Shown: positions 1-64,000 of the stretch, piece after piece | How the letters are laid out: each line of letters begins with the position of its first letter | Position numbering within the stretch: position 1 is the first letter of the stretch | From: Eubacteriales bacterium | GTDB taxonomy: Bacteria; Bacillota; Clostridia; Oscillospirales; JAAYXM01 | NCBI GenBank assembly: GCA_045649105.1 | Contig: JAZRPG010000027.1 | Coordinates: 16,798 to 80,797, forward strand | Direction: 5' to 3' | DNA: 64,000 nt | Translations under genes and position numbers: made by a program | The notes under the pieces: generated by a model | Database searches by the model: none | Told to the model about the DNA's origin: nothing | What the model saw: the letters and a program-made list of their open reading frames with translations, nothing else

Positions 1-717
1 CTTCCGTATGAGTACTATGAGAAATATAAAATCCGCAGGTACGGCGCTCACGGAACATCACATCGTTATGTTTCTGCAAGAGCGGCAAAGATGCTCGGAC
101 GCGATATAAAGGATTTAAAGCTTATTACATGTCACCTTGGCAATGGTTCATCAATTACGGCAGTGCAGGGCGGCAAGGTTCTTGATACAAGCATGGGATT
201 TACTCCGCTTGCGGGTCTTCCGATGGGTACGCGTACCGGAGACCTTGACCCTGCGATTGTAACACATATTATGAAATATGAAAAAGTTTCTCCGGAAGAA
301 ATGGACACAATTCTTAATAAAAAATCCGGCGTTCTCGGAATCTCGGGAATCTCGTCTGATTTCAGAGACCTTGCGGAAGAGGCAAAGAAGGGCAATGAGA
401 GGGCAGAGGTAGCGCTCGATATATTCGACTATCAGGTTACAAAATTCATCGGTGCATACGCGGCTGCAATGGGTGGCGTAGATGCTATCGTATTTACTGC
501 CGGAATAGGCGAGAACAATTCAACGCTCAGAAAGAATGTTGTTGCAAAGCTTGGGTTTATGGGTGCAACAATTGATGATGAGAAAAACGGTATCAGGGGA
601 GAGGAAATCGACATTTCCGGAAAGGATGCAAAAGTTAAGGTGCTTGTTATCCCGACAAATGAAGAGCTTCTTATAGCTCAGGATACTGAGGAAATTGCAA
701 AAAGCATTAAAAAATAA
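1..717 (+). CDS. ackA: acetate kinase, C-terminal ~238 aa (5' end lies outside the window)
   Basis: Frame 1 is open from base 1. Translation contains [32 protein letters not shown] and FTAGIGEN, typical of acetate/propionate kinases. Confidence 0.9.
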
Positions 718-725
718 AGCAAAAT

Positions 726-755
726 GCCCGCTTTTAAAAGAGCGGGTATTTCTTT
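726..755 (+). terminator. intrinsic terminator after ackA
   Basis: CCCGCT / AGCGGG stem followed by a T-rich tail. Confidence 0.6.
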
Positions 756-767
756 ATAGGGAATGAG

Positions 768-1172
768 GTGTCTGTTGTGCTTCGGGATATGACATTAGAT
801 GAGTTTTTTAAACGGCAGCCTGTGCTTATTCCGCTGTTTTTGACATTAAAGGATGCTGCACGGGAAAAGTTTCCGGACCTTCGTATCAGGATAGAGGAGC
901 ATCAATTAACATTTTTTGATATTCGCCCATATTGTAAAGTTACTCTGCCGTGTCAAAGTGATATCAAAACTGAGGATAGGAACAGCCTTATTTTATCCTT
1001 TGAGGTTCCGATGGAGTGTATTTCAAACCGGTTTGCGAAAATAACAATGCTTGCAAAGGATAAATTCCTTCACTGTGTTGTGATAAACAGCAGTGAGCAA
1101 GTGGATGAAGAGCTTATATCCTGGCTTGAGATGTCTCGTGAGTGGAATAATCTGTATGCATGCAGAAAGTGA
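768..1172 (+). CDS. hypothetical protein, family not recognised; start may be GTG 777
   Basis: 134-aa ORF with GAGGTG just upstream, bracketed by two terminators. No recognisable motifs. Confidence 0.45.
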   Translation: MSVVLRDMTLDEFFKRQPVLIPLFLTLKDAAREKFPDLRIRIEEHQLTFFDIRPYCKVTLPCQSDIKTEDRNSLILSFEVPMECISNRFAKITMLAKDKFLHCVVINSSEQVDEELISWLEMSREWNNLYACRK

Positions 1173-1180
1173 GTCTGTGT

Positions 1181-1229
1181 AAAAAAATTAAGAGGAACAG
1201 ACGAATTTATTGCCTGTTCCTCTTTTTTG
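1181..1229. terminator. bidirectional intrinsic terminator
   Basis: AAGAGGAACAG / CTGTTCCTCTT 11-bp stem with an A-run on one side and a T-run on the other, between convergent genes. Confidence 0.7.
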
Positions 1230-1234
1230 TACGC

Positions 1235-1456
1235 TTAGACAGAATCGGTTTGATTGAGCGACGTTACGGCATCATCTCTGAAGAAAAGTGATATACACCA
1301 AATACCTGCGAGGGCAACGAGTGCATACACAATTCTGCTGATGACTGCACCCTGTCCGCCGAATATCGCAGCGACGATGTCAAATTGAAAGATACCTATT
1401 GAGCCCCAGTTCACTGCTCCGATTATAACCAATAGAAGGGCTATTCTGTCAAACAT
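1235..1456 (-). CDS. DUF378-like small membrane protein
   Basis: 73 aa with two TM helices. The GAVNWGSIGIFQFDIV motif is characteristic of DUF378. Confidence 0.7.
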   Translation of the reverse strand: MFDRIALLLVIIGAVNWGSIGIFQFDIVAAIFGGQGAVISRIVYALVALAGIWCISLFFRDDAVTSLNQTDSV

Positions 1457-1602
1457 TTTATCAACTCCCTATAAAATAGATTTGACGTACAGCATAAGTA
1501 TTCCACATAATCAGTTGTTAATGCATATAAATACCGAAAAAAAGATGCTGCCAATTAGTGTTAAAAATTTTTTATAGTAAATGAAAAATTTGGTGTTTCT
1601 TA

Positions 1603-1631
1603 TTGACATGCAGGTTTTTATAGGGTATAAT
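1603..1631 (+). promoter_or_regulatory. sigma-A type promoter of the pyr operon
   Basis: TTGACA (1603-1608), 17-nt spacer, TATAAT (1626-1631). It lies inside the 5' extension of the track ORF, so the ATG at 1581 cannot be the real start. Confidence 0.7.
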
Positions 1632-1664
1632 AAATTAATTTTGGACGAAGGAGGCGTGAATACT

Positions 1665-2942
1665 TTGAGTTTTTTGATTTCCGGTGCAAATGTTTACCGT
1701 AACGGTGAGTTCAAAAAACTTGATATTTTGGTTTCTGACGGTCGTTTTATTGATGTTTTTCCTTCTGTTTCTTGTGCTGAATGTGATAGTGTTTTTAAAT
1801 TTAATAATTGCTTTGTCTTTCCGGGTCTCGTTGATGTTCACGTTCATCTCAGAGAACCGGGATTTTTATATAAAGAGAGCATAGAAAGCGGAACTATGGC
1901 AGCTGCGCGTGGCGGATATACCGATGTGTGCGCCATGCCGAACTTAAACCCCGTTCCTGATTGTGCGGCGAACTTGCGCGTGCAGACTGAGCTTATAGAA
2001 AAAAATGCCTTGGTGCATGTATATCCGTATGCATCGATTACGGTTGGACAGCGCGGAGAGAAGCTGTCAGCTCTTGAAGAAATGCAAGGTGATGTTTGCG
2101 GCTTTACCGATGACGGAAAGGGCGTTCAAAGTGAAGAAATGATGCGTCGTGCGATGTTGGTCGCAAAAAAATGCGAAAAAATAGTCGCTGCACATTGTGA
2201 GGACGAAGCGCTTCTTGGAGGGTCATGTATACATGATGGAGAATTTGCGAGAAAACTCGGACACAAAGGTATATCATCGGAAAGCGAATGGAAGCAGATT
2301 GAACGCGATTTGAGACTTGTCCGTGAGACGGGCTGTAAATATCATGTGTGCCATATTTCAACGGCTGAGGGTGTTGAGCTTATCAGGAGAGCAAAGAAAG
2401 AGGGGCTTTCGGTAACCTGCGAAACTGCGCCGCATTATCTTGTGCTTGATGATTCTATGCTTAGTGATGACGGAAGGTTTAAAATGAACCCTCCCATAAG
2501 AACAAAAAGTGACAGAGAGGCGCTTGTCAGAGGAATATGCGATGGGACGATAGATATGATAGCAACTGACCATGCGCCACATTCCGAAGAGGAAAAAAGC
2601 CGTGGAATTCTTGGAAGTACTATGGGTGTTACCGGGCTTGAGTCCGCATTCCCCGTGCTTTATACAGAGCTTGTTAAAACAGGGGTCATAACGCTTGAAA
2701 AGCTTGTTGCCTTGATGAGTGACAATCCACGCAAAATATTCGGTATAGGTAATGAAATAGAAAAAAATTGTAATGCGAACTTCTGCGTGTTTGACCTTGA
2801 TAAGAATTATAATATAGATGCAGGAACTTTTTTGTCAAAAGGACACAGTACGCCGTTTAACGGCAGAAATGTGTTTTCAAAATGTATTATGACAGTAGTA
2901 GACGGGAGGATAATATGGCAAGAGAATTTGACAGAAAGATAG
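1665..2942 (+). CDS. pyrC: dihydroorotase
   Basis: HVHLREPG and DHAPH metal-binding motifs. Start placed at TTG 1665, 10 nt after GGAGG (1650-1654); GTG 1656 is only 1 nt from the SD. Confidence 0.9.
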   Translation: MSFLISGANVYRNGEFKKLDILVSDGRFIDVFPSVSCAECDSVFKFNNCFVFPGLVDVHVHLREPGFLYKESIESGTMAAARGGYTDVCAMPNLNPVPDCAANLRVQTELIEKNALVHVYPYASITVGQRGEKLSALEEMQGDVCGFTDDGKGVQSEEMMRRAMLVAKKCEKIVAAHCEDEALLGGSCIHDGEFARKLGHKGISSESEWKQIERDLRLVRETGCKYHVCHISTAEGVELIRRAKKEGLSVTCETAPHYLVLDDSMLSDDGRFKMNPPIRTKSDREALVRGICDGTIDMIATDHAPHSEEEKSRGILGSTMGVTGLESAFPVLYTELVKTGVITLEKLVALMSDNPRKIFGIGNEIEKNCNANFCVFDLDKNYNIDAGTFLSKGHSTPFNGRNVFSKCIMTVVDGRIIWQENLTER

Positions 2943-4006
2943 TATTCGAGGACGGAAGCGAATACTTGGGTTACGGCTTTGGTGCAAGGCGTGATGCGAT
3001 ATGTGAGGCTGTTTTTAATACCTCAATGGTCGGGTATCAGGAGATTCTATCTGATCCGACATATGCTTACCGTATGGTAACAATGACATATCCGGTTATA
3101 GGGAATTACGGCATAGCGGATGATGATTTTGAGACAAAGACACCGTCAATCGGGGGCCTTATAGTCCGCGAATATAACGATATACCGAGTAATTTCAGGT
3201 ATATTGAAACACTGTCGGAGATTCTTGAAGAAAGCGACATACCTGCAATCTCCGGAGTTGATACTAGAATGATAACGCGCAGCATTCGCGATCTTGGAAG
3301 CCGTAAGGTGATGATTACGGATATATCCACAACAAAAGAAGCAGCTCTGGAAGCTATGAGTAAATATGAAATTCCGCGAGATGCCGTTGATAAGGTGAGT
3401 TGCAAGAAAAAATGGTATTCAAGAACTTCGAATCCGCGCTTCAACGTTGTTGCAGTGGACTGCGGAGTTAAGCTCAATATCATAAGAAGCCTTAATGCGC
3501 GCGGATGCAACGTTACTGTTGTTCCGTATAATACAAGTGCGGAAGAGATAAGTGCACTTAAGCCTGATGGAGTATTAATTTCGAACGGACCTGGAAACCC
3601 GGAGGATGTAAAGTCTGTAATTGAGCTTGTAAAGAAGCTTTTAGGTCGCTTCCCGATTTTCGGAATAAGCCTCGGCCATCAGATTATTTCACTTGCGTAC
3701 GGTGCTCGTACATATAAACTTAAGTTCGGACGGGCCGGTAGCCATCCCATAAGGAAAACGGATACGGGCAAAATAGAAATGGCAAGCCAGAATTACTACT
3801 ATGCAGTAGATAAAGAGTCTTTAAAAGGAACAAAGCTTAAGATAACGCATGAGAATGTTCTTGACGGTACGGTTGAGGGCTTATCTTGTGAGAGTGACAG
3901 GGTATTTTGTGTACAGTATAACCCTGAAAGCGCACCCGGTCCACAGGACAGCACATATTTGTTTGATGACTTTATAAAGCTTATGGAGGGCTGCAAAAAT
4001 GCCTAA
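2915..4006 (+). CDS. carA: carbamoyl-phosphate synthase small subunit with a degenerate glutaminase active site
   Basis: Homologous to CarA over its full length. Start is ATG 2915 after GGGAGGA. Active-site motifs read GISLGHQ, SQNYYY and [11 protein letters not shown] (see finding). Confidence 0.9.
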
Positions 4007-7000
4007 GAGAAAAGATATAAAAAAGGTACTTGTAATCGGTTCAGGTCCGATAGTTATAGGACAGGCTGCGGAGTTTGACTACGCAGGAACGCAGGCATGC
4101 CTTGCTCTTAAGGAGGAAGGTTATGAAGTAATACTCATGAATTCAAATCCGGCAACGATAATGACAGATACAACGATTGCCGATAAAGTGTATATGGAGC
4201 CGCTCACACTTGAGTATGCGGCGAAGATTCTTCGTTACGAGCGTCCTGATGCAATTGTTCCGGGTATAGGTGGCCAGACGGGGCTTAACTTGGCTATGCA
4301 GCTTGCCAAAAAAGGAGTGCTTGATGAATGCCGTGTAGAGATGCTCGGAACGAGCTGTGAAAGTATTGAGCGTGCAGAGGACAGAGAGCTTTTTAAAAAG
4401 CTGTGTGAAGAAATAGGAGAGCCTGTTCTGCCGTCTATAATAACGCACAGCATCGAAGAGGCAATTGCTGCAGCGGAGGAAATCGGATACCCTGTTGTGC
4501 TTCGCCCGGCATTTACACTCGGCGGCACAGGTGGCGGTTTTGCGGATAATGAGGAAGAGCTTTGCGACATAATGAAAAATGCGCTTAAGCTTTCTCCGAC
4601 AAAACAGGTGCTTGTTGAAAAGAGCATAAAGGGCTATAAAGAGATAGAGTACGAAGTAATACGCGACTCAAATGATACGGCGATTACCGTATGTAATATG
4701 GAAAATATAGATCCGGTAGGTATACATACGGGCGACTCAATTGTAGTTGCACCTAGTCAGACGCTGACAAACAAGGAGGTCCAGCTCCTTCGCGACAGCG
4801 CACTGAAAATTATAAGAGCGCTTAAGGTGGAAGGTGGCTGCAATGTTCAGTTTGCGCTTGACCCGCAGTCGTTTAAGTACTATCTTATAGAGGTAAATCC
4901 GCGTGTGTCGCGTTCATCTGCTCTCGCCTCCAAGGCGAGCGGATACCCGATAGCGAGGGTGTCTGCAAAGATAGCTGTAGGCATGCATTTGGATGAAATC
5001 ATGATAGCAGATACACCTGCAAGCGCCGAACCAACGCTTGACTATGTCGTTACAAAGGTGCCGCGTTTTCCGTTTGATAAATTCACCGCTGCTTCCAATA
5101 AGCTGAGCACGCAGATGAAGGCAACGGGAGAGGTTATGAGCATTGGAAGAACGATTGAAGAGAGTCTTCTTAAAGCAATAAGGTCTCTTGAGACAGGTGT
5201 CTGCCATTTGTATATGTCAAAATTTGACAAGATTTCAACACATGAACTTATGGACTATATAAAAGACGGAACAGACGACAGAATCTTTGCAATTTCAGAG
5301 CTTATTAGACGCAAGGTTGATATCGGAATGATCTGGAGCGCAACTCAGATCGATATGCTGTTCCTGGACAAAATCAAGAATATAGTAGACTTTGAATCTG
5401 AAATCAGGGACAACGCGGGCGACCTCAAAGTTTTGTACGAGGCGAAGCGCATGGGCTTCTGCGACGAGTTTATAGCAAAGCTTTGGAATATGTCTGAGCG
5501 TGAAATATACGAGATAAGAAAGAAAAACAATATGTTCCCTGTATATAAAATGATAGACAGATGCGCAGGGGCGCTTGAAGGATATGTTCCGTATTTTTAC
5601 TCTACATATGAAACTGAAAATGAGTCTGTAATAGGGAAAAGGAAAAAGATAATCGTTCTTGGTTCAGGTCCGATACGCATCGGTCAGGGTGTCGAATTCG
5701 ATTATTCGACTGTCCATGCTGTATCTACAATCAGAGAATACGGTTATGAAGCAATTATAATAAACAACAACCCTGAAACAGTTTCGACGGACTATACAAC
5801 AAGTGATAAGTTGTACTTTGAACCGCTGACTGTAGAGGATGTAATGAATATTATTGAGCTTGAAAAGCCTGAGGGTGTTATAGCATTCCTCGGTGGACAG
5901 ACGGCAATAAACCTTGCTGCACCTCTTAAGGAGCTTGGTGTAAAGCTCATTGGAACGGACGTAGACGCTATAGAAAAGGCTGAAAATCGCGATTCGTTTG
6001 AAAAGATTATGCATAAGCTCGGGATTCCCGAGCCGCCCGGACGCGCTGTTACAAATATTGATGACGGAGTACGCGCGGCAACAGAGATTGGTTATCCTGT
6101 TCTTGTGCGTCCGAGCTATGTTCTCGGCGGACGGGCAATGCAGATTGTCGCAAGCGAGGAAGCACTCAAGAAATATTTAAAGACGGCAGTTGCAATTAAT
6201 GAGGATCAGCCCGTGCTTGTTGATAAATATATAGTCGGTAAAGAGCTTGAAGTTGACGCTGTATGTGACGGCAAGGATGTATTCATTCCGGGCATTATGG
6301 AGCATGTCGAGAAGACAGGAATACACTCGGGAGACAGCATAAGCGTTTATCCGACATTCAGCATAAGCGAGAAGGTTAAAGAGACGATAATTGACTATAC
6401 AATAAAGCTTGGTATGGGCATAGGTATCGTAGGCCTTTATAATATTCAGTTTATCGTGGATAAAAACGAGGATGTTTATGTAATAGAGGTAAATCCGCGC
6501 TCATCAAGAACGGTGCCGTTCCTTTCAAAAGCAACGGGTTATTCAATTGCGGATATTGCTACACTTGCAGTTCTCGGAAAGTCGCTTCGTGAACAGGGAT
6601 TTTCGGAGGTTTATCCGAAGGAAAAGGAAAAGTGGTATGTAAAAGCGCCTGCATTTTCCTTCTCAAAGCTCCGTGGACTTGATGCATATCTCTCGCCGGA
6701 GATGAAGTCTACCGGTGAGTCCATAGGCTATGACAAAAAGCTCACAAGAGCTCTTTATAAGGCCCTTCAGTCATCGGGGATGAATGTCGCAAACTACGGC
6801 ACAATACTCGTTACAATAGCTGATAAGGATAAAGAAGAGGCCCTGCCTCTGATACGGAGATTCTACAATCTCGGTTTCAATATAGAGGCAACAATAGGTA
6901 CGGCACAATATCTCCGTGAGCATGGAATACGTACGCGTGCAAGAGCAAAGATAAGCGAGGGCAATGAGGAAATACTCGATTCATTAAGACGCGGATATGT

Positions 7001-7181
7001 AAGCTATGTTATAAATACTCGTGACATAGACGCATCTGTAAATGCGGAAAGTGACGGATATCAAATCCGACGCTGTGCCGTTGAAAATAATATAACGATG
7101 TTTACGGCACTTGATACAGTGCGCGTGCTCCTTGATGTGCTCGAGGAAATAACAATAACCGTTTCTACGATTGATTCGTGA
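3999..7181 (+). CDS. carB: carbamoyl-phosphate synthase large subunit
   Basis: 1060 aa with duplicated ATP-grasp halves ([17 protein letters not shown] and [17 protein letters not shown]). Overlaps the carA stop by 8 nt. Confidence 0.97.
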
Positions 7182-7189
7182 GGTGACAG

Positions 7190-7924
7190 ATGTATAAAAA
7201 GGGCATATTCGAAATAGGCGAAAATGTAAACATTGCTAAAAATACTTACAGAATGGTGCTTTTAGGAAATACTAATGATATAACGGCACCCGGACAGTTT
7301 ATAAATATTATGATTGACGGTTTTTATCTTCGCAGACCGATTTCCGTATGCGATTATGACGATAAGTCTGTCACAATAATATACAAGACAATAGGTAAGG
7401 GAACTGAGGCTATGAGCAGGCTTTCATCCGGTGTAAAGCTTGACATACTTACAGGTCTTGGTAACGGCTTTCATGCGGCAAAGAGCGGGGACAGACCGCT
7501 TCTTGTAGGCGGCGGACTCGGTGTTGCTCCGATGTATGCTATGGCGAAAGCGTTAATGCGTGAGGGAAAGCGTGTTTCGGTCATACTGGGATTCAACACA
7601 AAAGACGAGGTTGTGCTCGAGCATGAGCTATTGAAGCTTGGTGCTGAAGTTTTAGTAGTCACAGCTGATGGGAGTTACGGTAAAAAAGGCTTTCCGACAG
7701 ATGCAATGGGTGATTTTCAATATACATATTTCTATGCATGCGGACCGCTGCCGATGCTTCGTGCAGTGAGTGATGCATCAATTACGAGCGGTGAGCTGAG
7801 CTTTGAGGAGCGCATGGGCTGCGGCTTCGGTGCATGCATGGGCTGCAGTTGCAAGACAAAGTACGGAAACAAGCGCATTTGCAGAGACGGTCCTGTCCTT
7901 GAAAAGGAGGAAGTTATATGGTAG
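7190..7924 (+). CDS. pyrK: dihydroorotate dehydrogenase B electron-transfer (FAD / 2Fe-2S) subunit
   Basis: C-terminal cluster CGFGACMGCSC...C and position directly upstream of pyrD. Confidence 0.9.
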   Translation: MYKKGIFEIGENVNIAKNTYRMVLLGNTNDITAPGQFINIMIDGFYLRRPISVCDYDDKSVTIIYKTIGKGTEAMSRLSSGVKLDILTGLGNGFHAAKSGDRPLLVGGGLGVAPMYAMAKALMREGKRVSVILGFNTKDEVVLEHELLKLGAEVLVVTADGSYGKKGFPTDAMGDFQYTYFYACGPLPMLRAVSDASITSGELSFEERMGCGFGACMGCSCKTKYGNKRICRDGPVLEKEEVIW

Positions 7925-8832
7925 ATATGACAGTTGAGTTAGCAGGACTTAAGCTTGATAATCCGATAATACCTGCGAGCGGGACGTTTGGATACGGGTA
8001 TGAATTCAACGAGTTTTATGACATAAACATGCTTGGTTCCTTTTCGTTTAAAGGCACAACTCGTGAGCCGAGATTCGGCAACAATACGCCGAGAATAGCT
8101 GAGTGTGCATCGGGACTTCTTAATGCGGTCGGGTTGCAGAATCCGGGTATCGATGCTGTGATTAACAGTGAGCTTCCGCGCATGCGCGAGGTGTTTAAGA
8201 AGCCTGTAATTGCAAATATAAGCGGTTTTTCAAAAGATGAGTATGTATATTGCTGCAAGCGCATAGACAAAGAGGAACAGGTCGGAGCGATTGAGGTTAA
8301 TATAAGCTGTCCTAATGTGCATAATGGCGGTATGAGCTTCGGAACATCACCTGAATCAGCATTTGAAATTACAAAAGCTGTAAAGGAAGTTACAAGCAAG
8401 CCTGTATTTATGAAGCTTTCTCCGAATGTAACCGATATTGCAGCGATTGCATCTGCCTGTGAAAGTGCCGGGGCGGACGGAATCAGCCTTATAAATACAC
8501 TTCTCGGCATGCGGATAGATATAGCAAAAAGAAAGCCTCTGCTTAATAATAAGACGGGCGGTATGTCAGGGCCTGCAGTTTTCCCGATTGCAGTCAGGAT
8601 GGTATATCAGGTTTACGAGGCTGTAAATATCCCGATAATAGGCATGGGAGGAGTTTCAAGTGCGGAGGATGTGCTTGAGATGATGCTTGCCGGTGCAAGC
8701 GCAGTTCAGGTCGGAGCGGCAAATCTTGTAAATCCGTATATCTGTAAAGAGATTATCGATGCTCTACCCGATGTTATGAAAAAATATAATATAACAAGCT
8801 TAAAGGATTTAGTTGGGGGTGCACATAAATGA
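7918..8832 (+). CDS. pyrD: dihydroorotate dehydrogenase B catalytic subunit
   Basis: NISCPN active-site Cys motif of class 1 DHODH. Translationally coupled to pyrK. Confidence 0.95.
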   Translation: MVDMTVELAGLKLDNPIIPASGTFGYGYEFNEFYDINMLGSFSFKGTTREPRFGNNTPRIAECASGLLNAVGLQNPGIDAVINSELPRMREVFKKPVIANISGFSKDEYVYCCKRIDKEEQVGAIEVNISCPNVHNGGMSFGTSPESAFEITKAVKEVTSKPVFMKLSPNVTDIAAIASACESAGADGISLINTLLGMRIDIAKRKPLLNNKTGGMSGPAVFPIAVRMVYQVYEAVNIPIIGMGGVSSAEDVLEMMLAGASAVQVGAANLVNPYICKEIIDALPDVMKKYNITSLKDLVGGAHK

Positions 8833-9533
8833 ATAAGGATGTCATTATAGCATGTGATTTTAAAAGTGGCGCAGAGACACTTGAATTTCTCGACAAGTTC
8901 AAAGAGGAAAGGCTGTTTCTTAAAATCGGTATGGAGTTGTTTTATGCAGAGGGTCCTGACATCGTTCGTCAGATAAAGGCACGCGGGCATAAGATATTCC
9001 TCGATTTGAAGCTGCATGATATTCCGAATACAGTGAAACGCGCAATGGCATCGCTCTCAAAGCTTGATGTTGATATGTGCAATGTTCATGCTGCCGGCAC
9101 TATTGAGATGATGCGTGCAGCAAAGGAAGGACTTACGCGTGAGGACGGTTCGCGACCGCTTCTTATAGCTGTAACACAGCTTACATCAACGAGTGAGGAG
9201 CGCATGAGAGAGGAACTTTTAATTGACCGGCCGTTAGATGAGGTTGTCATGAGCTATGCAGAGAACGCAAAGACAGCGGGACTTGACGGAATTGTATGTT
9301 CTCCGCTTGAAGCAAAAAAGGTTAAGGACAGATGCGGAGCGGGATTTTTAACCGTTACTCCCGGCGTCAGGTTTGAAAGTGATGACAAGGGTGACCAGGT
9401 CCGTGTTACTACACCTGCAGATGCGAGAAAAATTGGTTCGGATTTTATCGTAGTCGGACGTCCGATTACGCGTGCGGAGAATCAGGTGGATGCATACAGA
9501 AGATGTGTTGCTGATTTTTTAGGAGGTAAATAA
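8829..9533 (+). CDS. pyrF: orotidine 5'-phosphate decarboxylase
   Basis: FLDLKLHDIPNT motif. ATGA overlap with pyrD. Confidence 0.95.
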   Translation: MNKDVIIACDFKSGAETLEFLDKFKEERLFLKIGMELFYAEGPDIVRQIKARGHKIFLDLKLHDIPNTVKRAMASLSKLDVDMCNVHAAGTIEMMRAAKEGLTREDGSRPLLIAVTQLTSTSEERMREELLIDRPLDEVVMSYAENAKTAGLDGIVCSPLEAKKVKDRCGAGFLTVTPGVRFESDDKGDQVRVTTPADARKIGSDFIVVGRPITRAENQVDAYRRCVADFLGGK

Positions 9534-9534
9534 G

Positions 9535-10167
9535 ATGAATAAGAAAATAGCAAAGGCGCTTTTGTCGATAGGAGCAGTGTTTTTAAGACCGGAACAACCG
9601 TTTACATGGGCAAGTGGTATTAAAAGCCCGGTATACTGTGACAACAGACTCACGCTGACGGCTCCTGAAGTAAGAAATGAGATAGAGAATGCAATAGCAG
9701 AAACGATTAGAAAAGAGTATCCCGAGTGCGAGGTTATAATGGGTACAAGTACGGCAGGTATTGCCCATGCCGCAATAGCGGGACATATCCTCGGACTTCC
9801 GGTGGGATATGTGCGTTCAGGGGCTAAGGACCATGGACGCGCAAACAGGATAGAAGGCAAGCTTGAGAAAGGACAGAAGGTAGTCGTTGTTGAGGATTTA
9901 ATATCCACAGGCGGCAGTGTTATAGATGTTGTTGACGCGCTTCGCGAGGCCGGTGCTACAGTTCTGGGCGTTGTCAGCATATTCACATATAATATGAAAA
10001 AGGGGGTAAAGAGACTTGAGGCAGCAGGTGTAAAGAATATTAGCCTTACAGATTTTGACACAATATGTGAAGTTGCAGCAGAGTGTGATTATATCAAGAG
10101 TGAGGACATTTCGAGGCTTATGGCATTCAGAAATAATCCGGACGATGAAAGCTGGATAGAAAAATAA
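9535..10167 (+). CDS. pyrE: orotate phosphoribosyltransferase
   Basis: PRPP-binding loop [13 protein letters not shown]. Confidence 0.93.
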
Positions 10168-10181
10168 GCGGAGGAATAAAA

Positions 10182-11096
10182 ATGAGGCATTTAATCAATA
10201 TTACGGATCTCTCGGTCGAAGAAATTGAAAAGCTTCTTAAAACAGCGGAGGATATAATAGAAAACGGAGCAGCATACAGCGAAAAATGCAAAGGGAAAAA
10301 GCTCGGTTCTCTGTTCTTTGAGCCAAGTACGAGGACGAGGCTCAGTTTTGAGGCTGCTATGCTTGAGCTCGGGGGCAGCGTTATCGGATTTTCCGATGCG
10401 GGCAATAGCAGTACTGCGAAAGGTGAGAGTGTATCTGATACTGTTCAGACGGTAAGTTGCTATGCAGACATAATCGCCATGCGCCACCCGAAGGAAGGTG
10501 CGCCGATGGCGGCTACGCTGAGGTCAGGTGTTCCGATAATAAATGCAGGTGACGGCGGTCATAATCACCCGACACAAACGCTTGCAGACCTTCTGACAAT
10601 CCGTCGTGAACGTGGAAAGTTTTCCGGATTGACTATCGGACTTTGCGGTGATTTAAAGTTTGGCAGAACTGTACACTCATTGATAATTGCGATGTCACGA
10701 TATGAAAATGTGCGGTTTGTCCTTATCTCACCGGAGGAGCTCCGCGTGCCTAATTATATAAAACAGGATGTTCTTATAAAGAATGGGATGCAGTGGCGAG
10801 AGACGACGAGTATGGAAGATGCAATGCCCGAACTCGATGTTTTGTATATGACGCGTGTACAGCGCGAGCGCTTCTTCAATGAGGCGGATTATGTAAGACT
10901 TAAGGATAGCTATATATTGACGCCGGATAAGCTTGAGTGTGCAAAGAAAGATCTCTGCATAATGCATCCGCTTCCGCGTGTTAATGAGATATCGACGAGC
11001 GTTGATGATGACCCGCGTGCATGTTATTTCAAGCAGGTGCTTTATGGAAAATATATGCGTATGGCGCTTATTATGATGCTTTTGGAGGTCAGATAG
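10182..11096 (+). CDS. pyrB: aspartate carbamoyltransferase catalytic chain
   Basis: STRTR, HPTQ and HPLPRV motifs. Confidence 0.95.
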
Positions 11097-11098
11097 AA

Positions 11099-11521
11099 AT
11101 GAATGTAGACAGCATAAAAAACGGTATAGTTCTTGACCATATAAAAGCAGGTACAGCTATGGATATATACCACTATCTTGATCTTGATACTCGGGACTGC
11201 ACGATTGCGATTATAAAAAATGTTTCAAGTAAGAATTGTGGTAAAAAAGATATAATCAAAATCGATGAGGAGATAGATATAAATCTTGAGCTTCTCGGAT
11301 ATATCGATAATGAGATTACGGTAAATATCATAAAAGATGGGCAGATTGTAAAGAAATTTCATCCGGAGCTTCCGGAAAAAGTAGAAAATTTCTTGACGTG
11401 TAAGAATCCGCGCTGTATAACATCAACTGAACGTGGCATCAAGCAGATTTTTAAGCTGACGGATAGGGATGCGCGTGTATATCGATGCGCTTATTGTGAG
11501 AGCCCGGCTAAAGGGGAATAA
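11099..11521 (+). CDS. pyrI: aspartate carbamoyltransferase regulatory chain
   Basis: Start is ATG 11099 after GGAGG. C-terminal zinc domain CxxxxC...CxxC (CKNPRC, CAYC). Confidence 0.9.
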   Translation: MNVDSIKNGIVLDHIKAGTAMDIYHYLDLDTRDCTIAIIKNVSSKNCGKKDIIKIDEEIDINLELLGYIDNEITVNIIKDGQIVKKFHPELPEKVENFLTCKNPRCITSTERGIKQIFKLTDRDARVYRCAYCESPAKGE

Positions 11522-11524
11522 GAT

Positions 11525-12034
11525 ATGAGGATTCTTGCTCAGATTGTGGGCATAATTGCGCTTGCGTGTGCTGTTATATCATTTCAGCAGAATGCCCACA
11601 GGCGGATATTGGTGTTTCAACTGATTTCCGGAGTAATATTCGTTATACATTTTCTTATGCTTAATGCATATACCGGAGCGATACTTAATTTAGTCGCTGT
11701 AGTGCGAAGTGTTGTATTCGTAAACAAAGGTAAAAGCTGGGCGGATAATAAAATCTGGCTCGTTATATTCTGTGTATTATCTGTAGCTGTAGGTTTTTTC
11801 ACTTGGAATGGTGTTGCAACACTTTTGCCGATTTGCGGAATGATTTGTACGACGGTGGCGTTCTGGGTTAAATCACCCAAACATGTCCGCCTGATAGCGT
11901 TTCCGAGCTCTCCGCTCTGGCTTGTGTATAATGTTTTGAACAATTCATTTGCAGGGGTAGTAACTGAAGTTATAAACATGTGTTCGATAATAATTGCAAT
12001 GCTGAGATTTGATTACAAAAAAGCAGCGAAATAG
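11525..12034 (+). CDS. YgjV-family inner membrane protein
   Basis: 169 aa with 5-6 TM helices. N-terminal pattern resembles the YgjV family. Confidence 0.55.
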   Translation: MRILAQIVGIIALACAVISFQQNAHRRILVFQLISGVIFVIHFLMLNAYTGAILNLVAVVRSVVFVNKGKSWADNKIWLVIFCVLSVAVGFFTWNGVATLLPICGMICTTVAFWVKSPKHVRLIAFPSSPLWLVYNVLNNSFAGVVTEVINMCSIIIAMLRFDYKKAAK

Positions 12035-12072
12035 AAAAAAGGACTTCATTGTTTTACAATGAAGTCCTTTTT
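12035..12072. terminator. bidirectional intrinsic terminator
   Basis: AAAAAGGACTTCATTG / CAATGAAGTCCTTTTT stem with a 5-nt loop, between convergent genes. Confidence 0.8.
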
Positions 12073-12084
12073 AAAAACTAAAAA

Positions 12085-13263
12085 TCAGACAGAGCGCTTT
12101 AACTCATCAGCCTTATCAAGGCGCTCCCAGGGAAGGTCAAGCTCGGGCCGTCCGAAATGGCCGTATGATGCCGTTTGCAAATATATCGGGCGGCGAAGAT
12201 CAAACTGCTCAATTATTTTTGCGGGGCGCATATCAAAGTGCTCAGTGACTATCCTTGAAAGAGTTTCGTCAGAAATAATTCCTGTGCCGAATGTATCAAC
12301 AAATACAGAAACGGGATTTGCCACTCCGATAGCATACGCAAGCTCAATTTCGCAACGCTCGGCAAGGCCTGCAGCGACAATGTTTTTTGCAATGTATCTC
12401 GCCATATAAGCAGCGGACCTGTCGACCTTTGTTGGGTCCTTACCTGAGAAGCAGCCGCCGCCGTGACGTGCAAAACCGCCATAGGTATCTACGATGATTT
12501 TGCGTCCGGTAAGACCGGAATCTCCTCGGGGACCGCCGACAACGAATCTTCCGGTCGGATTTATAAGGAATTTCGTTTCCGAATCTATGTAGCGCTCCGG
12601 TATGACAGGAAGAATGACATGCTTTTTGACAGCATCACGAAGTGCAGAAAGTGAAATTGTGTCATAATGCTGTGTGGAAACGACAATCGTATCACAGCGC
12701 TTTACTTTGTTGTTTTCATATTCAAAGGTTACCTGTGCCTTGCCGTCAGGGCAGAGAAAGTCAAGTTCACCGGATTTTCTGACACTTGCAAGTCTCTTCG
12801 TAAGGTTGTGCGCAAAGGTAATTGGCGCCGGCATAAGCTCCTTTGTTTCATTACACGCATAGCCGAACATCATACCCTGGTCTCCTGCGCCGATTTTGTC
12901 AGCAAAATCGTGGGGCTTGTCCTTGAACTCGGAAGAGTTGTCAACGCCGAGAGCGATATCAGGTGACTGCTCATCAATAGATGTTATGACGGAGCAAGTC
13001 TGGGAATCAAATCCCATGGCAGGATTGTTATATCCGATATCGAATATTGTTTTGCGAACGGTAGCAGGGATATCTACATAACAATCAGTTGTGATTTCAC
13101 CCATTACAAGAGCCATGCCTGTTGTTACTATGCTCTCGCACGCTACTCTTGCGTTCGGGTCATGCTCAATGATTGCATCAAGAATAGAATCGGAAATCTG
13201 GTCACATACCTTATCGGGATGTCCCTCGGTTACCGATTCGGAAGTAAATTTAAATAAAGACAT
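12085..13263 (-). CDS. metK: S-adenosylmethionine synthetase
   Basis: [21 protein letters not shown]-terminus and GGGAFSGKD-like GGGCFSGKD motif. Real start is M22 of the track ORF, with a GGAGA SD upstream. Confidence 0.97.
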
Positions 13264-13293
13264 AATTCTATCTCCAAACATTTGTTTTTCTAT

Positions 13294-13323
13294 ATAATAT
13301 AACATATAGAACGAAAAAGTCAA
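13294..13323 (-). promoter_or_regulatory. putative metK promoter
   Basis: On the minus strand: TTGACT, 18 nt, TATTAT. This leaves only a ~25-nt leader. Confidence 0.45.
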
Positions 13324-13429
13324 CATACGCGAGAGATTTAAAGATTTGGTTAGTGCGATTTATTTTTAATGTTTCGACATTTTTTTAATGGAAAACTATG
13401 TTGAAAAAAGGTGTTTATTCTTTATTTGG

Positions 13430-13458
13430 TTGAATATAGTACGGAGATGTGCTATAAT
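13430..13458 (+). promoter_or_regulatory. putative promoter of the ATP-grasp gene
   Basis: TTGAAT, 17 nt, TATAAT, followed by a ~125-nt AT-rich leader. Confidence 0.5.
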
Positions 13459-13590
13459 AAATATACAATTAAAGGGAAGGATTTGTGGCTAACTATAATT
13501 TTTTTAATGATTTATTGTAGATTTTGTTGGCAGTAAATTCTATGATACACGAAATGTCAGGGATAATAAAATCTCTATGGAGGTAAAAAA

Positions 13591-14817
13591 ATGAACGTGC
13601 TTGTTTTGGCAGGAGGGTTTCCGCAGATAGCGCTTATAAAGGAATTGAAAAACAGGGGCTACAGAGTAATACTTGCAGATTATAATAAAGAACCGGTTGC
13701 AAAGAAGTATGCAGATGTTTTTTATCAGATTTCCACTCTTGATATTGATGCAGTAGAAGGTGTTGCGAAAAAAGAAAAAGTCAAGTTTTTAGTTACTGCC
13801 TGCACGGATCAGGCTTTGCACACTGTTGCAAAAGTGTCTGAAAACCTGGGTCTTCCATGCTATATAGATTATAAAACTGCCTTAAATGTAACCAATAAGG
13901 CATATATGAAAAAAGTTTTTAATGAATACGATATTTCTACCGCAAAGCACATAATTCTCGGTGAACTGGATTTGGACATGATTAAAGATATGAAATATCC
14001 GCTTATAGTTAAACCTGTGGATTGTAACAGTTCAAAAGGGGTTAAAAAGGTTGAAAACGAGAAAGAGCTCAAAGATGCTTTTTCTGATGCTGTCAGATTC
14101 AGTCGTACAGATACTGCTGTAATAGAAGAATTTGTGTCAGGAACAGAGGTTAGTGTTGATGTATATATAGAAGATGGAAAAGCGCATATACTTTCCACAT
14201 CCAGACTGGATAAAATAAAAGATAAGGATAAGTTTGTAATATACAGAGGATGTTTTCCTGCAGCTGAAGCTGAATCGGTTATGGATAAAATTCAGGATAC
14301 CGCACAGAAAATAGCAGATGCATTTAAACTTAAAAATTCCCCTATGTTAATTCAACTTATAACCGATGGAAAGGAAGTTTATGTTCTTGAATTCAGTGCG
14401 AGGACAGGTGGAGGGATTAAGTTTCTGCTTATAAATAAAGCCTGCGGATTTGATGTTATAAAGGCTGTTGTAGACCTTACCGAAGGAAAAAAACCTCATG
14501 TAGAAAAGAGTTTACCTGAAGATAAGATTATGATAAACACTTTTGTATACTGTAAAAAAGGAATATTTGACCATCTCGAAGGCTTTGATGAAATGATTAA
14601 AGCGGGTGCCATGAAAGAATACTATATATTTAAATGGAAGGGCGCTGAATTTGATGATGTAAAAAGCAGTGGAGATAGAGTTGCCGGATATCTTGTGGCC
14701 GGAAACTCAATGGATGAGATAAAAGAAAAATACAGGAAGGTAGCTGAAAATATAAAGGTAATTGATGTGGCAGGGAATGATATTTTGCGTCATGACCTTA
14801 TAGAAAATATTGATTAA
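13591..14817 (+). CDS. ATP-grasp domain ligase, substrate unknown
   Basis: 408 aa with a pre-ATP-grasp Rossmann-like N-terminus (VLVLAGGFPQIALIKELKNRGYRVILAD), a central YPLIVKPVDCNSSKGV motif and LEFSARTGGG. Strong GGAGG SD. Confidence 0.7.
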   Translation: MNVLVLAGGFPQIALIKELKNRGYRVILADYNKEPVAKKYADVFYQISTLDIDAVEGVAKKEKVKFLVTACTDQALHTVAKVSENLGLPCYIDYKTALNVTNKAYMKKVFNEYDISTAKHIILGELDLDMIKDMKYPLIVKPVDCNSSKGVKKVENEKELKDAFSDAVRFSRTDTAVIEEFVSGTEVSVDVYIEDGKAHILSTSRLDKIKDKDKFVIYRGCFPAAEAESVMDKIQDTAQKIADAFKLKNSPMLIQLITDGKEVYVLEFSARTGGGIKFLLINKACGFDVIKAVVDLTEGKKPHVEKSLPEDKIMINTFVYCKKGIFDHLEGFDEMIKAGAMKEYYIFKWKGAEFDDVKSSGDRVAGYLVAGNSMDEIKEKYRKVAENIKVIDVAGNDILRHDLIENID

Positions 14818-14820
14818 AAG

Positions 14821-14849
14821 AAAAAGGGACTGTAAAGTCCCCTTTTTTT
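14821..14849. terminator. bidirectional intrinsic terminator
   Basis: GGGACT / AGTCCC stem flanked by A- and T-runs, between convergent genes. Confidence 0.7.
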
Positions 14850-14856
14850 GTAAGTA

Positions 14857-15753
14857 TTAGCTTTTTAAAATATCAATTGCATATTTCGCATATTCCGATA
14901 AATACTGACCGCGACGTGTTATGATTGCAGGTTGGCGTACATTTAAATCACACTTTGGAATAAATAGCCTTGTTGTATTGTTGTTTTCTACGCTGTTTAT
15001 AAACTGCAACGGTAATAAGGTTGCTCCAATTCCGGCGCGAGTCATTGCCCATGCAGTAGCGAGTCCGATAACCTCTGTTGCTATACGGGGGCGTATATCT
15101 GATTCACGGCAAATTTTTTCAAAGAGGATACGCATTTCTTGTGTTTTGCTTGCGACAACAAATGGAAGATTTTCGCAATGCTTAAAATCTATTTCGGATA
15201 AATTATTTCCGGTTTTACAATTTAACAGTGAAAGCATGTTTTCAGGAACTGCAAGAACAAGTTTATCCTGTTCAATAGGGTCTGCAGACAGAATTGATTC
15301 ATCTACAGGCAGATTTGCTATTGCAAAATCGAATTTTCCGTCTGCAGCCATTTTTCTTAAATTATCGCTTGAATCTTCATGCAGAACGATTTTGACATCA
15401 GGATATTTATTCCTGATTTTTTTTAAAAGCTCCGGCATTAAATATAATGCACGAAATGGAGAAATTCCTATTGTGAGGTTGCCGAATTTACCGGAAGCAA
15501 AATTCTCCATAGAACTGTACAGCTGTTTTTCTTTATATAATAACTCTTTTGCTTCTTTAAAAAAATATTCTCCGGCGGCAGTCAGCTTTATAGGTGTCTG
15601 ATTTCTGTCAAACAGTATAGCGCCTATATTTTTTTCAAGATTTGAAATCTGTTTACTTAATGCAGGCTGAGAAATTCCAAACTTTTCAGCTACATTCGAA
15701 AAATTAAGAGACTCAGAAAGCTCAATGGCATATTCTAATTGTTTGTTATTCAC
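14857..15753 (-). CDS. LysR-family transcriptional regulator
   Basis: N-terminal HTH (LEYAIELSESLNFSNVAEKFGISQPALSKQISNLE) plus a LysR substrate-binding domain of typical length. Confidence 0.9.
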   Translation of the reverse strand: MNNKQLEYAIELSESLNFSNVAEKFGISQPALSKQISNLEKNIGAILFDRNQTPIKLTAAGEYFFKEAKELLYKEKQLYSSMENFASGKFGNLTIGISPFRALYLMPELLKKIRNKYPDVKIVLHEDSSDNLRKMAADGKFDFAIANLPVDESILSADPIEQDKLVLAVPENMLSLLNCKTGNNLSEIDFKHCENLPFVVASKTQEMRILFEKICRESDIRPRIATEVIGLATAWAMTRAGIGATLLPLQFINSVENNNTTRLFIPKCDLNVRQPAIITRRGQYLSEYAKYAIDILKS

Positions 15754-15831
15754 TTTTTCACATCCTCTACTATGGTTATATAATACTCCTTGAAAGGGAT
15801 TTTTTCAAGAATTTTTTATCAATAAAAAGTA

Positions 15832-15859
15832 TTGACAAATTTTATAATGAGTGTATAAT
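15832..15859 (+). promoter_or_regulatory. putative promoter of the DctM-like permease gene
   Basis: TTGACA, 16 nt, TATAAT. Divergent from the LysR gene. Confidence 0.55.
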
Positions 15860-15861
15860 AA

Positions 15862-15896
15862 AACCAAAAGGATATCGAGATTATAACCTTTTGGTT
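15862..15896 (+). promoter_or_regulatory. 10-bp inverted repeat at or near the transcription start; candidate LysR operator
   Basis: AACCAAAAGG, 15 nt, CCTTTTGGTT, immediately downstream of the -10 element. Confidence 0.4.
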
Positions 15897-15934
15897 AAAT
15901 GAATGATAGGGATTTTTGTGAAAGGAGAATAACG

Positions 15935-17293
15935 ATGCCAACATCACTTATGTATCTTGCAATTATGCTGGTTGTGATAATAATTTGGTTTATTTTTGTC
16001 AAAAGACCTGTATATGAAGCGGTATTGTTAAGTTTCTTTATACTTTTGACTATTTCGGGCAACTGGGGAAATATATGGATTTACATAAATGATGCACTGT
16101 CAACATCGCTTTTGTATTCAATGGTTGCATTTGTTGCTATGTCAGTATTGCTTACAAAAACAAAAGTGGTTGACAGCTGTATTTCCGTGATTTTATCGTT
16201 AATAGGAAGATTAAGAGGCGGTGCCGGTTATGCCGCAATTGTTGCAAGTGCCTTTATGGGTGCGTTATCAGGTTCGGGACCCGGAAATGTAATGGCAACC
16301 GGGGCTATCACTATTCCTGCAATGAAACGTTCGGGATTTCCGCCTGAACTTGCTGCGAATATTGAAAGTAATGCGAGTTATATGGGCAATATGATACCTC
16401 CTTCGTCAAATATAGTTGCGGCTCTTGGTGCATATTTAGCTTTATATCCCGATTCAAATATGACCACAGGTCAGTTCTGGATTGTTCTTTGGGGAATATC
16501 TATTTGGTTTATTGTTCAGAGAGTGGCTATGGTTTGGGGTTTTTGTAAATATTATAATGTTCAGCCTATGAAAAAAGAAGAGGTTCCTTCTGTTAAGGAA
16601 ACTATTAAGAACGGCTGGCAGGGAATGTTTTTACCGATTATAATTTTATTACCTTTTTTACTTGACTATCTTTTTAAAGATAATTTCTTTACTGCACGTC
16701 TTGGAGAGCAGGGGGCAAAATACTTATCAAGCTCGCTTCTTATTTTTGTTGGTGGCATTTCGTCTATTTATGCCTGTCTTATCGCAAAAGATAAAAAACA
16801 GGTATCAATTAATAATCTTGCCAAAATGTTCAGTGGTGCAATAAAATCCATTGCCCCGACGATTGGAGTTTGCGTGTTTGGCTATATGATTGGTTCGCTT
16901 TTTGCCGAACTTAATGTAGCTGAAGAATTAGGTGGAATTATCGCAAGTTGGAATTTTGGAAAATTGGGAACCGTAACTGCAGTTTGTGCAATAACCTGTT
17001 TTATGGGGATGGTTATTCCGGGTTCATCCCTTGTTGTAATTTTTGGGTCAGCATTTATTGTGGTACTTACAAGTGTTGGTTGTAATCCTGTATTAGTTGC
17101 GGCAATGCTTCCTTGTATTTGCGGAGTTATGTGTGGTATTACACCGCCGCTTGGTTTAGGTATGTATGCCGGTATGACTTTAGCTGAATCTGATTTTACC
17201 AAAACCTTCAATAATAATTTGTGGTGGGTTGCTGCTCAATTCGTTTTAGAGGTAATTGTTCTTATGGGTTGGCTTCCTATATTGGGACTTTAA
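15935..17293 (+). CDS. TRAP-transporter DctM-like large permease (orphan)
   Basis: Polytopic membrane protein whose motif ALSGSGPGNVMATGAITIPAMKRSGF resembles DctM. Start is ATG 15935 after AAAGGAG. Confidence 0.7.
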   Translation: MPTSLMYLAIMLVVIIIWFIFVKRPVYEAVLLSFFILLTISGNWGNIWIYINDALSTSLLYSMVAFVAMSVLLTKTKVVDSCISVILSLIGRLRGGAGYAAIVASAFMGALSGSGPGNVMATGAITIPAMKRSGFPPELAANIESNASYMGNMIPPSSNIVAALGAYLALYPDSNMTTGQFWIVLWGISIWFIVQRVAMVWGFCKYYNVQPMKKEEVPSVKETIKNGWQGMFLPIIILLPFLLDYLFKDNFFTARLGEQGAKYLSSSLLIFVGGISSIYACLIAKDKKQVSINNLAKMFSGAIKSIAPTIGVCVFGYMIGSLFAELNVAEELGGIIASWNFGKLGTVTAVCAITCFMGMVIPGSSLVVIFGSAFIVVLTSVGCNPVLVAAMLPCICGVMCGITPPLGLGMYAGMTLAESDFTKTFNNNLWWVAAQFVLEVIVLMGWLPILGL

Positions 17294-17307
17294 TGGGTGG
17301 TATAAAT

Positions 17308-17583
17308 ATGAAAAATATTTTAAAAAAAATATCATCATTTCTCCGTACAGTTTTCGGGTACGGGATTATGATTTCATTGTTTCTTGGTGCAGCGGGCTTT
17401 TTTGGATATGTGGCAGCACTTATCGTAGGCGGAGATACTGCAGCAGAAATATGTAAATTTATATATAAATCATTTTATCCTTTAGTTATTAAATTATCAG
17501 TTGTTATGGTATTGTTGGGCCTTGTTGCAATGTATTTAAACGGAGAAGTTTCGCTGACTGTCAGCAACAAAAATAAAAAATAA
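17308..17583 (+). CDS. small two-TM membrane protein, possible permease partner
   Basis: 91 aa with a GGGTGG SD 7 nt upstream. Starts 14 nt after the permease stop. Confidence 0.5.
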   Translation: MKNILKKISSFLRTVFGYGIMISLFLGAAGFFGYVAALIVGGDTAAEICKFIYKSFYPLVIKLSVVMVLLGLVAMYLNGEVSLTVSNKNKK

Positions 17584-17685
17584 CAATAACTTAATACACA
17601 TTAAAAACAGTAACAAAAGCAAGTTGCATTTGTTGCTGTTTTATATTAGAATGATTTTATAAATAGCAAAAAGGAAAGAACGGTA

Positions 17686-18270
17686 ATGTCGAAAAAGAGA
17701 GAAAGAAATACAAAAGGCAGAATTATCAATGCGGCGTGGGATTTGTTTTATGAGCAGGGGTACGAATACACGACCGTAGAGGAGATTATTGAAAAATCAG
17801 GAACCTCGAAAGGTTCGTTTTATCATTATTTCGAGGGTAAGGATGAGCTTCTCAGCTCTCTCTCGTATATGTTTGATGAAAAATACGAGGAGCTTATGAA
17901 GCAATTGCGGCCCGAAATGCACAGCTTTGATAAGCTTATGTTTTTAAACAGGGAGCTGTTTTTTATGATAGAAAACAGTATTTCGCTTGACCTGCTTGCA
18001 AAGCTTTACTCATCCCAGCTTACCACAAAGAGAGAGAGGCATCTTCTGGACCATAACAGGATATATTATAAGCTTTTGCGCACTATTTTTTCTGAGGGAC
18101 AAGAGAAAGGCGAAATTACAAAAGAGCTTTCCGTAAATGAATTGGTGCGGGTGTATGCTCTTTGTGAACGAGCGTTTTTATATGACTGGTGTTTGAGTAA
18201 CGGTGATTACTCGCTTACTAAGTATGCGGGCGAAATGTTTCCTAAATTTTTAGAAAAATTTAAGAATTAA
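17686..18270 (+). CDS. TetR/AcrR-family transcriptional regulator
   Basis: N-terminal HTH (RIINAAWDLFYEQGYEYTTVEEIIEKSGTSKGSFYHYF). Confidence 0.9.
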   Translation: MSKKRERNTKGRIINAAWDLFYEQGYEYTTVEEIIEKSGTSKGSFYHYFEGKDELLSSLSYMFDEKYEELMKQLRPEMHSFDKLMFLNRELFFMIENSISLDLLAKLYSSQLTTKRERHLLDHNRIYYKLLRTIFSEGQEKGEITKELSVNELVRVYALCERAFLYDWCLSNGDYSLTKYAGEMFPKFLEKFKN

Positions 18271-18346
18271 TTTTGTTATATATTTTCGTTTCCAAAACAG
18301 TACATATAGAAAATACATTATTAACAAAGATAACACGGCATATACA

Positions 18347-18382
18347 AGAACAAAGTACAGAATATATTCTGTACTTTGTTCT
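18347..18382. repeat. perfect 36-bp palindrome
   Basis: AGAACAAAGTACAGAATAT|ATATTCTGTACTTTGTTCT. Ends 2 bp before the putP -35 element and has no U-tract after it. Confidence 0.9.
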
Positions 18383-18384
18383 GT

Positions 18385-18414
18385 ATTGCGTTCCGGTAAA
18401 AAGTATGTTATAAT
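18385..18414 (+). promoter_or_regulatory. putative putP promoter with extended -10
   Basis: TTGCGT, 18 nt, TGtTATAAT. Confidence 0.5.
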
Positions 18415-18456
18415 TCCTCATAAATTAACAAAAAATCGGAAAGGAGAATATTCTTC

Positions 18457-19992
18457 ATGGATATTTTGGCATTTTCACTTTATTTTGTAGCAATGATCGC
18501 GATAGGTATTTACTTTTTCTGCAAATCAAAAGCTCAAAATGAGAAGGACTATTTCCTTGGCGGACGCGCTATGGGTCCTTGGGTAACTGCGATGAGTGCG
18601 CAGGCATCGGATATGAGTGCCTGGCTTTTGATGGGTCTTCCCGGAAGTATTCTTGCATTTGGCTTCGGGCAGGCGTGGATTGGTATCGGACTTGCAATCG
18701 GTACGGCGGCTAACTGGATTTTAGTTGCAAAAAGACTTCGCAAGTTTTCAAAAGCAGCGGGGGATGCTATTACACTGCCTCAGTACCTTTCTAACAGGTT
18801 TCTGACAAAGAGTCATGCTGTAAGTATTATTTGTGCAGCTGTATTCCTTGTGTGCTTTACAATTTATGTTGCATCTGCTTTTGTTGCAGGTGCTGATGTG
18901 TTCACAACACTGGTTCCCGCGCTTTCGAGAACAACGGCAATGATTATTTTTGCAGCAATTGTTTTGTTGTATACATTCCTTGGCGGCTTTAATGCTGTTT
19001 GCTGGACGGACTTCTTCCAGGGACTTCTGATGCTCGCTGCACTTTTGATTGTCCCTATTGTTATTGCCTTTACAAAAAAATTAGATGTTGCGGCTCTTTC
19101 TACTGTTTACACAGGGCCTTCCGGTGAAGAGTTTAAGTTTGTGGCAAGCTTTATGAATGCAAGCTGGAAAGATGTGATTTCAGGTCTTGGCTGGGGACTG
19201 GGCTATTTCGGCATGCCGCACATCATTGTAAGGTTTATGGCTATTGAGAAACCATCTATGGTTAAAAGGTCCGCAACAGTCGCGATAATATGGGTTGTTC
19301 TTTCTCTTGGTGCTGCAATTGTAATTTCGTATCTCGGAAGAATGTTTGTGTACGCAGACGGAACGGACCTTTCTGCAGTGCTTTTGAGTCAGGGTAAGCA
19401 GTCGCTTATATTTGTCGAGCTTGCTCGTGATGTTTTCCCTGCGTTTATAGCCGGTCTGTTGCTTGCAGCTATTATTGCGGCAAGTATGTCAACGGCAGAT
19501 TCTCAGCTTCTGGTTGCGGCATCATCTTTTGCAAGTGACCTTTACAAGCCTATTATAAGAAAAAATGCATCCAATAAGGAAATGCTTTGGATAAGCCGTT
19601 TGGTTGTAATCGTTATTGCAGTCATAGCCTTCTTTATTGCAAACAGTAAGGGTAAGGCAGCACAGGCGATTATGGATCTGGTATCCAATGCGTGGGGTAT
19701 TTTCGGTGCGGCGTTTGGTCCTGCGGTATTAATGTCGCTCTTCTGGAAACGCTTTACATACAAGGGTGCCGTTGCAGGCATTATAGTAGGTGCTTTGGTT
19801 GATATGCTCTGGCTGTGGTTGCCTGTTGCAAATGGCATGGCTCTTACGGCGATAACAGGTATATATGAAATTATTCCGGGCTTTATCCTTGGTGGGCTGG
19901 CAGCTATTATAGTAACTCTTGCTGATAAGGCTCCTTCTGCAGAGGTCGAGGCTATTTTCATTAAGGCAACAGATAACAGTATTGATGATTAA
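18457..19992 (+). CDS. putP: sodium/proline symporter (SSS family)
   Basis: 511 aa, ~13 TM helices, with DYFLGGR near the N-terminus and SSS-family motifs. Confidence 0.85.
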   Translation: MDILAFSLYFVAMIAIGIYFFCKSKAQNEKDYFLGGRAMGPWVTAMSAQASDMSAWLLMGLPGSILAFGFGQAWIGIGLAIGTAANWILVAKRLRKFSKAAGDAITLPQYLSNRFLTKSHAVSIICAAVFLVCFTIYVASAFVAGADVFTTLVPALSRTTAMIIFAAIVLLYTFLGGFNAVCWTDFFQGLLMLAALLIVPIVIAFTKKLDVAALSTVYTGPSGEEFKFVASFMNASWKDVISGLGWGLGYFGMPHIIVRFMAIEKPSMVKRSATVAIIWVVLSLGAAIVISYLGRMFVYADGTDLSAVLLSQGKQSLIFVELARDVFPAFIAGLLLAAIIAASMSTADSQLLVAASSFASDLYKPIIRKNASNKEMLWISRLVVIVIAVIAFFIANSKGKAAQAIMDLVSNAWGIFGAAFGPAVLMSLFWKRFTYKGAVAGIIVGALVDMLWLWLPVANGMALTAITGIYEIIPGFILGGLAAIIVTLADKAPSAEVEAIFIKATDNSIDD

Positions 19993-20012
19993 TTACTTGT
20001 AAAAATTTATAT

Positions 20013-20060
20013 AAGAAAAATGACAATTTATGAAAATTAAATTGTCATTTTTCTTTTTTT
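20013..20060 (+). terminator. intrinsic terminator after putP
   Basis: 18-bp AT-rich stem AAGAAAAATGACAATTTA / TAAATTGTCATTTTTCTT followed by a T-run. Confidence 0.7.
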
Positions 20061-20148
20061 ATAGTATAATATTTTTTATTGAGTCGGACTTGGCTGAGTT
20101 GAGTAAACTCAGCAATTAAAAAAGATTTTTCCGAAAGGATGATATATT

Positions 20149-21528
20149 ATGAAACTATGGGGCGGAAGATTTAATAAAGAGGTCGACAGCAGGGTAAATG
20201 ACTTCAATTCATCAATAGCTTTTGACGGGCGTATGTACTATGAGGATATAGAAGGAAGCATTGCCCATGCGACGATGCTTGGCCGTCAGGGGATAATACC
20301 TGCCGAAGATGCCGAGAAAATTGCAGAAGAGCTTAGAAGAATACGTGACGATATAGAAAACGGAAAGCTTGAGCTCACTGATGATAATGAGGATATTCAT
20401 ATGAATGTCGAGCGCTTTCTTACCGAAAGACTCGGCGAGACGGGCAAGAGACTTCATACAGCGAGAAGCAGAAATGACCAGGTCGCTCTCGATATCCGCA
20501 TGAATATAAAGAAAGAAATTTGTGAGGTAAAAGAGCTTGTATTGTCGCTCATGAGTGCCATTGCAAAGAAAGCCTCTGAAAACACGAAAAATGTTATGCC
20601 GGGATATACACACCTGCAAAGAGCGCAACCGATTACCGCGGCACATCACTTTATGGCATATGCCGAGATGTTCAAGCGCGATGTAACGCGCCTTGAGGAT
20701 TGCTATGAGCGCATGAATGTCTCGCCGCTCGGCTCCGGAGCTCTTGCAGGTACTACATACAATATTGACAGAGAGTTTGTTGCAAAAGCCCTTGGTTTTT
20801 CAGGCGTTACAGATAATTCGCTTGACGGTGTTTCGGACAGGGATTTTCTTATAGAGCTTTCTTCTGCGCTGTCTATTATTATGATGCACCTTTCCCGCTT
20901 TTCCGAGGAAATAATAATGTGGTGCTCTTGGGAGTTCCGTTTTATTGAGCTTGATGACGCATATTCGACAGGTTCCTCAATAATGCCACAGAAGAAAAAT
21001 CCTGATGTTGCAGAGCTTGTACGAGGCAAAACGGGCAGAGTGTACGGTTCGCTGATTACTTTGCTGACAATGATGAAGGGTATTCCTCTTGCATATAACA
21101 AAGATATGCAGGAGGATAAGGAAGCTATTTTTGACGCTATTGATACTGTGAAGCAGTGCCTTGATGTATTCCGCCCGATGTTTGAAACAATGACGGTGCT
21201 TGCAGACAATATGCGACTTGCCGCATCACGGGGCTTCATAAATGCAACTGACTGTGCAGATTATCTTGTAAAAAAAGGAATGGCATTCAGGGATGCATAC
21301 ACAGTTGTCGGAAGACTCGTAAGGGTATGCTCAGATAGCGGAAAAACGCTTGAAACAATGCCATTGGATGAGCTTAAGAAAATATCAGAAGCGTTTGATG
21401 AGGATGTATATGACGCCCTCGACATGAACACCTGCGTTGACGGCCGTTCCGTAAAAGGCGGACCTGCAACCGTTGAGGTAGAGCGACAGATAAAAAAACT
21501 TCTTGAATTTATAGCAGAGCATAAATAA
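20149..21528 (+). CDS. argH: argininosuccinate lyase
   Basis: [11 protein letters not shown] signature loop and fumarase/ASL family length. Confidence 0.95.
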
Positions 21529-21550
21529 TAAAAGCTTGGAGGGGATTCCG

Positions 21551-21736
21551 ATGGATATAAACATCGGCGATATTCTTGAGCTAAAAAAGACACACCCGTG
21601 CGGAAATAGCAAATGGAAGGTTCTGCGCGTAGGCATGGATTTTAAGTTGAAATGCTGTGGATGTGAGCATGAGATTATGGTTGAGCGCCATAAGATTGAG
21701 AAGAGAATAAAGCGGGTTATAAAAGAGGAAGAGTGA
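21551..21736 (+). CDS. DUF951-family small protein
   Basis: MDINIGDILELKKTHPCG...KCCGCEHE pattern. Start is ATG 21551 after GGAGGGG. Confidence 0.65.
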   Translation: MDINIGDILELKKTHPCGNSKWKVLRVGMDFKLKCCGCEHEIMVERHKIEKRIKRVIKEEE

Positions 21737-21742
21737 TTTTAA

Positions 21743-22525
21743 ATGCTGTCTCAGAATAACAAGCAGAAATATCATCTGGGTTGCAGTCCGGGTGATGTTG
21801 GAAAATATTGCATTCTTCCGGGAGACCCCGGCAGGTGTGAAAAAATAGCAAAGCATTTCGATAACGCGGTGTTTGTGTCGCAAAACCGCGAGTATGTAAT
21901 ATATACAGGCACACTTTCAGGCGTTAAGGTTTCGGCGGTATCCTCGGGGATTGGAGGGCCGTCTGCCGCAATTGCAATCGAAGAGCTTGCGCAGCTCGGC
22001 GTCCACACAATAATACGAGTGGGGACATGCGGAGGGATGCAGGAGAATGTGCGAGCCGGCGATGTAGTTATTGCAAATGCATCTGTGCGATGTGACGGAA
22101 CAACGAGAGAATATGCACCGGAAGTTTTTCCTGCCGTTGCCGACTTTGAGGCAACATCTGCACTTGTTGCATGCGCGCGTGAGCTATCACTTCCGTATCA
22201 TGTAGGCGTAGTGCACAGTAAAGATGCCTTTTATGGGCAAACAATGCCTCAGGATATGCCGATGTCTGACTATCTTATGCAAAGATGGGAGACATGGAAA
22301 CGGCTCGGTACATTGGCAAGTGAAATGGAATCATCTACATTGTTTGTAGTTGGTGCAGCGCGCAGATTGCGTTGCGGTGCATGCTTTAATGTTGTATGGA
22401 ATCAGGAACGCGAAAATCTTGGTTATGAGACTGAGGAGTGCACAGATACAGAAAGCTCTGTGCGTCTTGCCGTATCTGCACTTAAGCGGCTTATACAAAG
22501 TGATTTAGAGAAGGGAGAAAATTAA
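21743..22525 (+). CDS. udp: uridine phosphorylase (PNP/UDP family)
   Basis: ILPGDPGR, SSGIGGPS and RVGTCGG motifs. Confidence 0.85.
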   Translation: MLSQNNKQKYHLGCSPGDVGKYCILPGDPGRCEKIAKHFDNAVFVSQNREYVIYTGTLSGVKVSAVSSGIGGPSAAIAIEELAQLGVHTIIRVGTCGGMQENVRAGDVVIANASVRCDGTTREYAPEVFPAVADFEATSALVACARELSLPYHVGVVHSKDAFYGQTMPQDMPMSDYLMQRWETWKRLGTLASEMESSTLFVVGAARRLRCGACFNVVWNQERENLGYETEECTDTESSVRLAVSALKRLIQSDLEKGEN

Positions 22526-23077
22526 ATGTCTGAAAACTTTTTAGAGCTTGCAAACAGAATACGAGAGCTTCGAGAGGTCTGCGGTTACACAGTCGAACAG
22601 CTTGCATCTGAGCTGGGAATAAATATTGAAACATATCTCGGATACGAAAAAAACGGAGAGGACATACCGATAAGCATAATCTATGCCATTTCCCAGAAGT
22701 TCGGTGTTGACTTTGCGGAGATTGTAACGGGAACAACGGCAAAGCTCGACACTTATCAGATTGTAAAACGCGGGCAGGGAAAAGAAATTGACAGATATGA
22801 AGGGTATAGATTTGAGGACCTTGCGTACAGATTTGGCGGAAAAATAATGCAGCCGCTTCTTGTAACGATAGACCCGTCGGAAAAAGAGCCTGAGCTTGTA
22901 TCGCATAAGGGACAGGAGTTTAATATGATACTCGAAGGCGAGGTTGCTGTTGTTTTCGGAAATAAAGAGATTATACTCAGTCCCGGAGATGCTATATACT
23001 TCAACCCCGAGCTTCCGCATGCACAGCGTTGTGTTGGAAATACAAAGGCTCGGTTTTTAACGGTGATTTCCGAATAG
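22526..23077 (+). CDS. XRE-family regulator with C-terminal cupin domain
   Basis: N-terminal HTH (IRELREVCGYTVEQLASELGI) and a C-terminal cupin (HKGQEFNMILEG...PHA). Confidence 0.85.
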   Translation: MSENFLELANRIRELREVCGYTVEQLASELGINIETYLGYEKNGEDIPISIIYAISQKFGVDFAEIVTGTTAKLDTYQIVKRGQGKEIDRYEGYRFEDLAYRFGGKIMQPLLVTIDPSEKEPELVSHKGQEFNMILEGEVAVVFGNKEIILSPGDAIYFNPELPHAQRCVGNTKARFLTVISE

Positions 23078-23089
23078 AAGGGAAGATAG

Positions 23090-24754
23090 ATGTTGTTATT
23101 AAAACGTTTTTTACCACGAATTGAGTTTGATTCGTATGAAGATTTTAAAGAAAATTACAAGGTAAATGTGCCTGAAAATTTTAATTTCGGATTTGATGTT
23201 GTTGATGCCTGGGCGGATGCGGAGCCTGAAAAACGTGCACTTCTGTGGTGCAATGACGCAGACGAAGAGCGTGTGTTTTCTTTTTCGGATATTAAAAAAT
23301 TATCTAATAAGGCGGCAAATCTTTTTAAAAAGTGTGGGGTAAAGAAGGGAAGCGTTGTTCTGCTTATCCTTCGCAGACGGTGGGAATACTGGGTTTGTGC
23401 AACGGCGTTGCATAAAATAGGAGCAATTTTAATCCCCGGTTCGCTTCAGCTCACTAAAAAAGACATTGTTTACAGAGCTAATTCTGCAAATATAAGCGCC
23501 ATTGTTTGCGTTGATGACAATTTTGTAATAGGTCAGGCAGAGCAGGCGTTTCCGGAGGCAGAGAGCATAAAGACAAAAATAGTAGTTGCCGGAAAGCGTG
23601 ACGGCTGGATAGATTTTGAAAAGGGGCTTGAAGAGGAGTCTGATGTGTTTTTGCGTCCGACGGGTGACGAGGCAAACCGTACCGAGGACACCATGCTTAT
23701 ATATTTTACATCAGGCACAACAGGTATGCCCAAAATGGTTCGCCATAATTTTTCATATCCGCTCGGACATATAGTAACTGCAAAGTATTGGCAGCAGGTA
23801 GAGGAAAATAAGCTTCATATGAGTATTTCTGACTCCGGCTGGGCGAAGTTTGGCTGGGGAAAGATATACGGGCAATGGATATGCGGTGCAACAATATTTG
23901 CTTATGATATGGACAAGTTCATCCCCAAAAAGCTGCTTGAAAAAATATCAAAATATCGCCTCACAACACTTTGTGCACCTCCCACAATGTTCAGATTCAT
24001 GCTTCAGGAAGATGTAAAGCAGTATGACTTGTCATCGATAAAACACTGTTGTATCGCCGGTGAGCCTCTTAATCCGGAGGTGTTTAAAAGATGGTATGAT
24101 GTAACAGGCCTGAAGCTTTATGAGGGGTTCGGGCAGAGTGAATCCTCGGTTTTGATTGCCAATTTCCAGTGGTTTGAACCTATTCCGGGCTCTACGGGAA
24201 AACCCTCGCCATTGTATAATATCGAGCTTCTTAATTCAAACGGTGAGACTTGTGAAAGCGGCGAAGAGGGAACAATAACTATTACAAATCTCGATAAAAG
24301 CTATCCTGTCGGTCTTTTCCGCGGTTATTATAATGGTGAAGGAAATAAAGACACAGGAATTGAAGCCGGTGCATACGATACGGGAGATATTGCCTGGTGC
24401 GATAGCAATGGGTATTATTGGTTTGTGGGAAGAAATGATGATGTTATTAAGTGCTCCGGATACAGGATTGGTCCGTTTGAGGTTGAAAGTGCGCTTCTGG
24501 AGCATAAGGCTGTTGTAGAATGTGCAATAACGGCGGTACCCGACCCGATACGCGGACAGGTTGTTAAGGCAACGGTTGTGCTTGCTGCGGGATACGAAGG
24601 CTCTGATGAGCTCGTTTCCGAACTTCAGAATCATGTAAAGAGAGTTACAGCTCCATACAAATATCCAAGAATTATCGAATTTGTAGATGAGCTTCCGAAG
24701 ACACTTGGAGGTAAAATCAAGAGGGCTGAAATACGCAATAAGGACAGTAAATAA
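23090..24754 (+). CDS. AMP-forming acyl-CoA synthetase (medium-chain/ACSM-like)
   Basis: YFTSGTTGMPKMV AMP-binding motif, YDTGD and GKIKR C-terminal motif. Confidence 0.88.
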   Translation: MLLLKRFLPRIEFDSYEDFKENYKVNVPENFNFGFDVVDAWADAEPEKRALLWCNDADEERVFSFSDIKKLSNKAANLFKKCGVKKGSVVLLILRRRWEYWVCATALHKIGAILIPGSLQLTKKDIVYRANSANISAIVCVDDNFVIGQAEQAFPEAESIKTKIVVAGKRDGWIDFEKGLEEESDVFLRPTGDEANRTEDTMLIYFTSGTTGMPKMVRHNFSYPLGHIVTAKYWQQVEENKLHMSISDSGWAKFGWGKIYGQWICGATIFAYDMDKFIPKKLLEKISKYRLTTLCAPPTMFRFMLQEDVKQYDLSSIKHCCIAGEPLNPEVFKRWYDVTGLKLYEGFGQSESSVLIANFQWFEPIPGSTGKPSPLYNIELLNSNGETCESGEEGTITITNLDKSYPVGLFRGYYNGEGNKDTGIEAGAYDTGDIAWCDSNGYYWFVGRNDDVIKCSGYRIGPFEVESALLEHKAVVECAITAVPDPIRGQVVKATVVLAAGYEGSDELVSELQNHVKRVTAPYKYPRIIEFVDELPKTLGGKIKRAEIRNKDSK

Positions 24755-24800
24755 GTTGCTGTTTATAAAGCGTTATTTAGGCTGCCTGAAAGGAATCTGA

Positions 24801-25685
24801 ATGAAGAAGGAAACTGTACTCGGAAAACTTGCGCTGTTTGCGGCCGCACTTATATGGGGAACTTCTTTTGTGGCAGTAAAAGACGCTGTGAATGTAATAT
24901 CTCCGAATTATCTTATGGCAATTCGGTTTACTTCTGCTTGTGTTTTGCTTGCAGGTATCTTTTGGAAAAGACTTTTAAAAATTACTTTTAAAATGCTTTT
25001 TGAAAGCGCGATAATAGGTCTTTTTCTCTTCCTTGCATATTGTATACAGACACTTGGTATTGTACATACAACGCCCGGAAAGAATGCCTTTTTGACTGCG
25101 GTATATTGCATAATTGTCCCGTTTTTGTTCTGGCTCGTAAAGGGGACAAGGCCAAATTGCTGGAATGTAGCAGCCGCAATTTTGTGCATTTCAGGTATCG
25201 GGCTTGTGTCGCTGCGGTACAACTTATCAATATGTATCGGTGATGTGCTGACTCTTGCGGGAGGTTTTTTCTTCGCGGCTCACATGGTTTCAATATCAGT
25301 ATTTCTGAAAGATAACGACCCTGTTGTGATGACAATTTTGCAGTTTGCAACAACTGCTGTTCTGTTCTGGATAGCTACTTTTATATTTGACGGAGTTCCG
25401 GCGCCGATACCCGTTGATGCAGTTTTCGGCATCGTTTATTTGTGTGTTGCATGTACGGCGGCAGCGCTTTTGTTTCAGAATTTCGGGCAGAGACATACGA
25501 GACCGGCATCTGCTGCACTTATTTTAAGTCTTGAGTCCTTTTTTGGTGTTATGTTTTCGATACTTCTGGGCAGAGAGGTGCTTGAGTTTAAAGTTATCTG
25601 CGGCTTTGTAATGATTTTTTTGGCGATAATTATTTCGGAAACAAAGCTGTCGTTTTTGAGAAGAAGGGAAGATATTATACAGTGA
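24801..25685 (+). CDS. DMT-superfamily (EamA) transporter
   Basis: 294 aa with 10 TM helices and duplicated EamA-like halves. Confidence 0.8.
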   Translation: MKKETVLGKLALFAAALIWGTSFVAVKDAVNVISPNYLMAIRFTSACVLLAGIFWKRLLKITFKMLFESAIIGLFLFLAYCIQTLGIVHTTPGKNAFLTAVYCIIVPFLFWLVKGTRPNCWNVAAAILCISGIGLVSLRYNLSICIGDVLTLAGGFFFAAHMVSISVFLKDNDPVVMTILQFATTAVLFWIATFIFDGVPAPIPVDAVFGIVYLCVACTAAALLFQNFGQRHTRPASAALILSLESFFGVMFSILLGREVLEFKVICGFVMIFLAIIISETKLSFLRRREDIIQ

Positions 25686-26230
25686 GTTTAGTAACTGTTT
25701 TTGACCGGGCTGTATCTGATTTTATTCACTCTAATATATCTTCACCTTTCATCGATTCTGTTATGGTATTTATAACAAAACTCGGAGACGGTGGTTTTGT
25801 CTGGCTTCTGGCAATTGCTGTTATGCTTTTTACAAAGAAATACAGAAAAACCGGTCTTATTGCGCTAATATCTCTTGCAATATGTTTTTTTGGGGGGAAT
25901 TACCTTATAAAACCCCTTATAGGGCGAGTACGGCCATGCAATGTTGATATGGACCTTGTAATGCTGGTGCCGAGACTGATTGATTTTTCTTTTCCGTCTA
26001 TGCACACTGCGACTGCCTTTTCTTGTGCCGTGGTGTTTCTGAAAGGCAATAAGTCAATAGGTATTGTATCTGTATTGCTCGCGACCTTTGTGGGGATTTC
26101 GCGTATATATTTGCATCTGCACTATGCGTCAGATGTGCTGTTTGGCATTTTCTTCGGCACAATGATAGCGATACTGACCTTAAAGGTTTCATATTCTATT
26201 ATGCAAAGGATGCCCGGGAAAAATCAATAG
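25682..26230 (+). CDS. PAP2-family phosphatase
   Basis: KxxxxxxRP (KPLIGRVRP), PSMH and SRxxxxxHxxxD (SRIYLHLHYASD) motifs. GTGA overlap with the upstream gene. Confidence 0.85.
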   Translation: MSLVTVFDRAVSDFIHSNISSPFIDSVMVFITKLGDGGFVWLLAIAVMLFTKKYRKTGLIALISLAICFFGGNYLIKPLIGRVRPCNVDMDLVMLVPRLIDFSFPSMHTATAFSCAVVFLKGNKSIGIVSVLLATFVGISRIYLHLHYASDVLFGIFFGTMIAILTLKVSYSIMQRMPGKNQ

Positions 26231-26336
26231 GTTTAAAAGCAAAGCGTTTATTTAATATGTGTTTGTATAACTATTGAATTTATTTCAAAAAGGTTATATA
26301 ATATATAAAATGCAAAAAAATTAAGGAGAGTGTCCA

Positions 26337-27578
26337 ATGATCGTAGAAAACATGGAGTTTCTTAAAAACTACGACCCCGAGCTTGGGAATGCTATTGAAT
26401 CTGAGTATAAGAGACAGCGCGGAAATATTGAGCTTATTGCTTCTGAAAACTTTGTAAGCCCTGCTGTCCTTGCGGCTGTAGGTACAGTTCTTACAAATAA
26501 GTACGCCGAGGGTCTTCCCGGGAAGCGCTACTACGGCGGATGTGAGTGTGTTGATGTTGTAGAAAGACTTGCAATTGAACGTGTGAAGGAGCTTTTCGGT
26601 GCTGAGCACGCAAATGTACAGCCTCACAGTGGCGCTTCGGCTAATATGGCGGTATATTTTGCGCTCGTAAAGCCCGGTGATACGGTAATGGGTATGAATC
26701 TCAGCGAGGGCGGACATCTTACACACGGAAGCCCTGTTAATATATCCGGTTCGTATTACAACATAGTGTCATACGGAGTGGACCCTGAAACACATCTTAT
26801 AGATTATGATAAGGTTGAGGCACTTGCAAATGAGTGCAAGCCGAAGATGATAATTGCCGGCGCATCTGCATATCCGAGAGTCATTGATTTTGAGCGATTT
26901 GCAAATATTGCAAAATCTGTAGGTGCATATTTTGTTGTAGATATGGCGCACATAGCAGGTCTTGTTGCGGCAGGTCTTCATCCGAGTCCTGTGCCGTATG
27001 CTGATGTTGTGACGACTACAACACATAAGACGCTTCGCGGTCCTCGCGGCGGTATAATTCTTTGCAAAGAGGAGCTTGCAAAAAAGATTGACAAAGCGGT
27101 ATTCCCGGGTACTATGGGCGGACCGCTTATGCATGTCATTGCAGGAAAGGCGGTTTGCTTCGGCGAGGCGCTGAAGCCTGAATTCGTTACATATCAGAAG
27201 CAAGTGCTCAGCAATGCTTCCGTTCTTGCAAACTCTCTCATGCAGTGTGGTTTTGACCTTGTATCCGGCGGTACGGATAATCACCTTATGCTTGTTGATT
27301 TAAGAAAGTTTTCACTCACGGGCAAGGAGCTTGAGCATAGACTCGATGAGGTTGGAATTACACTTAATAAGAATACAATTCCGAATGACCCTGAGAGTCC
27401 GTTCGTTACAAGTGGCGTCAGAATCGGTACTCCTGCTGTTACGAGCCGTGGTCTTGGTGAGACTGATATGGCAGAAATTGCAAGACTTATACACCTTACA
27501 GCAACGGCGTTTGATACGAAGAAGGATTATATTTGCAGTTGCGTAAAGGCACTTTGCGATAAGTACCCGCTCTATTAA
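26337..27578 (+). CDS. glyA: serine hydroxymethyltransferase
   Basis: [17 protein letters not shown]-lysine motif. Confidence 0.97.
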
Positions 27579-27594
27579 AAACAGGAGGCGCTGT

Positions 27595-28845
27595 ATGTAT
27601 AGACCGCTTGCAGACAGAATTCGCCCCGAGACTATTGATGATGTTTTTGGGCAAAGGCATATACTGGGCGAGAATGGAATACTGCGCCGAATAATTCTTA
27701 CCGGCCAAATACCGAACATGCTGTTTTTTGGCCCCAGCGGCGTTGGGAAAACGACTGTTGCAGGGATAATTGCAAAACATACATCGCGTGAATTTTATAA
27801 GCTCAATGCTACGACGGCATCAATCAGCGATATTAAGGACATTGTTGCAAGGCTTGATACACTGATGACTCCTAACGGGATTCTGCTGTATATTGATGAG
27901 ATTCAGTATTTCAACAAGAAGCAGCAGCAATCTTTGCTTGAGTTTATGGAGAACGGTAAGCTGACGATAATTGCTTCCACCACGGAAAATCCGTATTTTT
28001 ATGTGTATAATGCGATTTTGTCACGTTCTACCGTGTTTGAATTCAAGCCGATTGAGCCTGGAGATGTAAAACTTGCGGTTTTGCGTGCTATTGATAAAAT
28101 AGACAGAAATGTCGATATTGAGGATGGCGTTTGTTCGCACATTGCGAGTGCCTGTGGCGGAGATATCAGAAAAGCCCTTAATGCTGTTGAAATACTGTTT
28201 GACAGTGCAAAGATAGTCGATGGCAAGGCGCGCATTTCGCTTGAAGACACAAAAGCCGTAACACAGCGAAGTGTAATGCGTGCAGACAGAGACGGCGATT
28301 TTCATTTTGATGCTATGTCTGCGCTTCAGAAGTCAATACGCGGCTCAGACCCTGACGCTGCAGTATATTATCTTGCTCGGCTTCTCGAGGGAGGAGGCAT
28401 GCTGTCGGCGTGTAGGCGTATACTTGTCACAGCATGTGAGGATATAGGGCTTGCGTATCCGCAGGCAATATCTATAGTGAAAGCCTGTGTTGACAGCGCT
28501 CTGCAGCTTGGTATGCCCGAGGCCAGAATACCGCTTGCTGAAGCTGTGATACTTCTTGCTACTGCGCCAAAATCAAATTCTGCGATATGCGCTATTGATG
28601 CGGCAATGTCTGATATCAAAAACGGTGTCGACGGTGACGTTCCTGCACATCTGCGAGATGCGCATTACTCAGGAGCTGAAAAATTAGGGCGCGGATTGAC
28701 ATATAAATATCCTCACTCTTTTGAAAACAACTGGGTAAAACAGCAGTATTTGCCAAATGAACTTAAAAATAAGAGGTATTATATTCCGGGTAAGAATAAG
28801 CTGGAATCAGCTACCGAAAAATATTGGGAAGAAATAAAGAAATAA
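27595..28845 (+). CDS. rarA: replication-associated recombination protein A (AAA+ ATPase)
   Basis: GPSGVGKTT Walker A, LYIDEIQYFNK Walker B and a MgsA C-terminal domain. Confidence 0.92.
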   Translation: MYRPLADRIRPETIDDVFGQRHILGENGILRRIILTGQIPNMLFFGPSGVGKTTVAGIIAKHTSREFYKLNATTASISDIKDIVARLDTLMTPNGILLYIDEIQYFNKKQQQSLLEFMENGKLTIIASTTENPYFYVYNAILSRSTVFEFKPIEPGDVKLAVLRAIDKIDRNVDIEDGVCSHIASACGGDIRKALNAVEILFDSAKIVDGKARISLEDTKAVTQRSVMRADRDGDFHFDAMSALQKSIRGSDPDAAVYYLARLLEGGGMLSACRRILVTACEDIGLAYPQAISIVKACVDSALQLGMPEARIPLAEAVILLATAPKSNSAICAIDAAMSDIKNGVDGDVPAHLRDAHYSGAEKLGRGLTYKYPHSFENNWVKQQYLPNELKNKRYYIPGKNKLESATEKYWEEIKK

Positions 28846-28896
28846 TAAACAAGAGACCTTCGGAGTATCTGTACAGAAACTTCGAAGGTTTCTTGA

Positions 28897-29016
28897 TGTT
28901 AGAAACTAACAAAAATACAAAATTAAGGATTGCAAAAAAGATTTTGTTGTTATATAATAATACCGTATAGGTGTAATTTTGTGAATGATTAACTTTTGAT
29001 TTGTTAGAAACTAACA
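28897..29016 (+). promoter_or_regulatory. promoter flanked by two identical 15-bp palindromic operators
   Basis: TGTTAGAAACTAACA occurs at 28897-28911 and 29002-29016, 105 bp centre to centre. Between them lie TTGCAA (28930-35), 17 nt, TATAAT (28953-58). Confidence 0.65.
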
Positions 29017-29031
29017 TATGAGGATGCGGAT

Positions 29032-29787
29032 ATGAACTCAAGACAACGTATTATAAAAGAGTTTATTGAGGAAAGAAGAGAGGTTTCTCTTGCATCTCTT
29101 CGTAAACTTGTTCCCGATGTTTCGGAAATGACAATCAGGCGTGACCTTGAGGCACTTGAGCTTGCAGGCTCTATCGTGCGTGTCCATGGTGGGGCAAGGT
29201 CGGTAAAAGCCATCAACATGCTGGTTGAAGATGTGTTCTCAAAGCGTCTCGGGAAAAATGTTGAGAAAAAACATAAGATCTGCAAAAAAGCCATGCAGTA
29301 CATAGAAAACAATAAGTCTATCTACATTGATGCGGGCAGTACGACTATGATGCTTGCAGAGAATATGCCTGATAAAAAGCTTTTAATATCAACATGCGGA
29401 CTTAATGTGGCTGCTGAGCTTTTGAAGCTTGAGAATTGCAGAGTAAATCTTCTCGGAGGAGAAGTGAATAAAGGCAGTATTTCAACTTCCGGGCCGAGTG
29501 CTCGTGCTGCAATTGAAAATTTAAATATTGATGTTGCTTTTATTGCATCAACTGCTTTTTCGGAAAAACAGGGTTTTTCCTGCGGTAATGTTCACGATTG
29601 TGAGCTTAAAAGGGAAGTGCTTCGCCGTGCGGCACTGCGTATCGTTCTCATGGACAGCAGTAAAATAGGAAGAACGATGCCGTATACATTTGCGCGGCCG
29701 AATGATATAGATATCCTCATCTGTGATGATGATGCGCCGGAAGGGCTTCGCGAATTTTTTGAGGACTGCGGAGCTCAGGTACTGTAA
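29032..29787 (+). CDS. DeoR-family transcriptional regulator
   Basis: N-terminal wHTH (RQRIIKEFIEERREVSLASLRKLVPDVSEMTIRRDLEALE) and a DeoR C-terminal sensor domain. Confidence 0.9.
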   Translation: MNSRQRIIKEFIEERREVSLASLRKLVPDVSEMTIRRDLEALELAGSIVRVHGGARSVKAINMLVEDVFSKRLGKNVEKKHKICKKAMQYIENNKSIYIDAGSTTMMLAENMPDKKLLISTCGLNVAAELLKLENCRVNLLGGEVNKGSISTSGPSARAAIENLNIDVAFIASTAFSEKQGFSCGNVHDCELKREVLRRAALRIVLMDSSKIGRTMPYTFARPNDIDILICDDDAPEGLREFFEDCGAQVL

Positions 29788-29807
29788 AATCAGAAAGGAG
29801 AAATAAC

Positions 29808-31061
29808 GTGAAAACAAAAGCATTGAGACTTTACGGAAAGCAGGATTTAAGGCTTGAGGAATTCGAGCTTCCTGAAATTGGAAAGGATGAGATACTTGCT
29901 GAAATAGTTACTGACAGCGTTTGTATGTCAAGCTATAAGGCAGCTCTTCAGGGAGGAGACCATAAGCGCGTTCCTGATAATGTATCTGAGAACCCGATAA
30001 TCATTGGCCACGAATTCTGCGGTATTATCCGCGAAGTTGGTGCAAACTGGAAAAACAAGTTCAAGGAAGGACAAAAGTTTTCTATCCAGCCTGCTATAAA
30101 CTGGAAAGGAAGTCTTGGCGCTCCGGGATACTCTTATCCGCATTGCGGCGGTTGCGCTACATACGCAATCATTCCTGCTGAGGTTATGCTTTCCGATGCT
30201 CTTCTCGACTATAACGGAGAGGCATACTTCTACGGTTCTCTTGCTGAGCCGATGTCCTGCATAGTCGGAGGATATCACGCATTTTTCCACACAAAGGCAG
30301 GCTCATATGCGCATGAGATGGACATCCGTGAGGGTGGAAACGTAATTATAATGGCAGGTGCAGGCCCGATGGGCCTCGGTGCTGTTGACTATGCTGTCCA
30401 CGCTGACAGAAAGCCGGCACTCGTTGTTTGCACAGATATTGATGACGCTCGTCTTGAACGTGCAAAGGCTCTCCTCACACCTGAGGATGCAGCAAAGAAC
30501 GGAGTTAAGCTTGTATATGTAAACACGAATAACTGCGAAGATGCAAAGCAGTATCTTATGGATCTCACAGACGGCCACGGTTATGACGATGTTATGATTA
30601 TGGCTCCGGTTAAGCCTGTTTGCGAGCTTGCAGATGCTGTGCTTGCATACGATGGCTGCGCAAACTTTTTTGCAGGCCCGACTAATCACGAGTTTTCAGC
30701 AATGGTTAACTTCTATAATATTCACTATAACGCAACTCATTATATCGGTACATCCGGTGGCAATACAGACGATATGAGAGAGTCCCTTGCTCTTATGGAA
30801 GCAGGAAGAATAAATCCGGCTGTTATGATTACTCACGTTGGCGGTATCGACAGTGCAAAGGATACAACTCTCAACCTTCCGAACATCAAGGGCGGAAAGA
30901 AACTTATTTATACACATATCAATATGCCGATGACAGCTATTGACGATTTTGCAGAGCTCGGAAAGGAAGATCCGTTCTTTGCAAAGCTTGCTGAGATTAC
31001 AGCACGCAACAACGGTCTCTGGTGTGCAGAGGCAGAAAAGTTTTTACTTGAAAACAGATAA
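29808..31061 (+). CDS. zinc-type (MDR) polyol/alcohol dehydrogenase, long form (417 aa)
   Basis: GHEFCG zinc motif, Cys at DSVCMSS and a GAGPMGLGAVDYA Rossmann motif. GTG start after AAAGGAG. Confidence 0.8.
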   Translation: MKTKALRLYGKQDLRLEEFELPEIGKDEILAEIVTDSVCMSSYKAALQGGDHKRVPDNVSENPIIIGHEFCGIIREVGANWKNKFKEGQKFSIQPAINWKGSLGAPGYSYPHCGGCATYAIIPAEVMLSDALLDYNGEAYFYGSLAEPMSCIVGGYHAFFHTKAGSYAHEMDIREGGNVIIMAGAGPMGLGAVDYAVHADRKPALVVCTDIDDARLERAKALLTPEDAAKNGVKLVYVNTNNCEDAKQYLMDLTDGHGYDDVMIMAPVKPVCELADAVLAYDGCANFFAGPTNHEFSAMVNFYNIHYNATHYIGTSGGNTDDMRESLALMEAGRINPAVMITHVGGIDSAKDTTLNLPNIKGGKKLIYTHINMPMTAIDDFAELGKEDPFFAKLAEITARNNGLWCAEAEKFLLENR

Positions 31062-31080
31062 TGAAAGGGGAAAATGAATT

Positions 31081-32796
31081 ATGGCAACTCCGGTCATAAT
31101 GCCGCGTCAGGGACAGTCAGTAGAAAGCTGCATCATATCAAAGTGGCATAAAAAGGTAGGAGACACGGTCGCGGAAGGCGATATGCTCTTCTCATATGAA
31201 ACGGACAAGGCAAGCTTTGATGAGGTTTCAAAGGTCTCCGGCAAGATGCTCGACATCTTCTTTGAGGAGGGAGACGATGTAGAATGCCTTTTAAACGTTT
31301 GTGTTATCGGTAACGACGGTGAAAGCACAGCTGAGTTTAATCCGAAGGGTGCATCAGCAGAAGCGGTCCCTGCACCTACTACAGCTCCGGCCGCTGCAGC
31401 AGCATCTGCACCGGTCGCAACAGCTCCTGTAGCTCCGGTTGATCCCGGCAACTGTGCTCCGGTCATAATGCCGCGTCAGGGACAGTCAGTAGAAAGCTGT
31501 ATTATTTCAAAGTGGCATAAAAAGGTAGGCGACACGGTCGCAGAGGGAGATACGCTCTTCTCCTACGAAACAGACAAGGCAAGCTTTGACGAGGTTTCAA
31601 AGCTTTCAGGCAAGATGCTCGCAATCTTCTTTGAAGAGGGCGATGATGTTGAATGTCTTTTAAACGTTTGCGTTATCGGCGAAGAAGGCGCAAATCCGCA
31701 GGCATTCTCACCCGTTGCAGCACAGGAAGCTCCGGTTGCGGCAGCACCGGCAGCAACTCCGACAGTGGCGGCAGCGGTAACGGAGGTTGTTGCTTCAACA
31801 GCAAGCGCTGATGGCAAACTTAAGATTTCTCCGCGTGCAAAAAATCTTGCAAATAAGACATTTGCAGATATTTCTCTTGCAACGCCTACAGGCCCGAACG
31901 GCAGAATTATTGAACGCGATGTTGAGCGTCTTATATCTGAAGGTAAGGTAGTAACTCCTGCAGCAGCAGAGGCTCTTGGCAAAGGCATTGCAGGAACAGG
32001 ACTTGGAGGCAGAGTTACAACTGCTGACATTGCTGCAGCTGCAACAGCAGAGGCTCCTGTCACAACTTCAGAAGCAACTGCAGCACAGTCAGCCCCGGTT
32101 GCAGACTTCGAGGAAGTCCCGATGACAAATATCCGTAAGGTTATTGCAAAGTCAATGTCTGCATCACTTACAGAGATGGCTCAGCTCACTCTCAATACAT
32201 CCTTTGATGCAACATCTATCCTCAAATATCGCAAGATATTAAAGGAAAAGGGCGAAAGCTTCGGTATGGAGAAGGTAACGCTTAACGATATGATTCTCTA
32301 TGCCGTATCTCGTGTAATTCTTAAACACAGAGATATCAATGCTCACCTTATCGACAATAAGATGAAACTTTTCAACAATGTTCATCTCGGTGTTGCTTGT
32401 GATACACCTCGCGGACTTATGGTTCCGACTGTCTTTAACGCAAATAAGATGTCACTTAAAGAGATTTCTGCTGAATCAAAGCGCATTACGGGTATGTGCC
32501 GTGACGGTGCTTGCAGTCCTGATCTTTTAAAGGGTGCATCCTTCACAATTACAAATCTCGGAAGCCTCGGAATTGAGAGCTTCACGCCGGTAATCAACCC
32601 GCCCCAGACGGCAATTCTCGGTGTTTGTGCAACTGAAACAAAGGTACGCGCAAAAGGCGGAGAGATCACAACTTACCAGGCAATGGGACTTTCACTCACC
32701 TTCGACCATAGAGCAGTTGACGGAGCACCTGCTGCAAGATTCCTTAAAGATTTGTGCGAAGCACTTGAAAACTTTGAGATGCTCTTGGGTGCATAA
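31081..32796 (+). CDS. dihydrolipoamide acyltransferase (E2) with two lipoyl domains
   Basis: Two copies of the lipoyl-lysine motif ETDKASF, Ala/Pro linkers, an E3-binding domain (ISPRAKNLA...GPNGRIIERDV) and the catalytic DHRAVDG. Confidence 0.93.
   Translation: MATPVIMPRQGQSVESCIISKWHKKVGDTVAEGDMLFSYETDKASFDEVSKVSGKMLDIFFEEGDDVECLLNVCVIGNDGESTAEFNPKGASAEAVPAPTTAPAAAAASAPVATAPVAPVDPGNCAPVIMPRQGQSVESCIISKWHKKVGDTVAEGDTLFSYETDKASFDEVSKLSGKMLAIFFEEGDDVECLLNVCVIGEEGANPQAFSPVAAQEAPVAAAPAATPTVAAAVTEVVASTASADGKLKISPRAKNLANKTFADISLATPTGPNGRIIERDVERLISEGKVVTPAAAEALGKGIAGTGLGGRVTTADIAAAATAEAPVTTSEATAAQSAPVADFEEVPMTNIRKVIAKSMSASLTEMAQLTLNTSFDATSILKYRKILKEKGESFGMEKVTLNDMILYAVSRVILKHRDINAHLIDNKMKLFNNVHLGVACDTPRGLMVPTVFNANKMSLKEISAESKRITGMCRDGACSPDLLKGASFTITNLGSLGIESFTPVINPPQTAILGVCATETKVRAKGGEITTYQAMGLSLTFDHRAVDGAPAARFLKDLCEALENFEMLLGA
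31088..31680 (+). repeat. intragenic tandem duplication of the lipoyl-domain coding segment
   Basis: 31088-31311 and 31457-31680 (369-bp offset) align without gaps at roughly 85-90% nucleotide identity by eye. Confidence 0.9.
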
Positions 32797-32816
32797 TAGG
32801 AAAGGGGATTTAAAAT

Positions 32817-34178
32817 ATGTATGATTTAGTTGTTTTGGGAGGCGGTCCTGCGGGTTATCTCGCAGCTGAGCGCGCTGCTGCAGAGGGAATGACCGTAGCT
32901 CTTATTGAGAAGCGATTCCTCGGCGGTGTTTGCCTTAATGAGGGTTGCATTCCTACTAAGACATTTTTGAACTCTGCAAAGATTTATGACCACACAAAGC
33001 ACGGCGACAAGTTCGGCATAAATGCAAAGAATGTGACGTTGGACCACAAGGCGGTTGTTGCACGTAAGAACGAAGTTCGTTCAAAGCTTGTAGCAGGTAT
33101 TAAGTCAGCTCTTAATGCAGGCAAGGTTAAGATTGTTGAAGGCGAAGGCGTTATAGAGGGAAAAACTGACGGATTTAATGTTCGCGTTGGTGATGAAGTT
33201 TATACGGGTAAAAAACTCCTTGTAGCGACAGGCTCACGTCCGACAATTCCGCCGATTCCAGGTCTCTCCGAGGCGCTTTTGTCAGGTTTTGCACTTACAA
33301 ACCGTGAGATACTTGATATGGAGGAAGTTCCTGAACGTCTTGCTGTCATCGGCGGTGGTGTGATCGGTCTTGAGATGGCATCATACTTTAATTCAATAGG
33401 AAGCAAGGTAACTGTTATTGAAATGCTTCCGAGCATTGCAGGTCCTACTGACCGTGAGATTTCAACAGTTCTTTTAAAGAGATATACAAGTATGGGTGTA
33501 ACTTTTGAGCTTGGAGCAAAGGTTACAGCGCTCGGCGACGGAACAGTCGTATATGAAAAAGACGGAAAGAGCATTATACTCGAAGCTGATAAGGTTCTCG
33601 TTTCAATAGGCAGAGCTGCTTCTACAAAGGGAATCGGCCTTGAGTCTATCGGAGTTGAAACCGTTCGCGGTGCAATTGTGACAGATGATTATGGCCGTAC
33701 AAATGTTCCTGATGTTTACGCAGCAGGCGATGTCAACGGAAAATCAATGCTTGCACATACAGCATATCGCGAGGCTGAGGTATGCGTAAATCATATGGTC
33801 GGAAAGCGTGACCATATGCGTTACAATGCAATTCCTGCTGTTATATACACAAATCCTGAGGTTGCCGGAGTAGGTGAAACTGAGGAGAGTGCAAAAGCAA
33901 AGGGAATAGCTTATAAGAAATCTACCGTCAGCATGATGTATAGCGGAAGGTACATGGCAGAAAACACTGATTATGACGGCATATGCAAAGTTATTGTTGA
34001 GGAGAAAACCGGTAAAATAATCGGAATTCACATGATAGGCTCATACGTTTCGGAGATAATTTTCTCTGCGGCAATGATGATTGAATGTGAACTGCGCGTA
34101 TCTGATGTTAAGGAACTCGTATTCCCGCACCCGACAGTATGTGAAATTGTACGTGAAGCAATATTCAAAATGAAGTAA
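32817..34178 (+). CDS. lpdA: dihydrolipoyl dehydrogenase (E3)
   Basis: GGGPAGY FAD motif, redox disulfide GGVCLNEGCIPTK and C-terminal HPTxxE. Confidence 0.95.
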   Translation: MYDLVVLGGGPAGYLAAERAAAEGMTVALIEKRFLGGVCLNEGCIPTKTFLNSAKIYDHTKHGDKFGINAKNVTLDHKAVVARKNEVRSKLVAGIKSALNAGKVKIVEGEGVIEGKTDGFNVRVGDEVYTGKKLLVATGSRPTIPPIPGLSEALLSGFALTNREILDMEEVPERLAVIGGGVIGLEMASYFNSIGSKVTVIEMLPSIAGPTDREISTVLLKRYTSMGVTFELGAKVTALGDGTVVYEKDGKSIILEADKVLVSIGRAASTKGIGLESIGVETVRGAIVTDDYGRTNVPDVYAAGDVNGKSMLAHTAYREAEVCVNHMVGKRDHMRYNAIPAVIYTNPEVAGVGETEESAKAKGIAYKKSTVSMMYSGRYMAENTDYDGICKVIVEEKTGKIIGIHMIGSYVSEIIFSAAMMIECELRVSDVKELVFPHPTVCEIVREAIFKMK

Positions 34179-34197
34179 GAAAGAAGGAGTAAAAACA

Positions 34198-36672
34198 ATG
34201 CCTAAATCACAATTTCTTGATCCGAATGAAGTCAGAAAAAGCAGTTTTATAAGCTTTACTGACATTCCGGTAAACCAGTACAACAAAACAATTAAGGAAG
34301 AGAGCAAGATCTACTCTAAGGCTGATTTTATGCGTATTTACCGCGATATGGCAATCATCCGTGAGTTTGAAACCATGCTCTACCAAATCAAGACAACGAA
34401 CCACTACAACGGCGTTGATTATTCAAACCCCGGCCCGGCTCACCTTTCTACAGGTCAGGAAGCATCAGCTGTAGGTCAGGCATACCTTCTCGGTGTTGAT
34501 GACTACATCTTTGGTTCACACAGAAGCCACGGCGAAATTCTTGCAAAAGGTCTTTCTTGCATAGAGAAGCTTTCTGATGATGAGCTTTACAAGATTATGT
34601 CTGAGTTCTTTGATGGCGACATTCTCCGTGTTGTTGAGGGAAGAAAGTATGACAAGAAAGACGTAAAGTCTCTCGCTATCGACTTCCTTGTATACGGTGC
34701 TCTTGCTGAAATTTTTGCACGTACAACAGGATTTAACCGCGGACTTGGCGGTTCGATGCACGCATTTTTCACTCCGTTCGGCATTTACCCGAACAACGCT
34801 ATCGTTGGCGGTTCTGCAACAATCGCTCTCGGTGGTTCGCTCTACAAGAAAGTAAATGATAAGAAGGGTATCGTTGTATGTAACATCGGTGACGCTTCTC
34901 TCGGTTGCGGACCTGTTCTTGAAGCACTCAATATGTCTGCTATGGACCAGATCAAGCAGCTCTGGGATGAAAGCCACAACAGCGGTCTCCCGGTTCTCTT
35001 TAATATCTTTGACAATATGTATGGTATGGGCGGTCAGACCTTCGGCGAAACAATGGCATACGGTATGCCGGCTCGCCTTGGTGCAGGATTCAGCCCGACA
35101 CAGATGCACGCAGAGCGTGTTGACGGTTACAATCCGCTTGCAGTTATTGATGCAATGCGCAGAAAGAAAGAAATTCTTGAGAACGGCGATGGTCCGGTTC
35201 TTCTTGATGTTCTTACATATCGTGTCACGGGTCACTCTCCGTCTGATGCATCAAGCTATCGTACACAGGAAGAAATCGATGCATGGATTGAGCAGGATGT
35301 TCTCAAGGCATACAGTGCAAAGCTCATTGATGCAAAGATTGCAACAAAGGAAGAGTTTGATGCAATTCTTGCCGATGTTAAGGACCTCATTACACGCGCT
35401 TGTGCTCTTGCTGTTGATGACAGCGTATCTCCGCGCATGGACCTTAAGAAAGAGCCCGATATGATTGAAAAGCTTATGTTCTCTAACCTCAAGGTAGAGA
35501 AGATGGAGGACAGAAAGCCTGATGTTCTTATGCCGAAGGAAGAAAATCCGCGTGTAATGCAGATTGCAAAGAAAGAGCGTTTTGCTTTTGATGCAAATGG
35601 CAAGCCTGTTTCAAAGAATAAGGTTTACCAGCTTCGTGATGGTCTCTTCGAGGCTATTATCGATAAGTTCTATGAAGATCCGACTCTCGTTGCATACGGT
35701 GAAGACAACCGTGACTGGGGTGGCGCATTTGCTGTATACCGTGGTCTTACAGAAGCTATTCCGTATCACCGTTTCTTCAACTCACCAATTTCCGAAGCTG
35801 CTATTGTTGGTAGTGCAGTAGGTTACGCAATGTCCGGCGGCCGTGCTATCGTTGAGCTTATGTACTGCGACTTCCTCGGACGTGCAGGCGATGAAGTGTT
35901 TAACCAGCTTGCAAAGTGGCAGTCAATGAGCGCAGGAATCCTCAAAATGCCGGTTGTTCTCCGTATTTCTGTCGGTTCAAAGAATGGCGCACAGCACTCT
36001 CAGGACTGGTCTTCAATGATTGCGCATGTACCCGGTCTTAAGTGCGTATTCCCGACAACACCGTACGATGCAAAGGGACTCATGAACGCAGCGTTAAACG
36101 GAACAGATCCGGTTATCTTCTTTGAAAGCCAGAGAATTTATGATGTCGGCGAGCAGTTCCACGAAGGCGGAGTTCCGGAGGGCTACTATGAGATTCCGAT
36201 TGGTGAGCCGGATGTCAAGATTACAGGTAGTGATGTTACAATTCTCACGATCGGAGCTACACTTTACCGTGCAATTGAGGCTGCAAAGATACTCAAGGAG
36301 AAGTATAACATTTCTGCTGAAGTTATTGATGCACGAAGCATAGTTCCGTTTAACTATGATAAGGTAATCGAGTCTGTAAAGAAGACGGGCAGGCTTGTTA
36401 TAGCAAGTGATGCTTGTGCACGCGGCTCTATCATCAAGGATATGGCACAGACAATCACATCAACATGCTTTGATTATCTTGATGCTCCGGTTGCAACAGT
36501 CGGCGCACGCAACTGGATAACTCCGTGCTATGAGCTTGATGCAGACTTCTTCCCGCAGGCTGACTGGATAATTGATGCAATCCACCAGCGCATCATGCCT
36601 ATCGCAGGATATACACCGAAGGGCAACTTCTCTGAAAATGAGGAACTCCGCCGTTCAAAACTCGGAGTATGA
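34198..36672 (+). CDS. fused E1 alpha-beta subunit of a 2-oxoacid/acetoin dehydrogenase complex
   Basis: 824 aa. The N-terminal half has HLSTGQEA and the ThDP motif GDAS...FDNMYG (E1 alpha). The C-terminal half has SPISEAAIVG and a transketolase-like Pyr/C-terminal region (E1 beta). Confidence 0.88.
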   Translation: MPKSQFLDPNEVRKSSFISFTDIPVNQYNKTIKEESKIYSKADFMRIYRDMAIIREFETMLYQIKTTNHYNGVDYSNPGPAHLSTGQEASAVGQAYLLGVDDYIFGSHRSHGEILAKGLSCIEKLSDDELYKIMSEFFDGDILRVVEGRKYDKKDVKSLAIDFLVYGALAEIFARTTGFNRGLGGSMHAFFTPFGIYPNNAIVGGSATIALGGSLYKKVNDKKGIVVCNIGDASLGCGPVLEALNMSAMDQIKQLWDESHNSGLPVLFNIFDNMYGMGGQTFGETMAYGMPARLGAGFSPTQMHAERVDGYNPLAVIDAMRRKKEILENGDGPVLLDVLTYRVTGHSPSDASSYRTQEEIDAWIEQDVLKAYSAKLIDAKIATKEEFDAILADVKDLITRACALAVDDSVSPRMDLKKEPDMIEKLMFSNLKVEKMEDRKPDVLMPKEENPRVMQIAKKERFAFDANGKPVSKNKVYQLRDGLFEAIIDKFYEDPTLVAYGEDNRDWGGAFAVYRGLTEAIPYHRFFNSPISEAAIVGSAVGYAMSGGRAIVELMYCDFLGRAGDEVFNQLAKWQSMSAGILKMPVVLRISVGSKNGAQHSQDWSSMIAHVPGLKCVFPTTPYDAKGLMNAALNGTDPVIFFESQRIYDVGEQFHEGGVPEGYYEIPIGEPDVKITGSDVTILTIGATLYRAIEAAKILKEKYNISAEVIDARSIVPFNYDKVIESVKKTGRLVIASDACARGSIIKDMAQTITSTCFDYLDAPVATVGARNWITPCYELDADFFPQADWIIDAIHQRIMPIAGYTPKGNFSENEELRRSKLGV

Positions 36673-37646
36673 TTTTTGTAGTAAGCAAAAGTTTCGACTG
36701 TTACTTTAATCTCGCTCTAGAAGAGCATTTCCTGAAGGACAGAACAGACGATGTATTTATGCTCTGGCAAAACGATAATACGATTGTTGTCGGAAAAAAC
36801 CAGAATACATTATCTGAGATTGATGTTGATTTTGTAAAGGAAAATGATATACGCGTCGTCCGCCGGATTACCGGCGGCGGCGCAGTATACCATGATATGG
36901 GAAATGTCAATTTCACATATATCACAAATGCCTCAGATAAATGGGAGTGTGATTTCTCGCGGTTCGCAGAGCCGGTGATTAATGCACTTCATACTTTAGG
37001 TCTTCGAGCTGAGATGTCGGGCAGAAATGATATTGTATCAGCCGGAAGGAAAATATCCGGAAATGCGCAGACTGTAGTTGACGGAAGACTGCTTCACCAT
37101 GGAACGCTTCTTTTTAATGCTGATATGACGATTCTCGGAAAGGCTCTCAAGCCTGATCCGACAAAGATTCAAAGCAAGGGCATAAAGTCAGTTGTATCGC
37201 GGGTCGCAAATGTCAGTGAGCTTTTGGGACGCGACATATGCGTTGATGAACTTATTCATCTTATTGGCAAAGAAATTAAGAAAATTTACGGGGCATGTAA
37301 TTATGAGCCTTCTGATAATGATATAAAATGTGCTGCCGTGCTTGCGGATGGAAAATACAGAACATGGGAGTGGAATTTCGGATACTCTCCCAAATACACA
37401 TTTACCAAGAAAAAGCGTTTCGTATGCGGAATGATAGAGGCCTGCCTTTCTGTCAGTGACGGAATTATCACCGATGCTCATTTCTACGGTGATTTTTTTG
37501 GTGTGGCCGATACTACTTTATTGACCAAGGCTTTATGTGGCAAACGCCACAGATATGAGGATATTATAAGCGTTATTGATACCTTTGATTTAAGCACTTT
37601 TTTTGGCAATTTGACTTCTTCTGAGTTTATTGAAATCTTGTTATAA
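36669..37646 (+). CDS. lplA: lipoate-protein ligase A
   Basis: FNLALEEH, RRITGGGAVYHDMGN and GRKISGNAQ motifs. ATGA overlap with E1. Confidence 0.92.
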   Translation: MIFVVSKSFDCYFNLALEEHFLKDRTDDVFMLWQNDNTIVVGKNQNTLSEIDVDFVKENDIRVVRRITGGGAVYHDMGNVNFTYITNASDKWECDFSRFAEPVINALHTLGLRAEMSGRNDIVSAGRKISGNAQTVVDGRLLHHGTLLFNADMTILGKALKPDPTKIQSKGIKSVVSRVANVSELLGRDICVDELIHLIGKEIKKIYGACNYEPSDNDIKCAAVLADGKYRTWEWNFGYSPKYTFTKKKRFVCGMIEACLSVSDGIITDAHFYGDFFGVADTTLLTKALCGKRHRYEDIISVIDTFDLSTFFGNLTSSEFIEILL

Positions 37647-37660
37647 GGAGAAAAAGACAA

Positions 37661-38854
37661 ATGAAAGCGATAATGTACGGAGCAGGGAATATAGGTCGAG
37701 GTTTTATCGGACAACTGTTTTCGCAGTCAGGATATGCTGTATCGTTTATAGATGTAAATAAGGAAATCATCGGTGAATTAAATAATCGCCGTGAATATAC
37801 AGTTGAGATTCTTTCAAATGAAAAGAATGAAGAAGTAATAGTTAAAAATGTCTGCGGAATTGACGGAATGGATATAGATGCGGTAACGGATGCTATCGCA
37901 TGTGCAGATGTAATGGCAACAGCCGTAGGAGTAAATATACTGCCTCGAATAGTCTCAAATATTGCTGCAGGTTTGCAGAAACGTTGGAAAAACGGCAATA
38001 TGGTCCCGTTTAACATAATAATATGTGAAAATATGATTGATGCGGACAAATTCCTCGCAAAGTCGGTAAAAGAGCTTCTTGAAGAAGATGAAAAAAAGCT
38101 TTTTGATGAACTTATCGGAACGGTCGAGGCTTCTATCGGACGCATGGTTCCGATTCAGACACCTGAGATGACAAAGAATGATATTTTGCGTGTTTGTGTT
38201 GAGCCGTTCTGCAATCTTATTGTTGACAGAGACGGATTCAAAGGCGAGCTTCCGAAAATTTCAAATATGTCAGCATATGCGCCTTTCGGACTCTATATTG
38301 AAAGAAAGCTTTTTATACATAATATGGGGCATTCTCTGACGGCTTATCTCGGAAATCTTAAGGGCTATGAGTATATTTGGCAAGCGATTGAGGACCCGGA
38401 AACTGAGGTTCTTGCATTGCGCGCGATGACAGAATCCGCTCTCGCGCTTTCTATCAGATACGGTGTACCTTTTAAAGAGCTTTACGAGCATGTTGAGGAC
38501 CTTCTTTACAGATTTACGAATAAGAAGTTAGGAGATACGGTCTTCAGGGTTGGCCGTGACTTGCGCCGCAAGCTCTCTCCGGGAGACCGGGTGGTGGGAG
38601 CTATCCGATCATGTCTCGAAGCCGGTGTAAAGCCGATTGCCTTGTATGCTGCATATGCAGCGGCACTGAAGTTTGCGGATGACGGAATTGCGGGAATGTC
38701 TGCAAAAGAGGTAATGACGGAGATTTCAAAGCTTGAGGAAAACTCTGTTGAATATAAGGAAATATCAGAGTTTTCAGAATTATTGGAGAGCGGAGCAAAA
38801 ATCTCAGATGTTATTCGTCTTGTAAAGTCAAAATTTGATGCAACTAAAAAATAA
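37661..38854 (+). CDS. mannitol-1-phosphate 5-dehydrogenase-like (long-chain mannitol dehydrogenase family)
   Basis: N-terminus MYGAGNIGRGFIGQLF closely resembles MtlD (FGAGNIGRGFIG). Length is 397 aa. Confidence 0.75.
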   Translation: MKAIMYGAGNIGRGFIGQLFSQSGYAVSFIDVNKEIIGELNNRREYTVEILSNEKNEEVIVKNVCGIDGMDIDAVTDAIACADVMATAVGVNILPRIVSNIAAGLQKRWKNGNMVPFNIIICENMIDADKFLAKSVKELLEEDEKKLFDELIGTVEASIGRMVPIQTPEMTKNDILRVCVEPFCNLIVDRDGFKGELPKISNMSAYAPFGLYIERKLFIHNMGHSLTAYLGNLKGYEYIWQAIEDPETEVLALRAMTESALALSIRYGVPFKELYEHVEDLLYRFTNKKLGDTVFRVGRDLRRKLSPGDRVVGAIRSCLEAGVKPIALYAAYAAALKFADDGIAGMSAKEVMTEISKLEENSVEYKEISEFSELLESGAKISDVIRLVKSKFDATKK

Positions 38855-38862
38855 ATAAGCAT

Positions 38863-38911
38863 AAAAACACCGTATATCTGCACTATAGAAAGCGGATATA
38901 CGGTGTTTTTT
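38863..38911. terminator. bidirectional intrinsic terminator
   Basis: AAAAACACCGTATATC / GATATACGGTGTTTTT stem between convergent genes. Confidence 0.8.
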
Positions 38912-38924
38912 CAGTAATTTAATT

Positions 38925-39599
38925 TTAATCCTTTATTAAATCGCGGATTACTTCGCCGGCAAGCATCAGGCCTGCGCAACCAACTGTCCAGACAGCGCTT
39001 CCGGGAGTTCTGGTTTTTACAACAGGTAATTCGTCCGAATACACAGTTTTTAAGCTGTAAATGCCGCGGGACTTAAGTTCTTTTCTTATGACGCGTGCCA
39101 GAGGACAGGTGGTTGTTTTAGAAATGTCTGCAACCTTAAAGGCGCCACCGTCAAGCTTGTTTCCGGCGCCCATTGCAGAAATAATCGGAATGTTTCGCTT
39201 CTTTGCCTCGCAAATCAAATCTACCTTATCTGTCACAGTGTCTATAGCATCAATTATGTAATGCGGATTTTTTGAGAAAAACATCTCGCTGTTTTCGTGG
39301 GTATATCGCTCACACATAGGGAAAACATTAAGATTCGGGTTTATGTCAAGAAGCCGCTGCGCGGTGACGAGCGCCTTCTCTTTTCCTAAAGTGCTAGATA
39401 ATGCACAAAGTTGTCTGTTTATATTTGTGTCCTGCACAAAATCAAAATCAACAACCGTTATGGTGCCCACTCCGGAGCGCACAACAGCTTCAGCGGCATA
39501 TCCTCCGACGCCTCCGACACCAAAAATCATTATGTGCTTGCCGGACAGCTTTTTTAAAGCGTCTTCTCCGATAAGCATTTCAAGTCGTTTAAAAATCAT
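38925..39599 (-). CDS. tcdA: tRNA threonylcarbamoyladenosine dehydratase (ThiF/E1-like)
   Basis: GVGGVGGYAAEAVVRSGVG nucleotide-binding motif. Length and domain pattern match TcdA/YrvM. Confidence 0.8.
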   Translation of the reverse strand: MIFKRLEMLIGEDALKKLSGKHIMIFGVGGVGGYAAEAVVRSGVGTITVVDFDFVQDTNINRQLCALSSTLGKEKALVTAQRLLDINPNLNVFPMCERYTHENSEMFFSKNPHYIIDAIDTVTDKVDLICEAKKRNIPIISAMGAGNKLDGGAFKVADISKTTTCPLARVIRKELKSRGIYSLKTVYSDELPVVKTRTPGSAVWTVGCAGLMLAGEVIRDLIKD

Positions 39600-39604
39600 T
39601 TTTA

Positions 39605-39821
39605 TAAAAATTTCCCCGCATCTGCCGTGTGTGCCAATTTATAACCTGCACATGTGCAGGTGGGTTTCCTCTCCCAAAATTCACAGCTTCCAACATCCGG
39701 TACGCAGAAAACATGCCGGGAGGCCTGCTATCCTTTTGAGAAGTTAGAGTCCCGTATTAATAATGTGGGTTTAAAAAGACACATCACGCACAGCGCAGGG
39801 AAGTCCCCTTACTTAAACTTT
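39605..39821 (-). ncRNA. ssrS: probable 6S RNA
   Basis: ~215-nt non-coding gap with its own promoter on the minus strand (TTGTAA, 18 nt, TGtTATAAT; -10 at 39828-39833). The 5' UCCCUGCGCUGUGCGUG can pair with the 3' CACACGGCAGAUGCGGGGA, followed by a U-run. It also has an internal helix (CUUCUC/GAGAGG), a central unpaired region and a CCUGCACAUGUGCAGG hairpin. Confidence 0.55.
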
Positions 39822-39879
39822 GAATAGATTATAACATACTCGTTTTATCAATTACAATACGGAGCATGTCCGCAAAAGA

Positions 39880-40161
39880 CTATTCGTCTTCCTCGAGAGC
39901 TTCTTCCATAAAGGCGTTGTATACGGTTTCGAGCTCTTCTTCATTATCCAGTGTGGATAATATTTCCTCTCCGTTTTCATCCTTATCGAGGCGCAAAATT
40001 ATAATCTCTGTAGCCTCCTCAGAATCTTCAGGAATTCCTGCCTCGACAAATGCGAGATAAATGTTTGAATTAAGCTCTATAGTATCAAGATGCTCAAATT
40101 CATGCTCAATATTCTCTTCATCTGTAAGTGTTACGATATTTGCGCTAAAATCTTTGTCCAT
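39880..40161 (-). CDS. DUF1292-family acidic small protein
   Basis: IVTLTDEENIEHEFEHLDTIE...YLAF pattern and a highly acidic C-terminus. Start is ATG 40161 after AAAGGTG. Confidence 0.75.
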   Translation of the reverse strand: MDKDFSANIVTLTDEENIEHEFEHLDTIELNSNIYLAFVEAGIPEDSEEATEIIILRLDKDENGEEILSTLDNEEELETVYNAFMEEALEEDE

Positions 40162-40276
40162 TATTATCACACCTTTCTTTATATAATTAGGATACCTCTT
40201 TAATTTGAATAAATCAATAGAAAAATTTTTATAAAAAAATATTTTTGTAAAAATTCATATAATAGCTATATTTTGG

Positions 40277-40305
40277 TTGACTTTTAGAAATTTAAGTGAT
40301 ATACT
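40277..40305 (+). promoter_or_regulatory. promoter of the infC-rpmI-rplT operon
   Basis: TTGACT, 17 nt, TATACT. Confidence 0.6.
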
Positions 40306-40311
40306 ATTATA

Positions 40312-40454
40312 CGTTAGAATAAAGCAGGGCACATCCCGCCCTCACCTCCAGCTATGTAAAGAGGTAAACATTGTCTTTTTTGTTTTCGGCGTATTGCCGA
40401 TTGCATTTCAGAATTGTTGAGCGCGGGCATTTGTTGCTTGCGCTCTTTAGTTTT
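40312..40454 (+). promoter_or_regulatory. L20-leader-type attenuator upstream of infC
   Basis: ~150-nt structured leader ending in an 11-bp stem (GAGCGCGGGCA / TTGCTTGCGCTC, 40419-40445) plus TTTAGTTTT, directly before the infC SD. Confidence 0.55.
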
Positions 40455-40468
40455 GGAGGTGCTTTAGT

Positions 40469-40996
40469 ATCAGCAAGTTAGAACATCAAATCAATGAGGA
40501 AATCCGCGACAAAGAGGTTCGTCTTATCGATGCCGAAGGACAGCAGGTAGGCGTGGTTCCTATCGGAGAAGCCAACAGAATGGCGGAGGAGAGTGGTCTT
40601 GACCTTGTAAAAATCGCTCCGCAGGCAGTTCCTCCGGTGTGCCGAATCATGGACTATGGAAAGTTTAAATTCGAGCAGGATAAGAGAGAAAAGGAAGCGC
40701 GGAAAAATCAGCGCGTCATAGATGTTAAGGAAGTACGAATGACGCCGAGCATTGATGTACACGACTTTGAAGTCAAAATGAATAATGCAATTCGTTTTTT
40801 GAAATCAGGCTGCAAGGTAAAAGTTGTTGTCCGTTTCAAAGGACGCGAGCTTGCACACACCAACTTGGGAACAGATCTTTTGAAGCGTTTTTCTGAGGGT
40901 TGTGCAGAGTTTTGCAATGTTGAGAAAATACCAAAGCTCGAAGGTCGCCAGATGATAATGTTCTTGTCTTCTAAAGTTCCACCAAAAACGAACTGA
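40469..40996 (+). CDS. infC: translation initiation factor IF-3, probable non-canonical ATC start
   Basis: Homology (ISKLEHQINEEIRDKEVRLID...) extends 28 codons upstream of the track ORF. GGAGG lies at 40455-59, and ATC is the only AUN/NUG codon in frame at suitable spacing. Confidence 0.85.
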   Translation: MSKLEHQINEEIRDKEVRLIDAEGQQVGVVPIGEANRMAEESGLDLVKIAPQAVPPVCRIMDYGKFKFEQDKREKEARKNQRVIDVKEVRMTPSIDVHDFEVKMNNAIRFLKSGCKVKVVVRFKGRELAHTNLGTDLLKRFSEGCAEFCNVEKIPKLEGRQMIMFLSSKVPPKTN

Positions 40997-41024
40997 TAAA
41001 CAATAAACGAGAGGAGAATTAATC

Positions 41025-41222
41025 ATGCCTAAAATCAAAACACACAGCGGTGCATCAAAGAGATTTAAGGTAACAAAGAACGGTAAGGTAAAAATAAACC
41101 GCGCAAATCGCCGTCATATCTTAAATAAGAAGAGCACAAAACTCAAAAGAGGTCTGCGTCATTCTGCGTATGCTTCTGCAGCAAATGAGGCAACACTCAA
41201 GCGTTTAGTACCTTATAAATAA
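41025..41222 (+). CDS. rpmI: 50S ribosomal protein L35
   Basis: [18 protein letters not shown]-terminus. Confidence 0.97.
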
Positions 41223-41249
41223 AATTTACGGAAATGGAGGCTGTTTAGA

Positions 41250-41603
41250 ATGGCTAGAGTTAAAGGCGCAATGATGACGCGCAAAAGAAGAAAAAAGATA
41301 TTAAAGCTCGCAAAGGGCTATTGGGGTGCAAAATCCAAACACTTTAAGATGGCTAATCAGGCTGTTATGAAGTCACTGACATATGCATATGTCGGACGTA
41401 AGCTTAAAAAGCGTGATTTCCGCCGTATTTGGATAACAAGAATTTCTGCAGCAGCAAAGCAGAATGATATCAATTATTCTCGCTTTATGAACGGTTTAAA
41501 GAAATGTAACATAAGCATTAACAGAAAAATGCTTGCAGATATGGCTCACAATGATCCGGTAGCATTTACAGCACTTGTTGAGTTGGTAAAAACAAAAATA
41601 TAA
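41250..41603 (+). CDS. rplT: 50S ribosomal protein L20
   Basis: [27 protein letters not shown]-terminus. Confidence 0.97.
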
Positions 41604-41655
41604 CGCAATGAGTCTGTAATAAGCTCTAATAAATATAATATGGGGTATGTTTGAT

Positions 41656-42600
41656 ATGAAAAAAAGAAAAGCTAAGGTAGCTATAATTGGTGCCGGATTT
41701 GTTGGTGCAGCATCTGCATATGCAATAGCGCTGAAAAAGGTTTGCTCTGAGCTTGTCCTTATTGATGTAAATCTCGATAAAGCTATTGGTGAGGCAGATG
41801 ATATTTCACACGGTCTTCCGTTTGTAGGCTCCATGAGTGTCTATGCAGGAGATTATTCATGTGTTAAGGATTGCGATGTAATAGTAATTACAGCGGGTGC
41901 AAACAGAAAAGTAGGCGAGACTCGTCTTGACCTTGCGAAAAAGAACACAGCTATTGCAAAGGATATTACCGATAATATTATGAAATATTATAACGGCGGT
42001 GTAATCCTTGTCGTTGCAAACCCTGTTGATATTTTGACATATATGATTACGAAGTGGACAGGGCTTCCGTCCGGAATGGTTTTAGGATCCGGAACTACGC
42101 TTGACTCAATTCGCTTCCGTAGTGCTCTTACAACACTTACGGGCATTGATTCCATCAATATACACGGTTATATCATAGGTGAACACGGAGACTCTCAGGT
42201 TCCGATATGGAGTAACACTCATATTGCGGGAATACGTATTGAGGATTACTGCAACGCTAATGGCATTAAACTTGATGCTCAGGTAAAAGCTGATATTCTT
42301 GAGCAGATTAAGGTTGGAGGTGCCCAGATAATAAAAAGAAAGGGTGCCACATATTACGGAATCGCTGTTTGTGTCGCAACACTTGTTGAGTCGCTTCTTC
42401 GCGACAGTAACACTATAAGAACAGTAAGTACTGTTTTAAACGGTGAGTTTGGCGTCAGTGATGTAGCGTTGTCTCTTCCGACAGTAATAGGTTCCGGCGG
42501 TGCCGAGAAGGTGCTTGTACCTAATATAACAGCTGAAGAGGCTGATTTGTTCCGCAAATCCGCAGAAGCATGCAAGGCAGTTCTTGATGCTTGCAGATAA
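41656..42600 (+). CDS. ldh: L-lactate dehydrogenase
   Basis: VAIIGAGFVG, DSIRFR and GEHGDS motifs. ATG 41656 is preferred over 41647 on SD spacing. Confidence 0.92.
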   Translation: MKKRKAKVAIIGAGFVGAASAYAIALKKVCSELVLIDVNLDKAIGEADDISHGLPFVGSMSVYAGDYSCVKDCDVIVITAGANRKVGETRLDLAKKNTAIAKDITDNIMKYYNGGVILVVANPVDILTYMITKWTGLPSGMVLGSGTTLDSIRFRSALTTLTGIDSINIHGYIIGEHGDSQVPIWSNTHIAGIRIEDYCNANGIKLDAQVKADILEQIKVGGAQIIKRKGATYYGIAVCVATLVESLLRDSNTIRTVSTVLNGEFGVSDVALSLPTVIGSGGAEKVLVPNITAEEADLFRKSAEACKAVLDACR

Positions 42601-42612
42601 TTAAATGTTTTT

Positions 42613-42652
42613 AAAGATAGTTCACACATCTGTGTGTGAACTATCTTTTTTT
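42613..42652. terminator. bidirectional intrinsic terminator
   Basis: AAAGATAGTTCACACA / TGTGTGAACTATCTTT 16-bp stem followed by a T-run. Confidence 0.8.
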
Positions 42653-42801
42653 ATTTCATTAGTGCTGTATTTAGAGGTTTGCTTCGGGACATAATGAATA
42701 CAGCTTGAATCCGATGCAGTACCGTTTGAACCTGCTTTTTCCAATGAGCATGAACCTTCTTTTTGGTATTTGCAATCGCTCGTGCACGCGATATAACTCA
42801 T
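42622..42801 (-). CDS. small four-cysteine protein, unknown function
   Basis: 59 aa, MSYIACTSDCKYQKEGSCSLEKAGSNGTASDSSCIHYV. GAGGTG SD 6 nt upstream of ATG 42801. Confidence 0.5.
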   Translation of the reverse strand: MSYIACTSDCKYQKEGSCSLEKAGSNGTASDSSCIHYVPKQTSKYSTNEIKKDSSHTDV

Positions 42802-42883
42802 GAAAAACACCTCATATTTAAATTTTATAACAGTTTTTCCGTTAAGCTGATAAATATTCTATACAAGGGAGCGAGGCTGACAA

Positions 42884-43879
42884 ATGAAACGTAGTTTGCT
42901 GTTGATTATATCTACAATTATAGTAATAGCTTTTATGTGGGTTTATTCATATAATACACAGCAGGCAGAGCCGTTTGCAGTCTGCTGCGTTGAGGCGGGT
43001 ACAAAAAATGTTTATGATTTTATCAACGCAAGAGGCAAAATTAAAGAGGGCAATAAAAAAGATATTTATACAAACGGAGCTTCGGTAATTAAAAAAGTAC
43101 ATGTGAAAATAGGCGACTATGTAGAAAAAGGGGAGACCATTATTGAGGTCGAGCCAATTTTCATCGATAAAAGTGCGTTTTCTGATTACCAAATGGATAC
43201 AAGTGGCATTGAGAGAGTTCTCAAAGATTATGGAATTAATACCGGAATATTATCGGGCGACGACACAACAGCAGTAAGAACGGATAAAAAACTTATAAAA
43301 AGCCCGATAGACGGAATTCTAACAGACATCAGAGTGACACCGGGAGACGAAATTACACCCATAAAAAAGCTTGCAAGTGTTTCTGATTTTAACTCACTTT
43401 ATGCATTGGTGATGGTACCGGAGGAGCACTCTTCTAAAATATCAGAAGGGCAACAGGTTAAGGTTAGCGCAGATGCTTTCGGCGGAAAAACTTTAGCAGG
43501 AAAAGTGAGCAGAATAAATCCTGTTGCTAAACAGGCTTTTTCAATTAATGGGGATGGAGAGACATATGTAGAGGCTGTAGTTGAATTTGAAACTAGCGAC
43601 AAAGTCTTGCGTCCGGAACTTACAGTTAATGCCAAAATAACATCAAAAACAGTTGAAAATGCAATTACAATTCCATATGAATGTATAAGGCAGGATGATA
43701 ATAACAGAGAATATGTTTTTGTAGTTAAAGGCAATAATGTTGCTATTAAGTATATATCTGTAGGGTATGAGCTTGAGGACGAAGTCGAGGTAAAATCAGG
43801 CTTAATGAAGAACGATAAAGTAGTGTTAAATCCGCCGGAAACTCTTAAAGACGGAGATAAAATTAAAATTTCGGAGTAG
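42884..43879 (+). CDS. membrane-fusion (HlyD/MacA-like) periplasmic adaptor
   Basis: N-terminal TM anchor, a biotinyl-lipoyl-like hairpin region and a beta-barrel C-terminus. Adjacent to a MacB-type permease. Confidence 0.75.
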   Translation: MKRSLLLIISTIIVIAFMWVYSYNTQQAEPFAVCCVEAGTKNVYDFINARGKIKEGNKKDIYTNGASVIKKVHVKIGDYVEKGETIIEVEPIFIDKSAFSDYQMDTSGIERVLKDYGINTGILSGDDTTAVRTDKKLIKSPIDGILTDIRVTPGDEITPIKKLASVSDFNSLYALVMVPEEHSSKISEGQQVKVSADAFGGKTLAGKVSRINPVAKQAFSINGDGETYVEAVVEFETSDKVLRPELTVNAKITSKTVENAITIPYECIRQDDNNREYVFVVKGNNVAIKYISVGYELEDEVEVKSGLMKNDKVVLNPPETLKDGDKIKISE

Positions 43880-43885
43880 CGCATA

Positions 43886-45076
43886 ATGCTTATAAAAGAT
43901 ATTTTAAAAATTTCTTTATTAAATGCTCTTAGAGGGAGAATAAGGACAGCTCTTACCGCGCTTTCGATTATGATAGGAGTCGCTTCCGTATTACTTGTAG
44001 AATCGATTGGCTCAGGCGGTGAACAGGTTATAATAGGGGAAATTGAAAAGCTCGGATTAAGCGGTATTGCAATATCTCAAAATTTCAATGAGGAGACAAC
44101 TCCTCTGTGCGCGGAGGATGCAGAGGCGTTAGAAAGAACTTTCAGTGAAATATCTGATGCCATGCCCATAGTTATGCAATACGGAGCGATAAAGTTTAAT
44201 AAAGTAATATCGGATTCCGTCATTCTTGGTGTTGGTGCAAGGGCTGACAAGATTTATAATGTGAATCTTTTATATGGAAGAGTTCCGAATGAGGTTGACA
44301 TAAGAAGCAATAGAAAAGTTGCAGTAATTGATAATGAACTCGCAGAGAAAAGCTACAAAAGAGTAAATGTAGTAGGTAAGCAAATAGTTGTAAATTTTAG
44401 TGGTAAAAAGGAAAAATATGAGATTATAGGTGTGATAAAGTCACAAAAAGATGGAATTAACCAAATGCTCGGCGGAGGAATTCCTGATTTTATATATATA
44501 CCATATACGACTGTAAATGAGACGAGAAATGAGAATTCAGTAAGTCAGATAGCAGTAAAATGCATAGGTGATGATGAGGAAAGCGGAGAAAAATTTGCAG
44601 ATTTCCTTTCAAGGAGAAAAGGGTTTGATAACGCATATATTTCGGAAAATATGACATCAAAAATTGGAGAAATAAAGACGATTACAAACCTTGTATCGTT
44701 AATTATAAGCGCTATTGCAGCAATTTCGCTTTGTGTTGCCGGAATAGGGATAATGAATACAATGTTTTCCTCAACAGCGGAAAGATACAGGGAAATCGGA
44801 ATCTGTATGGCGGTGGGAGCTTCCTCAAGAGACATTTCTCTTTGTTTCTTAGCAGAATCAATTATAATATCATTAATAGGGGGGACAGCAGGAGCATTAT
44901 TTGGATGGATAGGAATTCTTGCAATTTCAAATTTAATCGGTGTTAAATCGATATACAGTATTTGGACATTTATCGGTGCAGAAGTAATTTCAATTTTATG
45001 CGGTGCAATTTTTTCTGTAATACCGGCTGTTAAAGCATCAAAACTGGATCCAATAATTACATTGAGAAATGATTAG
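43886..45076 (+). CDS. MacB-type (FtsX-fold) ABC transporter permease
   Basis: TM1, a ~230-aa extracytoplasmic domain and 3 C-terminal TM helices. N-terminus is LRGRIRTALTALSIMIGVASV. Confidence 0.8.
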   Translation: MLIKDILKISLLNALRGRIRTALTALSIMIGVASVLLVESIGSGGEQVIIGEIEKLGLSGIAISQNFNEETTPLCAEDAEALERTFSEISDAMPIVMQYGAIKFNKVISDSVILGVGARADKIYNVNLLYGRVPNEVDIRSNRKVAVIDNELAEKSYKRVNVVGKQIVVNFSGKKEKYEIIGVIKSQKDGINQMLGGGIPDFIYIPYTTVNETRNENSVSQIAVKCIGDDEESGEKFADFLSRRKGFDNAYISENMTSKIGEIKTITNLVSLIISAIAAISLCVAGIGIMNTMFSSTAERYREIGICMAVGASSRDISLCFLAESIIISLIGGTAGALFGWIGILAISNLIGVKSIYSIWTFIGAEVISILCGAIFSVIPAVKASKLDPIITLRND

Positions 45077-45159
45077 GCATTTTCTAGTTGTTTTATTTTG
45101 TATATTTTAACTTAGGGGAGCGGTATCATTTGTTCGTAACTTATCTTATTTCATATTAA

Positions 45160-45195
45160 CCTAATTGAACAAAATAAAAATTTTGTTCAATTAGG
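45160..45195. repeat. perfect 15-bp inverted repeat with a 6-bp spacer
   Basis: CCTAATTGAACAAAA TAAAAA TTTTGTTCAATTAGG, located 135 bp upstream of the XerC-like gene. Confidence 0.9.
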
Positions 45196-45330
45196 GGTAG
45201 TGAATTGCGGTGGGAAAATGTTATTAAGACCACAATATATCTGTGATACCATTGAGACATATTTTGAGACTATGTTTTTTCTCTACACATTTAGATAAAA
45301 ATATGTTATCATATTATTATAATAGATTGT

Positions 45331-46368
45331 GTGGTGAAAAAATTGAATCGTGAAGAATTATTAAAGATGCCGACACTTGTTCGGGAGTTTGCAAATTATA
45401 TGGTTACGATAAACGACAAGTCACCCGGAACAATTAATGAATATATGCTTGATTTGCGCACATTTTTTAAATATATGAAAGTTCTTTACGGATTAGCTCA
45501 GATGTCCCCCGATGACGGTATTGCATCCATAGATATCAGTGACATTGATATTGAGTTTATAAGGAAAATCAAGCTAACAGATGTATATGACTATTTTAAC
45601 TATCTCTCTAACGATAAAAAGAAGTTCTATAATAGCGAAATTAATGAATATGGGCTTACAGCGTCCTCGCGTGCGAGAAAAGTTTCATCGCTCCGTTCCT
45701 TTTTTAAATACCTTTTAAAAACGCATGCTATTGAGGAAAATCCGATGGTTGAGCTTGAGTTTCCGAAATCACATAAGACGCTTCCGCATTATTTGACATA
45801 TGATGAAAGCGTAAAATTGCTCGAAAGTATAGTTGGCGAAAATAAGATTCGTGATTACTGTATTATTATGCTTTTTTTAAACTGCGGATTGCGTGTTTCT
45901 GAGCTTACCGGAATAAATATCGGAGACATCAAGGGCGATATGCTCAGAGTTATAGGAAAAGGACGAAAAGAACGCGTAGTCTATTTAAATGATGCATGTA
46001 TCGAGGCTGTGAATGACTATCTTGATGAACGGAAAAAGATAACTAATATTCCTGCTTCTGACGAAAAAGCTCTGTTTATCAGTAAAAAAAAGAACCGAAT
46101 CAGCTCGTCAACCGTCAAATGGCTTGTTAAAAAATATTGCAGTTACGCAGCTCTTGACCCGAAAATATCCGTACATAAACTCCGCCATACCTCTGCGACA
46201 TTAATGTACAGGAGCGGAGTTGATGTAAAGGTTCTGCAAGAGGTTTTAGGACATGAGCACTTAAATACTACAGAGATATACACACATACAGACAGTGAGG
46301 CACTCAGGACGGCTGCAAGGGCAAATCCCCTATCCCGCATGAAACCTAAAAAAGATTCTGAAGATTAA
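45331..46368 (+). CDS. tyrosine recombinase, XerC-like with an enlarged N-terminal domain (start uncertain)
   Basis: Catalytic signature GLRVSEL, HKLRHTSAT and LGHEHLNTTEIYTH. There is no convincing SD at GTG 45331; ATG 45367 is an alternative start. Confidence 0.85.
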   Translation: MVKKLNREELLKMPTLVREFANYMVTINDKSPGTINEYMLDLRTFFKYMKVLYGLAQMSPDDGIASIDISDIDIEFIRKIKLTDVYDYFNYLSNDKKKFYNSEINEYGLTASSRARKVSSLRSFFKYLLKTHAIEENPMVELEFPKSHKTLPHYLTYDESVKLLESIVGENKIRDYCIIMLFLNCGLRVSELTGINIGDIKGDMLRVIGKGRKERVVYLNDACIEAVNDYLDERKKITNIPASDEKALFISKKKNRISSSTVKWLVKKYCSYAALDPKISVHKLRHTSATLMYRSGVDVKVLQEVLGHEHLNTTEIYTHTDSEALRTAARANPLSRMKPKKDSED

Positions 46369-46370
46369 AT

Positions 46371-46416
46371 AAAAGGCGATATATTTTGATTTTAAGTCAA
46401 ATATATCGCCTTTTTT
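46371..46416. terminator. bidirectional intrinsic terminator
   Basis: AAAAGGCGATATATTT..GA / TCAAATATATCGCCTTTT stem between convergent genes. Confidence 0.8.
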
Positions 46417-46436
46417 GTACTAAAAATAAATAAAAA

Positions 46437-47273
46437 TCAATTTTTTGTTACTTGTTCAAGCATGTATTTCTTTATGATTCCATATGTCGAAAACGATACC
46501 GAGAAGCGACACAAGGAGAAAAAGAGCGCGACTACTAAAACGACATCAATTTTGGGTGTGGATGTAAACGAAATGGTTATTACAAATATTATAAGTAACG
46601 CAACAATGTTTCTGAAAAAGCCTAAAACGCAAAATATAAGAGAATTTTTTAGTATATCTTTAAGCTTTAATTCAAAGGTGACGGAAATTGTATAAGTATA
46701 AAAACGCATACAGAAGTATATTACAAATGCAATTATTGCTACAATTTTGATGAATTTGTAAAAGATAATGCTTCCGCCTTCTAAGACTGAAAAATCTGAT
46801 GCAAGATACATTAGAAAGCACAGTAGAGCAACAATATCTAAAATTCCAAGAGCGAGGCCCTGCTTAAAATTAGACTTACATCTTGTAAACAGGTCAGTAA
46901 ACCATACATGCTTTTCGTCTGCTAAATTTCTTGATACATATGTTAGTCCTGCTGTCAACGGTCCGTAAACAATTGCCGAAATCACGAAAAGAACAATGAA
47001 TACCGGAGGTGTCAGTGTGTTTATAAGCCACAGAGCTGCGCGTATAAAAAATACACTTTCAACAACTTGCGCAGATATATTAAAGAAACTGCAAGCCAAG
47101 TAAATGAATCCGCAAACAAGGGGGAAAACACATGCTAAATACATGATATTAAACATAACCAGTTTGCTGAATTTGCGATATAATAACTCGAAATATCTGA
47201 AAAAAGCTCGTTTTTTTCTTGGTTCACTATCGCTGCTTATCTTAACATCGGAAAATTTGTTTAGGAACGACAT
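46437..47273 (-). CDS. DUF624 (YesL-like) membrane protein
   Basis: 278 aa, polytopic. N-terminal FFRYFELLYRKFSKLVMFNIMYL pattern is typical of YesL. Confidence 0.6.
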   Translation of the reverse strand: MSFLNKFSDVKISSDSEPRKKRAFFRYFELLYRKFSKLVMFNIMYLACVFPLVCGFIYLACSFFNISAQVVESVFFIRAALWLINTLTPPVFIVLFVISAIVYGPLTAGLTYVSRNLADEKHVWFTDLFTRCKSNFKQGLALGILDIVALLCFLMYLASDFSVLEGGSIIFYKFIKIVAIIAFVIYFCMRFYTYTISVTFELKLKDILKNSLIFCVLGFFRNIVALLIIFVITISFTSTPKIDVVLVVALFFSLCRFSVSFSTYGIIKKYMLEQVTKN

Positions 47274-47298
47274 ATTTTTTCTCCATTCTTTTGTGAAA

Positions 47299-48183
47299 TT
47301 ATGCGCGTGGGTGAAATTTTATATATGAACTCTTGAGGTTGTTTTTTATGAGCTGGGCATATACTAATGTCGATGAAATATCAGAGTGCCCCATCATTTC
47401 CTTAATTGAGTTTAAATCTGCACCATTTTCTAAAAGATGCGCAGCAAACGAGTGTCTTAGTATATGCGGTGTTATATCTGTGGTGATTTTTGCGGTTTCT
47501 TGATAATGCTTGATGATTTTCCAAAATCCCTGTCTTGTCATTCGTTCACCATTAAGATTCACAAACAGAGACTTTTCTGAGGAGTTTGTTAACAAAAGCG
47601 GGCGGACGGATTTCAGATATTCATCTATGGCGGAAACAGCGGCCTGATAAATTGGGATCATGCGCTCCCCTGCTCCGGCTCCGCATCTTATAAACCCAAG
47701 CGTTGTGTTGACATCGGTAACATTAAGCGCTATAAGCTCGCTCACGCGAATTCCGGTGGCATACAGGACCTCAAGCATTGCCTTATCACGACATCCTTTT
47801 AATGTGTCGGATTTCGGTTGATTGAGGAACAAATCAACCTCACGATTTGTGAGAACGCGTGGAAGCCTTTTTTCTTTTTTAACTGATTTTACATTGTGCA
47901 TGGGATTTTGAGTTATTGCCTGCTCGGCCAATAAATAAGTGTAAAATGAACGTAATGAGGCGAGAACTCTTGTTATGGTTGCACATGACTTTCTACTCTC
48001 AACCAATGCATCAATGTATCCTGTAATATCATTTGTGCTGCATTTTGAAATGTCAGAAATTCCGCGTAAGTACATAAATTCGTTGAACTTGATTACATCG
48101 CGTAAATATGACACAGTTGTGTTATCTGAGGCGCGTTTATTCTTTTTTAAGTATAATTCAAAATCTCTTATGTAATCGCTCAT
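47299..48183 (-). CDS. xerD: site-specific tyrosine recombinase XerD
   Basis: GIRVSELIAL, HILRHSFAAHLLENGADL and MGHSDISSTLVYAQ motifs. Length is 294 aa. Confidence 0.85.
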   Translation of the reverse strand: MSDYIRDFELYLKKNKRASDNTTVSYLRDVIKFNEFMYLRGISDISKCSTNDITGYIDALVESRKSCATITRVLASLRSFYTYLLAEQAITQNPMHNVKSVKKEKRLPRVLTNREVDLFLNQPKSDTLKGCRDKAMLEVLYATGIRVSELIALNVTDVNTTLGFIRCGAGAGERMIPIYQAAVSAIDEYLKSVRPLLLTNSSEKSLFVNLNGERMTRQGFWKIIKHYQETAKITTDITPHILRHSFAAHLLENGADLNSIKEMMGHSDISSTLVYAQLIKNNLKSSYIKFHPRA

Positions 48184-48200
48184 AAAAAACCTCTGTGGAT

Positions 48201-48833
48201 TTATTTTACAATATTTATAGACAGATTAATTAAAAACGGAGTTAGCAGCATATCTGCAAGAGAGGCAAAAAAGAATATGATAATACATGCAGAAAAAAGA
48301 ATAATATAAGACTTAATGCTTATCGGATATGCGGCGCCTCCATGTGGGCTTCGACGGAGAACGTTTGCAAAAACTTTTGAAAAATCAAAAGCAATAGAAG
48401 AAATTATAAGAATACACGGCAATGTGATAAATGTCTGCACTCCAAACATAGAAAGAGCAACCCAAATTCCCTTAGCACTCATAGTGCGAACAATCGCAGA
48501 AACGGACATTGAAATAAAGAAACCTTTTAGAAAAACGACGCACGGTATGCACAGCAATCCGAGTGCGGTGAAGCTTAAAAGAAAAATTAATGTTGGATAT
48601 TTACACATATTAAAAAGTGTTTTTAAATATGAGTATCCTTCGATACCGTTCCGGGAAATTTTATCGTATTGTTGTATATAACTATCGAGAAACAGTATGG
48701 ATTCGTCGTTTGAGTATATCATTGCGACGCATCCGGAAACAATTCCGCAAAGAAGAAAAATAACCATTATCGCTATGGCAGGCGATGCTTTTTGCAGCGG
48801 ATTCCGTACTGTTTTTTTGAAAGCATTTTTCAC
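48201..48833 (-). CDS. spoIIM: stage II sporulation protein M-like membrane protein
   Basis: 210 aa with 5 TM helices. Topology, size and position next to xerD resemble SpoIIM. Confidence 0.55.
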   Translation of the reverse strand: MKNAFKKTVRNPLQKASPAIAIMVIFLLCGIVSGCVAMIYSNDESILFLDSYIQQYDKISRNGIEGYSYLKTLFNMCKYPTLIFLLSFTALGLLCIPCVVFLKGFFISMSVSAIVRTMSAKGIWVALSMFGVQTFITLPCILIISSIAFDFSKVFANVLRRSPHGGAAYPISIKSYIILFSACIIIFFFASLADMLLTPFLINLSINIVK

Positions 48834-48897
48834 TTTCTACATCCCCCTCATATAAAAATCCTTGTAAAAAAATATGAAGGGAAACTTGCGTATATGA

Positions 48898-49731
48898 CTA
48901 TTTGGACAAATTGTTTCCGAGCTCATAAGCGCGGTCTATACAGCGTTTTACAAATTCGTCCGTGAATGCTTCAAAGCCAAATTCATCAAAAGCACTAAGC
49001 GCGGCAACTGTTGTTCCGCCAGGAGAAGAAACCTGCTGTATAAGCTCCTGAGGCGTTCTGTCACCTTTAAGAACGATTTTAGAAGCGCCCTCCATAGCAA
49101 CAGCGGAAAGCTTTAATGCGTCAGAATACGGTATGCCGAATCGCTCACCGGACAATGCCATTGCATTTAACATCCTAAAAAAGAATGCTGGACTTGAGCT
49201 GGACATTGGTATTGCCTCATTAATTTTATCTTCAGGAAGAACGAGAACTTCACCGGCTGCTTTAAATATGGAGAGTACGAGGTTAAACATTTCATCAGGA
49301 ACTTCATCAGATGATGCCACAACTGTCATTCCGCTAAGTATAAGCATTGGTGTATTCGGAAGAGTTCGTATTACAGGAACCGGGGCCTGAATTTTTGATT
49401 TGATATCCTCTGTTGAAATGCCGGCAGCTATAGACACGATACAATCGCTTTTTATGTGACCTGAAATTTCGGATAACACGGAATTGACAATTTGAGGTTT
49501 AACCGCAAGAAAAAGAAGTCCGCCCTTTTGAGCAAGTTCAATGTTGGAGCTGCATACATTAATGCCTTTTGACAAAAACAGAGCTTGGGATTTTTCACTC
49601 GGGTCATATACGGATATGTTGTTTTTTGGAACAATCCCTGCGGCGATAATCGCATCGATTATGGCGCCTGCCATATTGCCGCCGCCTATAAAAGAAATGT
49701 ATGGCTCGTTTGTCACTATTATTTCCTCCAT
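48898..49731 (-). CDS. proC: pyrroline-5-carboxylate reductase
   Basis: FIGGGNMAGAI NADP motif and SSPGGTTVAAL C-terminal motif. Confidence 0.92.
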   Translation of the reverse strand: MEEIIVTNEPYISFIGGGNMAGAIIDAIIAAGIVPKNNISVYDPSEKSQALFLSKGINVCSSNIELAQKGGLLFLAVKPQIVNSVLSEISGHIKSDCIVSIAAGISTEDIKSKIQAPVPVIRTLPNTPMLILSGMTVVASSDEVPDEMFNLVLSIFKAAGEVLVLPEDKINEAIPMSSSSPAFFFRMLNAMALSGERFGIPYSDALKLSAVAMEGASKIVLKGDRTPQELIQQVSSPGGTTVAALSAFDEFGFEAFTDEFVKRCIDRAYELGNNLSK

Positions 49732-49831
49732 GCTGATTTACATAATTCAATATAAATAAAATATACTCCAAAAACGCCTCAAATGCAAGTGTAACTTATG
49801 GTTACGCGACTTTTTTGTTAACATGCACAGA

Positions 49832-49859
49832 AAGTTATGTAAACAAGATTATGTAAACT
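49832..49859. other. dif-like 11-6-11 candidate Xer recombination site
   Basis: AAGTTATGTAA ACAAGA TTATGTAAACT. As I recall it, the right arm equals the XerD arm of B. subtilis dif. It also reads as a TTATGTAAAC direct repeat. Confidence 0.3.
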
Positions 49860-49876
49860 TTGTAAAATGGACAAGT

Positions 49877-49910
49877 AAAAAGCACACCTGTTGTATGTGT
49901 GCTTTTTTTT
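49877..49910. terminator. bidirectional intrinsic terminator downstream of dapB
   Basis: AAAAAGCACAC / GTGTGCTTTTT stem. Confidence 0.65.
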
Positions 49911-49999
49911 AATACTATATTTTGTTTTTTGTGTACGGACTTAAAATGTCAATATAAAAAACTAATAAAACGAAAATTTAGCAAATTACACAAATTTAA

Positions 50000-50770
50000 T
50001 CAGAGATTTACATAACGGGCGACAAGCTCGTTCATACTGTACTTCCCTGCCCTCTTAATCTCTGAAAGAAAGATAGCAGCCTTAACGGCACCGGAAGCAA
50101 ACACTTCTCTAGATTGTGCAGTGTGTTTTATTTCAATAACCTCGTCGCGGCCTGCAAAGACAACCTCGTGTTCACCAACAATTGTGCCGCCGCGTAATGA
50201 ATGCATTCCTATCTCGTTATAAGCACGCTTTGCACGCGTTGAGTGCCTGTCATATACCCTTTCAGACTGATAAGGAAGAGCTTCTTCAAGGGCTTCAGCT
50301 ATCATAATAGCAGTGCCGCTGGGGGCATCAAGCTTCTGGTTGTGGTGACGCTCTATAATTTCCACATCAAAGTTTTCGCCAAGTATTTGTGCTGCTCGTT
50401 TTGCGAGCATCATAAGAACATTTATGCCAAGAGACATATTTCCGGAGCGAAATACGGGAATATGTCCGGAGGCTTCGTCAACAAGCTTTAAGTCTTCATC
50501 AGAAAGGCCGGTTGTGCAAATGACGACAGGAAGCTTTCTTGAGGTGCAGAATTTGATTAGCCCCGGAAGTGCTTTGGGATTTGAGAAATCTATAACTACA
50601 TCAATATCCTCGTTTACACTGTCAAAGCTGTCGTACACAGGGTAATCAAATTTACACTCCGTAGAGATATCAACACCTGCGACGACTTTTGTTTCAGGGT
50701 TCTTGAGGCATATTTCGGAAATTACACGGCCCATGCGCCCATTACAACCTGAAAGAAGCAGTTTTATCAT
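50000..50770 (-). CDS. dapB: 4-hydroxy-tetrahydrodipicolinate reductase
   Basis: ERHHNQKLDAPSGTA signature. Confidence 0.95.
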   Translation of the reverse strand: MIKLLLSGCNGRMGRVISEICLKNPETKVVAGVDISTECKFDYPVYDSFDSVNEDIDVVIDFSNPKALPGLIKFCTSRKLPVVICTTGLSDEDLKLVDEASGHIPVFRSGNMSLGINVLMMLAKRAAQILGENFDVEIIERHHNQKLDAPSGTAIMIAEALEEALPYQSERVYDRHSTRAKRAYNEIGMHSLRGGTIVGEHEVVFAGRDEVIEIKHTAQSREVFASGAVKAAIFLSEIKRAGKYSMNELVARYVNL

Positions 50771-50783
50771 TGGTTTTCACATC

Positions 50784-51677
50784 CTAATCAGCCAGCTTTA
50801 TGCCGACTTTTTCCATAGATTTTTTAAGAAGCTGAACATTTTCAGGAGCCATCTCACAGAGAGGCATGCGTAAATACCCGTTATCAATACCCATAAGCTT
50901 CATAGCGGCTTTTACAGGTATCGGATTAACCTCTTTAAAGAGCATATTTGTTACATCCAGATGCTCAAGCTGAAGTTTTGTAGCAGCCTTAAAATCACCG
51001 TCAAGGCAAAGCTTGCACAGCTTTGATACAATATTGGGCAATATATTTGCCAACACGGAAATAACTCCCATTCCGCCCATTGCCATAAGCGGAACTACCT
51101 GGTCATCATTACCTGACCATACAAAGAGACTGTCTCCGCACTTATTTAAAGTTTCAGCAATCAGTGAAAAATCACCGCTGGCCTCCTTCACACCGTTAAT
51201 ATTTTCGTGCTTGGCAAGCTCAGCATAGGTGTCGGCCTTAAACGAAACACCGGTCCTTGACGGAACATTATACAGTATAATCGGAGTTTTTACTCTGTCT
51301 GCAATATATGTGTAGTGTTTGATGAGACCACTTTGCGTTGTTTTGTTATAGTACGGTGTCACCATAAGAAGTCCGTCAACACCGGCACTTTCGGCAAATT
51401 TACAGAGCTCAAGAGCATAGGCTGTATCGTTACTGCCTGTGCCGGCAAGAATCGGGACGCGCCCTGCAGCCTTTTTAACACTATACTCTATTACACGACA
51501 ATGCTCCTCATGTGAAAGCGTTGCGGACTCACCTGTAGTTCCGCAAACTGTTATTGCACTTATACCGTTGTTTATTTGGAATTCGATTAGCTCACCAAGC
51601 TTAGGCAGGTTAACCCCATCCTCTGTAAGTGGCGTAACTATAGCAACGTTTGCGCCTTTAAAAATAGGTTTCTTCAT
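50784..51677 (-). CDS. dapA: 4-hydroxy-tetrahydrodipicolinate synthase
   Basis: GTTGES and GVKEASG (Schiff-base Lys) motifs. Start is M37 of the track ORF, after GGAGGAAAAG. Confidence 0.95.
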   Translation of the reverse strand: MKKPIFKGANVAIVTPLTEDGVNLPKLGELIEFQINNGISAITVCGTTGESATLSHEEHCRVIEYSVKKAAGRVPILAGTGSNDTAYALELCKFAESAGVDGLLMVTPYYNKTTQSGLIKHYTYIADRVKTPIILYNVPSRTGVSFKADTYAELAKHENINGVKEASGDFSLIAETLNKCGDSLFVWSGNDDQVVPLMAMGGMGVISVLANILPNIVSKLCKLCLDGDFKAATKLQLEHLDVTNMLFKEVNPIPVKAAMKLMGIDNGYLRMPLCEMAPENVQLLKKSMEKVGIKLAD

Positions 51678-51702
51678 GGCAGCTTTTCCTCCCTGTTTCT
51701 GA

Positions 51703-52782
51703 TTAATCAATATACCCCTCTGCGCACAGAAGTTCCGCGAGTAATACGGCTCCTCCCGCAGCGCCTCTGAGAGTGTTGTGTGCAAGGCATATAAACTTTA
51801 CATCATACTGGCTGTCCGGACGGAGTCTGCCTATAGAAACGCCCATACCATTTTCTAAATTGCGTTCAAACTTGGTCTGAGGTCTGTCATTCTCAGCGAA
51901 ATAATGTAAAAACTGCTTAGGAGCAGTAGGCAATTTGAGTTCCTGCGGACGCCCGCTGTAGTTAGTCCAACGGTTAATGATCTCATCAATATCTGCTTTT
52001 TTCTCGAATGATGCAAATACTGCAGCCATGTGACCGTCCGTAACCGGGACGCGTATGCATTGGGCGGTGATAGACGGAGATGTTGCCGTCTCTATAATAC
52101 CGTTTTTTACGGTTCCCCAGATCTTAAGAGGTTCGCGCTCGGACTTTTCTTCCTCGCCACCAATATACGGAATCACGTTATCTACCATTTCAGGCCAGCG
52201 CTCAAAAGTCTTTCCGGCACCTGATATTGCCTGATAGGTGCAGGCTAAAACCTTGGTAATTCCTAAATCCTTTATTGCGTTAAGAGCAGGAACATATCCC
52301 TGAATTGAGCAATTTGATTTGACAGCAATGAAGCCACGCTTTGTACCGAGACGCTTCCTTTGCGATGAGATGACCTCCAGGTGTTCAGGGTTAACCTCCG
52401 GTATAATCATCGGTACATCGGGAGTCCACCTGTGAGCACTGTTGTTTGATACAACAGGGCACTCTGCCTTTGCATAGAGCTCCTCGAGTGCGCGGAGCTC
52501 ATCCTTCGGCATATCTACAGCACAAAAAACAAAATCGACCATGGAGGCAATTTTTGAAACATCCTCTTTGGCATCAAGAACAACGAGCTTTTTCATTTTT
52601 TCCGGAATAGGAGCTGTCATTGCCCATCTTCCGCCGAGAGCTTCTTCATATGTTTTATTTGCGGAGCGACCGCTTGCGGCGATTGCTTTTACTTCAAACC
52701 ACGGATGGTTTTCAAGCAAAGTTGCAAAACGCTGCCCTACCATACCGGTACATCCTATGATACCTACATTATACTTTTTCAT
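51703..52782 (-). CDS. asd: aspartate-semialdehyde dehydrogenase
   Basis: GCTGMVGQR NADP motif, SNCS active-site Cys and VPVTDGH. Confidence 0.93.
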   Translation of the reverse strand: MKKYNVGIIGCTGMVGQRFATLLENHPWFEVKAIAASGRSANKTYEEALGGRWAMTAPIPEKMKKLVVLDAKEDVSKIASMVDFVFCAVDMPKDELRALEELYAKAECPVVSNNSAHRWTPDVPMIIPEVNPEHLEVISSQRKRLGTKRGFIAVKSNCSIQGYVPALNAIKDLGITKVLACTYQAISGAGKTFERWPEMVDNVIPYIGGEEEKSEREPLKIWGTVKNGIIETATSPSITAQCIRVPVTDGHMAAVFASFEKKADIDEIINRWTNYSGRPQELKLPTAPKQFLHYFAENDRPQTKFERNLENGMGVSIGRLRPDSQYDVKFICLAHNTLRGAAGGAVLLAELLCAEGYID

Positions 52783-52859
52783 AACAACCTCCGAAATATT
52801 GCCTTTACCTTATATTTTATGCAGAGCGTTTTTGTGTGTTTACTGCAAATAATTGCATA

Positions 52860-52888
52860 TTGAAAAAAACGCCATGCTGTAATATAAT
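52860..52888 (+). promoter_or_regulatory. putative queA-tgt promoter
   Basis: TTGAAA, 17 nt, TATAAT. Confidence 0.55.
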
Positions 52889-52982
52889 TAAAAGAAACTA
52901 CTTTAATAAATAATAACACGCAGCAACATGTAATGTCAACAATTTAGCTGTGAAAAAACGACATAATACAAAGGAAAATAGT

Positions 52983-54005
52983 ATGAAAAAGTCAGATTTT
53001 AGTTTTGAGTTACCGGAGGAACTTATTGCGCAGACTCCTGTTAAAAAGCGCGATTCTTCAAGACTCCTTGCTTTAAAGAAAGATACAGGTGTTGTATCGC
53101 ATCATCACTTTTGCGATGTTTTGGATTTCCTTAAACCGGGTGATTGTCTTGTACTTAATGATTCAAAGGTAATCCCTGCCCGCTTATTCGGCGAGAGAAA
53201 AACCGGTGGTGCGGTGGAGGTTCTTCTTCTTAAAAACATATCGGGAAACTTATGGGAAACGTTGACGCGTCCCGGCAGAAAAACAAAGCCGGGCGAGGAA
53301 ATATATTTTAATAACGGGCTTCTTCGTGCTGTCGTCCGTGAAGAAGCTGAAGACGGAAAACGTATTGTTGAGTTTTTCTATGACGGGGTTTTTCTCGAGA
53401 TTCTGGAAAAAATCGGTCAGATGCCTCTACCTCCATACATACACGAGAGGCTTGAAAATCCGGATCGCTACCAAACTGTTTACTCAAAAAATATCGGCTC
53501 TTCTGCGGCACCTACTGCAGGTCTGCATTTTACTGATGATCTTCTTGATGCAATAAGAAAAAAAGGTATAAATATTGCATTTGTAACGCTTCATGTAGGG
53601 CTTGGTACATTCAGGCCGGTAAAGGCAGATGATATCAGGGACCATATAATGCATTCGGAGTATTATGAAATCCCGGAAGAGTCTAAAAAAATAATAGAAA
53701 AAACGAAGCGCGCAGGCGGAAGGGTTATAGCAGTCGGAACAACTTCATGCAGAACTCTTGAGTCAGCATTTTCAGAAAGCGGAGAAATTGAAAAGCCGTT
53801 TGGTGATACAAGTATATTTATTTATCCGGGCTATAAATTCAAAGCTGTCGATGCATTGATTACAAATTTCCATCTCCCCGAAAGTACGCTTATAATGCTC
53901 GTCTCTGCACTTGCCGGGCGCACTAATGTTTTGAATGCATACAAAATTGCAATAGAAGAAAAATATCGTTTTTTCAGCTTCGGCGATGCAATGTTCATAT
54001 ATTAA
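52983..54005 (+). CDS. queA: S-adenosylmethionine:tRNA ribosyltransferase-isomerase
   Basis: [13 protein letters not shown]-terminus, PLPPYI and [10 protein letters not shown] motifs. Start is M12 of the track ORF. Confidence 0.95.
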
Positions 54006-54019
54006 GTGAGGTAAAATCC

Positions 54020-55150
54020 ATGTTTGAAATAAAACTAAAATCCCAAAAAGCACGGCGAGGTGTTTTCAAAACACCTCACGGTGAGATACAGACGCCTGTT
54101 TTTATGAATGTTGCAACTCAAGGAGCAATAAAAGGCGGACTCTCGGCACTTGATTTAAAAAATATATCTTGCAAAACCGCGCTTTCCAATACATATCATC
54201 TTCACCTTCGTCCCGGCGAGGATATTGTAAAGAAAATGGGCGGGCTTCACAAGTTTATGATGTGGGACGGTCCGATTCTTACTGACAGTGGCGGGTTCCA
54301 GGTGTTTTCACTGGCATCTCTTCGCAATATTGAAGAAGAAGGTGTTACATTTGCGTCTCATATAGACGGACGGAAAATATTTATGTCTCCTGAAATATCA
54401 ATGCAGATACAGTCGGCTCTCGGTTCTGATATTGCAATGGCCTTTGACGAGTGTGTGGAAAATCCGTCACCGTATGAATATGTAAAAAATTCCTGCGAGA
54501 GAACAACGCGTTGGCTTGCGCGATGCAAAACTGAGCTTGAAAGACTAAACAGCGCAGATGACTGCGTTAACCCCGGTCAGATGCTCTTTGGAATCAATCA
54601 GGGCGGAACATATGAGGACTTAAGAATAAAGCATATGCTCGAGATCAGCAAGCTTGATTTACCGGGTTATGCAATAGGCGGACTTGCTGTAGGAGAAAGT
54701 ACCGAAGATATGTACAGGATTATAGATGCAGTTGAGCCATACATGCCCGAGGACAAGCCGAGATATCTTATGGGTGTCGGCACACCTACAAATATAATTG
54801 AAGGTGTGGCGCGCGGTATTGACTTTTTTGATTGCGTCCTCCCTGCCAGAAATGCACGACACGGACATCTTTTTACGGAATGTGGCTGTATTAATATAAA
54901 TAATGAAAAATATAAAGATGACCCGCTCCCGATTGATCCTGAATGCGACTGCCCTGTCTGCAGGACATATTCACGCGCTTATATAAGACATCTTATACGC
55001 GCAAAGGAAATGCTTGCTATGCGCCTGTGCGTAATGCATAATCTTTATTTCTATAATAAGCTCGCAGAGAGAATTAGAACTGCCCTTGATAAGGGAGAGT
55101 TTGATGCGTTCAGAGAAACTTACTCAGGAAAATTCGACAAAAGAATATAA
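54020..55150 (+). CDS. tgt: queuine tRNA-ribosyltransferase
   Basis: LTDSGGFQ motif and the zinc site CDCPVC...H. Confidence 0.96.
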   Translation: MFEIKLKSQKARRGVFKTPHGEIQTPVFMNVATQGAIKGGLSALDLKNISCKTALSNTYHLHLRPGEDIVKKMGGLHKFMMWDGPILTDSGGFQVFSLASLRNIEEEGVTFASHIDGRKIFMSPEISMQIQSALGSDIAMAFDECVENPSPYEYVKNSCERTTRWLARCKTELERLNSADDCVNPGQMLFGINQGGTYEDLRIKHMLEISKLDLPGYAIGGLAVGESTEDMYRIIDAVEPYMPEDKPRYLMGVGTPTNIIEGVARGIDFFDCVLPARNARHGHLFTECGCININNEKYKDDPLPIDPECDCPVCRTYSRAYIRHLIRAKEMLAMRLCVMHNLYFYNKLAERIRTALDKGEFDAFRETYSGKFDKRI

Positions 55151-55168
55151 ATTTCATAAAGAAAGGAT

Positions 55169-56863
55169 ATGTGCAAGTTGAAAAAGCTATTAATCGCTTT
55201 TGTTATATCTACATTTTTTATTCTTGCGGCACATGCAGCGCCTGATGCAAACCCGACAGTTCGTGTCGGTCTTTATTACAACAAAAATGCGCTCCCGTCC
55301 GCAAATTTGCAAAATATTGACGGGCTCGGCTATAGATTTGGCTTTTTTGACTCTACGCATAACTTTATTTCACAGTTTTCCATATCCGACAAAAATCGCA
55401 TAAGCATGCTTAAGGATATGAATATGTACTATTATGATGGTGTTTTTTACGAGTCCGGACAGCCTTCCGGTAGCAAATTTATCGGTGCATATCATCTCCA
55501 GCTTGACACATCGTACAGCACGCAGGACGAGGCAAAATCTATGGCCTCTTCTCTGAAAATGCAAGGTATTCCGGCGTTTGTCGCCGTTTCGGCAAATACA
55601 TACAGAATCCGTATCGGTTCGTACGCCTCATTGACAGAGGCTCTTCCTGACACAATGAAGTATCTCAGTGTAGGAACGACAAGTGTTGTCGGTGCTTCTG
55701 CACAGTGTGTAACGGTTGTTGATACCTCTGACGGAACAATTTTCTTTGAATACGACAACAAGACAAGCCTTGGTGTGTACCCGTCTCTCGGCGAGGTCTC
55801 TATGCCTCTTACTTGGTTTAAGGGCTATAAATATTACGGTGGTTTTCAGTATATACGCGACACGGGAAACATATCTGTCATAAACTTCGTTCCCATGCAG
55901 CAGTATGTAATGGGTGTAATTCCGTATGAAATGTCGCCCAAATGGCCTATTGAGGCACTTAAGGCACAGGCAATGTGCGCGAGAACATATGCACTTTATA
56001 ATTACGGAAAACACGGGAAGGATTTTGATGTATGCGCTACTACCGACTGTCAGGTCTATAGCGGCGCAGGCTCTGCTACGGAAAACTCAAACCGTGCAGT
56101 AGACGAAACATACGGAGCATATATACTGTATGACGGAAAGCCGATAAATGCAGTTTTTCACTCATCCGACGGCGGTGCCACGGAGGATTCCGAAAATGTA
56201 TGGTCTGCAGCACTCCCCTACCTCAGAGGTGTTTATGACTCGAATGAGGATTTGGACAGCTCAATAAACGGAAGATGGTCATATGATTATTCTCCGCAGG
56301 AGCTCACATATATACTTAATTCAAAAGGATATGAGTGTGGCCTTATTGCAGACATGTATGTAAAAGAATTTACTGCAATGGGTAATGTAAAGACACTTAC
56401 AGTTGTAGATATCAACGGAAAGGTGATGAATTTTTCCAAAGAACGCGCAAGAACAATACTTTACAGCTCAACATATAAAAAGTATACACACAGCCAGAGA
56501 TATACCGTAACAAAAACAGGAGCGGGCTCTGACGCTTCAAAAAAACTGTATATTAATGGCGGTGGCAGTGTAGACCTTATGTTTGATACGGTATTTGCCG
56601 TCGGAAATGGTGGCATAGTATCGCGCCTTACTGATAAAAACATCTCGATAATAACGGCAACGGGTAAAACCACCTTTGGTGAGGATTCAAGAACATCCGC
56701 GACGTCCGGCCCCACTGTATTCAGAGTATCCGGAACAGGCTGGGGACATAATGTCGGTATGAGTCAGAACGGTGCAAAGGCACTTGCACTGGCGGGAAAA
56801 ACGGCAGAAGAGATAATCAATTTTTATTACACCGATGTAGATATTTATAAGGCAACTTATTAA
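55169..56863 (+). CDS. SpoIID/LytB-domain protein with an N-terminal SPOR-like domain
   Basis: EALKAQAMCARTYAL and FHSSDGGATE motifs of SpoIID, plus a signal/anchor sequence. TTG 55178 is a possible alternative start on SD spacing. Confidence 0.8.
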   Translation: MCKLKKLLIAFVISTFFILAAHAAPDANPTVRVGLYYNKNALPSANLQNIDGLGYRFGFFDSTHNFISQFSISDKNRISMLKDMNMYYYDGVFYESGQPSGSKFIGAYHLQLDTSYSTQDEAKSMASSLKMQGIPAFVAVSANTYRIRIGSYASLTEALPDTMKYLSVGTTSVVGASAQCVTVVDTSDGTIFFEYDNKTSLGVYPSLGEVSMPLTWFKGYKYYGGFQYIRDTGNISVINFVPMQQYVMGVIPYEMSPKWPIEALKAQAMCARTYALYNYGKHGKDFDVCATTDCQVYSGAGSATENSNRAVDETYGAYILYDGKPINAVFHSSDGGATEDSENVWSAALPYLRGVYDSNEDLDSSINGRWSYDYSPQELTYILNSKGYECGLIADMYVKEFTAMGNVKTLTVVDINGKVMNFSKERARTILYSSTYKKYTHSQRYTVTKTGAGSDASKKLYINGGGSVDLMFDTVFAVGNGGIVSRLTDKNISIITATGKTTFGEDSRTSATSGPTVFRVSGTGWGHNVGMSQNGAKALALAGKTAEEIINFYYTDVDIYKATY

Positions 56864-56977
56864 ATTGTAAATTTCTTCTTGGCTATTGCATTTTAACCTA
56901 AATACTGGTAATATATATGTATGTGATTTTGTATGTCATATCACACGAAAAATATTGACATTGAGAGGATGTACCCA

Positions 56978-57409
56978 ATGAACAAAAAACGTATTCTTTC
57001 ATTTATTGCAGTAGTTATGGTTCTTTTGTCAATGCTTCCAATGGCTTTTGCAGCTCCGGAGGTTGCCGGTGACGCAGCTAATGGTGAACCTCTTCCCTGG
57101 TATGCGGCTTCCGGTATTATACAGTTTGCGCCGATAGTTATCATGGTGCTTGTGTTTTACTTTTTCCTCATTCGTCCTGAGAATAAGAGAAAAAAGGAAA
57201 CCGCTCAGATGCGTGATTCTCTGAAGGTCGGCGACAAGGTTGTTACAATCGGAGGTATCATAGGTCGCATTGTCAAGGTTAAGGACGATGAGATTTTCCT
57301 CGAGACAAGCACAGACAAAAATAAATTGGTATTTAAAAAATGGGCAATAAGCAGTGTTGAAAAAGCTGCTGAAAAAGCTCCGGAGAAGGAATCTGAAGAC
57401 GCCGAATAA
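56978..57409 (+). CDS. yajC: preprotein translocase subunit YajC
   Basis: FYFFLIRPENKRKKE...LKVGDKVVTIGGIIGRIVKV signature. Start is M16 of the track ORF. Confidence 0.88.
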   Translation: MNKKRILSFIAVVMVLLSMLPMAFAAPEVAGDAANGEPLPWYAASGIIQFAPIVIMVLVFYFFLIRPENKRKKETAQMRDSLKVGDKVVTIGGIIGRIVKVKDDEIFLETSTDKNKLVFKKWAISSVEKAAEKAPEKESEDAE

Positions 57410-57487
57410 TCATTCTGATTAATTTCGCATTAATCTTACCCCTGCCGAATATTAATATAACAGATATTTTTCGGGGGTGGATTAAAA

Positions 57488-57892
57488 ATGAACAAAAAAG
57501 AGGATTCCGTCAGAGCTACATCACCTGCACCGATTTTATTTTTGGTATATTGTGCATTCGGCCTCATTTTAAGCATTGTGTTGTCCTTTGTGACAGCTAT
57601 GCTTATTTCTGCCGAGACGCTCCCCGCTTCCGCTGTTGAAGCTGTTGCGTACATCAGTGCATTTATTGGTGCATTTTTTGCAAGTTTTATTTCTGCCAAA
57701 AAATTCGGGAGAGCTATTCTTTCTGCATTACTTCAAGGCTTAATCTTTTTTGCGGCACTTTATCTTACGGGTGCTATATTTTTTGGAAGATTAATGCCGG
57801 GCAGCGCTTCCCTAGGGGTATTTCTTGCGTGCTTGTTTGGCTCTGTATTTTCAGGTATGCTCGCTGCCTGCGGTAAAAAACGCAGGCGCTGA
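57488..57892 (+). CDS. small polytopic membrane protein, possibly TIGR04086/YrzE-like
   Basis: 134 aa with 4 TM helices and GGGGTGG as SD. Confidence 0.5.
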   Translation: MNKKEDSVRATSPAPILFLVYCAFGLILSIVLSFVTAMLISAETLPASAVEAVAYISAFIGAFFASFISAKKFGRAILSALLQGLIFFAALYLTGAIFFGRLMPGSASLGVFLACLFGSVFSGMLAACGKKRRR

Positions 57893-57928
57893 GATAAAAA
57901 CATCTTATCTACGAAAGGAAAATTTACA

Positions 57929-58075
57929 ATGGAACACATTAAGACAATCAGTAAAGCTGTTTTAAAGAAGAGCGCAGCTCATGGCGGTTGCGGAGAGTGC
58001 CAGACATCATGCCAGTCTGCATGCAAAACATCTTGCACGGTTGCGAACCAGAAATGTGAGCGGAATAAAGACTAA
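57929..58075 (+). CDS. scfA: SCIFF (six-cysteine) ranthipeptide precursor, 48 aa; not in the supplied ORF track
   Basis: My own translation gives MEHIKTISKAVLKKSAAHGGCGECQTSCQSACKTSCTVANQKCERNKD, which contains the SCIFF core GGCGECQTSCQSACKTSCTV. An AAAGGAA SD lies upstream and the maturase gene follows immediately downstream. Confidence 0.9.
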   Translation: MEHIKTISKAVLKKSAAHGGCGECQTSCQSACKTSCTVANQKCERNKD

Positions 58076-58092
58076 TTTTCTGTTCAGACATG

Positions 58093-58127
58093 AAACGGAT
58101 TGTTGCTTTGCGACAGTCCGTTTTAAT
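58093..58127 (+). terminator. intrinsic terminator/attenuator between scfA and scfB
   Basis: AAACGGATTGTTGC TTT GCGACAGTCCGTTT forms a ~14-bp stem followed by TTTAATT. Confidence 0.65.
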
Positions 58128-58153
58128 TAGTCTTATATCATGGAGGATTTTTA

Positions 58154-59509
58154 ATGATACATACATACTCTCTTGGCGGTTACAATATCGCCGTTGATGT
58201 AAACAGCGGAGCTGTACATGCCCTCTCAAACTGTGCATATGATGTGTTGAACATATTAGAGCCGCCTCTTGATTCGGCCTGTCCTGAAAATATTTTCAAA
58301 AAACTGACATCATACAGCCATGATGAGATAAAAAGTGCTTATGATGAGCTATATAACCTCTATAAAGAAGGAATGCTGTTTGCGGACGATGACTATATCG
58401 ATATAAAAGGAGCACTTCCTGAAAATGCCCCGCTTAAGGCTCTTTGTCTCCATATTGCGCATGACTGCAATCTGAGATGCAAGTATTGCTTTGCCTCTAC
58501 GGGTGACTTCGGAACCGGCAGAAAACTCATGCCATTTGAGGTTGCAAAGGCGGCAATTGACTTTGTTATAAAGCGCTCAATGTCACGTCGTAATATAGAG
58601 ATTGACTTTTTTGGTGGCGAGCCGCTCATGGGCTTTGAAACCGTTCGTAAAACTGTCGAATATGCAAAGGAACAGGCAAAAATACATGGAAAGCATTTTC
58701 GCTTTACACTTACAACCAACGGTGTGCTTTTAAATGATGAGATTATAGAATACATCAATCGCGAAATGTCAAATGTCGTTCTCTCTCTCGATGGCAGACC
58801 TGAGGTAAACGACGCTGTAAGACCTGCGGCAAACGGCAAAGGAAGCTATGACATTATAGTTCCTAAGTTTAAAAAATTGGTCGATAACAGAGACAAGTCG
58901 CGCGATTACTATGTCAGAGGGACTTTTACAAGAGATAATATTGATTTCACAAATGATGTTCTTCACATTGCAGACCTTGGATTTTCCGAGCTTTCCATAG
59001 AGCCGGTTGTCGCCGAGGCAGAATCTCCATATTCTCTGCGTGAAGAAGATTTCGATAAAATTTGCGCTGAGTATGATAAGCTTTCTGAAATTATGAAGGA
59101 GCGCAAGGATTTCAGATTCTTCCACTTCCTTGTTGACCTTGATCAGGGTCCATGCATAATAAAGCGAGTGCGCGGATGCGGAGCCGGATATGAGTATGCG
59201 GCAATCTCTCCGGAGGGAGATGTTTATCCATGCCATCAGTTTGTCGGAAAACCTGAGTACCTTATGGGAAATGTGCTTGAAGATACACTGGATAAAGACA
59301 TTTCAAAGAAGTTTATGGGTCAGAATGTGTTTACGCGCAAAGAATGCCGGAATTGTTGGGCAAAATACTACTGCAGTGGCGGATGCAGCGCGGCAAACCT
59401 TAATATGAACAATGATTTGAGCGTACCGTATGAATACGCTTGCCGTTTAGAGCGCAAACGCCTTGAGTGTGCAATAATACTGAAAGTTCATGAGTCGCTA
59501 AATTCATAA
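58154..59509 (+). CDS. scfB: radical SAM/SPASM thioether-forming SCIFF maturase
   Basis: CNLRCKYC radical-SAM motif, a C-terminal SPASM Cys cluster (CGAG...PCHQF, CRNCWAKYYCSGGC) and adjacency to scfA. Confidence 0.9.
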   Translation: MIHTYSLGGYNIAVDVNSGAVHALSNCAYDVLNILEPPLDSACPENIFKKLTSYSHDEIKSAYDELYNLYKEGMLFADDDYIDIKGALPENAPLKALCLHIAHDCNLRCKYCFASTGDFGTGRKLMPFEVAKAAIDFVIKRSMSRRNIEIDFFGGEPLMGFETVRKTVEYAKEQAKIHGKHFRFTLTTNGVLLNDEIIEYINREMSNVVLSLDGRPEVNDAVRPAANGKGSYDIIVPKFKKLVDNRDKSRDYYVRGTFTRDNIDFTNDVLHIADLGFSELSIEPVVAEAESPYSLREEDFDKICAEYDKLSEIMKERKDFRFFHFLVDLDQGPCIIKRVRGCGAGYEYAAISPEGDVYPCHQFVGKPEYLMGNVLEDTLDKDISKKFMGQNVFTRKECRNCWAKYYCSGGCSAANLNMNNDLSVPYEYACRLERKRLECAIILKVHESLNS

Positions 59510-59534
59510 ATACTTATTCCGGAGAGTGTTTTGT

Positions 59535-60770
59535 ATGAAGGAACTTAACATCTCAATACCTCAATATGTTGCGGAAATTATTTCACTGCTCGAATCCGGT
59601 GGTTTTGAAGCATATGTTGTAGGGGGATGCGTGCGTGATAGCCTGCTTGGAGTTTTAGCACATGACTGGGATGTATGTTCTTCTGCACTGCCAGAGGAGG
59701 TGCAAAGACAACTCTGCGGATTTAAAGTAATAGAAACGGGAATTGCACACGGAACGGTTACTGCTGTAAAAAACGGAGAAATATGCGAGATAACCACATT
59801 TCGTAACGATGGTGATTATACTGACCACCGGCGGCCGGATTCGGTTTCTTACACAAAAAATATAGAAAATGACTTAAAGCGTCGTGACTTTACAATAAAT
59901 GCTATGGCCTACTCCCCTGTCAGAGGTATGATAGATTTATTCGATGGTGAAAAAGACCTGAGCAAGCGCGTCATAAGATGCGTCGGCGACCCTGAAAAGC
60001 GCTTTGACGAGGACGCTCTTCGCATTATGCGTGCGCTTAGATTTTCTTCTACGCTCGGTTTTTCTATAGAAGAAAAAACAGCCGATGCAATGCTTGCCGG
60101 CGCAGGACTTCTGCAATATATTGCAAGGGAGCGAATCAACAGTGAACTGTCCGGGATTCTTTGCGGAGCTAATGTTTCGGATATATTGATTAAATGTAGG
60201 CAGATTTTTAAGGAGCTGTTCGGTGATTTCTTAGTATCTGACTCATGGAATGTTATTGCAGAAACGGTAGGCCGTGCTCATCCGAATTTAATACTGCGCC
60301 TTTCTCTCCTTCTTGATTTGGTACCACTACCCGATGCGATAAATTTTTTGCACGAGCTCAGATTTGATAAAAAAACAATTTCAGGCGTATCATTTTTGCT
60401 CAAAAACCGGGATTTTACTCCTGCTTGCAATGATATATCTCTGAAAAAAATGTTGTCTGAATTCGGAATTGAAAACTCAAGGATGCTTGTTCAATCCAAA
60501 ATTGCAAAAGAACCAAAAAACATAGATTTAAAATCAATATGCGATACAATGGAGACGATAATTAAAAATCCGCCACCGCTAAGAATCGAGGAGCTTGAAA
60601 TCAACGGCAACGATTTGATGAAGCTGGGAATTCCCGAAGGTAAAAAGATAAGAGAAATTCTCATGTTTGCACTTGATTCTGTGCTTTCCGGAAAGGTGCC
60701 AAATGACAGGACAGAATTGCTTCAATATTTAGTTACAAATAAAAACAAAAACATTTTTAAAGATATATAA
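59535..60770 (+). CDS. cca: CCA-adding tRNA nucleotidyltransferase
   Basis: GGCVRD and RRDFTINA motifs. ATG 59535 lies 8 nt after GGAGAG. Confidence 0.88.
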   Translation: MKELNISIPQYVAEIISLLESGGFEAYVVGGCVRDSLLGVLAHDWDVCSSALPEEVQRQLCGFKVIETGIAHGTVTAVKNGEICEITTFRNDGDYTDHRRPDSVSYTKNIENDLKRRDFTINAMAYSPVRGMIDLFDGEKDLSKRVIRCVGDPEKRFDEDALRIMRALRFSSTLGFSIEEKTADAMLAGAGLLQYIARERINSELSGILCGANVSDILIKCRQIFKELFGDFLVSDSWNVIAETVGRAHPNLILRLSLLLDLVPLPDAINFLHELRFDKKTISGVSFLLKNRDFTPACNDISLKKMLSEFGIENSRMLVQSKIAKEPKNIDLKSICDTMETIIKNPPPLRIEELEINGNDLMKLGIPEGKKIREILMFALDSVLSGKVPNDRTELLQYLVTNKNKNIFKDI

Positions 60771-60840
60771 TTTTTACCCCGTTTTTCTTTTGAAATACGG
60801 GGTAAATTACTGTTGATTTAAACTTTTTACTTATAAGAGC

Positions 60841-60869
60841 TTGACAAAAAGGTTACAATAGGTTACAAT
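60841..60869 (+). promoter_or_regulatory. promoter of the yabE-like gene
   Basis: TTGACA, 17 nt, TACAAT. The -10 lies inside a tandem GGTTACAATA repeat. Confidence 0.6.
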
Positions 60870-60870
60870 A
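60851..60870 (+). repeat. tandem 10-bp direct repeat GGTTACAATA x2
   Basis: Exact tandem copy. An inverted near-copy TTATTGTAATCC lies at 60899-60910. Confidence 0.9.
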
Positions 60871-60973
60871 ACAACAATGTGTGAAACAATTTTGGGAGTT
60901 ATTGTAATCCTGATACAAATTTTGACATATACTTGTAACAGCTTGTTTTCACACATTTACAAGGAGGCAATTT

Positions 60974-62011
60974 ATGTCAGCAAAAGTTCGAAGTATACCA
61001 CATATGTTTATATCTCTGCTTTCACGCAGACCGGTTATTATTTCCCTCGTTTGTGTAATTACTGTGTTTTGTATAGCAGCTTCCCTTTCGTCTATGAACA
61101 CATTTATTGTTTATGACGGTGACAATGTTTCTGTTTTAAACAGCAGTGTTACATGCTGCAGCGATGCTCTTAATGAAATGGGAATCTCGCTTGACGCAAA
61201 TGACTATGTCGAAATGCCGGATAAGCCTGTAGGCGGTATTGCAAAAATACGCATACACCGTAAAAAGGAAGTCACCGTAAACATCGGAACATCTTCCAAA
61301 GTTCTCCTTGCCGAAAATGAAAGAGATGTTTCATCATTACTTTTAAATAACGGTATAGAGCTATCGGAGCACGATGTTCTTTCACTCCCCGCAGATTCAC
61401 CTGTAACAGATGGCATGTCAGTCAGTATAACCCGTGTTTCCTATTCCACATCAGAGGAGCATAAGGATATTGACTTTAAAAAGACACGGCGTGCATCAGC
61501 TTCTCTTGAAGCAGGTAAAGAACGAGTAGTTCAAAAGGGCGTAAAAGGCAAAAATAAGCTCGTATATAAGATAAAAACTGAAAACGGCAATGTAACAGGC
61601 AAGGAGCTTGTTAGTGAGACCGTTGTCAAGGAACCTGTAAATCAAATCGTTGAGTATGGAACAAAAAAGGTTTCAAACCCCGGAACGGTCACGACATTTT
61701 CAGGAGAAAAGCTTAAGTACAAAAGAGTCTTAAATGTTACAGCCACTGCATACACAACCGAGCGCAGTTCCGACAAGATAACGGCAACAGGAAAAGTCGC
61801 GCGCGTTGGACTTGTCGCTGTAGACCCGAAAGTTATTCCCCTTGGTTCAAAGCTTTATATAGTCTCGGCCGACGGAAAGAGCTGGTCTTACGGTACCGCA
61901 GTTGCCGCTGATACGGGCGTCAAAGGAAATAAGATAGATTTGTTTTATAACACTTATAATGAATGTATAAGCTTTGGCAGACGGAAAGCAAAGGTTTATG
62001 TTCTTGAATAG
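60974..62011 (+). CDS. YabE-like cell-wall protein (DUF348 / G5 / 3D domains)
   Basis: N-terminal TM anchor, a G5-like segment (VVQKGVKGKNKLVYK) and a C-terminal 3D domain (TATAYT...VAVDPKVIPLGSKLYI...AADTG). Sits next to rsmA, as yabE does in B. subtilis. Confidence 0.8.
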   Translation: MSAKVRSIPHMFISLLSRRPVIISLVCVITVFCIAASLSSMNTFIVYDGDNVSVLNSSVTCCSDALNEMGISLDANDYVEMPDKPVGGIAKIRIHRKKEVTVNIGTSSKVLLAENERDVSSLLLNNGIELSEHDVLSLPADSPVTDGMSVSITRVSYSTSEEHKDIDFKKTRRASASLEAGKERVVQKGVKGKNKLVYKIKTENGNVTGKELVSETVVKEPVNQIVEYGTKKVSNPGTVTTFSGEKLKYKRVLNVTATAYTTERSSDKITATGKVARVGLVAVDPKVIPLGSKLYIVSADGKSWSYGTAVAADTGVKGNKIDLFYNTYNECISFGRRKAKVYVLE

Positions 62012-62018
62012 TGAATAA

Positions 62019-62060
62019 TTAAGGCGGGTGTCTCCTTCTTAGAGATGCCCGCCTTAATTT
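62019..62060 (+). terminator. intrinsic terminator
   Basis: AAGGCGGG / CCCGCCTT stem followed by a T-rich tail. Confidence 0.65.
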
Positions 62061-62129
62061 AAATCAGTTGCGAAAGGTAAAAAAACAGGTTATAATATAA
62101 AAAGATTAAAAATTTCGGAGAAGGATAAA

Positions 62130-62996
62130 ATGGATTTATTTTCGGTAAAGAGTATTCGCGAAATACTTTCAAGGCATGGCTTTAAGTTTTCAAAATCACT
62201 CGGTCAGAATTTTCTTACTGAGAGATATGTTTGTGAGCAGATTGCGGAGCTTTCAGGGCTGTCTGATAAAGAATGCGTGTTGGAGATAGGTCCCGGCCTC
62301 GGAAGCCTGACAAGTGAGCTTGCAAAGCGTTCAGGCAAGGTTGTAACTGTAGAGATTGACCGCGCCCTTCTCCCCGTACTTAACGAAACCCTTGCCGAGT
62401 ATGAGAATATAACGGTAATAAGCGGTGACATTTTAAAGTGTGATTTGCCGCAGCTTATCGAGCGGGAGTTCGGGAGTTTAAAGCCAAAAGTATGTGCAAA
62501 CCTTCCCTATTATATAACAACACCGGTCATTTCACGGCTTATTGATTCAAAGCTTTTTTCCTCTATAACAACAATGATACAGAAAGAGGTTGCTGACCGT
62601 ATTTGCGCAAAACCGGGTACATCTGATTACGGTGCATTTTCAGTTTATGTACAGTATTATACTGAACCTGAGTTTTTATTTGATGTTCCTGCAACCTGCT
62701 TTGAGCCGCAACCAAAGGTGAACTCTGCTGTAGTAATGCTCAAAATGCGGGATGTCCCCCCTGTTTTGCCAAAATCAGAGGAACTGTTTTTTAAAGTCGT
62801 CAAAGCATCCTTCGCACAGCGGAGAAAACAGCTTGTAAACGGTCTTTTTTCGGCATTCAGCTCTCTTGTTTCAAAAGAGGAAATACTTGATATCCTCGTC
62901 TCATCAGGGCAAAAGATTACGGTAAGAGGCGAAGAACTCGGACTGGCTCAATTCTGTAATATTTCCGACAGGCTTTATGACATTATATATAAATAA
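62130..62996 (+). CDS. rsmA: 16S rRNA (adenine1518/1519-N6)-dimethyltransferase
   Basis: LGQNFL N-terminal motif, EIGPGLGSLT SAM motif and NLPYYITTP. Confidence 0.95.
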   Translation: MDLFSVKSIREILSRHGFKFSKSLGQNFLTERYVCEQIAELSGLSDKECVLEIGPGLGSLTSELAKRSGKVVTVEIDRALLPVLNETLAEYENITVISGDILKCDLPQLIEREFGSLKPKVCANLPYYITTPVISRLIDSKLFSSITTMIQKEVADRICAKPGTSDYGAFSVYVQYYTEPEFLFDVPATCFEPQPKVNSAVVMLKMRDVPPVLPKSEELFFKVVKASFAQRRKQLVNGLFSAFSSLVSKEEILDILVSSGQKITVRGEELGLAQFCNISDRLYDIIYK

Positions 62997-63010
62997 TAAA
63001 ATATTGCATT

Positions 63011-63049
63011 AAAAAACAGCGCAAGACTTAAATATCTTGCGCTGTTTTT
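63011..63049. terminator. bidirectional intrinsic terminator
   Basis: AAAAACAGCGCAAGA / TCTTGCGCTGTTTTT stem between convergent genes. Confidence 0.8.
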
Positions 63050-63057
63050 ATCATTAA

Positions 63058-64000
63058 TTAGTCAGAAACAACTACTCGATGATATGTTTTTTTGCCTTTC
63101 TTTATCATTATTCCACCGTCTTTAACATCATCAAGTGAAACGCTTGCTGTAATGTCGCATACCTTTACATCATTAATTTCCAATCCACCCTGTGTAATTA
63201 CTCTTTTTGCCTCTGAACGCGACGGAGTAAGTGAGCAACGGACAAGAAGCTCAGCTACAGGGATACCTTCCGAAAGCTCTGATGAGGGGATTTCCGTCTG
63301 CGGCATATTTCCGCCGCCTGACTGTGATTTAAAGAGCGCAACTGCCGCTTCTTGTGATTTTTTTGCTTCTTCTTCACCGTGTACCATCTGAGTCATCTCA
63401 AAAGCAAGACGCTCTTTTGCAGTGTTAAGCTCGCTTCCTGACAGCTTCTCGTATTCGGCAATTTCATCAAGCGGTACAAACGTCAACATCTTCATGCATC
63501 TGATGACATCATCATCGCGTACATTGCGCCAATACTGATAAAATTCATACGGAGATGTTTTTTCAGGGTCAAGCCACACGGCACCCTTTTCTGTTTTTCC
63601 CATTTTTTTGCCTTCAGTTGTTGTGAGCAGCGTAAATGTCATACCGTATGAATCCTCTGCGTGAATACGCCTGATAAGCTCCGTGCCGCCGAGAATGTTT
63701 GCCCACTGGTCGTCTCCGCCACACTCGAGTCTGCAACCATATTTTTCAAAGAGGTTGAGATAGTCATAGCTTTGCATAAGCATATAGTTAAATTCAATGA
63801 ATGTAAGACCACGCTCAAGACGACTCTTGAAGCATTCAGCGGTAAGCATACGGTTTACAGAAAAGTGAACGCCGATTTTGCGTAAGAATTCAAGATAATT
63901 CAATTTGAGTAACCAGTCAGCATTATTAACCATTATAGCATCATCGTCGCCGAATTTTATGAAACGGCTCATCTGCTTCTTAAAACGCTCTGCGTTTGCC
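63058..64000 (-). CDS. tyrS: tyrosyl-tRNA synthetase, C-terminal ~313 aa (5' end outside the window)
   Basis: KMGKT (KMSKS) motif, GGDDQWANI and a C-terminal S4 domain. The frame stays open through base 64000 (...[12 protein letters not shown]...). Confidence 0.93.

Follow-up and report, generated by a model that had tools for sequence, protein, structure and literature searches.

A pyrimidine-operon carbamoyl phosphate synthetase small subunit with a dismantled glutaminase site in a clostridial bacterium, and its probable use of free ammonia

Carbamoyl phosphate synthetase (CPS) is a textbook tunnelled glutamine amidotransferase, and the use of free ammonia runs contrary to the textbook picture of the bacterial enzyme. 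In Escherichia coli, the glutaminase triad of the small subunit CarA consists of Cys269, His353, and Glu355. Mutants altered at the nucleophile or the triad histidine are said, in work by Rubino in 1986 and Miran in 1991, to lose glutamine-dependent synthesis and to retain the NH3-dependent reaction, and Rubino et al. reportedly found in 1987 that the large subunit makes carbamoyl phosphate from NH3 in vivo. The E. coli enzyme uses NH4+ poorly, with a Km of about 0.1 M.

Vertebrate CPS1 is the one CPS type that does not use glutamine (PMC4655335). In the human enzyme, Ser294 occupies the place of the nucleophile and the glutaminase is inactive (PMC4655335), and natural shifts from glutamine to ammonia by way of the glutamine amidotransferase (GATase) site have been described for frog and Alcolapia CPS I/III variants (PMC7657897, PMC4655335). 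Eubacterial CPSs have so far all been glutamine dependent, ammonium-dependent prokaryotic CPSs being known only in Archaea (PMC8121099), where the minimal CPS of Methanobrevibacter smithii and the carbamate-kinase-like CPS of Pyrococcus are ammonia users (PMC8121099, PMC6022934). Purified bacterial CarB does act as an ammonium-dependent CPS, and the orphan CarB2 (BT3866) of Bacteroides thetaiotaomicron has been proposed, on genetic evidence, to be such an enzyme, one that bypasses glutamine when ammonium is plentiful (PMC8121099). The full-text literature that we searched contained no follow-up to the CarB2 proposal and no description of a natural bacterial CarA without its nucleophile.

The locus reported here lies in a 64-kb stretch of DNA, analysed as a whole and called the window below, from the multi-contig metagenome-assembled genome (MAG) of a Eubacteriales bacterium. 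Its pyr operon and surroundings contain the following features.

1603..1631, + strand: promoter-like site of the pyr operon (TTGACA, 17 nt spacer, TATAAT), 34 nt upstream of the pyrC start
1665..2942, + strand: pyrC, dihydroorotase, 425 aa (NCBIfam TIGR00857, 404 bits)
2915..4006, + strand: carA, CPS small subunit, 363 aa (TIGR01368, PF00988, and PF00117)
3999..7181, + strand: carB, CPS large (synthetase) subunit, 1060 aa (NF003671, 1485 bits, full length)
7190-7924 and 7918-8832, + strand: pyrK and pyrD, dihydroorotate dehydrogenase B subunits
8829-9533 and 9535-10167, + strand: pyrF and pyrE
10182-11096 and 11099-11521, + strand: pyrB and pyrI, aspartate carbamoyltransferase catalytic and regulatory chains
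11525-12034, + strand: gene for a ygjV-like inner-membrane protein (PF10688)
12036-12072: 17-bp hairpin terminator after the ygjV-like gene, shared with the convergent metK
20149..21528, + strand: argH, argininosuccinate lyase (PF00206 and PF14698)

The order pyrC-carA-carB-pyrK-pyrD-pyrF-pyrE-pyrB-pyrI is tightly coupled. pyrC probably begins at a TTG codon preceded at 10 nt by GGAGG, and its last 28 nt are shared with the start of carA; carA and carB in turn have 8 nt in common, at the carA stop and the carB start. An earlier note on this DNA had described carB as apparently intact and the operon as complete, and both descriptions hold: the large subunit is full length, carries the C-terminal MGS-like allosteric domain (PF02142), and conserves Cys232, Ala251, and Ala314 at the tunnel gate, and the nine-gene operon encodes a consumer of carbamoyl phosphate, aspartate carbamoyltransferase. 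CPS is specified here by separate carA and carB genes, with no single fused polypeptide, and the order pyrC-carA-carB recurs in eight of the loci retrieved for comparison (L002, L083, L084, L062, L075, L085, L087, and L088), with a pyrC product of 425 aa in L083 as well. The promoter-like site is the sole 12/12 consensus match in 1100-12400, and an Rfam search of the window returned no PyrR site or other leader RNA at threshold upstream of the operon. A 6S RNA, located away from the operon, is the single Rfam family that reaches threshold in the window. As context, argH marks the arginine pathway, a second consumer of carbamoyl phosphate, in this organism; in L083, argH likewise lies near the pyr operon.

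That the window protein aligns with CarA over its whole length is borne out by the family models, as it scores 423.4 bits against TIGR01368 (cut-off 307.35), spans positions 2-360 of 361, and contains both the N-terminal CPSase_sm_chain domain (PF00988, 151 bits) and the class-I GATase domain (PF00117, 150 bits). An AF2 model (pLDDT 81.3, pTM 0.80) finds its best Foldseek matches in E. coli CarA chains, with a TM of 0.85. Residues were registered by aligning the protein, with HMMER, to E. coli CarA sequences from crystal structures, whose numbering is used throughout, and the following sites differ.

3059..3061, + strand: ACA (Thr49), aligned with E. coli Ser47
3668..3670, + strand: AGC (Ser252), aligned with Cys269, the catalytic nucleophile
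3722..3748, + strand: KFG-RAGSHP loop, corresponding to E. coli 287-296, with one codon deleted
3785..3802, + strand: SQNYYY, corresponding to E. coli 309-314 (AQNHGF) in alignments to E. coli and relatives
3920..3922, + strand: AAC (Asn336), aligned with His353 of the triad

The triad thus reads Ser252, Asn336, and Glu338, with only the Glu355 equivalent kept, and two of the four pocket residues are lost, as Ser47/Gln273/Asn311/His312 reads Thr49/Gln256/Asn293/Tyr294. The substitution of His312 (TAC, 3794-3796) is accompanied by a second Tyr at position 313, so that two bulky side chains stand in the region of the glutamine pocket. In the remodelled loop, a single-residue gap against KFGHHGGNHP, Gly292 is replaced by Ala and Asn294 by Ser, and the equivalent of the tunnel-lining Gly293 is kept; 114 of 120 canonical relatives read KFGHRGGNHP there. 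These columns hardly vary in 117 diverse canonical CarAs, being 100% Cys at 269, 100% conserved at His312, 98% His at 353, and 98% Ser at 47, a residue that we take to belong to the glutamine site or oxyanion region. The nucleophile motif GISLGHQ preserves the equivalents of Leu270 and Gln273, presumably glutamine-specificity residues, together with His255 (E. coli His272). All four changes named in the earlier note were recovered, codons and register included; its count fell one short, since the replacement of Ser47 by Thr had been overlooked. A registration error is ruled out by the profile matches and by the alignment to the crystal sequences, which places Ser252, Asn336, and Tyr294 on Cys269, His353, and His312. 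We conclude that the window CarA is a pseudo-glutaminase, with fold and domain architecture intact and the glutaminase active site dismantled.

The best two PDB matches of this protein are the engineered E. coli mutants C269S (1c30) and H353N (1a9x), which rank at the top because they share its residues. The substitutions in C269S, C269G, and H353N (PDB 1C30, 1C3O, 1A9X) are identical to those in the natural proteins. However, the mutants are laboratory point changes in an otherwise canonical pocket, whereas the natural proteins also differ at Ser47, His312, 313, and the 290-294 loop and have long been kept by selection (dS reaching and passing 1 within the clade described below). Vertebrate CPS1 (EC 6.3.4.16) is alike in retaining a CarA-homologous N-terminal moiety with a dead glutaminase and the same Cys to Ser change, and the window CarA model superposes on that moiety with a TM of 0.82. 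CPS1 takes ammonia from the medium, as the window enzyme would. Unlike the window enzyme, CPS1 is one fused chain of about 1500 residues that works in animal mitochondria and serves the urea cycle; it needs N-acetylglutamate. Where E. coli has Gly293, CPS1 has Gln318, which plugs the ancestral tunnel; the window protein, though remodelled in this loop, keeps Gly there; the window CarA also lacks the triad His, another difference from CPS1. The nearest homologues of the window protein are clostridial CarAs, and its loss is a bacterial event independent of that in CPS1. The frog and Alcolapia variants went the other way, keeping the triad and losing glutamine-binding residues, whereas here the triad is lost and the Leu270 and Gln273 equivalents are kept. 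Like the window organism's proposed enzyme, CarB2 of the gut anaerobe B. thetaiotaomicron is a bacterial CPS put forward as a user of ammonium; however, it has no CarA partner and coexists with a canonical CarAB, whereas in the window an inactivated full-length carA is coupled to carB. The archaeal enzymes are likewise prokaryotic and make carbamoyl phosphate from free ammonia, but these either have no glutaminase domain or are folded differently, and form no heterodimer with a vestigial subunit.

The earlier note had treated the variant as a peculiarity of one organism that arose by four independent substitutions. Instead, loss of the glutaminase site is common to, and progressive within, a clade of four species. 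Cys is absent in all three sister species, whose states at the nucleophile and His353 positions are Ser/Asn, Gly/Gln, and Gly/His, with the nucleophile codons AGC, GGC, and GGA. Outside the clade, the closest sequences, at 73% identity, are clostridial CarAs of the canonical type, and the other close homologues, 116 in number, are all canonical. A scan of GTDB representatives, in which the window species and its three sisters were absent from the 80 loci kept (L003-L082), gave 78 canonical relatives at 73% identity or less and two independent Gly variants; the nucleophile codon is TGT or TGC in all 78 canonical relatives among the fetched loci.

The clade shows that carA has been relaxed and yet retained. 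Its dN/dS is 0.078 between the window and L002 (dS 0.88), with 0.058 in the N-domain and 0.107 in the GATase domain, and it lies between 0.05 and 0.12 across all clade pairs, with dS reaching and exceeding 1; for carB, dN/dS is 0.033. In the clade, dN in carA is 2.7-3.0 times that in carB, whereas 69 canonical pairs have a median ratio of 1.19 and span 0.78-2.01; with the GATase domain taken by itself, the clade ratio rises to 3.6-4.0, and no canonical pair goes above 2.30. Among 62 canonical relatives, 148 CarA columns reach an invariance of at least 97%; each variant alters 12-18 of them (median 0 and maximum 4 in a canonical leave-one-out control), but only 4-8 of the equivalent 544 CarB columns. 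Constraint has thus been relaxed specifically in carA, with an approximately 3-fold acceleration relative to carB at non-synonymous sites. Tajima relative-rate tests against canonical sisters gave p values from 0.27 to 1e-4 and were significant, moderately, for only some triplets; random canonical triplets were discarded as a control because they violated the outgroup assumption. The reading frame is free of frameshifts and stops in all four species and, since dN/dS is only about 0.08, carA is a conserved pseudo-glutaminase rather than a pseudogene. Essential catalytic residues have been lost while purifying selection has persisted in four species, so the label of structural pseudo-glutaminase given in the earlier note is a fair one.

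The window clade is one instance of a loss that is recurrent in anaerobic Firmicutes. Cys is absent in about 30 of about 140 diverse CarA cluster representatives, mostly in favour of Gly, which implies at least 12 loss events. The approximately 36 nucleophile-less proteins are all full length (343-389 aa) and free of frameshifts and stops, and 31 of 36 have Gly; we reason that the nucleophile elbow needs a small residue, and the frequent Gly would fit a fold still under selection. The decay converges on the glutamine site, where His353 is retained in 19%, Ser47 in 33%, Gln273 in 56%, His312 in 61%, and Glu355 in 67% of the 36, as against 97-100% for the scaffold residues Gly61, Gly64, Pro58, Thr115, Arg116, Gly200, and Gly241. 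Wherever the genomic context was readable, the gene is the pyr-operon copy, in the order pyrC-carA-carB. Nucleophile states were read by alignment-based column extraction; L055, L061, and L080, picked as Gly variants by a regular expression that had matched an N-terminal GYGFGA motif instead of the nucleophile site, were rejected. Certain CarB substitutions recur exclusively alongside dead CarAs, namely Ser253 to Cys, which adjoins the tunnel gate, and replacements of Phe343 and Phe526. The Ser253 change occurs in L083, L084, L062, and L075; it is absent in the window, L002, and L087, and so was rejected as a universal companion of a dead CarA.

The best explanation, to which we give a probability of roughly 65%, is an ammonia-dependent CPS in which CarA is a catalytically dead but structurally retained partner of CarB. 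The dead small subunit would be co-translated with the intact CarB, with which it presumably still assembles. Without nucleophile or general base it could not free ammonia from glutamine, and the holoenzyme would build carbamoyl phosphate from bicarbonate, two ATP, and free cytoplasmic NH3, as do vertebrate CPS I and the C269S, C269G, and H353N mutants. That NH3 is the physiological nitrogen donor is suggested by the loss of the triad, and presumably no other glutaminase feeds the window CarB. CarA would be kept because CarB needs it as a partner, possibly for folding or stability, for the shape of the ammonia tunnel entrance, or for allosteric coupling. With the Gly293 equivalent kept, the ancestral tunnel, unlike that of CPS1, is not visibly blocked, and ammonia could possibly enter from the old pocket, or the pocket could have an alternative use that has gone unrecognised. 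A physiological ammonia-dependent CPS would need better ammonia capture than the E. coli enzyme has, for which the CarB substitutions are at most suggestive; the recurrent changes at Ser253, Phe343, and Phe526 may be adaptations that create or improve the entry of external ammonia. Use of ammonia may itself be an adaptation to an ammonia-rich habitat, for which the support is indirect: the near relatives are all gut, faecal, or rumen Clostridia MAGs. We extend this reading only tentatively, and would bet slightly against it, to the proposition that anaerobic Firmicutes have repeatedly converted the CPS of their pyr operons into a bacterial equivalent of CPS I, an ammonia-dependent heterodimer in which the dead subunit is an obligatory scaffold.

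It is conceivable, though we consider it unlikely, that a second, canonical glutamine-dependent CarA or CarAB is encoded elsewhere and provides carbamoyl phosphate or nitrogen derived from glutamine, so that the operon CarA is a structural or regulatory relic and the organism does not depend on ammonia for carbamoyl phosphate. In Bacillus and some other Firmicutes, the pyrimidine and arginine pathways each have a CPS of their own. The presence of argH means that an arginine gene cluster may exist elsewhere, all nucleophile-less carAs that could be placed are pyr-operon copies, and the sequence read covers 64 kb of a roughly 181-kb contig in a multi-contig MAG, elsewhere in which a carbamate kinase is likewise possible; bacteria with two CPSs are described (PMC8121099). 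However, tblastn revealed no second carA or carB in the window (its sole match there, at 13591-14817, is an unrelated L-amino-acid-ligase-type ATP-grasp gene), and the approximately 10-kb flanks of L002, L083, L062, L085, and L087 contain none. Moreover, the strong constraint on the pyr-operon CarB indicates a synthetase in use, which needs a nitrogen donor, and its CarA docking site would be filled by its own co-translated partner. Even with a second CPS in the genome, the window enzyme would stay glutaminase-dead.

The purifying selection on the GATase domain would also fit a new ligand-binding or regulatory role, for example one in which the dead domain senses glutamine or another metabolite and tunes CarB allosterically. 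In the E. coli C269S mutant, the large subunit still responds to bound glutamine, the window motif retains its Leu270 and Gln273 equivalents, and the lineage shares L9F, I/V30A, V54T, and K117M at otherwise invariant CarA sites. Such a role is nevertheless quite improbable, as the decay of the pocket has taken its own course from lineage to lineage (Tyr/Tyr, Gly, Asn, and others), which argues against a common new ligand. The glutamine contacts Ser47, His312, and Asn311 are themselves lost among the variants (the window keeps Asn), and no ligand is positively indicated.

The roughly threefold faster evolution of carA, and the activity of isolated bacterial CarB with ammonia (PMC8121099), might instead mark carA as an incipient pseudogene heading for loss, with CarB acting alone like the orphan CarB2. 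This is very improbable given a dN/dS far under 1 in each clade pair, frames intact in the four clade members and in some 36 homologues from at least 12 inferred losses, preserved start and stop overlaps with pyrC and carB, and the near-invariant scaffold residues. Ser252 could in principle serve as an alternative nucleophile in a serine-hydrolase-type attack on glutamine or another amide, for Ser is chemically capable and both Glu338 and the neighbouring His255 are retained. This is barely credible, since the general base is replaced by Asn and E. coli C269S (1c30, 1c3o) is said to be without glutamine-dependent activity. In addition, the nucleophile is Gly in the sisters P0003 and P0004, which have the same operon, as in most nucleophile-less homologues, so Ser-based chemistry is not what selection conserves. 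Although the source is a MAG, a sequencing, assembly, or binning artefact can practically be dismissed (the earlier note had argued against a sequencing error), because a Logan contig from an independent sample (SRR27608062) has 3 differences in 1943 nt and an identical CarA protein, an orthologue at 88% identity in another MAG has the same Ser and Asn states, and the five changes are coordinated and accompanied by an in-frame codon deletion.

If the ammonia-dependent reading is true, the rule that every CPS in bacteria depends on glutamine would be overturned, and these loci would provide the first evidence at the sequence level that bacteria have CPS I-like, ammonia-dependent CPSs, as well as natural replicates of an amidotransferase that sheds its glutaminase yet keeps the subunit. 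Nucleotide and arginine synthesis in gut anaerobes would be tied directly to luminal ammonia, extending the ammonium-switch idea from Bacteroides. Public records label such nucleophile-less proteins 'glutamine-hydrolyzing', which would then be a systematic annotation error, and metabolic models of gut anaerobes would be charging these CPSs to glutamine. Nucleophile-less carA genes are found in a Sporomusaceae MAG and in Desulfonispora thiosulfatigenes DSM 11270, and since the latter is cultured, the idea is directly testable.

Judged by homology, the product of the window carA (2915-4006, +) is a CarA. The 363-residue protein, which includes [22 protein letters not shown] and [11 protein letters not shown], scores 423 bits against TIGR01368 (curated cut-off 307) with nearly the entire model covered, and is matched by both PF00988 and PF00117. 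With the register fixed by HMMER alignment to the E. coli CarA crystal sequences, the profiles and this alignment give Ser and Asn at Cys269 and His353 (E. coli numbering), which confirms the registration behind the earlier note's claim that the glutaminase residues are replaced. All of the site changes described there were found, in the alignment and in the codons, where they had been placed; a fifth, Ser47 to Thr49, was absent from that list.

Glutaminase-site residues of the window CarA and their E. coli equivalents
Thr49, at E. coli Ser47, codon ACA at 3059-3061
Ser252, at E. coli Cys269, codon AGC at 3668-3670
Tyr294, at E. coli His312, codon TAC at 3794-3796
Asn336, at E. coli His353, codon AAC at 3920-3922
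Glu338, at E. coli Glu355, kept

In 98% of diverse canonical CarAs, i.e., those with Cys269, the column of Ser47 holds Ser; we take this residue to play a part in the glutamine site. In the HMMER alignment the KFGHHGGNHP loop is also one residue shorter in the window protein. Its top two PDB matches are the engineered C269S (1c30) and H353N (1a9x) mutants, which outrank the wild type because of the residues they have in common with it. As read from its sequence, the protein would fall outside the glutamine-hydrolysing class, having lost the triad together with two of the four pocket residues checked. The equivalents of the tunnel-lining residues Ser35, Met36, Gly293, Pro358, and Gly359 are kept; the 290-294 loop is remodelled, and Tyr occupies both 312 and 313. 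An AlphaFold2 model (mean pLDDT 81, pTM 0.80) aligns structurally with E. coli CarA (TM 0.85) and with the N-terminal moiety of human CPS1 (TM 0.82).

The variant is not a sequencing error, as the earlier note had argued: an identical CarA is encoded on a contig from an unrelated run (Logan SRR27608062), which departs from the window sequence at 3 of 1943 nt. Among the best 120 homologues in a collection of 5.8 billion proteins, Cys is missing only in the four closest.

The four closest CarA homologues
P0001, 100% identity, window sequence: Ser at the nucleophile position, Asn at 353
P0002, 88%, GCA_052838845.1: Ser, Asn; KFW-RAGNHA, SQNYGY
P0003, 77%, GCA_054276195.1: Gly, Gln; SQGH
P0004, 76%, GCA_052840445.1: Gly, His353 kept; SLAHSGGNHP, SQGH

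The remaining 116 (at most 73% identity) have GIC[LMF]GHQ and QYHPE, and all but one or two of them SQNH and KFGHRGGNHP. Of the Ser/Asn variant that the earlier note had proposed to survey in related genomes, the pair recurs in P0002, and P0003 and P0004 carry Gly instead. The nucleophile codons of the four species are AGC, AGC, GGA, and GGC, those of canonical relatives (n=78) TGT or TGC, and the states within the clade are each one substitution apart. The simplest history suggested by these sequences is a single loss of Cys in the ancestor of the clade, followed by branch-specific erosion of the pocket. The residues predict that the glutaminase of the window protein cannot work: both the nucleophile and the general base are gone, and sister species do not even have a hydroxyl at the nucleophile position.

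Despite these losses, carA is still under selection. Its reading frame is intact and full length in all four clade members, and dN/dS between the window and the related locus L002 (dS 0.88) is low.

dN/dS, window against L002
carA, whole gene: 0.078
carA, N-terminal domain: 0.058
carA, GATase domain: 0.107
carB: 0.033
pyrB: 0.023
pyrD: 0.038

The constraint on carA is nevertheless specifically relaxed. Across 69 pairs of canonical loci at similar divergence, the median dN(carA)/dN(carB) is 1.19 (range 0.78-2.01), with a maximum of 2.30 for the GATase domain relative to carB; the four variant-clade pairs give 2.7-3.0, and 3.6-4.0 for the GATase domain (dS is saturated in the deeper pairs). At a CarB identity of 90-92%, CarA is usually 84-92% identical, and only 76-78% so between the window or L002 and L083, another relative with a nucleophile-less CarA. 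Where a column is at least 97% invariant across 62 canonical relatives, the variants depart from it at 12-18 of 148 sites in CarA (canonical leave-one-out median 0, maximum 4) and at 4-8 of 544 in CarB. Tajima relative-rate tests against canonical sisters point in the same direction, with 40-55 unique changes against 21-29 in CarA and a balance in CarB, and are significant only in some cases. Thus, the CarA of the window clade has lost its catalytic constraints and kept its structural ones.

The partner synthetase is intact and strongly constrained. The earlier note had called carB intact, and the window CarB is indeed a full-length match (1485 bits) in which the tunnel-gate residues Cys232, Ala251, and Ala314 and the adjoining motif [14 protein letters not shown] are kept. 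At positions that never vary in the 62 CarBs of the neighbourhood with a canonical partner, certain changes recur only alongside nucleophile-less CarAs, though not alongside every one. Ser253, two residues past the gate Ala251, is Cys in the relatives L083 and L084 and in two further loci from metagenome-assembled genomes (MAGs), L062 and L075; at Phe343 (E. coli Phe348) of the motif TPASFEP, the window and L002 have Ala and L087, a Gly-variant locus, has Val; and Phe526 of the C-A-S-E-F motif gives way to Leu or Ile in the first two and to His in L087. Positions of note in the window CarB are residues 253, 338, 343, 524-528, and 908.

The two genes lie in a compact promoter-to-terminator unit, where carA shares 28 nt with pyrC and 8 nt with carB, which bears out the tightly coupled pyr operon of the earlier note. 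L002, L083, and L084 have their genes in this order as well.

The pyr operon and argH
1603-1631, +, consensus promoter, perfect match
1665-2942, +, pyrC, TTG start
2915-4006, +, carA
3999-7181, +, carB
7190-7924, +, pyrK
7918-8832, +, pyrD
8829-9533, +, pyrF
9535-10167, +, pyrE
10182-11096, +, pyrB
11099-11521, +, pyrI
11525-12034, +, ygjV-like membrane protein gene
12036-12072, terminator hairpin
20149-21528, +, argH, 9 kb downstream of the operon

Mechanically called starts lie too far 5' here, as ATG 1581 precedes the operon promoter (the probable pyrC start is TTG 1665) and ATG 2882 has no ribosome-binding site; ATG 2915 of carA is preceded by GGGAGG. The presence of argH implies that the arginine branch exists too, and a tblastn search of the 64 kb yielded neither a further carA nor a further carB. 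If another canonical carA, a carAB pair, or a carbamate kinase lies elsewhere, it could alter the physiological interpretation, not the verdict on the glutaminase. The only other ATP-grasp match to CarB in the window, unrelated to carbamoyl-phosphate synthetase (CPS), is an L-amino-acid-ligase-type protein (PF13535 and LAL_C2), which adjoins a divergent LysR regulator and a DctM-family transporter in the region 13591-17293.

Sequence surveys indicate that loss of the nucleophile extends well past the window clade. Two more Gly-nucleophile CarAs occur among 80 loci of GTDB species representatives, in an Eubacteriales MAG (L062) and a Clostridia MAG (L075, additionally His353 to Asp), both within pyrC-carA-carB. 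As the neighbour of L062 in the CarB tree is canonical and the window clade is distant, its loss appears independent. Among the best 150 representatives of 50%-identity clusters, Cys is absent in about 30 of about 140 full-length proteins (27 Gly, one Ser, one Ala, one Phe, and one doubtful Asp), a share inflated because fast-evolving nucleophile-less copies fall into many clusters; the per-species frequency in countable samples is about 2% (2/80 GTDB loci, 2/119 homologues of the Desulfonispora protein). Fitch parsimony gives at least 12 state changes on a neighbour-joining tree. All trees here are neighbour-joining trees of protein distances, in which long-branch effects could change the number of independent losses.

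Named examples are MDR1702528.1 (P0184), from a Sporomusaceae MAG, and WP_084053652.1 (P0241), from the cultured Desulfonispora thiosulfatigenes DSM 11270, where the same protein was recovered from an independent run and carA sits in pyrB-pyrC-carA-carB-pyrK-pyrD-pyrF-pyrE. Both are denoted 'glutamine-hydrolyzing carbamoyl-phosphate synthase small subunit', as are canonical close relatives such as P0026, and for the two this is likely a systematic mis-annotation passing into EC 6.3.5.5 assignments. The Gly-variant relatives L087 and L088, with the canonical neighbour L089 as control, have pyrC-carA-carB, with pyrB also upstream in L087.

The decay follows a convergent pattern. In 36 nucleophile-less CarAs we counted how often residues with 93-100% conservation across 117 canonical representatives are retained.

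Residues retained in nucleophile-less CarAs
His353: 19%
Ser47: 33%
Gln51: 42%
Asn240: 47%
Gln273: 56%
His312: 61%
Glu355: 67%
Asn311: 69%
Gly61, Gly64, Pro58, Thr115, Arg116, Gly200, Gly241, Gly271: 97-100%

Erosion thus hits the glutamine pocket and leaves the scaffold. In these 36 proteins Cys is replaced overwhelmingly by Gly, next by Ser or Ala; by our reasoning the nucleophile elbow admits small residues only, which fits a fold still under selection.

The nucleophile-less CarA would still dock on CarB, and the complex may take free NH3 as its nitrogen source. By analogy, we infer that it functions as CPS I and the E. coli mutants C269S, C269G, and H353N do. The Km of E. coli CPS for NH4+ is very high, roughly 0.1 M, so a physiological ammonia-dependent enzyme should carry adaptations. 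Purified bacterial CarB is a working ammonium-dependent CPS, and the orphan CarB2 of gut Bacteroides has been proposed to run on ammonium (PMC8121099); Rubino et al. 1987, as cited in PMC6245113, reported that the E. coli large subunit can form carbamoyl phosphate from NH3 in vivo. The window CPS differs from CarB2, which has no CarA at all, in keeping a CarA without a nucleophile. Nor is it a member of the metazoan CPS I lineage, having separate subunits and clostridial nearest kin; in CPS1 the ancestral tunnel is plugged by Gln318 at the E. coli Gly293 position (PMC4655335), where the window CarA is unplugged. According to De Cima et al. 2015, every CPS type but CPS1 uses glutamine (PMC4655335). 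In full-text searches of the literature we came across no natural bacterial CarA described as lacking its nucleophile, and no follow-up to the CarB2 proposal. The idea, of interest to specialists, is open to direct testing in a cultured strain.

Among the matches listed, nearly all relatives in the GTDB scan are Clostridia MAGs from gut, faeces, or rumen. Bacteroidales carA and carB (Alistipes, Paludibacteraceae, Candidatus Aphodosoma; L058-L060, L067, L070, L073, L077-L079) are about 65% and 77% identical to the window pair, as close as many Clostridia, and this sequence similarity suggests cross-phylum transfer of pyr-type carAB among gut anaerobes.

By Pfam, the other window genes are ordinary chromosomal content of a spore-forming Clostridia bacterium. 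At 29032-38854, genes for a complete 2-oxoacid dehydrogenase complex, consisting of an E2 that carries two lipoyl domains, an E3, and an 824-residue fusion of E1 alpha and beta, are clustered with those for a DeoR regulator, a Zn-dependent alcohol dehydrogenase, a lipoate-protein ligase, and an enzyme of the mannitol dehydrogenase family. The cluster resembles a locus for acetoin or polyol utilisation, which is unusual in a strict anaerobe. A 6S (SsrS) RNA gene at 39609-39804 (-) matches the full-length Rfam model RF00013 with 86.8 bits, and a ThiF-family gene lies directly downstream on the same strand. Tyrosine recombinase genes at 45331-46368 (+) and 47299-48183 (-, XerD-like) flank a 278-codon reading frame without a Pfam match (46437-47273), and the region 45331-48183 may mark one edge of a small mobile element, or else an inversion module.

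Follow-up and report, generated by a model that had tools for sequence, protein, structure and literature searches.

Do the 48 codons that lie opposite a longer antisense ORF, directly upstream of a radical-SAM gene, encode a SCIFF (ranthipeptide) precursor, and how would such a precursor be expressed relative to its maturase? We addressed both questions in the window, which is the whole 64,000-nucleotide stretch of DNA that was analysed (features in Table 1). The initial annotation had read the plus-strand ORF from ATG 57929 to TAA 58075 as the precursor gene, scfA, and its exact translation, MEHIKTISKAVLKKSAAHGGCGECQTSCQSACKTSCTVANQKCERNKD, was confirmed. The assignment to the SCIFF family also held: the predicted peptide scored 80.7 bits against TIGR03973 (cut-off 50) and 84.2 bits against PF13165 (cut-off 27), with residues 3-44 spanning the entire SCIFF model. 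Its leader covers approximately residues 1-20 and has GG at its end, and its core contains Cys21, Cys24, Cys28, Cys32, Cys36, and Cys43 in the spacing CxxCxxxCxxxCxxxC...C, with the acceptors Thr34 and Thr37 and the donor Cys32 all present. The six cysteines, T34, T37, and the motif CQSACKTSCTV.NQ are invariant in 83 of 83 scfA orthologues. An SD-like GAAAGGA is located 9 nt 5' of the start codon. The gene lies directly 5' of scfB in 78 of 80 independent genome loci, the remaining two being truncated by contig ends; in the window, the spacer between the two genes is about 78-84 nt.

The alternative is that the 48-codon ORF arose by chance or is a pseudogene, and that the antisense ORF is the real gene. 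The antisense ORF is longer and is the sole entry in the plain ORF track at this position, where it masked scfA, and the exact 48-aa sequence was not found among ≈15 billion collected proteins. From the 181-kb NCBI contig that carries scfA, the same collection does contain ScfB and the membrane protein encoded upstream. By contrast, the SCIFF HMM scores of the 48-aa peptide far exceed the cut-offs, and comparison of scfA with its nearest relative (L081) revealed 13 synonymous and no non-synonymous codon changes. Moreover, frames equivalent to 57948-58238 carry 1-10 stop codons in relatives L081-L084. The HMM scores, the codon changes, and the broken frame together refute the antisense ORF as a real gene, as anticipated when it was first called spurious, and leave this alternative with virtually no probability. 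Comparison with a second relative (L082) gave 15 synonymous and 2 non-synonymous changes, and these codon patterns show that the predicted scfA product is under selection at the protein level. The gene is uncalled in L081 and L082, which are the two closest relatives, and called in L083-L087; gene callers overlooked it because it is merely 48 codons long. Its description as a hidden gene is thus literally true, given that it is missing from the protein collection. A search across the window for a further SCIFF-like or Cys-rich precursor found none.

The downstream gene, scfB, had been annotated as encoding the thioether-forming maturase, and this reading was supported. The predicted protein scored 663.4 bits against TIGR03974 (cut-off 425) and 579 against the 'not_ScfB' exception model NF040492, under the cut-off of 855 for that model. 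It contains CNLRCKYC and a Cys-rich C-terminus, as the initial annotation stated, and its SPASM domain is matched by both PF13186 and TIGR04085. Alignment with CteB (PDB 5WGG/5WHY) of the thermocellin system (CteA/CteB) of Clostridium thermocellum covers residues 1-447 with 54.9% identity (E = 5e-167). In this alignment, the CX3CX2C cysteines of ScfB (C105/C109/C112) are paired with C104/C108/C111 of CteB, the AC1 ligands C342/C360/C411 with C344/362/413, and the AC2 ligands C398/C401/C407/C430 with C400/403/409/432 (ligand list for SCIFF maturases: PMC10177961). None of the ten Fe-S ligand cysteines is lost: the CX3CX2C motif and the seven auxiliary-cluster ligands all occupy identical positions. 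In the alignment, residues 1-90 of ScfB match the N-terminal, peptide-binding (RRE) region of CteB without large gaps, and H3, G9, N11, and DVNSGAVH are conserved at the ScfB N-terminus. By these comparisons, the predicted 451-aa protein is a full-length CteB orthologue. Its nearest relatives are 86%, 77%, and 72% identical (GCA_052840445.1, GCA_054281175.1, and GCA_054295265.1, respectively).

Several characterised systems resemble scfAB. According to PMC8326336, CteA has the same Cys32, Thr34, and Thr37 numbering and the same CQSACKTSCTV core as scfA; the thioether in CteA and in Tte1186a connects Cys32 to Thr37 or Thr34; its position and number in CteA are disputed (Thr37 in vitro versus Thr34 in vivo); and a single Cys32-Thr37 link has been reported in Tte1186a. 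The scfA peptide differs from CteA in its leader (MEHIKTISKAVLKKSAAH...) and its C-terminal tail (ERNKD). CteA/CteB has been studied biochemically, whereas the scfAB copy described here comes from an uncultured Clostridia MAG and is known from its genes alone. Tte1186a/Tte1186 of Caldanaerobacter subterraneus, the earliest SCIFF system to be characterised in vitro, which we liken to scfAB by family membership, follows the same cluster-ligand scheme (PMC10177961). The freyrasin system (PapA/PapB) has an rSAM/SPASM maturase homologous to ScfB: the PapB model NF047865 gave 275 bits on ScfB, less than its cut-off of 340. Freyrasin is a ranthipeptide with six Cys-X3-Asp beta-thioethers, whereas the scfA core is without CX3D repeats and has Thr rather than Asp acceptors.

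Table 1. Features of the scfAB region, with positions in the window.
Feature	Position	Strand	Basis
queA	52950-54005	+	Pfam calls for syntenic genes in L081-L087
tgt	54020-55150	+	Pfam calls for syntenic genes in L081-L087
SpoIID/LytB + SPOR protein, 564 aa	55169-56863	+	Family calls
yajC, preprotein translocase subunit	56933-57409	+	TIGR00739, 89.5 bits (cut-off 44.2)
TIGR04086/DUF3792 small multi-pass membrane protein	57488-57892	+	TIGR04086, PF12670
scfA, SCIFF (ranthipeptide) precursor, 48 aa	57929-58075	+	TIGR03973, PF13165
Spurious antisense ORF, 96 aa	57948-58238	-	ORF list; frame broken in relatives
Intrinsic-terminator-like hairpin	58091-58125	+	Scan, folding, covariation
Putative terminator U-tract TTTTAATT, 6/8 T	58121-58128	+	Sequence; qualifies as a tail in the scan
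scfB Shine-Dalgarno GGAGG	58142-58146	+	7 nt before ATG, 16 nt past hairpin
scfB, predicted radical SAM/SPASM thioether-forming SCIFF maturase (CteB orthologue), 451 aa	58154-59509	+	TIGR03974, CteB alignment
cca, CCA tRNA nucleotidyltransferase	59526-60770	+	NF009814, 293 bits (cut-off 290)

The pair is embedded in the co-directional order queA-tgt-SpoIID-like-yajC-TIGR04086-scfA-scfB, followed by cca, and the order from queA to scfB is typical of the SCIFF family. The string first proposed, tgt-yajC-membrane protein-scfAB-cca, had the order right but omitted the SpoIID/LytB + SPOR protein between tgt and yajC. The real start of yajC is probably ATG 56978, after GAGAGGA. In other loci, scfAB is repeatedly placed between yajC/TIGR04086 and secDF. 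The GC content of scfAB (0.42) equals that of its flanks; the pair thus bears no mark of recent transfer, a compositional island is rejected, and the placement of the pair in a housekeeping string rather than an accessory island stands. The cca start lies 17-27 nt past the scfB stop with no terminator between, and cca is probably co-transcribed with scfB. After cca, a terminator-like hairpin (≈60775-60804; -16.7 kcal/mol) is followed by the next strong promoter in the consensus scan, TTGACA-17-TACAAT at 60841-60869. In the window census, no terminator-like hairpin was found after queA, tgt, spoIID, yajC, or TIGR04086.

Next to scfAB we recognised no exporter, protease, or immunity gene. The initial statement that no dedicated partner is adjacent accordingly holds for the known partner types, and it is limited to them because a TIGR04086 gene neighbours scfA in ≈63% of loci (49 of 78, same strand, ≤350 nt upstream; 36 nt in the window). 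The membrane protein in the window scored 33.4 bits against TIGR04086 (cut-off 30) and 37.2 against PF12670 (cut-off 31.3). This conserved upstream protein is a possible partner of scfAB, and a stronger version of this idea is that TIGR04086-scfA-scfB forms a three-gene unit in which the membrane protein acts as a dedicated exporter, receptor, or immunity partner. Besides the frequency of the arrangement, its persistence in 13 loci without yajC, the passing of the TIGR04086 cut-off by 9 of 9 tested neighbours from yajC-less loci, and the presence of SCIFF directly downstream in 2 of 3 loci retrieved via TIGR04086 alone all favour such a unit. However, scfAB lacks both TIGR04086 and yajC as neighbours in 25 of 72 loci, the string is broken more often between TIGR04086 and scfA (25) than between yajC and TIGR04086 (13), and one locus (L090) has TIGR04086 near tgt-yajC with SCIFF absent. 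Shared ancestry of the tgt-yajC...secDF string would explain the adjacency without a functional link, and we consider a dedicated three-gene unit unlikely. B. subtilis YrzE, which adjoins yajC and which we take to be a DUF3792 protein, also counts against a dedicated partner; to our knowledge, Bacillus is without SCIFF. The TIGR04086 protein search itself covered 111 Clostridia proteins and is uninformative on Bacilli.

The initial annotation had further proposed a hairpin at 58093-58127 that acts as an attenuator between precursor and maturase. The hairpin was recovered by the scan at 58091-58125. It consists of 16 pairs (6 G-C and 3 G-U) with a 3-nt loop, followed by TTTTAATT; the G/C-anchored core stem spans 58096-58120 around the loop TTT (58107-58109), and the A-tract at 58093-58095 pairs with the first Ts. 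Its predicted stability is -20.9 kcal/mol. Of the 20 terminator-like hairpins that the census recorded in the window, it ranks 7th and is comparable to the true operon-end terminators. Nor is it a product of chance: the 84-nt spacer as a whole folds at -27.5 kcal/mol, compared to -13.05 ± 3.04 kcal/mol for shuffled sequences (z = -4.75; 0 of 200 dinucleotide shuffles as good). Among 8 close relatives, pairing holds in 91% of cells, versus 34-52% when the structure is slid, and 6 of the 16 pairs change on both sides in a compensatory manner; the covariation score of 0.377, compared to 0.254 in shuffles, was reached by 0 of 500 shuffles. Rfam returned nothing at gathering score in the region. 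A permissive Rfam scan gave only VqmR, on the opposite strand and with a meaningless E value of 0.76.

The hairpin is also widespread in the family. With a qualifying terminator-like hairpin defined as dG ≤ -10 and at least 5 T in the 8 nt directly after the stem, one occupies this position in 70 of 84 (83%) scfA-scfB spacers from diverse Clostridia, compared to 2% of shuffles, 4% of coding windows, 7% of regions upstream of scfA, and 23% of regions downstream of scfB. It is absent by this definition from 14 of the 84 loci and is therefore not obligatory. The median geometry runs from the stop codon through 22 nt to the hairpin and through 34.5 nt to the scfB start; the corresponding distances in the window are 15 and 28 nt. 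Our literature search found no paper describing a scfA-scfB hairpin in any SCIFF locus.

Could the hairpin fully terminate a yajC-TIGR04086-scfA transcript, with scfB-cca expressed from a promoter of its own located within scfA or the hairpin? Its stability, equal to that of true operon-end terminators in the window, and the strong independent SD before scfB would fit such an arrangement. On the other hand, the hairpin lies ≤45 nt from the scfB start in 76% of loci, and the 28-nt gap in the window is too short to hold a promoter, which means that scfB has to be transcribed by read-through of the hairpin; a promoter placed before the hairpin would have its own transcripts stopped there. A consensus scan of 57900-58154 for sigma-70-like matches on the plus strand found none, although this crude scan may miss scfA-internal or alternative-sigma promoters. 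We judge complete termination very improbable.

A second reading is that the hairpin terminates nothing and instead protects the 3' end that remains once an endonuclease has cut a long queA...cca transcript. Most operon-end terminators in the window have a stronger U-tract than this hairpin, strong conservation of the stem is equally expected of a stabiliser, and examples of processing with a protective hairpin are known among other RiPP precursor transcripts. A stabiliser would reach the same outcome through decay, leaving a stable short RNA that ends after scfA and a less stable scfB RNA. Yet the T-rich tail, which is needless for a pure stabiliser, is itself enriched (83% of spacers including at least 5 T in 8), and many family members have long uninterrupted T-runs. 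These features make a purely protective role rather unlikely. The U-tract of the window is short, with an AA break after four T, and fits incomplete termination, the efficiency of which could be anywhere from low to high.

We also considered translational coupling, because, in the minimum-free-energy structure of the spacer, the scfB SD is base-paired with the U-rich sequence that comes just after the scfA stop. Across 73 loci, the probability that the SD is paired was 0.48, versus 0.49 after shuffling the 18 nt that follow the stop (Wilcoxon p = 0.58), and the probability that it is paired with the post-stop segment was 0.158 versus 0.157 (p = 0.18). An anti-SD helix as a family feature is rejected by this match to the shuffled controls, and the pairing in the window may be an accident of lineage.

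We consider it likely that scfAB is a canonical SCIFF precursor-maturase pair in which read-through of the hairpin makes precursor mRNA more abundant than maturase mRNA. The attenuator reading of the initial annotation is supported to the extent that we infer partial termination and the transcript ratios from hairpin geometry and conservation: the hairpin covaries, occurs family-wide, and is suitably placed. In the proposed mechanism, scfA would be the last gene of the housekeeping string, capped 15 nt later by a strong stem-loop whose U-tract is broken. Many transcripts would end at the hairpin or be stabilised there, with only a fraction going on; with its own strong SD and no promoter room, scfB (and cca) would depend on RNA polymerase reading through. 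Precursor mRNA would then exceed maturase mRNA, an excess that is common to many other RiPP operons. In lantibiotic and sactipeptide operons, a stem-loop likewise follows a short precursor gene and precedes a promoterless modification gene, implying precursor mRNA excess. The arrangement differs in that the precursor gene of other RiPP operons opens a dedicated, regulated cluster, whereas scfA comes last in a housekeeping string. At the protein level, the N-terminal peptide-recognition region of ScfB would bind the scfA leader (HIKT...GG), and its SAM-cleaving [4Fe-4S] cluster and two auxiliary clusters would form at least one Cys-to-Thr thioether. We infer this chemistry for the source organism, as well as export and function of the peptide, by the same kind of reasoning.

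The scfAB pair in the window is a genuine but ordinary copy of a well-known clostridial pair. SCIFF/ScfB pairs occur about once per species across Clostridia, and the literature already covers the family, its chemistry, a structure, and a proposed role in quorum sensing. The initial view that the physiological role is unclear is partly out of date. Chen et al. 2020 (Biotechnol J) are reported to have found a quorum-sensing and sporulation-linked phenotype for scfAB knock-outs in solventogenic clostridia (cited in PMC8326336, PMC8102284, and bioRxiv 10.1101/2025.02.12.637840), and the mutant had sporulation genes down, agr up, and quorum-sensing-like effects (PMC8102284). That system belongs to the same two-gene family and is the only one with a reported phenotype, which cannot be transferred with confidence to the source MAG. 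The proposal that this copy would be particularly worth studying is unsupported, because the lineage is an uncultured MAG and equivalent core-genome copies exist in cultured, tractable Clostridia.

In practical terms, the finding corrects an annotation: the public gene calls of the source and of its two closest relatives lack a real and strongly conserved gene of 48 codons. Two further implications extend beyond the window. The hairpin, present in ≈83% of loci with near-constant geometry, predicts an imbalance between precursor and maturase transcripts, and the embedding in yajC/TIGR04086...secDF points to a possible connection with the envelope or with secretion. A bolder reading, to which we give quite a low probability, is that SCIFF, across Clostridia, is no free-standing secondary-metabolite cluster but a fixed insert in an ancestral queA-tgt-yajC...secDF protein-export string, with the precursor at the terminator-capped end of a constitutive housekeeping operon, the maturase deliberately under-expressed by read-through, and TIGR04086 serving as an export or sensing partner. 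If this were true, SCIFF would be a core peptide linked to the envelope or to secretion and produced far in excess of its maturase, an excess that could explain why a single Cys of the six is cross-linked in vitro, and SCIFF would be neither a conventional quorum signal nor a bacteriocin.

The 48-codon scfA ORF is a real gene (see table). The peptide proposed in the initial annotation is the exact translation of the plus-strand ORF from its ATG to its TAA. In the HMM searches proposed with it, the peptide scored 80.7 bits against TIGR03973 (cut-off 50), and the predicted downstream ORF, which is present, scored 663.4 bits against TIGR03974 (cut-off 425). The peptide also scored 84.2 against the Pfam SCIFF model (cut-off 27). 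Among 80 genome loci retrieved via ScfB, a SCIFF ORF lies directly upstream of scfB in 78, and contig ends truncate the remaining two. The closest relative (locus L081; ScfB 86% identical) encodes an identical peptide, with 13 synonymous and 0 non-synonymous codon differences, and scfA of another close relative (L082) shows 15 synonymous and 2 non-synonymous differences. The six Cys residues, Thr34, Thr37, and the block CQSACKTSCTV.NQ are invariant across 83 SCIFF orthologues. The antisense ORF was rejected as a gene, because stop codons break the equivalent frame in relatives.

scfA had been called hidden, and it is indeed missing from the gene calls. Gene callers likewise skipped scfA in L081 (5779-5925) and L082 (5777-5923), where it encodes an identical or near-identical 48-aa peptide, and called it in five other related loci (L083-L087). 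Therefore, "hidden" is an artefact of annotating a gene of only 48 codons and has no biological meaning, and the pattern suggests that annotation systematically misses scfA in this lineage. The exact peptide was absent from a collection of ~15 billion protein sequences, in which two neighbours from the same contig were present.

ScfB falls below the cut-off of NF040492, the NCBI exception model for ScfB-like orphans (579 vs 855). Its best match among solved structures is CteB of Clostridium thermocellum (5WGG/5WHY; E = 5e-167, residues 1-447, 54.9% identity). Based on the ligand list in PMC10177961, ScfB and CteB align at all ten cluster cysteines: C105/109/112 of the radical-SAM cluster, C342/360/411 of auxiliary cluster AC1, and C398/401/407/430 of AC2. 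At the sequence level, the locus carries the checkable hallmarks of SCIFF/ScfB and so belongs to this family, with peptide modification and enzyme activity predicted.

Haft and Basu reportedly defined SCIFF in 2011 by bioinformatic means. PMC8326336 and PMC8172795 describe one thioether each, Cys32 to Thr37, formed in vitro by Tte1186 (Caldanaerobacter subterraneus) and CteB, a link between Cys32 and the Thr34 gamma-carbon under co-expression, and the renaming of the class as ranthipeptides. PMC8102284 reports quorum-sensing-like effects of knock-outs in C. beijerinckii and C. ljungdahlii, with sporulation genes down and agr up, so the earlier description of the role as unclear is now partly outdated.

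A terminator-like hairpin occupies the spacer between the two genes. In a consensus scan of 54000-61000 it was the top-listed terminator-like site, with the most pairs on either strand (16, including 6 G-C and 3 G-U), a 3-nt loop, and then TTTTAATT. The folding energy of the 84-nt spacer is -27.5 kcal/mol, compared to -13.05 +/- 3.04 for dinucleotide shuffles (z = -4.75). The stem is retained in seven close relatives despite sequence change (91% of cells paired vs 34-52% with partners slid), and 6 of the 16 pairs show both-sided changes (G-C to A-U, U-A to C-G, A-U to G-C). The covariation score of 0.377 (0.254 in shuffles) was attained by 0 of 500 shuffles. Across the wider family, the stems have no common sequence, yet in 70 of 84 spacers one hairpin reaches -10 kcal/mol or lower and has 5 or more T among the next 8 nt. 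The corresponding rates were 2% in dinucleotide shuffles, 4% in windows of scfB coding sequence, 7% in windows upstream of scfA, and only 23% in windows downstream of scfB. Medians are 22 nt between the scfA stop codon and the hairpin, 11 bp for the stem, and 34.5 nt between the hairpin and the start of scfB.

The hairpin lies within 45 nt of the scfB start in 76% of cases (28 nt here). This interval has space for a U-tract and Shine-Dalgarno (SD) sequence, not for a promoter, and the consensus scan gave no promoter match in it; therefore, transcription of scfB must pass through the hairpin. This hairpin ranks 7th of the 20 terminator-like hairpins found after 56 genes in the window and is comparable to those at convergent gene ends. 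The census gave none after queA, tgt, the SpoIID-like gene, yajC, or the TIGR04086 gene; the next follows cca, after which a near-consensus promoter opens the next transcription unit. Read most simply, the genes would form one long co-directional unit, in which most transcripts would end or be stabilised after scfA and a read-through fraction would cover scfB-cca. The U-tract is interrupted, so termination efficiency could be low or high; a processing or stabiliser element, rather than a terminator, is a less likely alternative. From the hairpin geometry, its conservation, and the promoter-less scfB interval, we infer an attenuator, as first proposed. We found no paper linking SCIFF to a terminator in the searchable literature.

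In the window, 58074-58083 can also pair with 58140-58149 (the scfB SD), enclosing the hairpin; P(SD paired) is 0.83 vs 0.60 in the control, and this pairing is not conserved in the family. This pairing of the post-stop U-rich segment with the SD, present in the MFE fold of the spacer here, was no commoner across 73 loci than after shuffling the segment (p = 0.58 and 0.18), and is therefore not counted as part of the hairpin feature.

The gene string was as initially described, except that the SpoIID/LytB protein with its SPOR domain had been omitted. This gene lies upstream of queA in L083 and L085-L087, so it has moved within the string. The order common to close relatives is asd(-)/queA/tgt/SpoIID-like/yajC/DUF3792/scfA/scfB; cca, the G5/3D gene, and ksgA follow scfB only in the two nearest. 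In 49 of 78 loci, an iterative HMM places a gene for a TIGR04086/DUF3792 membrane protein no more than 350 nt upstream of scfA and in the same orientation. Of the 72 loci that extend at least 1.5 kb upstream, yajC and TIGR04086 are both present in 32, TIGR04086 alone in 13, yajC alone in 2, and neither in 25; "TIGR04086 only" neighbours scored above the curated cut-off in 9 of 9 cases. TIGR04086 is a candidate functional partner of scfAB; against such a role, scfAB often occurs without it. In the searchable literature, we found no paper dealing with bacterial members of this family.

Downstream, 18 of 73 loci have secD or secDF on the scfB strand less than 1 kb beyond scfB: L036, L051-L053, L055, L060, L064-L067, L069-L073, L075, L077, and L080. 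It also follows in two of three loci fetched through TIGR04086 (L088 and L089), ordered queA-tgt-yajC-DUF3792-SCIFF-rSAM-x-secD. The third (L090) has DUF3792 near tgt-yajC without SCIFF. The recurrent neighbours on both sides therefore place scfAB within an ancestral tgt-yajC...secDF string, into which, judged from gene order, it looks like an insert. The window, which has no secD within its 64 kb, retains the upstream half. This embedding fits a remark in PMC7738495 that the surroundings of the pair differ between isolates while the pair is conserved, and the finding, in bioRxiv 10.1101/2025.02.12.637840, that species across the clostridial orders carry no more than one ranthipeptide cluster each. 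GC content is uniform across scfAB and its flanks (0.42), and so gives no hint of recent acquisition.

Elsewhere in the window, 6S RNA (SsrS, RF00013; 86.8 bits vs a gathering score of 46.4) is the sole Rfam match at gathering score. The contents of 39866-41603, a stretch without long ORFs, look ordinary. At four convergent gene pairs (38854-38925, 46368-46437, 62996-63058, and 12034-12085), both genes share a strong hairpin of -19 to -24 kcal/mol as a bidirectional terminator; this organism clearly makes use of intrinsic terminators.

Features of the window discussed in the text
Feature	Position	Strand	Remark
6S RNA	39609-39804	-	
Very acidic 96-aa protein	39880-40170	-	
AT-rich 16-nt tandem repeat	40221-40253		
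infC (IF-3)	40553-40996		listed start GTG
rpmI	41025-41222		
rplT	41250-41603		
SpoIID/LytB + extra SPOR domain	55169-56863	+	564 aa; between tgt and yajC
TIGR04086/DUF3792	57488-57892	+	36 nt upstream of scfA
scfA	57929-58075	+	48 aa
Antisense ORF	57948-58238	-	96 aa; overlaps scfA and scfB
Hairpin	58091-58125		
scfB	58154-59509	+	451 aa
Near-consensus sigma-70 promoter	60841-60869	+	TTGACA-17-TACAAT (11/12); upstream of 345-aa G5/3D-domain protein (60974-62011)

The initial finding is thus real and was correctly interpreted. This scfAB copy is ordinary: the two-gene system is well described and near-universal in clostridia, and this member of it, though unannotated, lies in the usual neighbourhood. 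What is mildly new is comparative and not specific to the window: a terminator-like hairpin of fixed geometry that separates scfA from scfB family-wide, and the location of scfAB within the yajC-secDF string, where TIGR04086 recurs as a neighbour.
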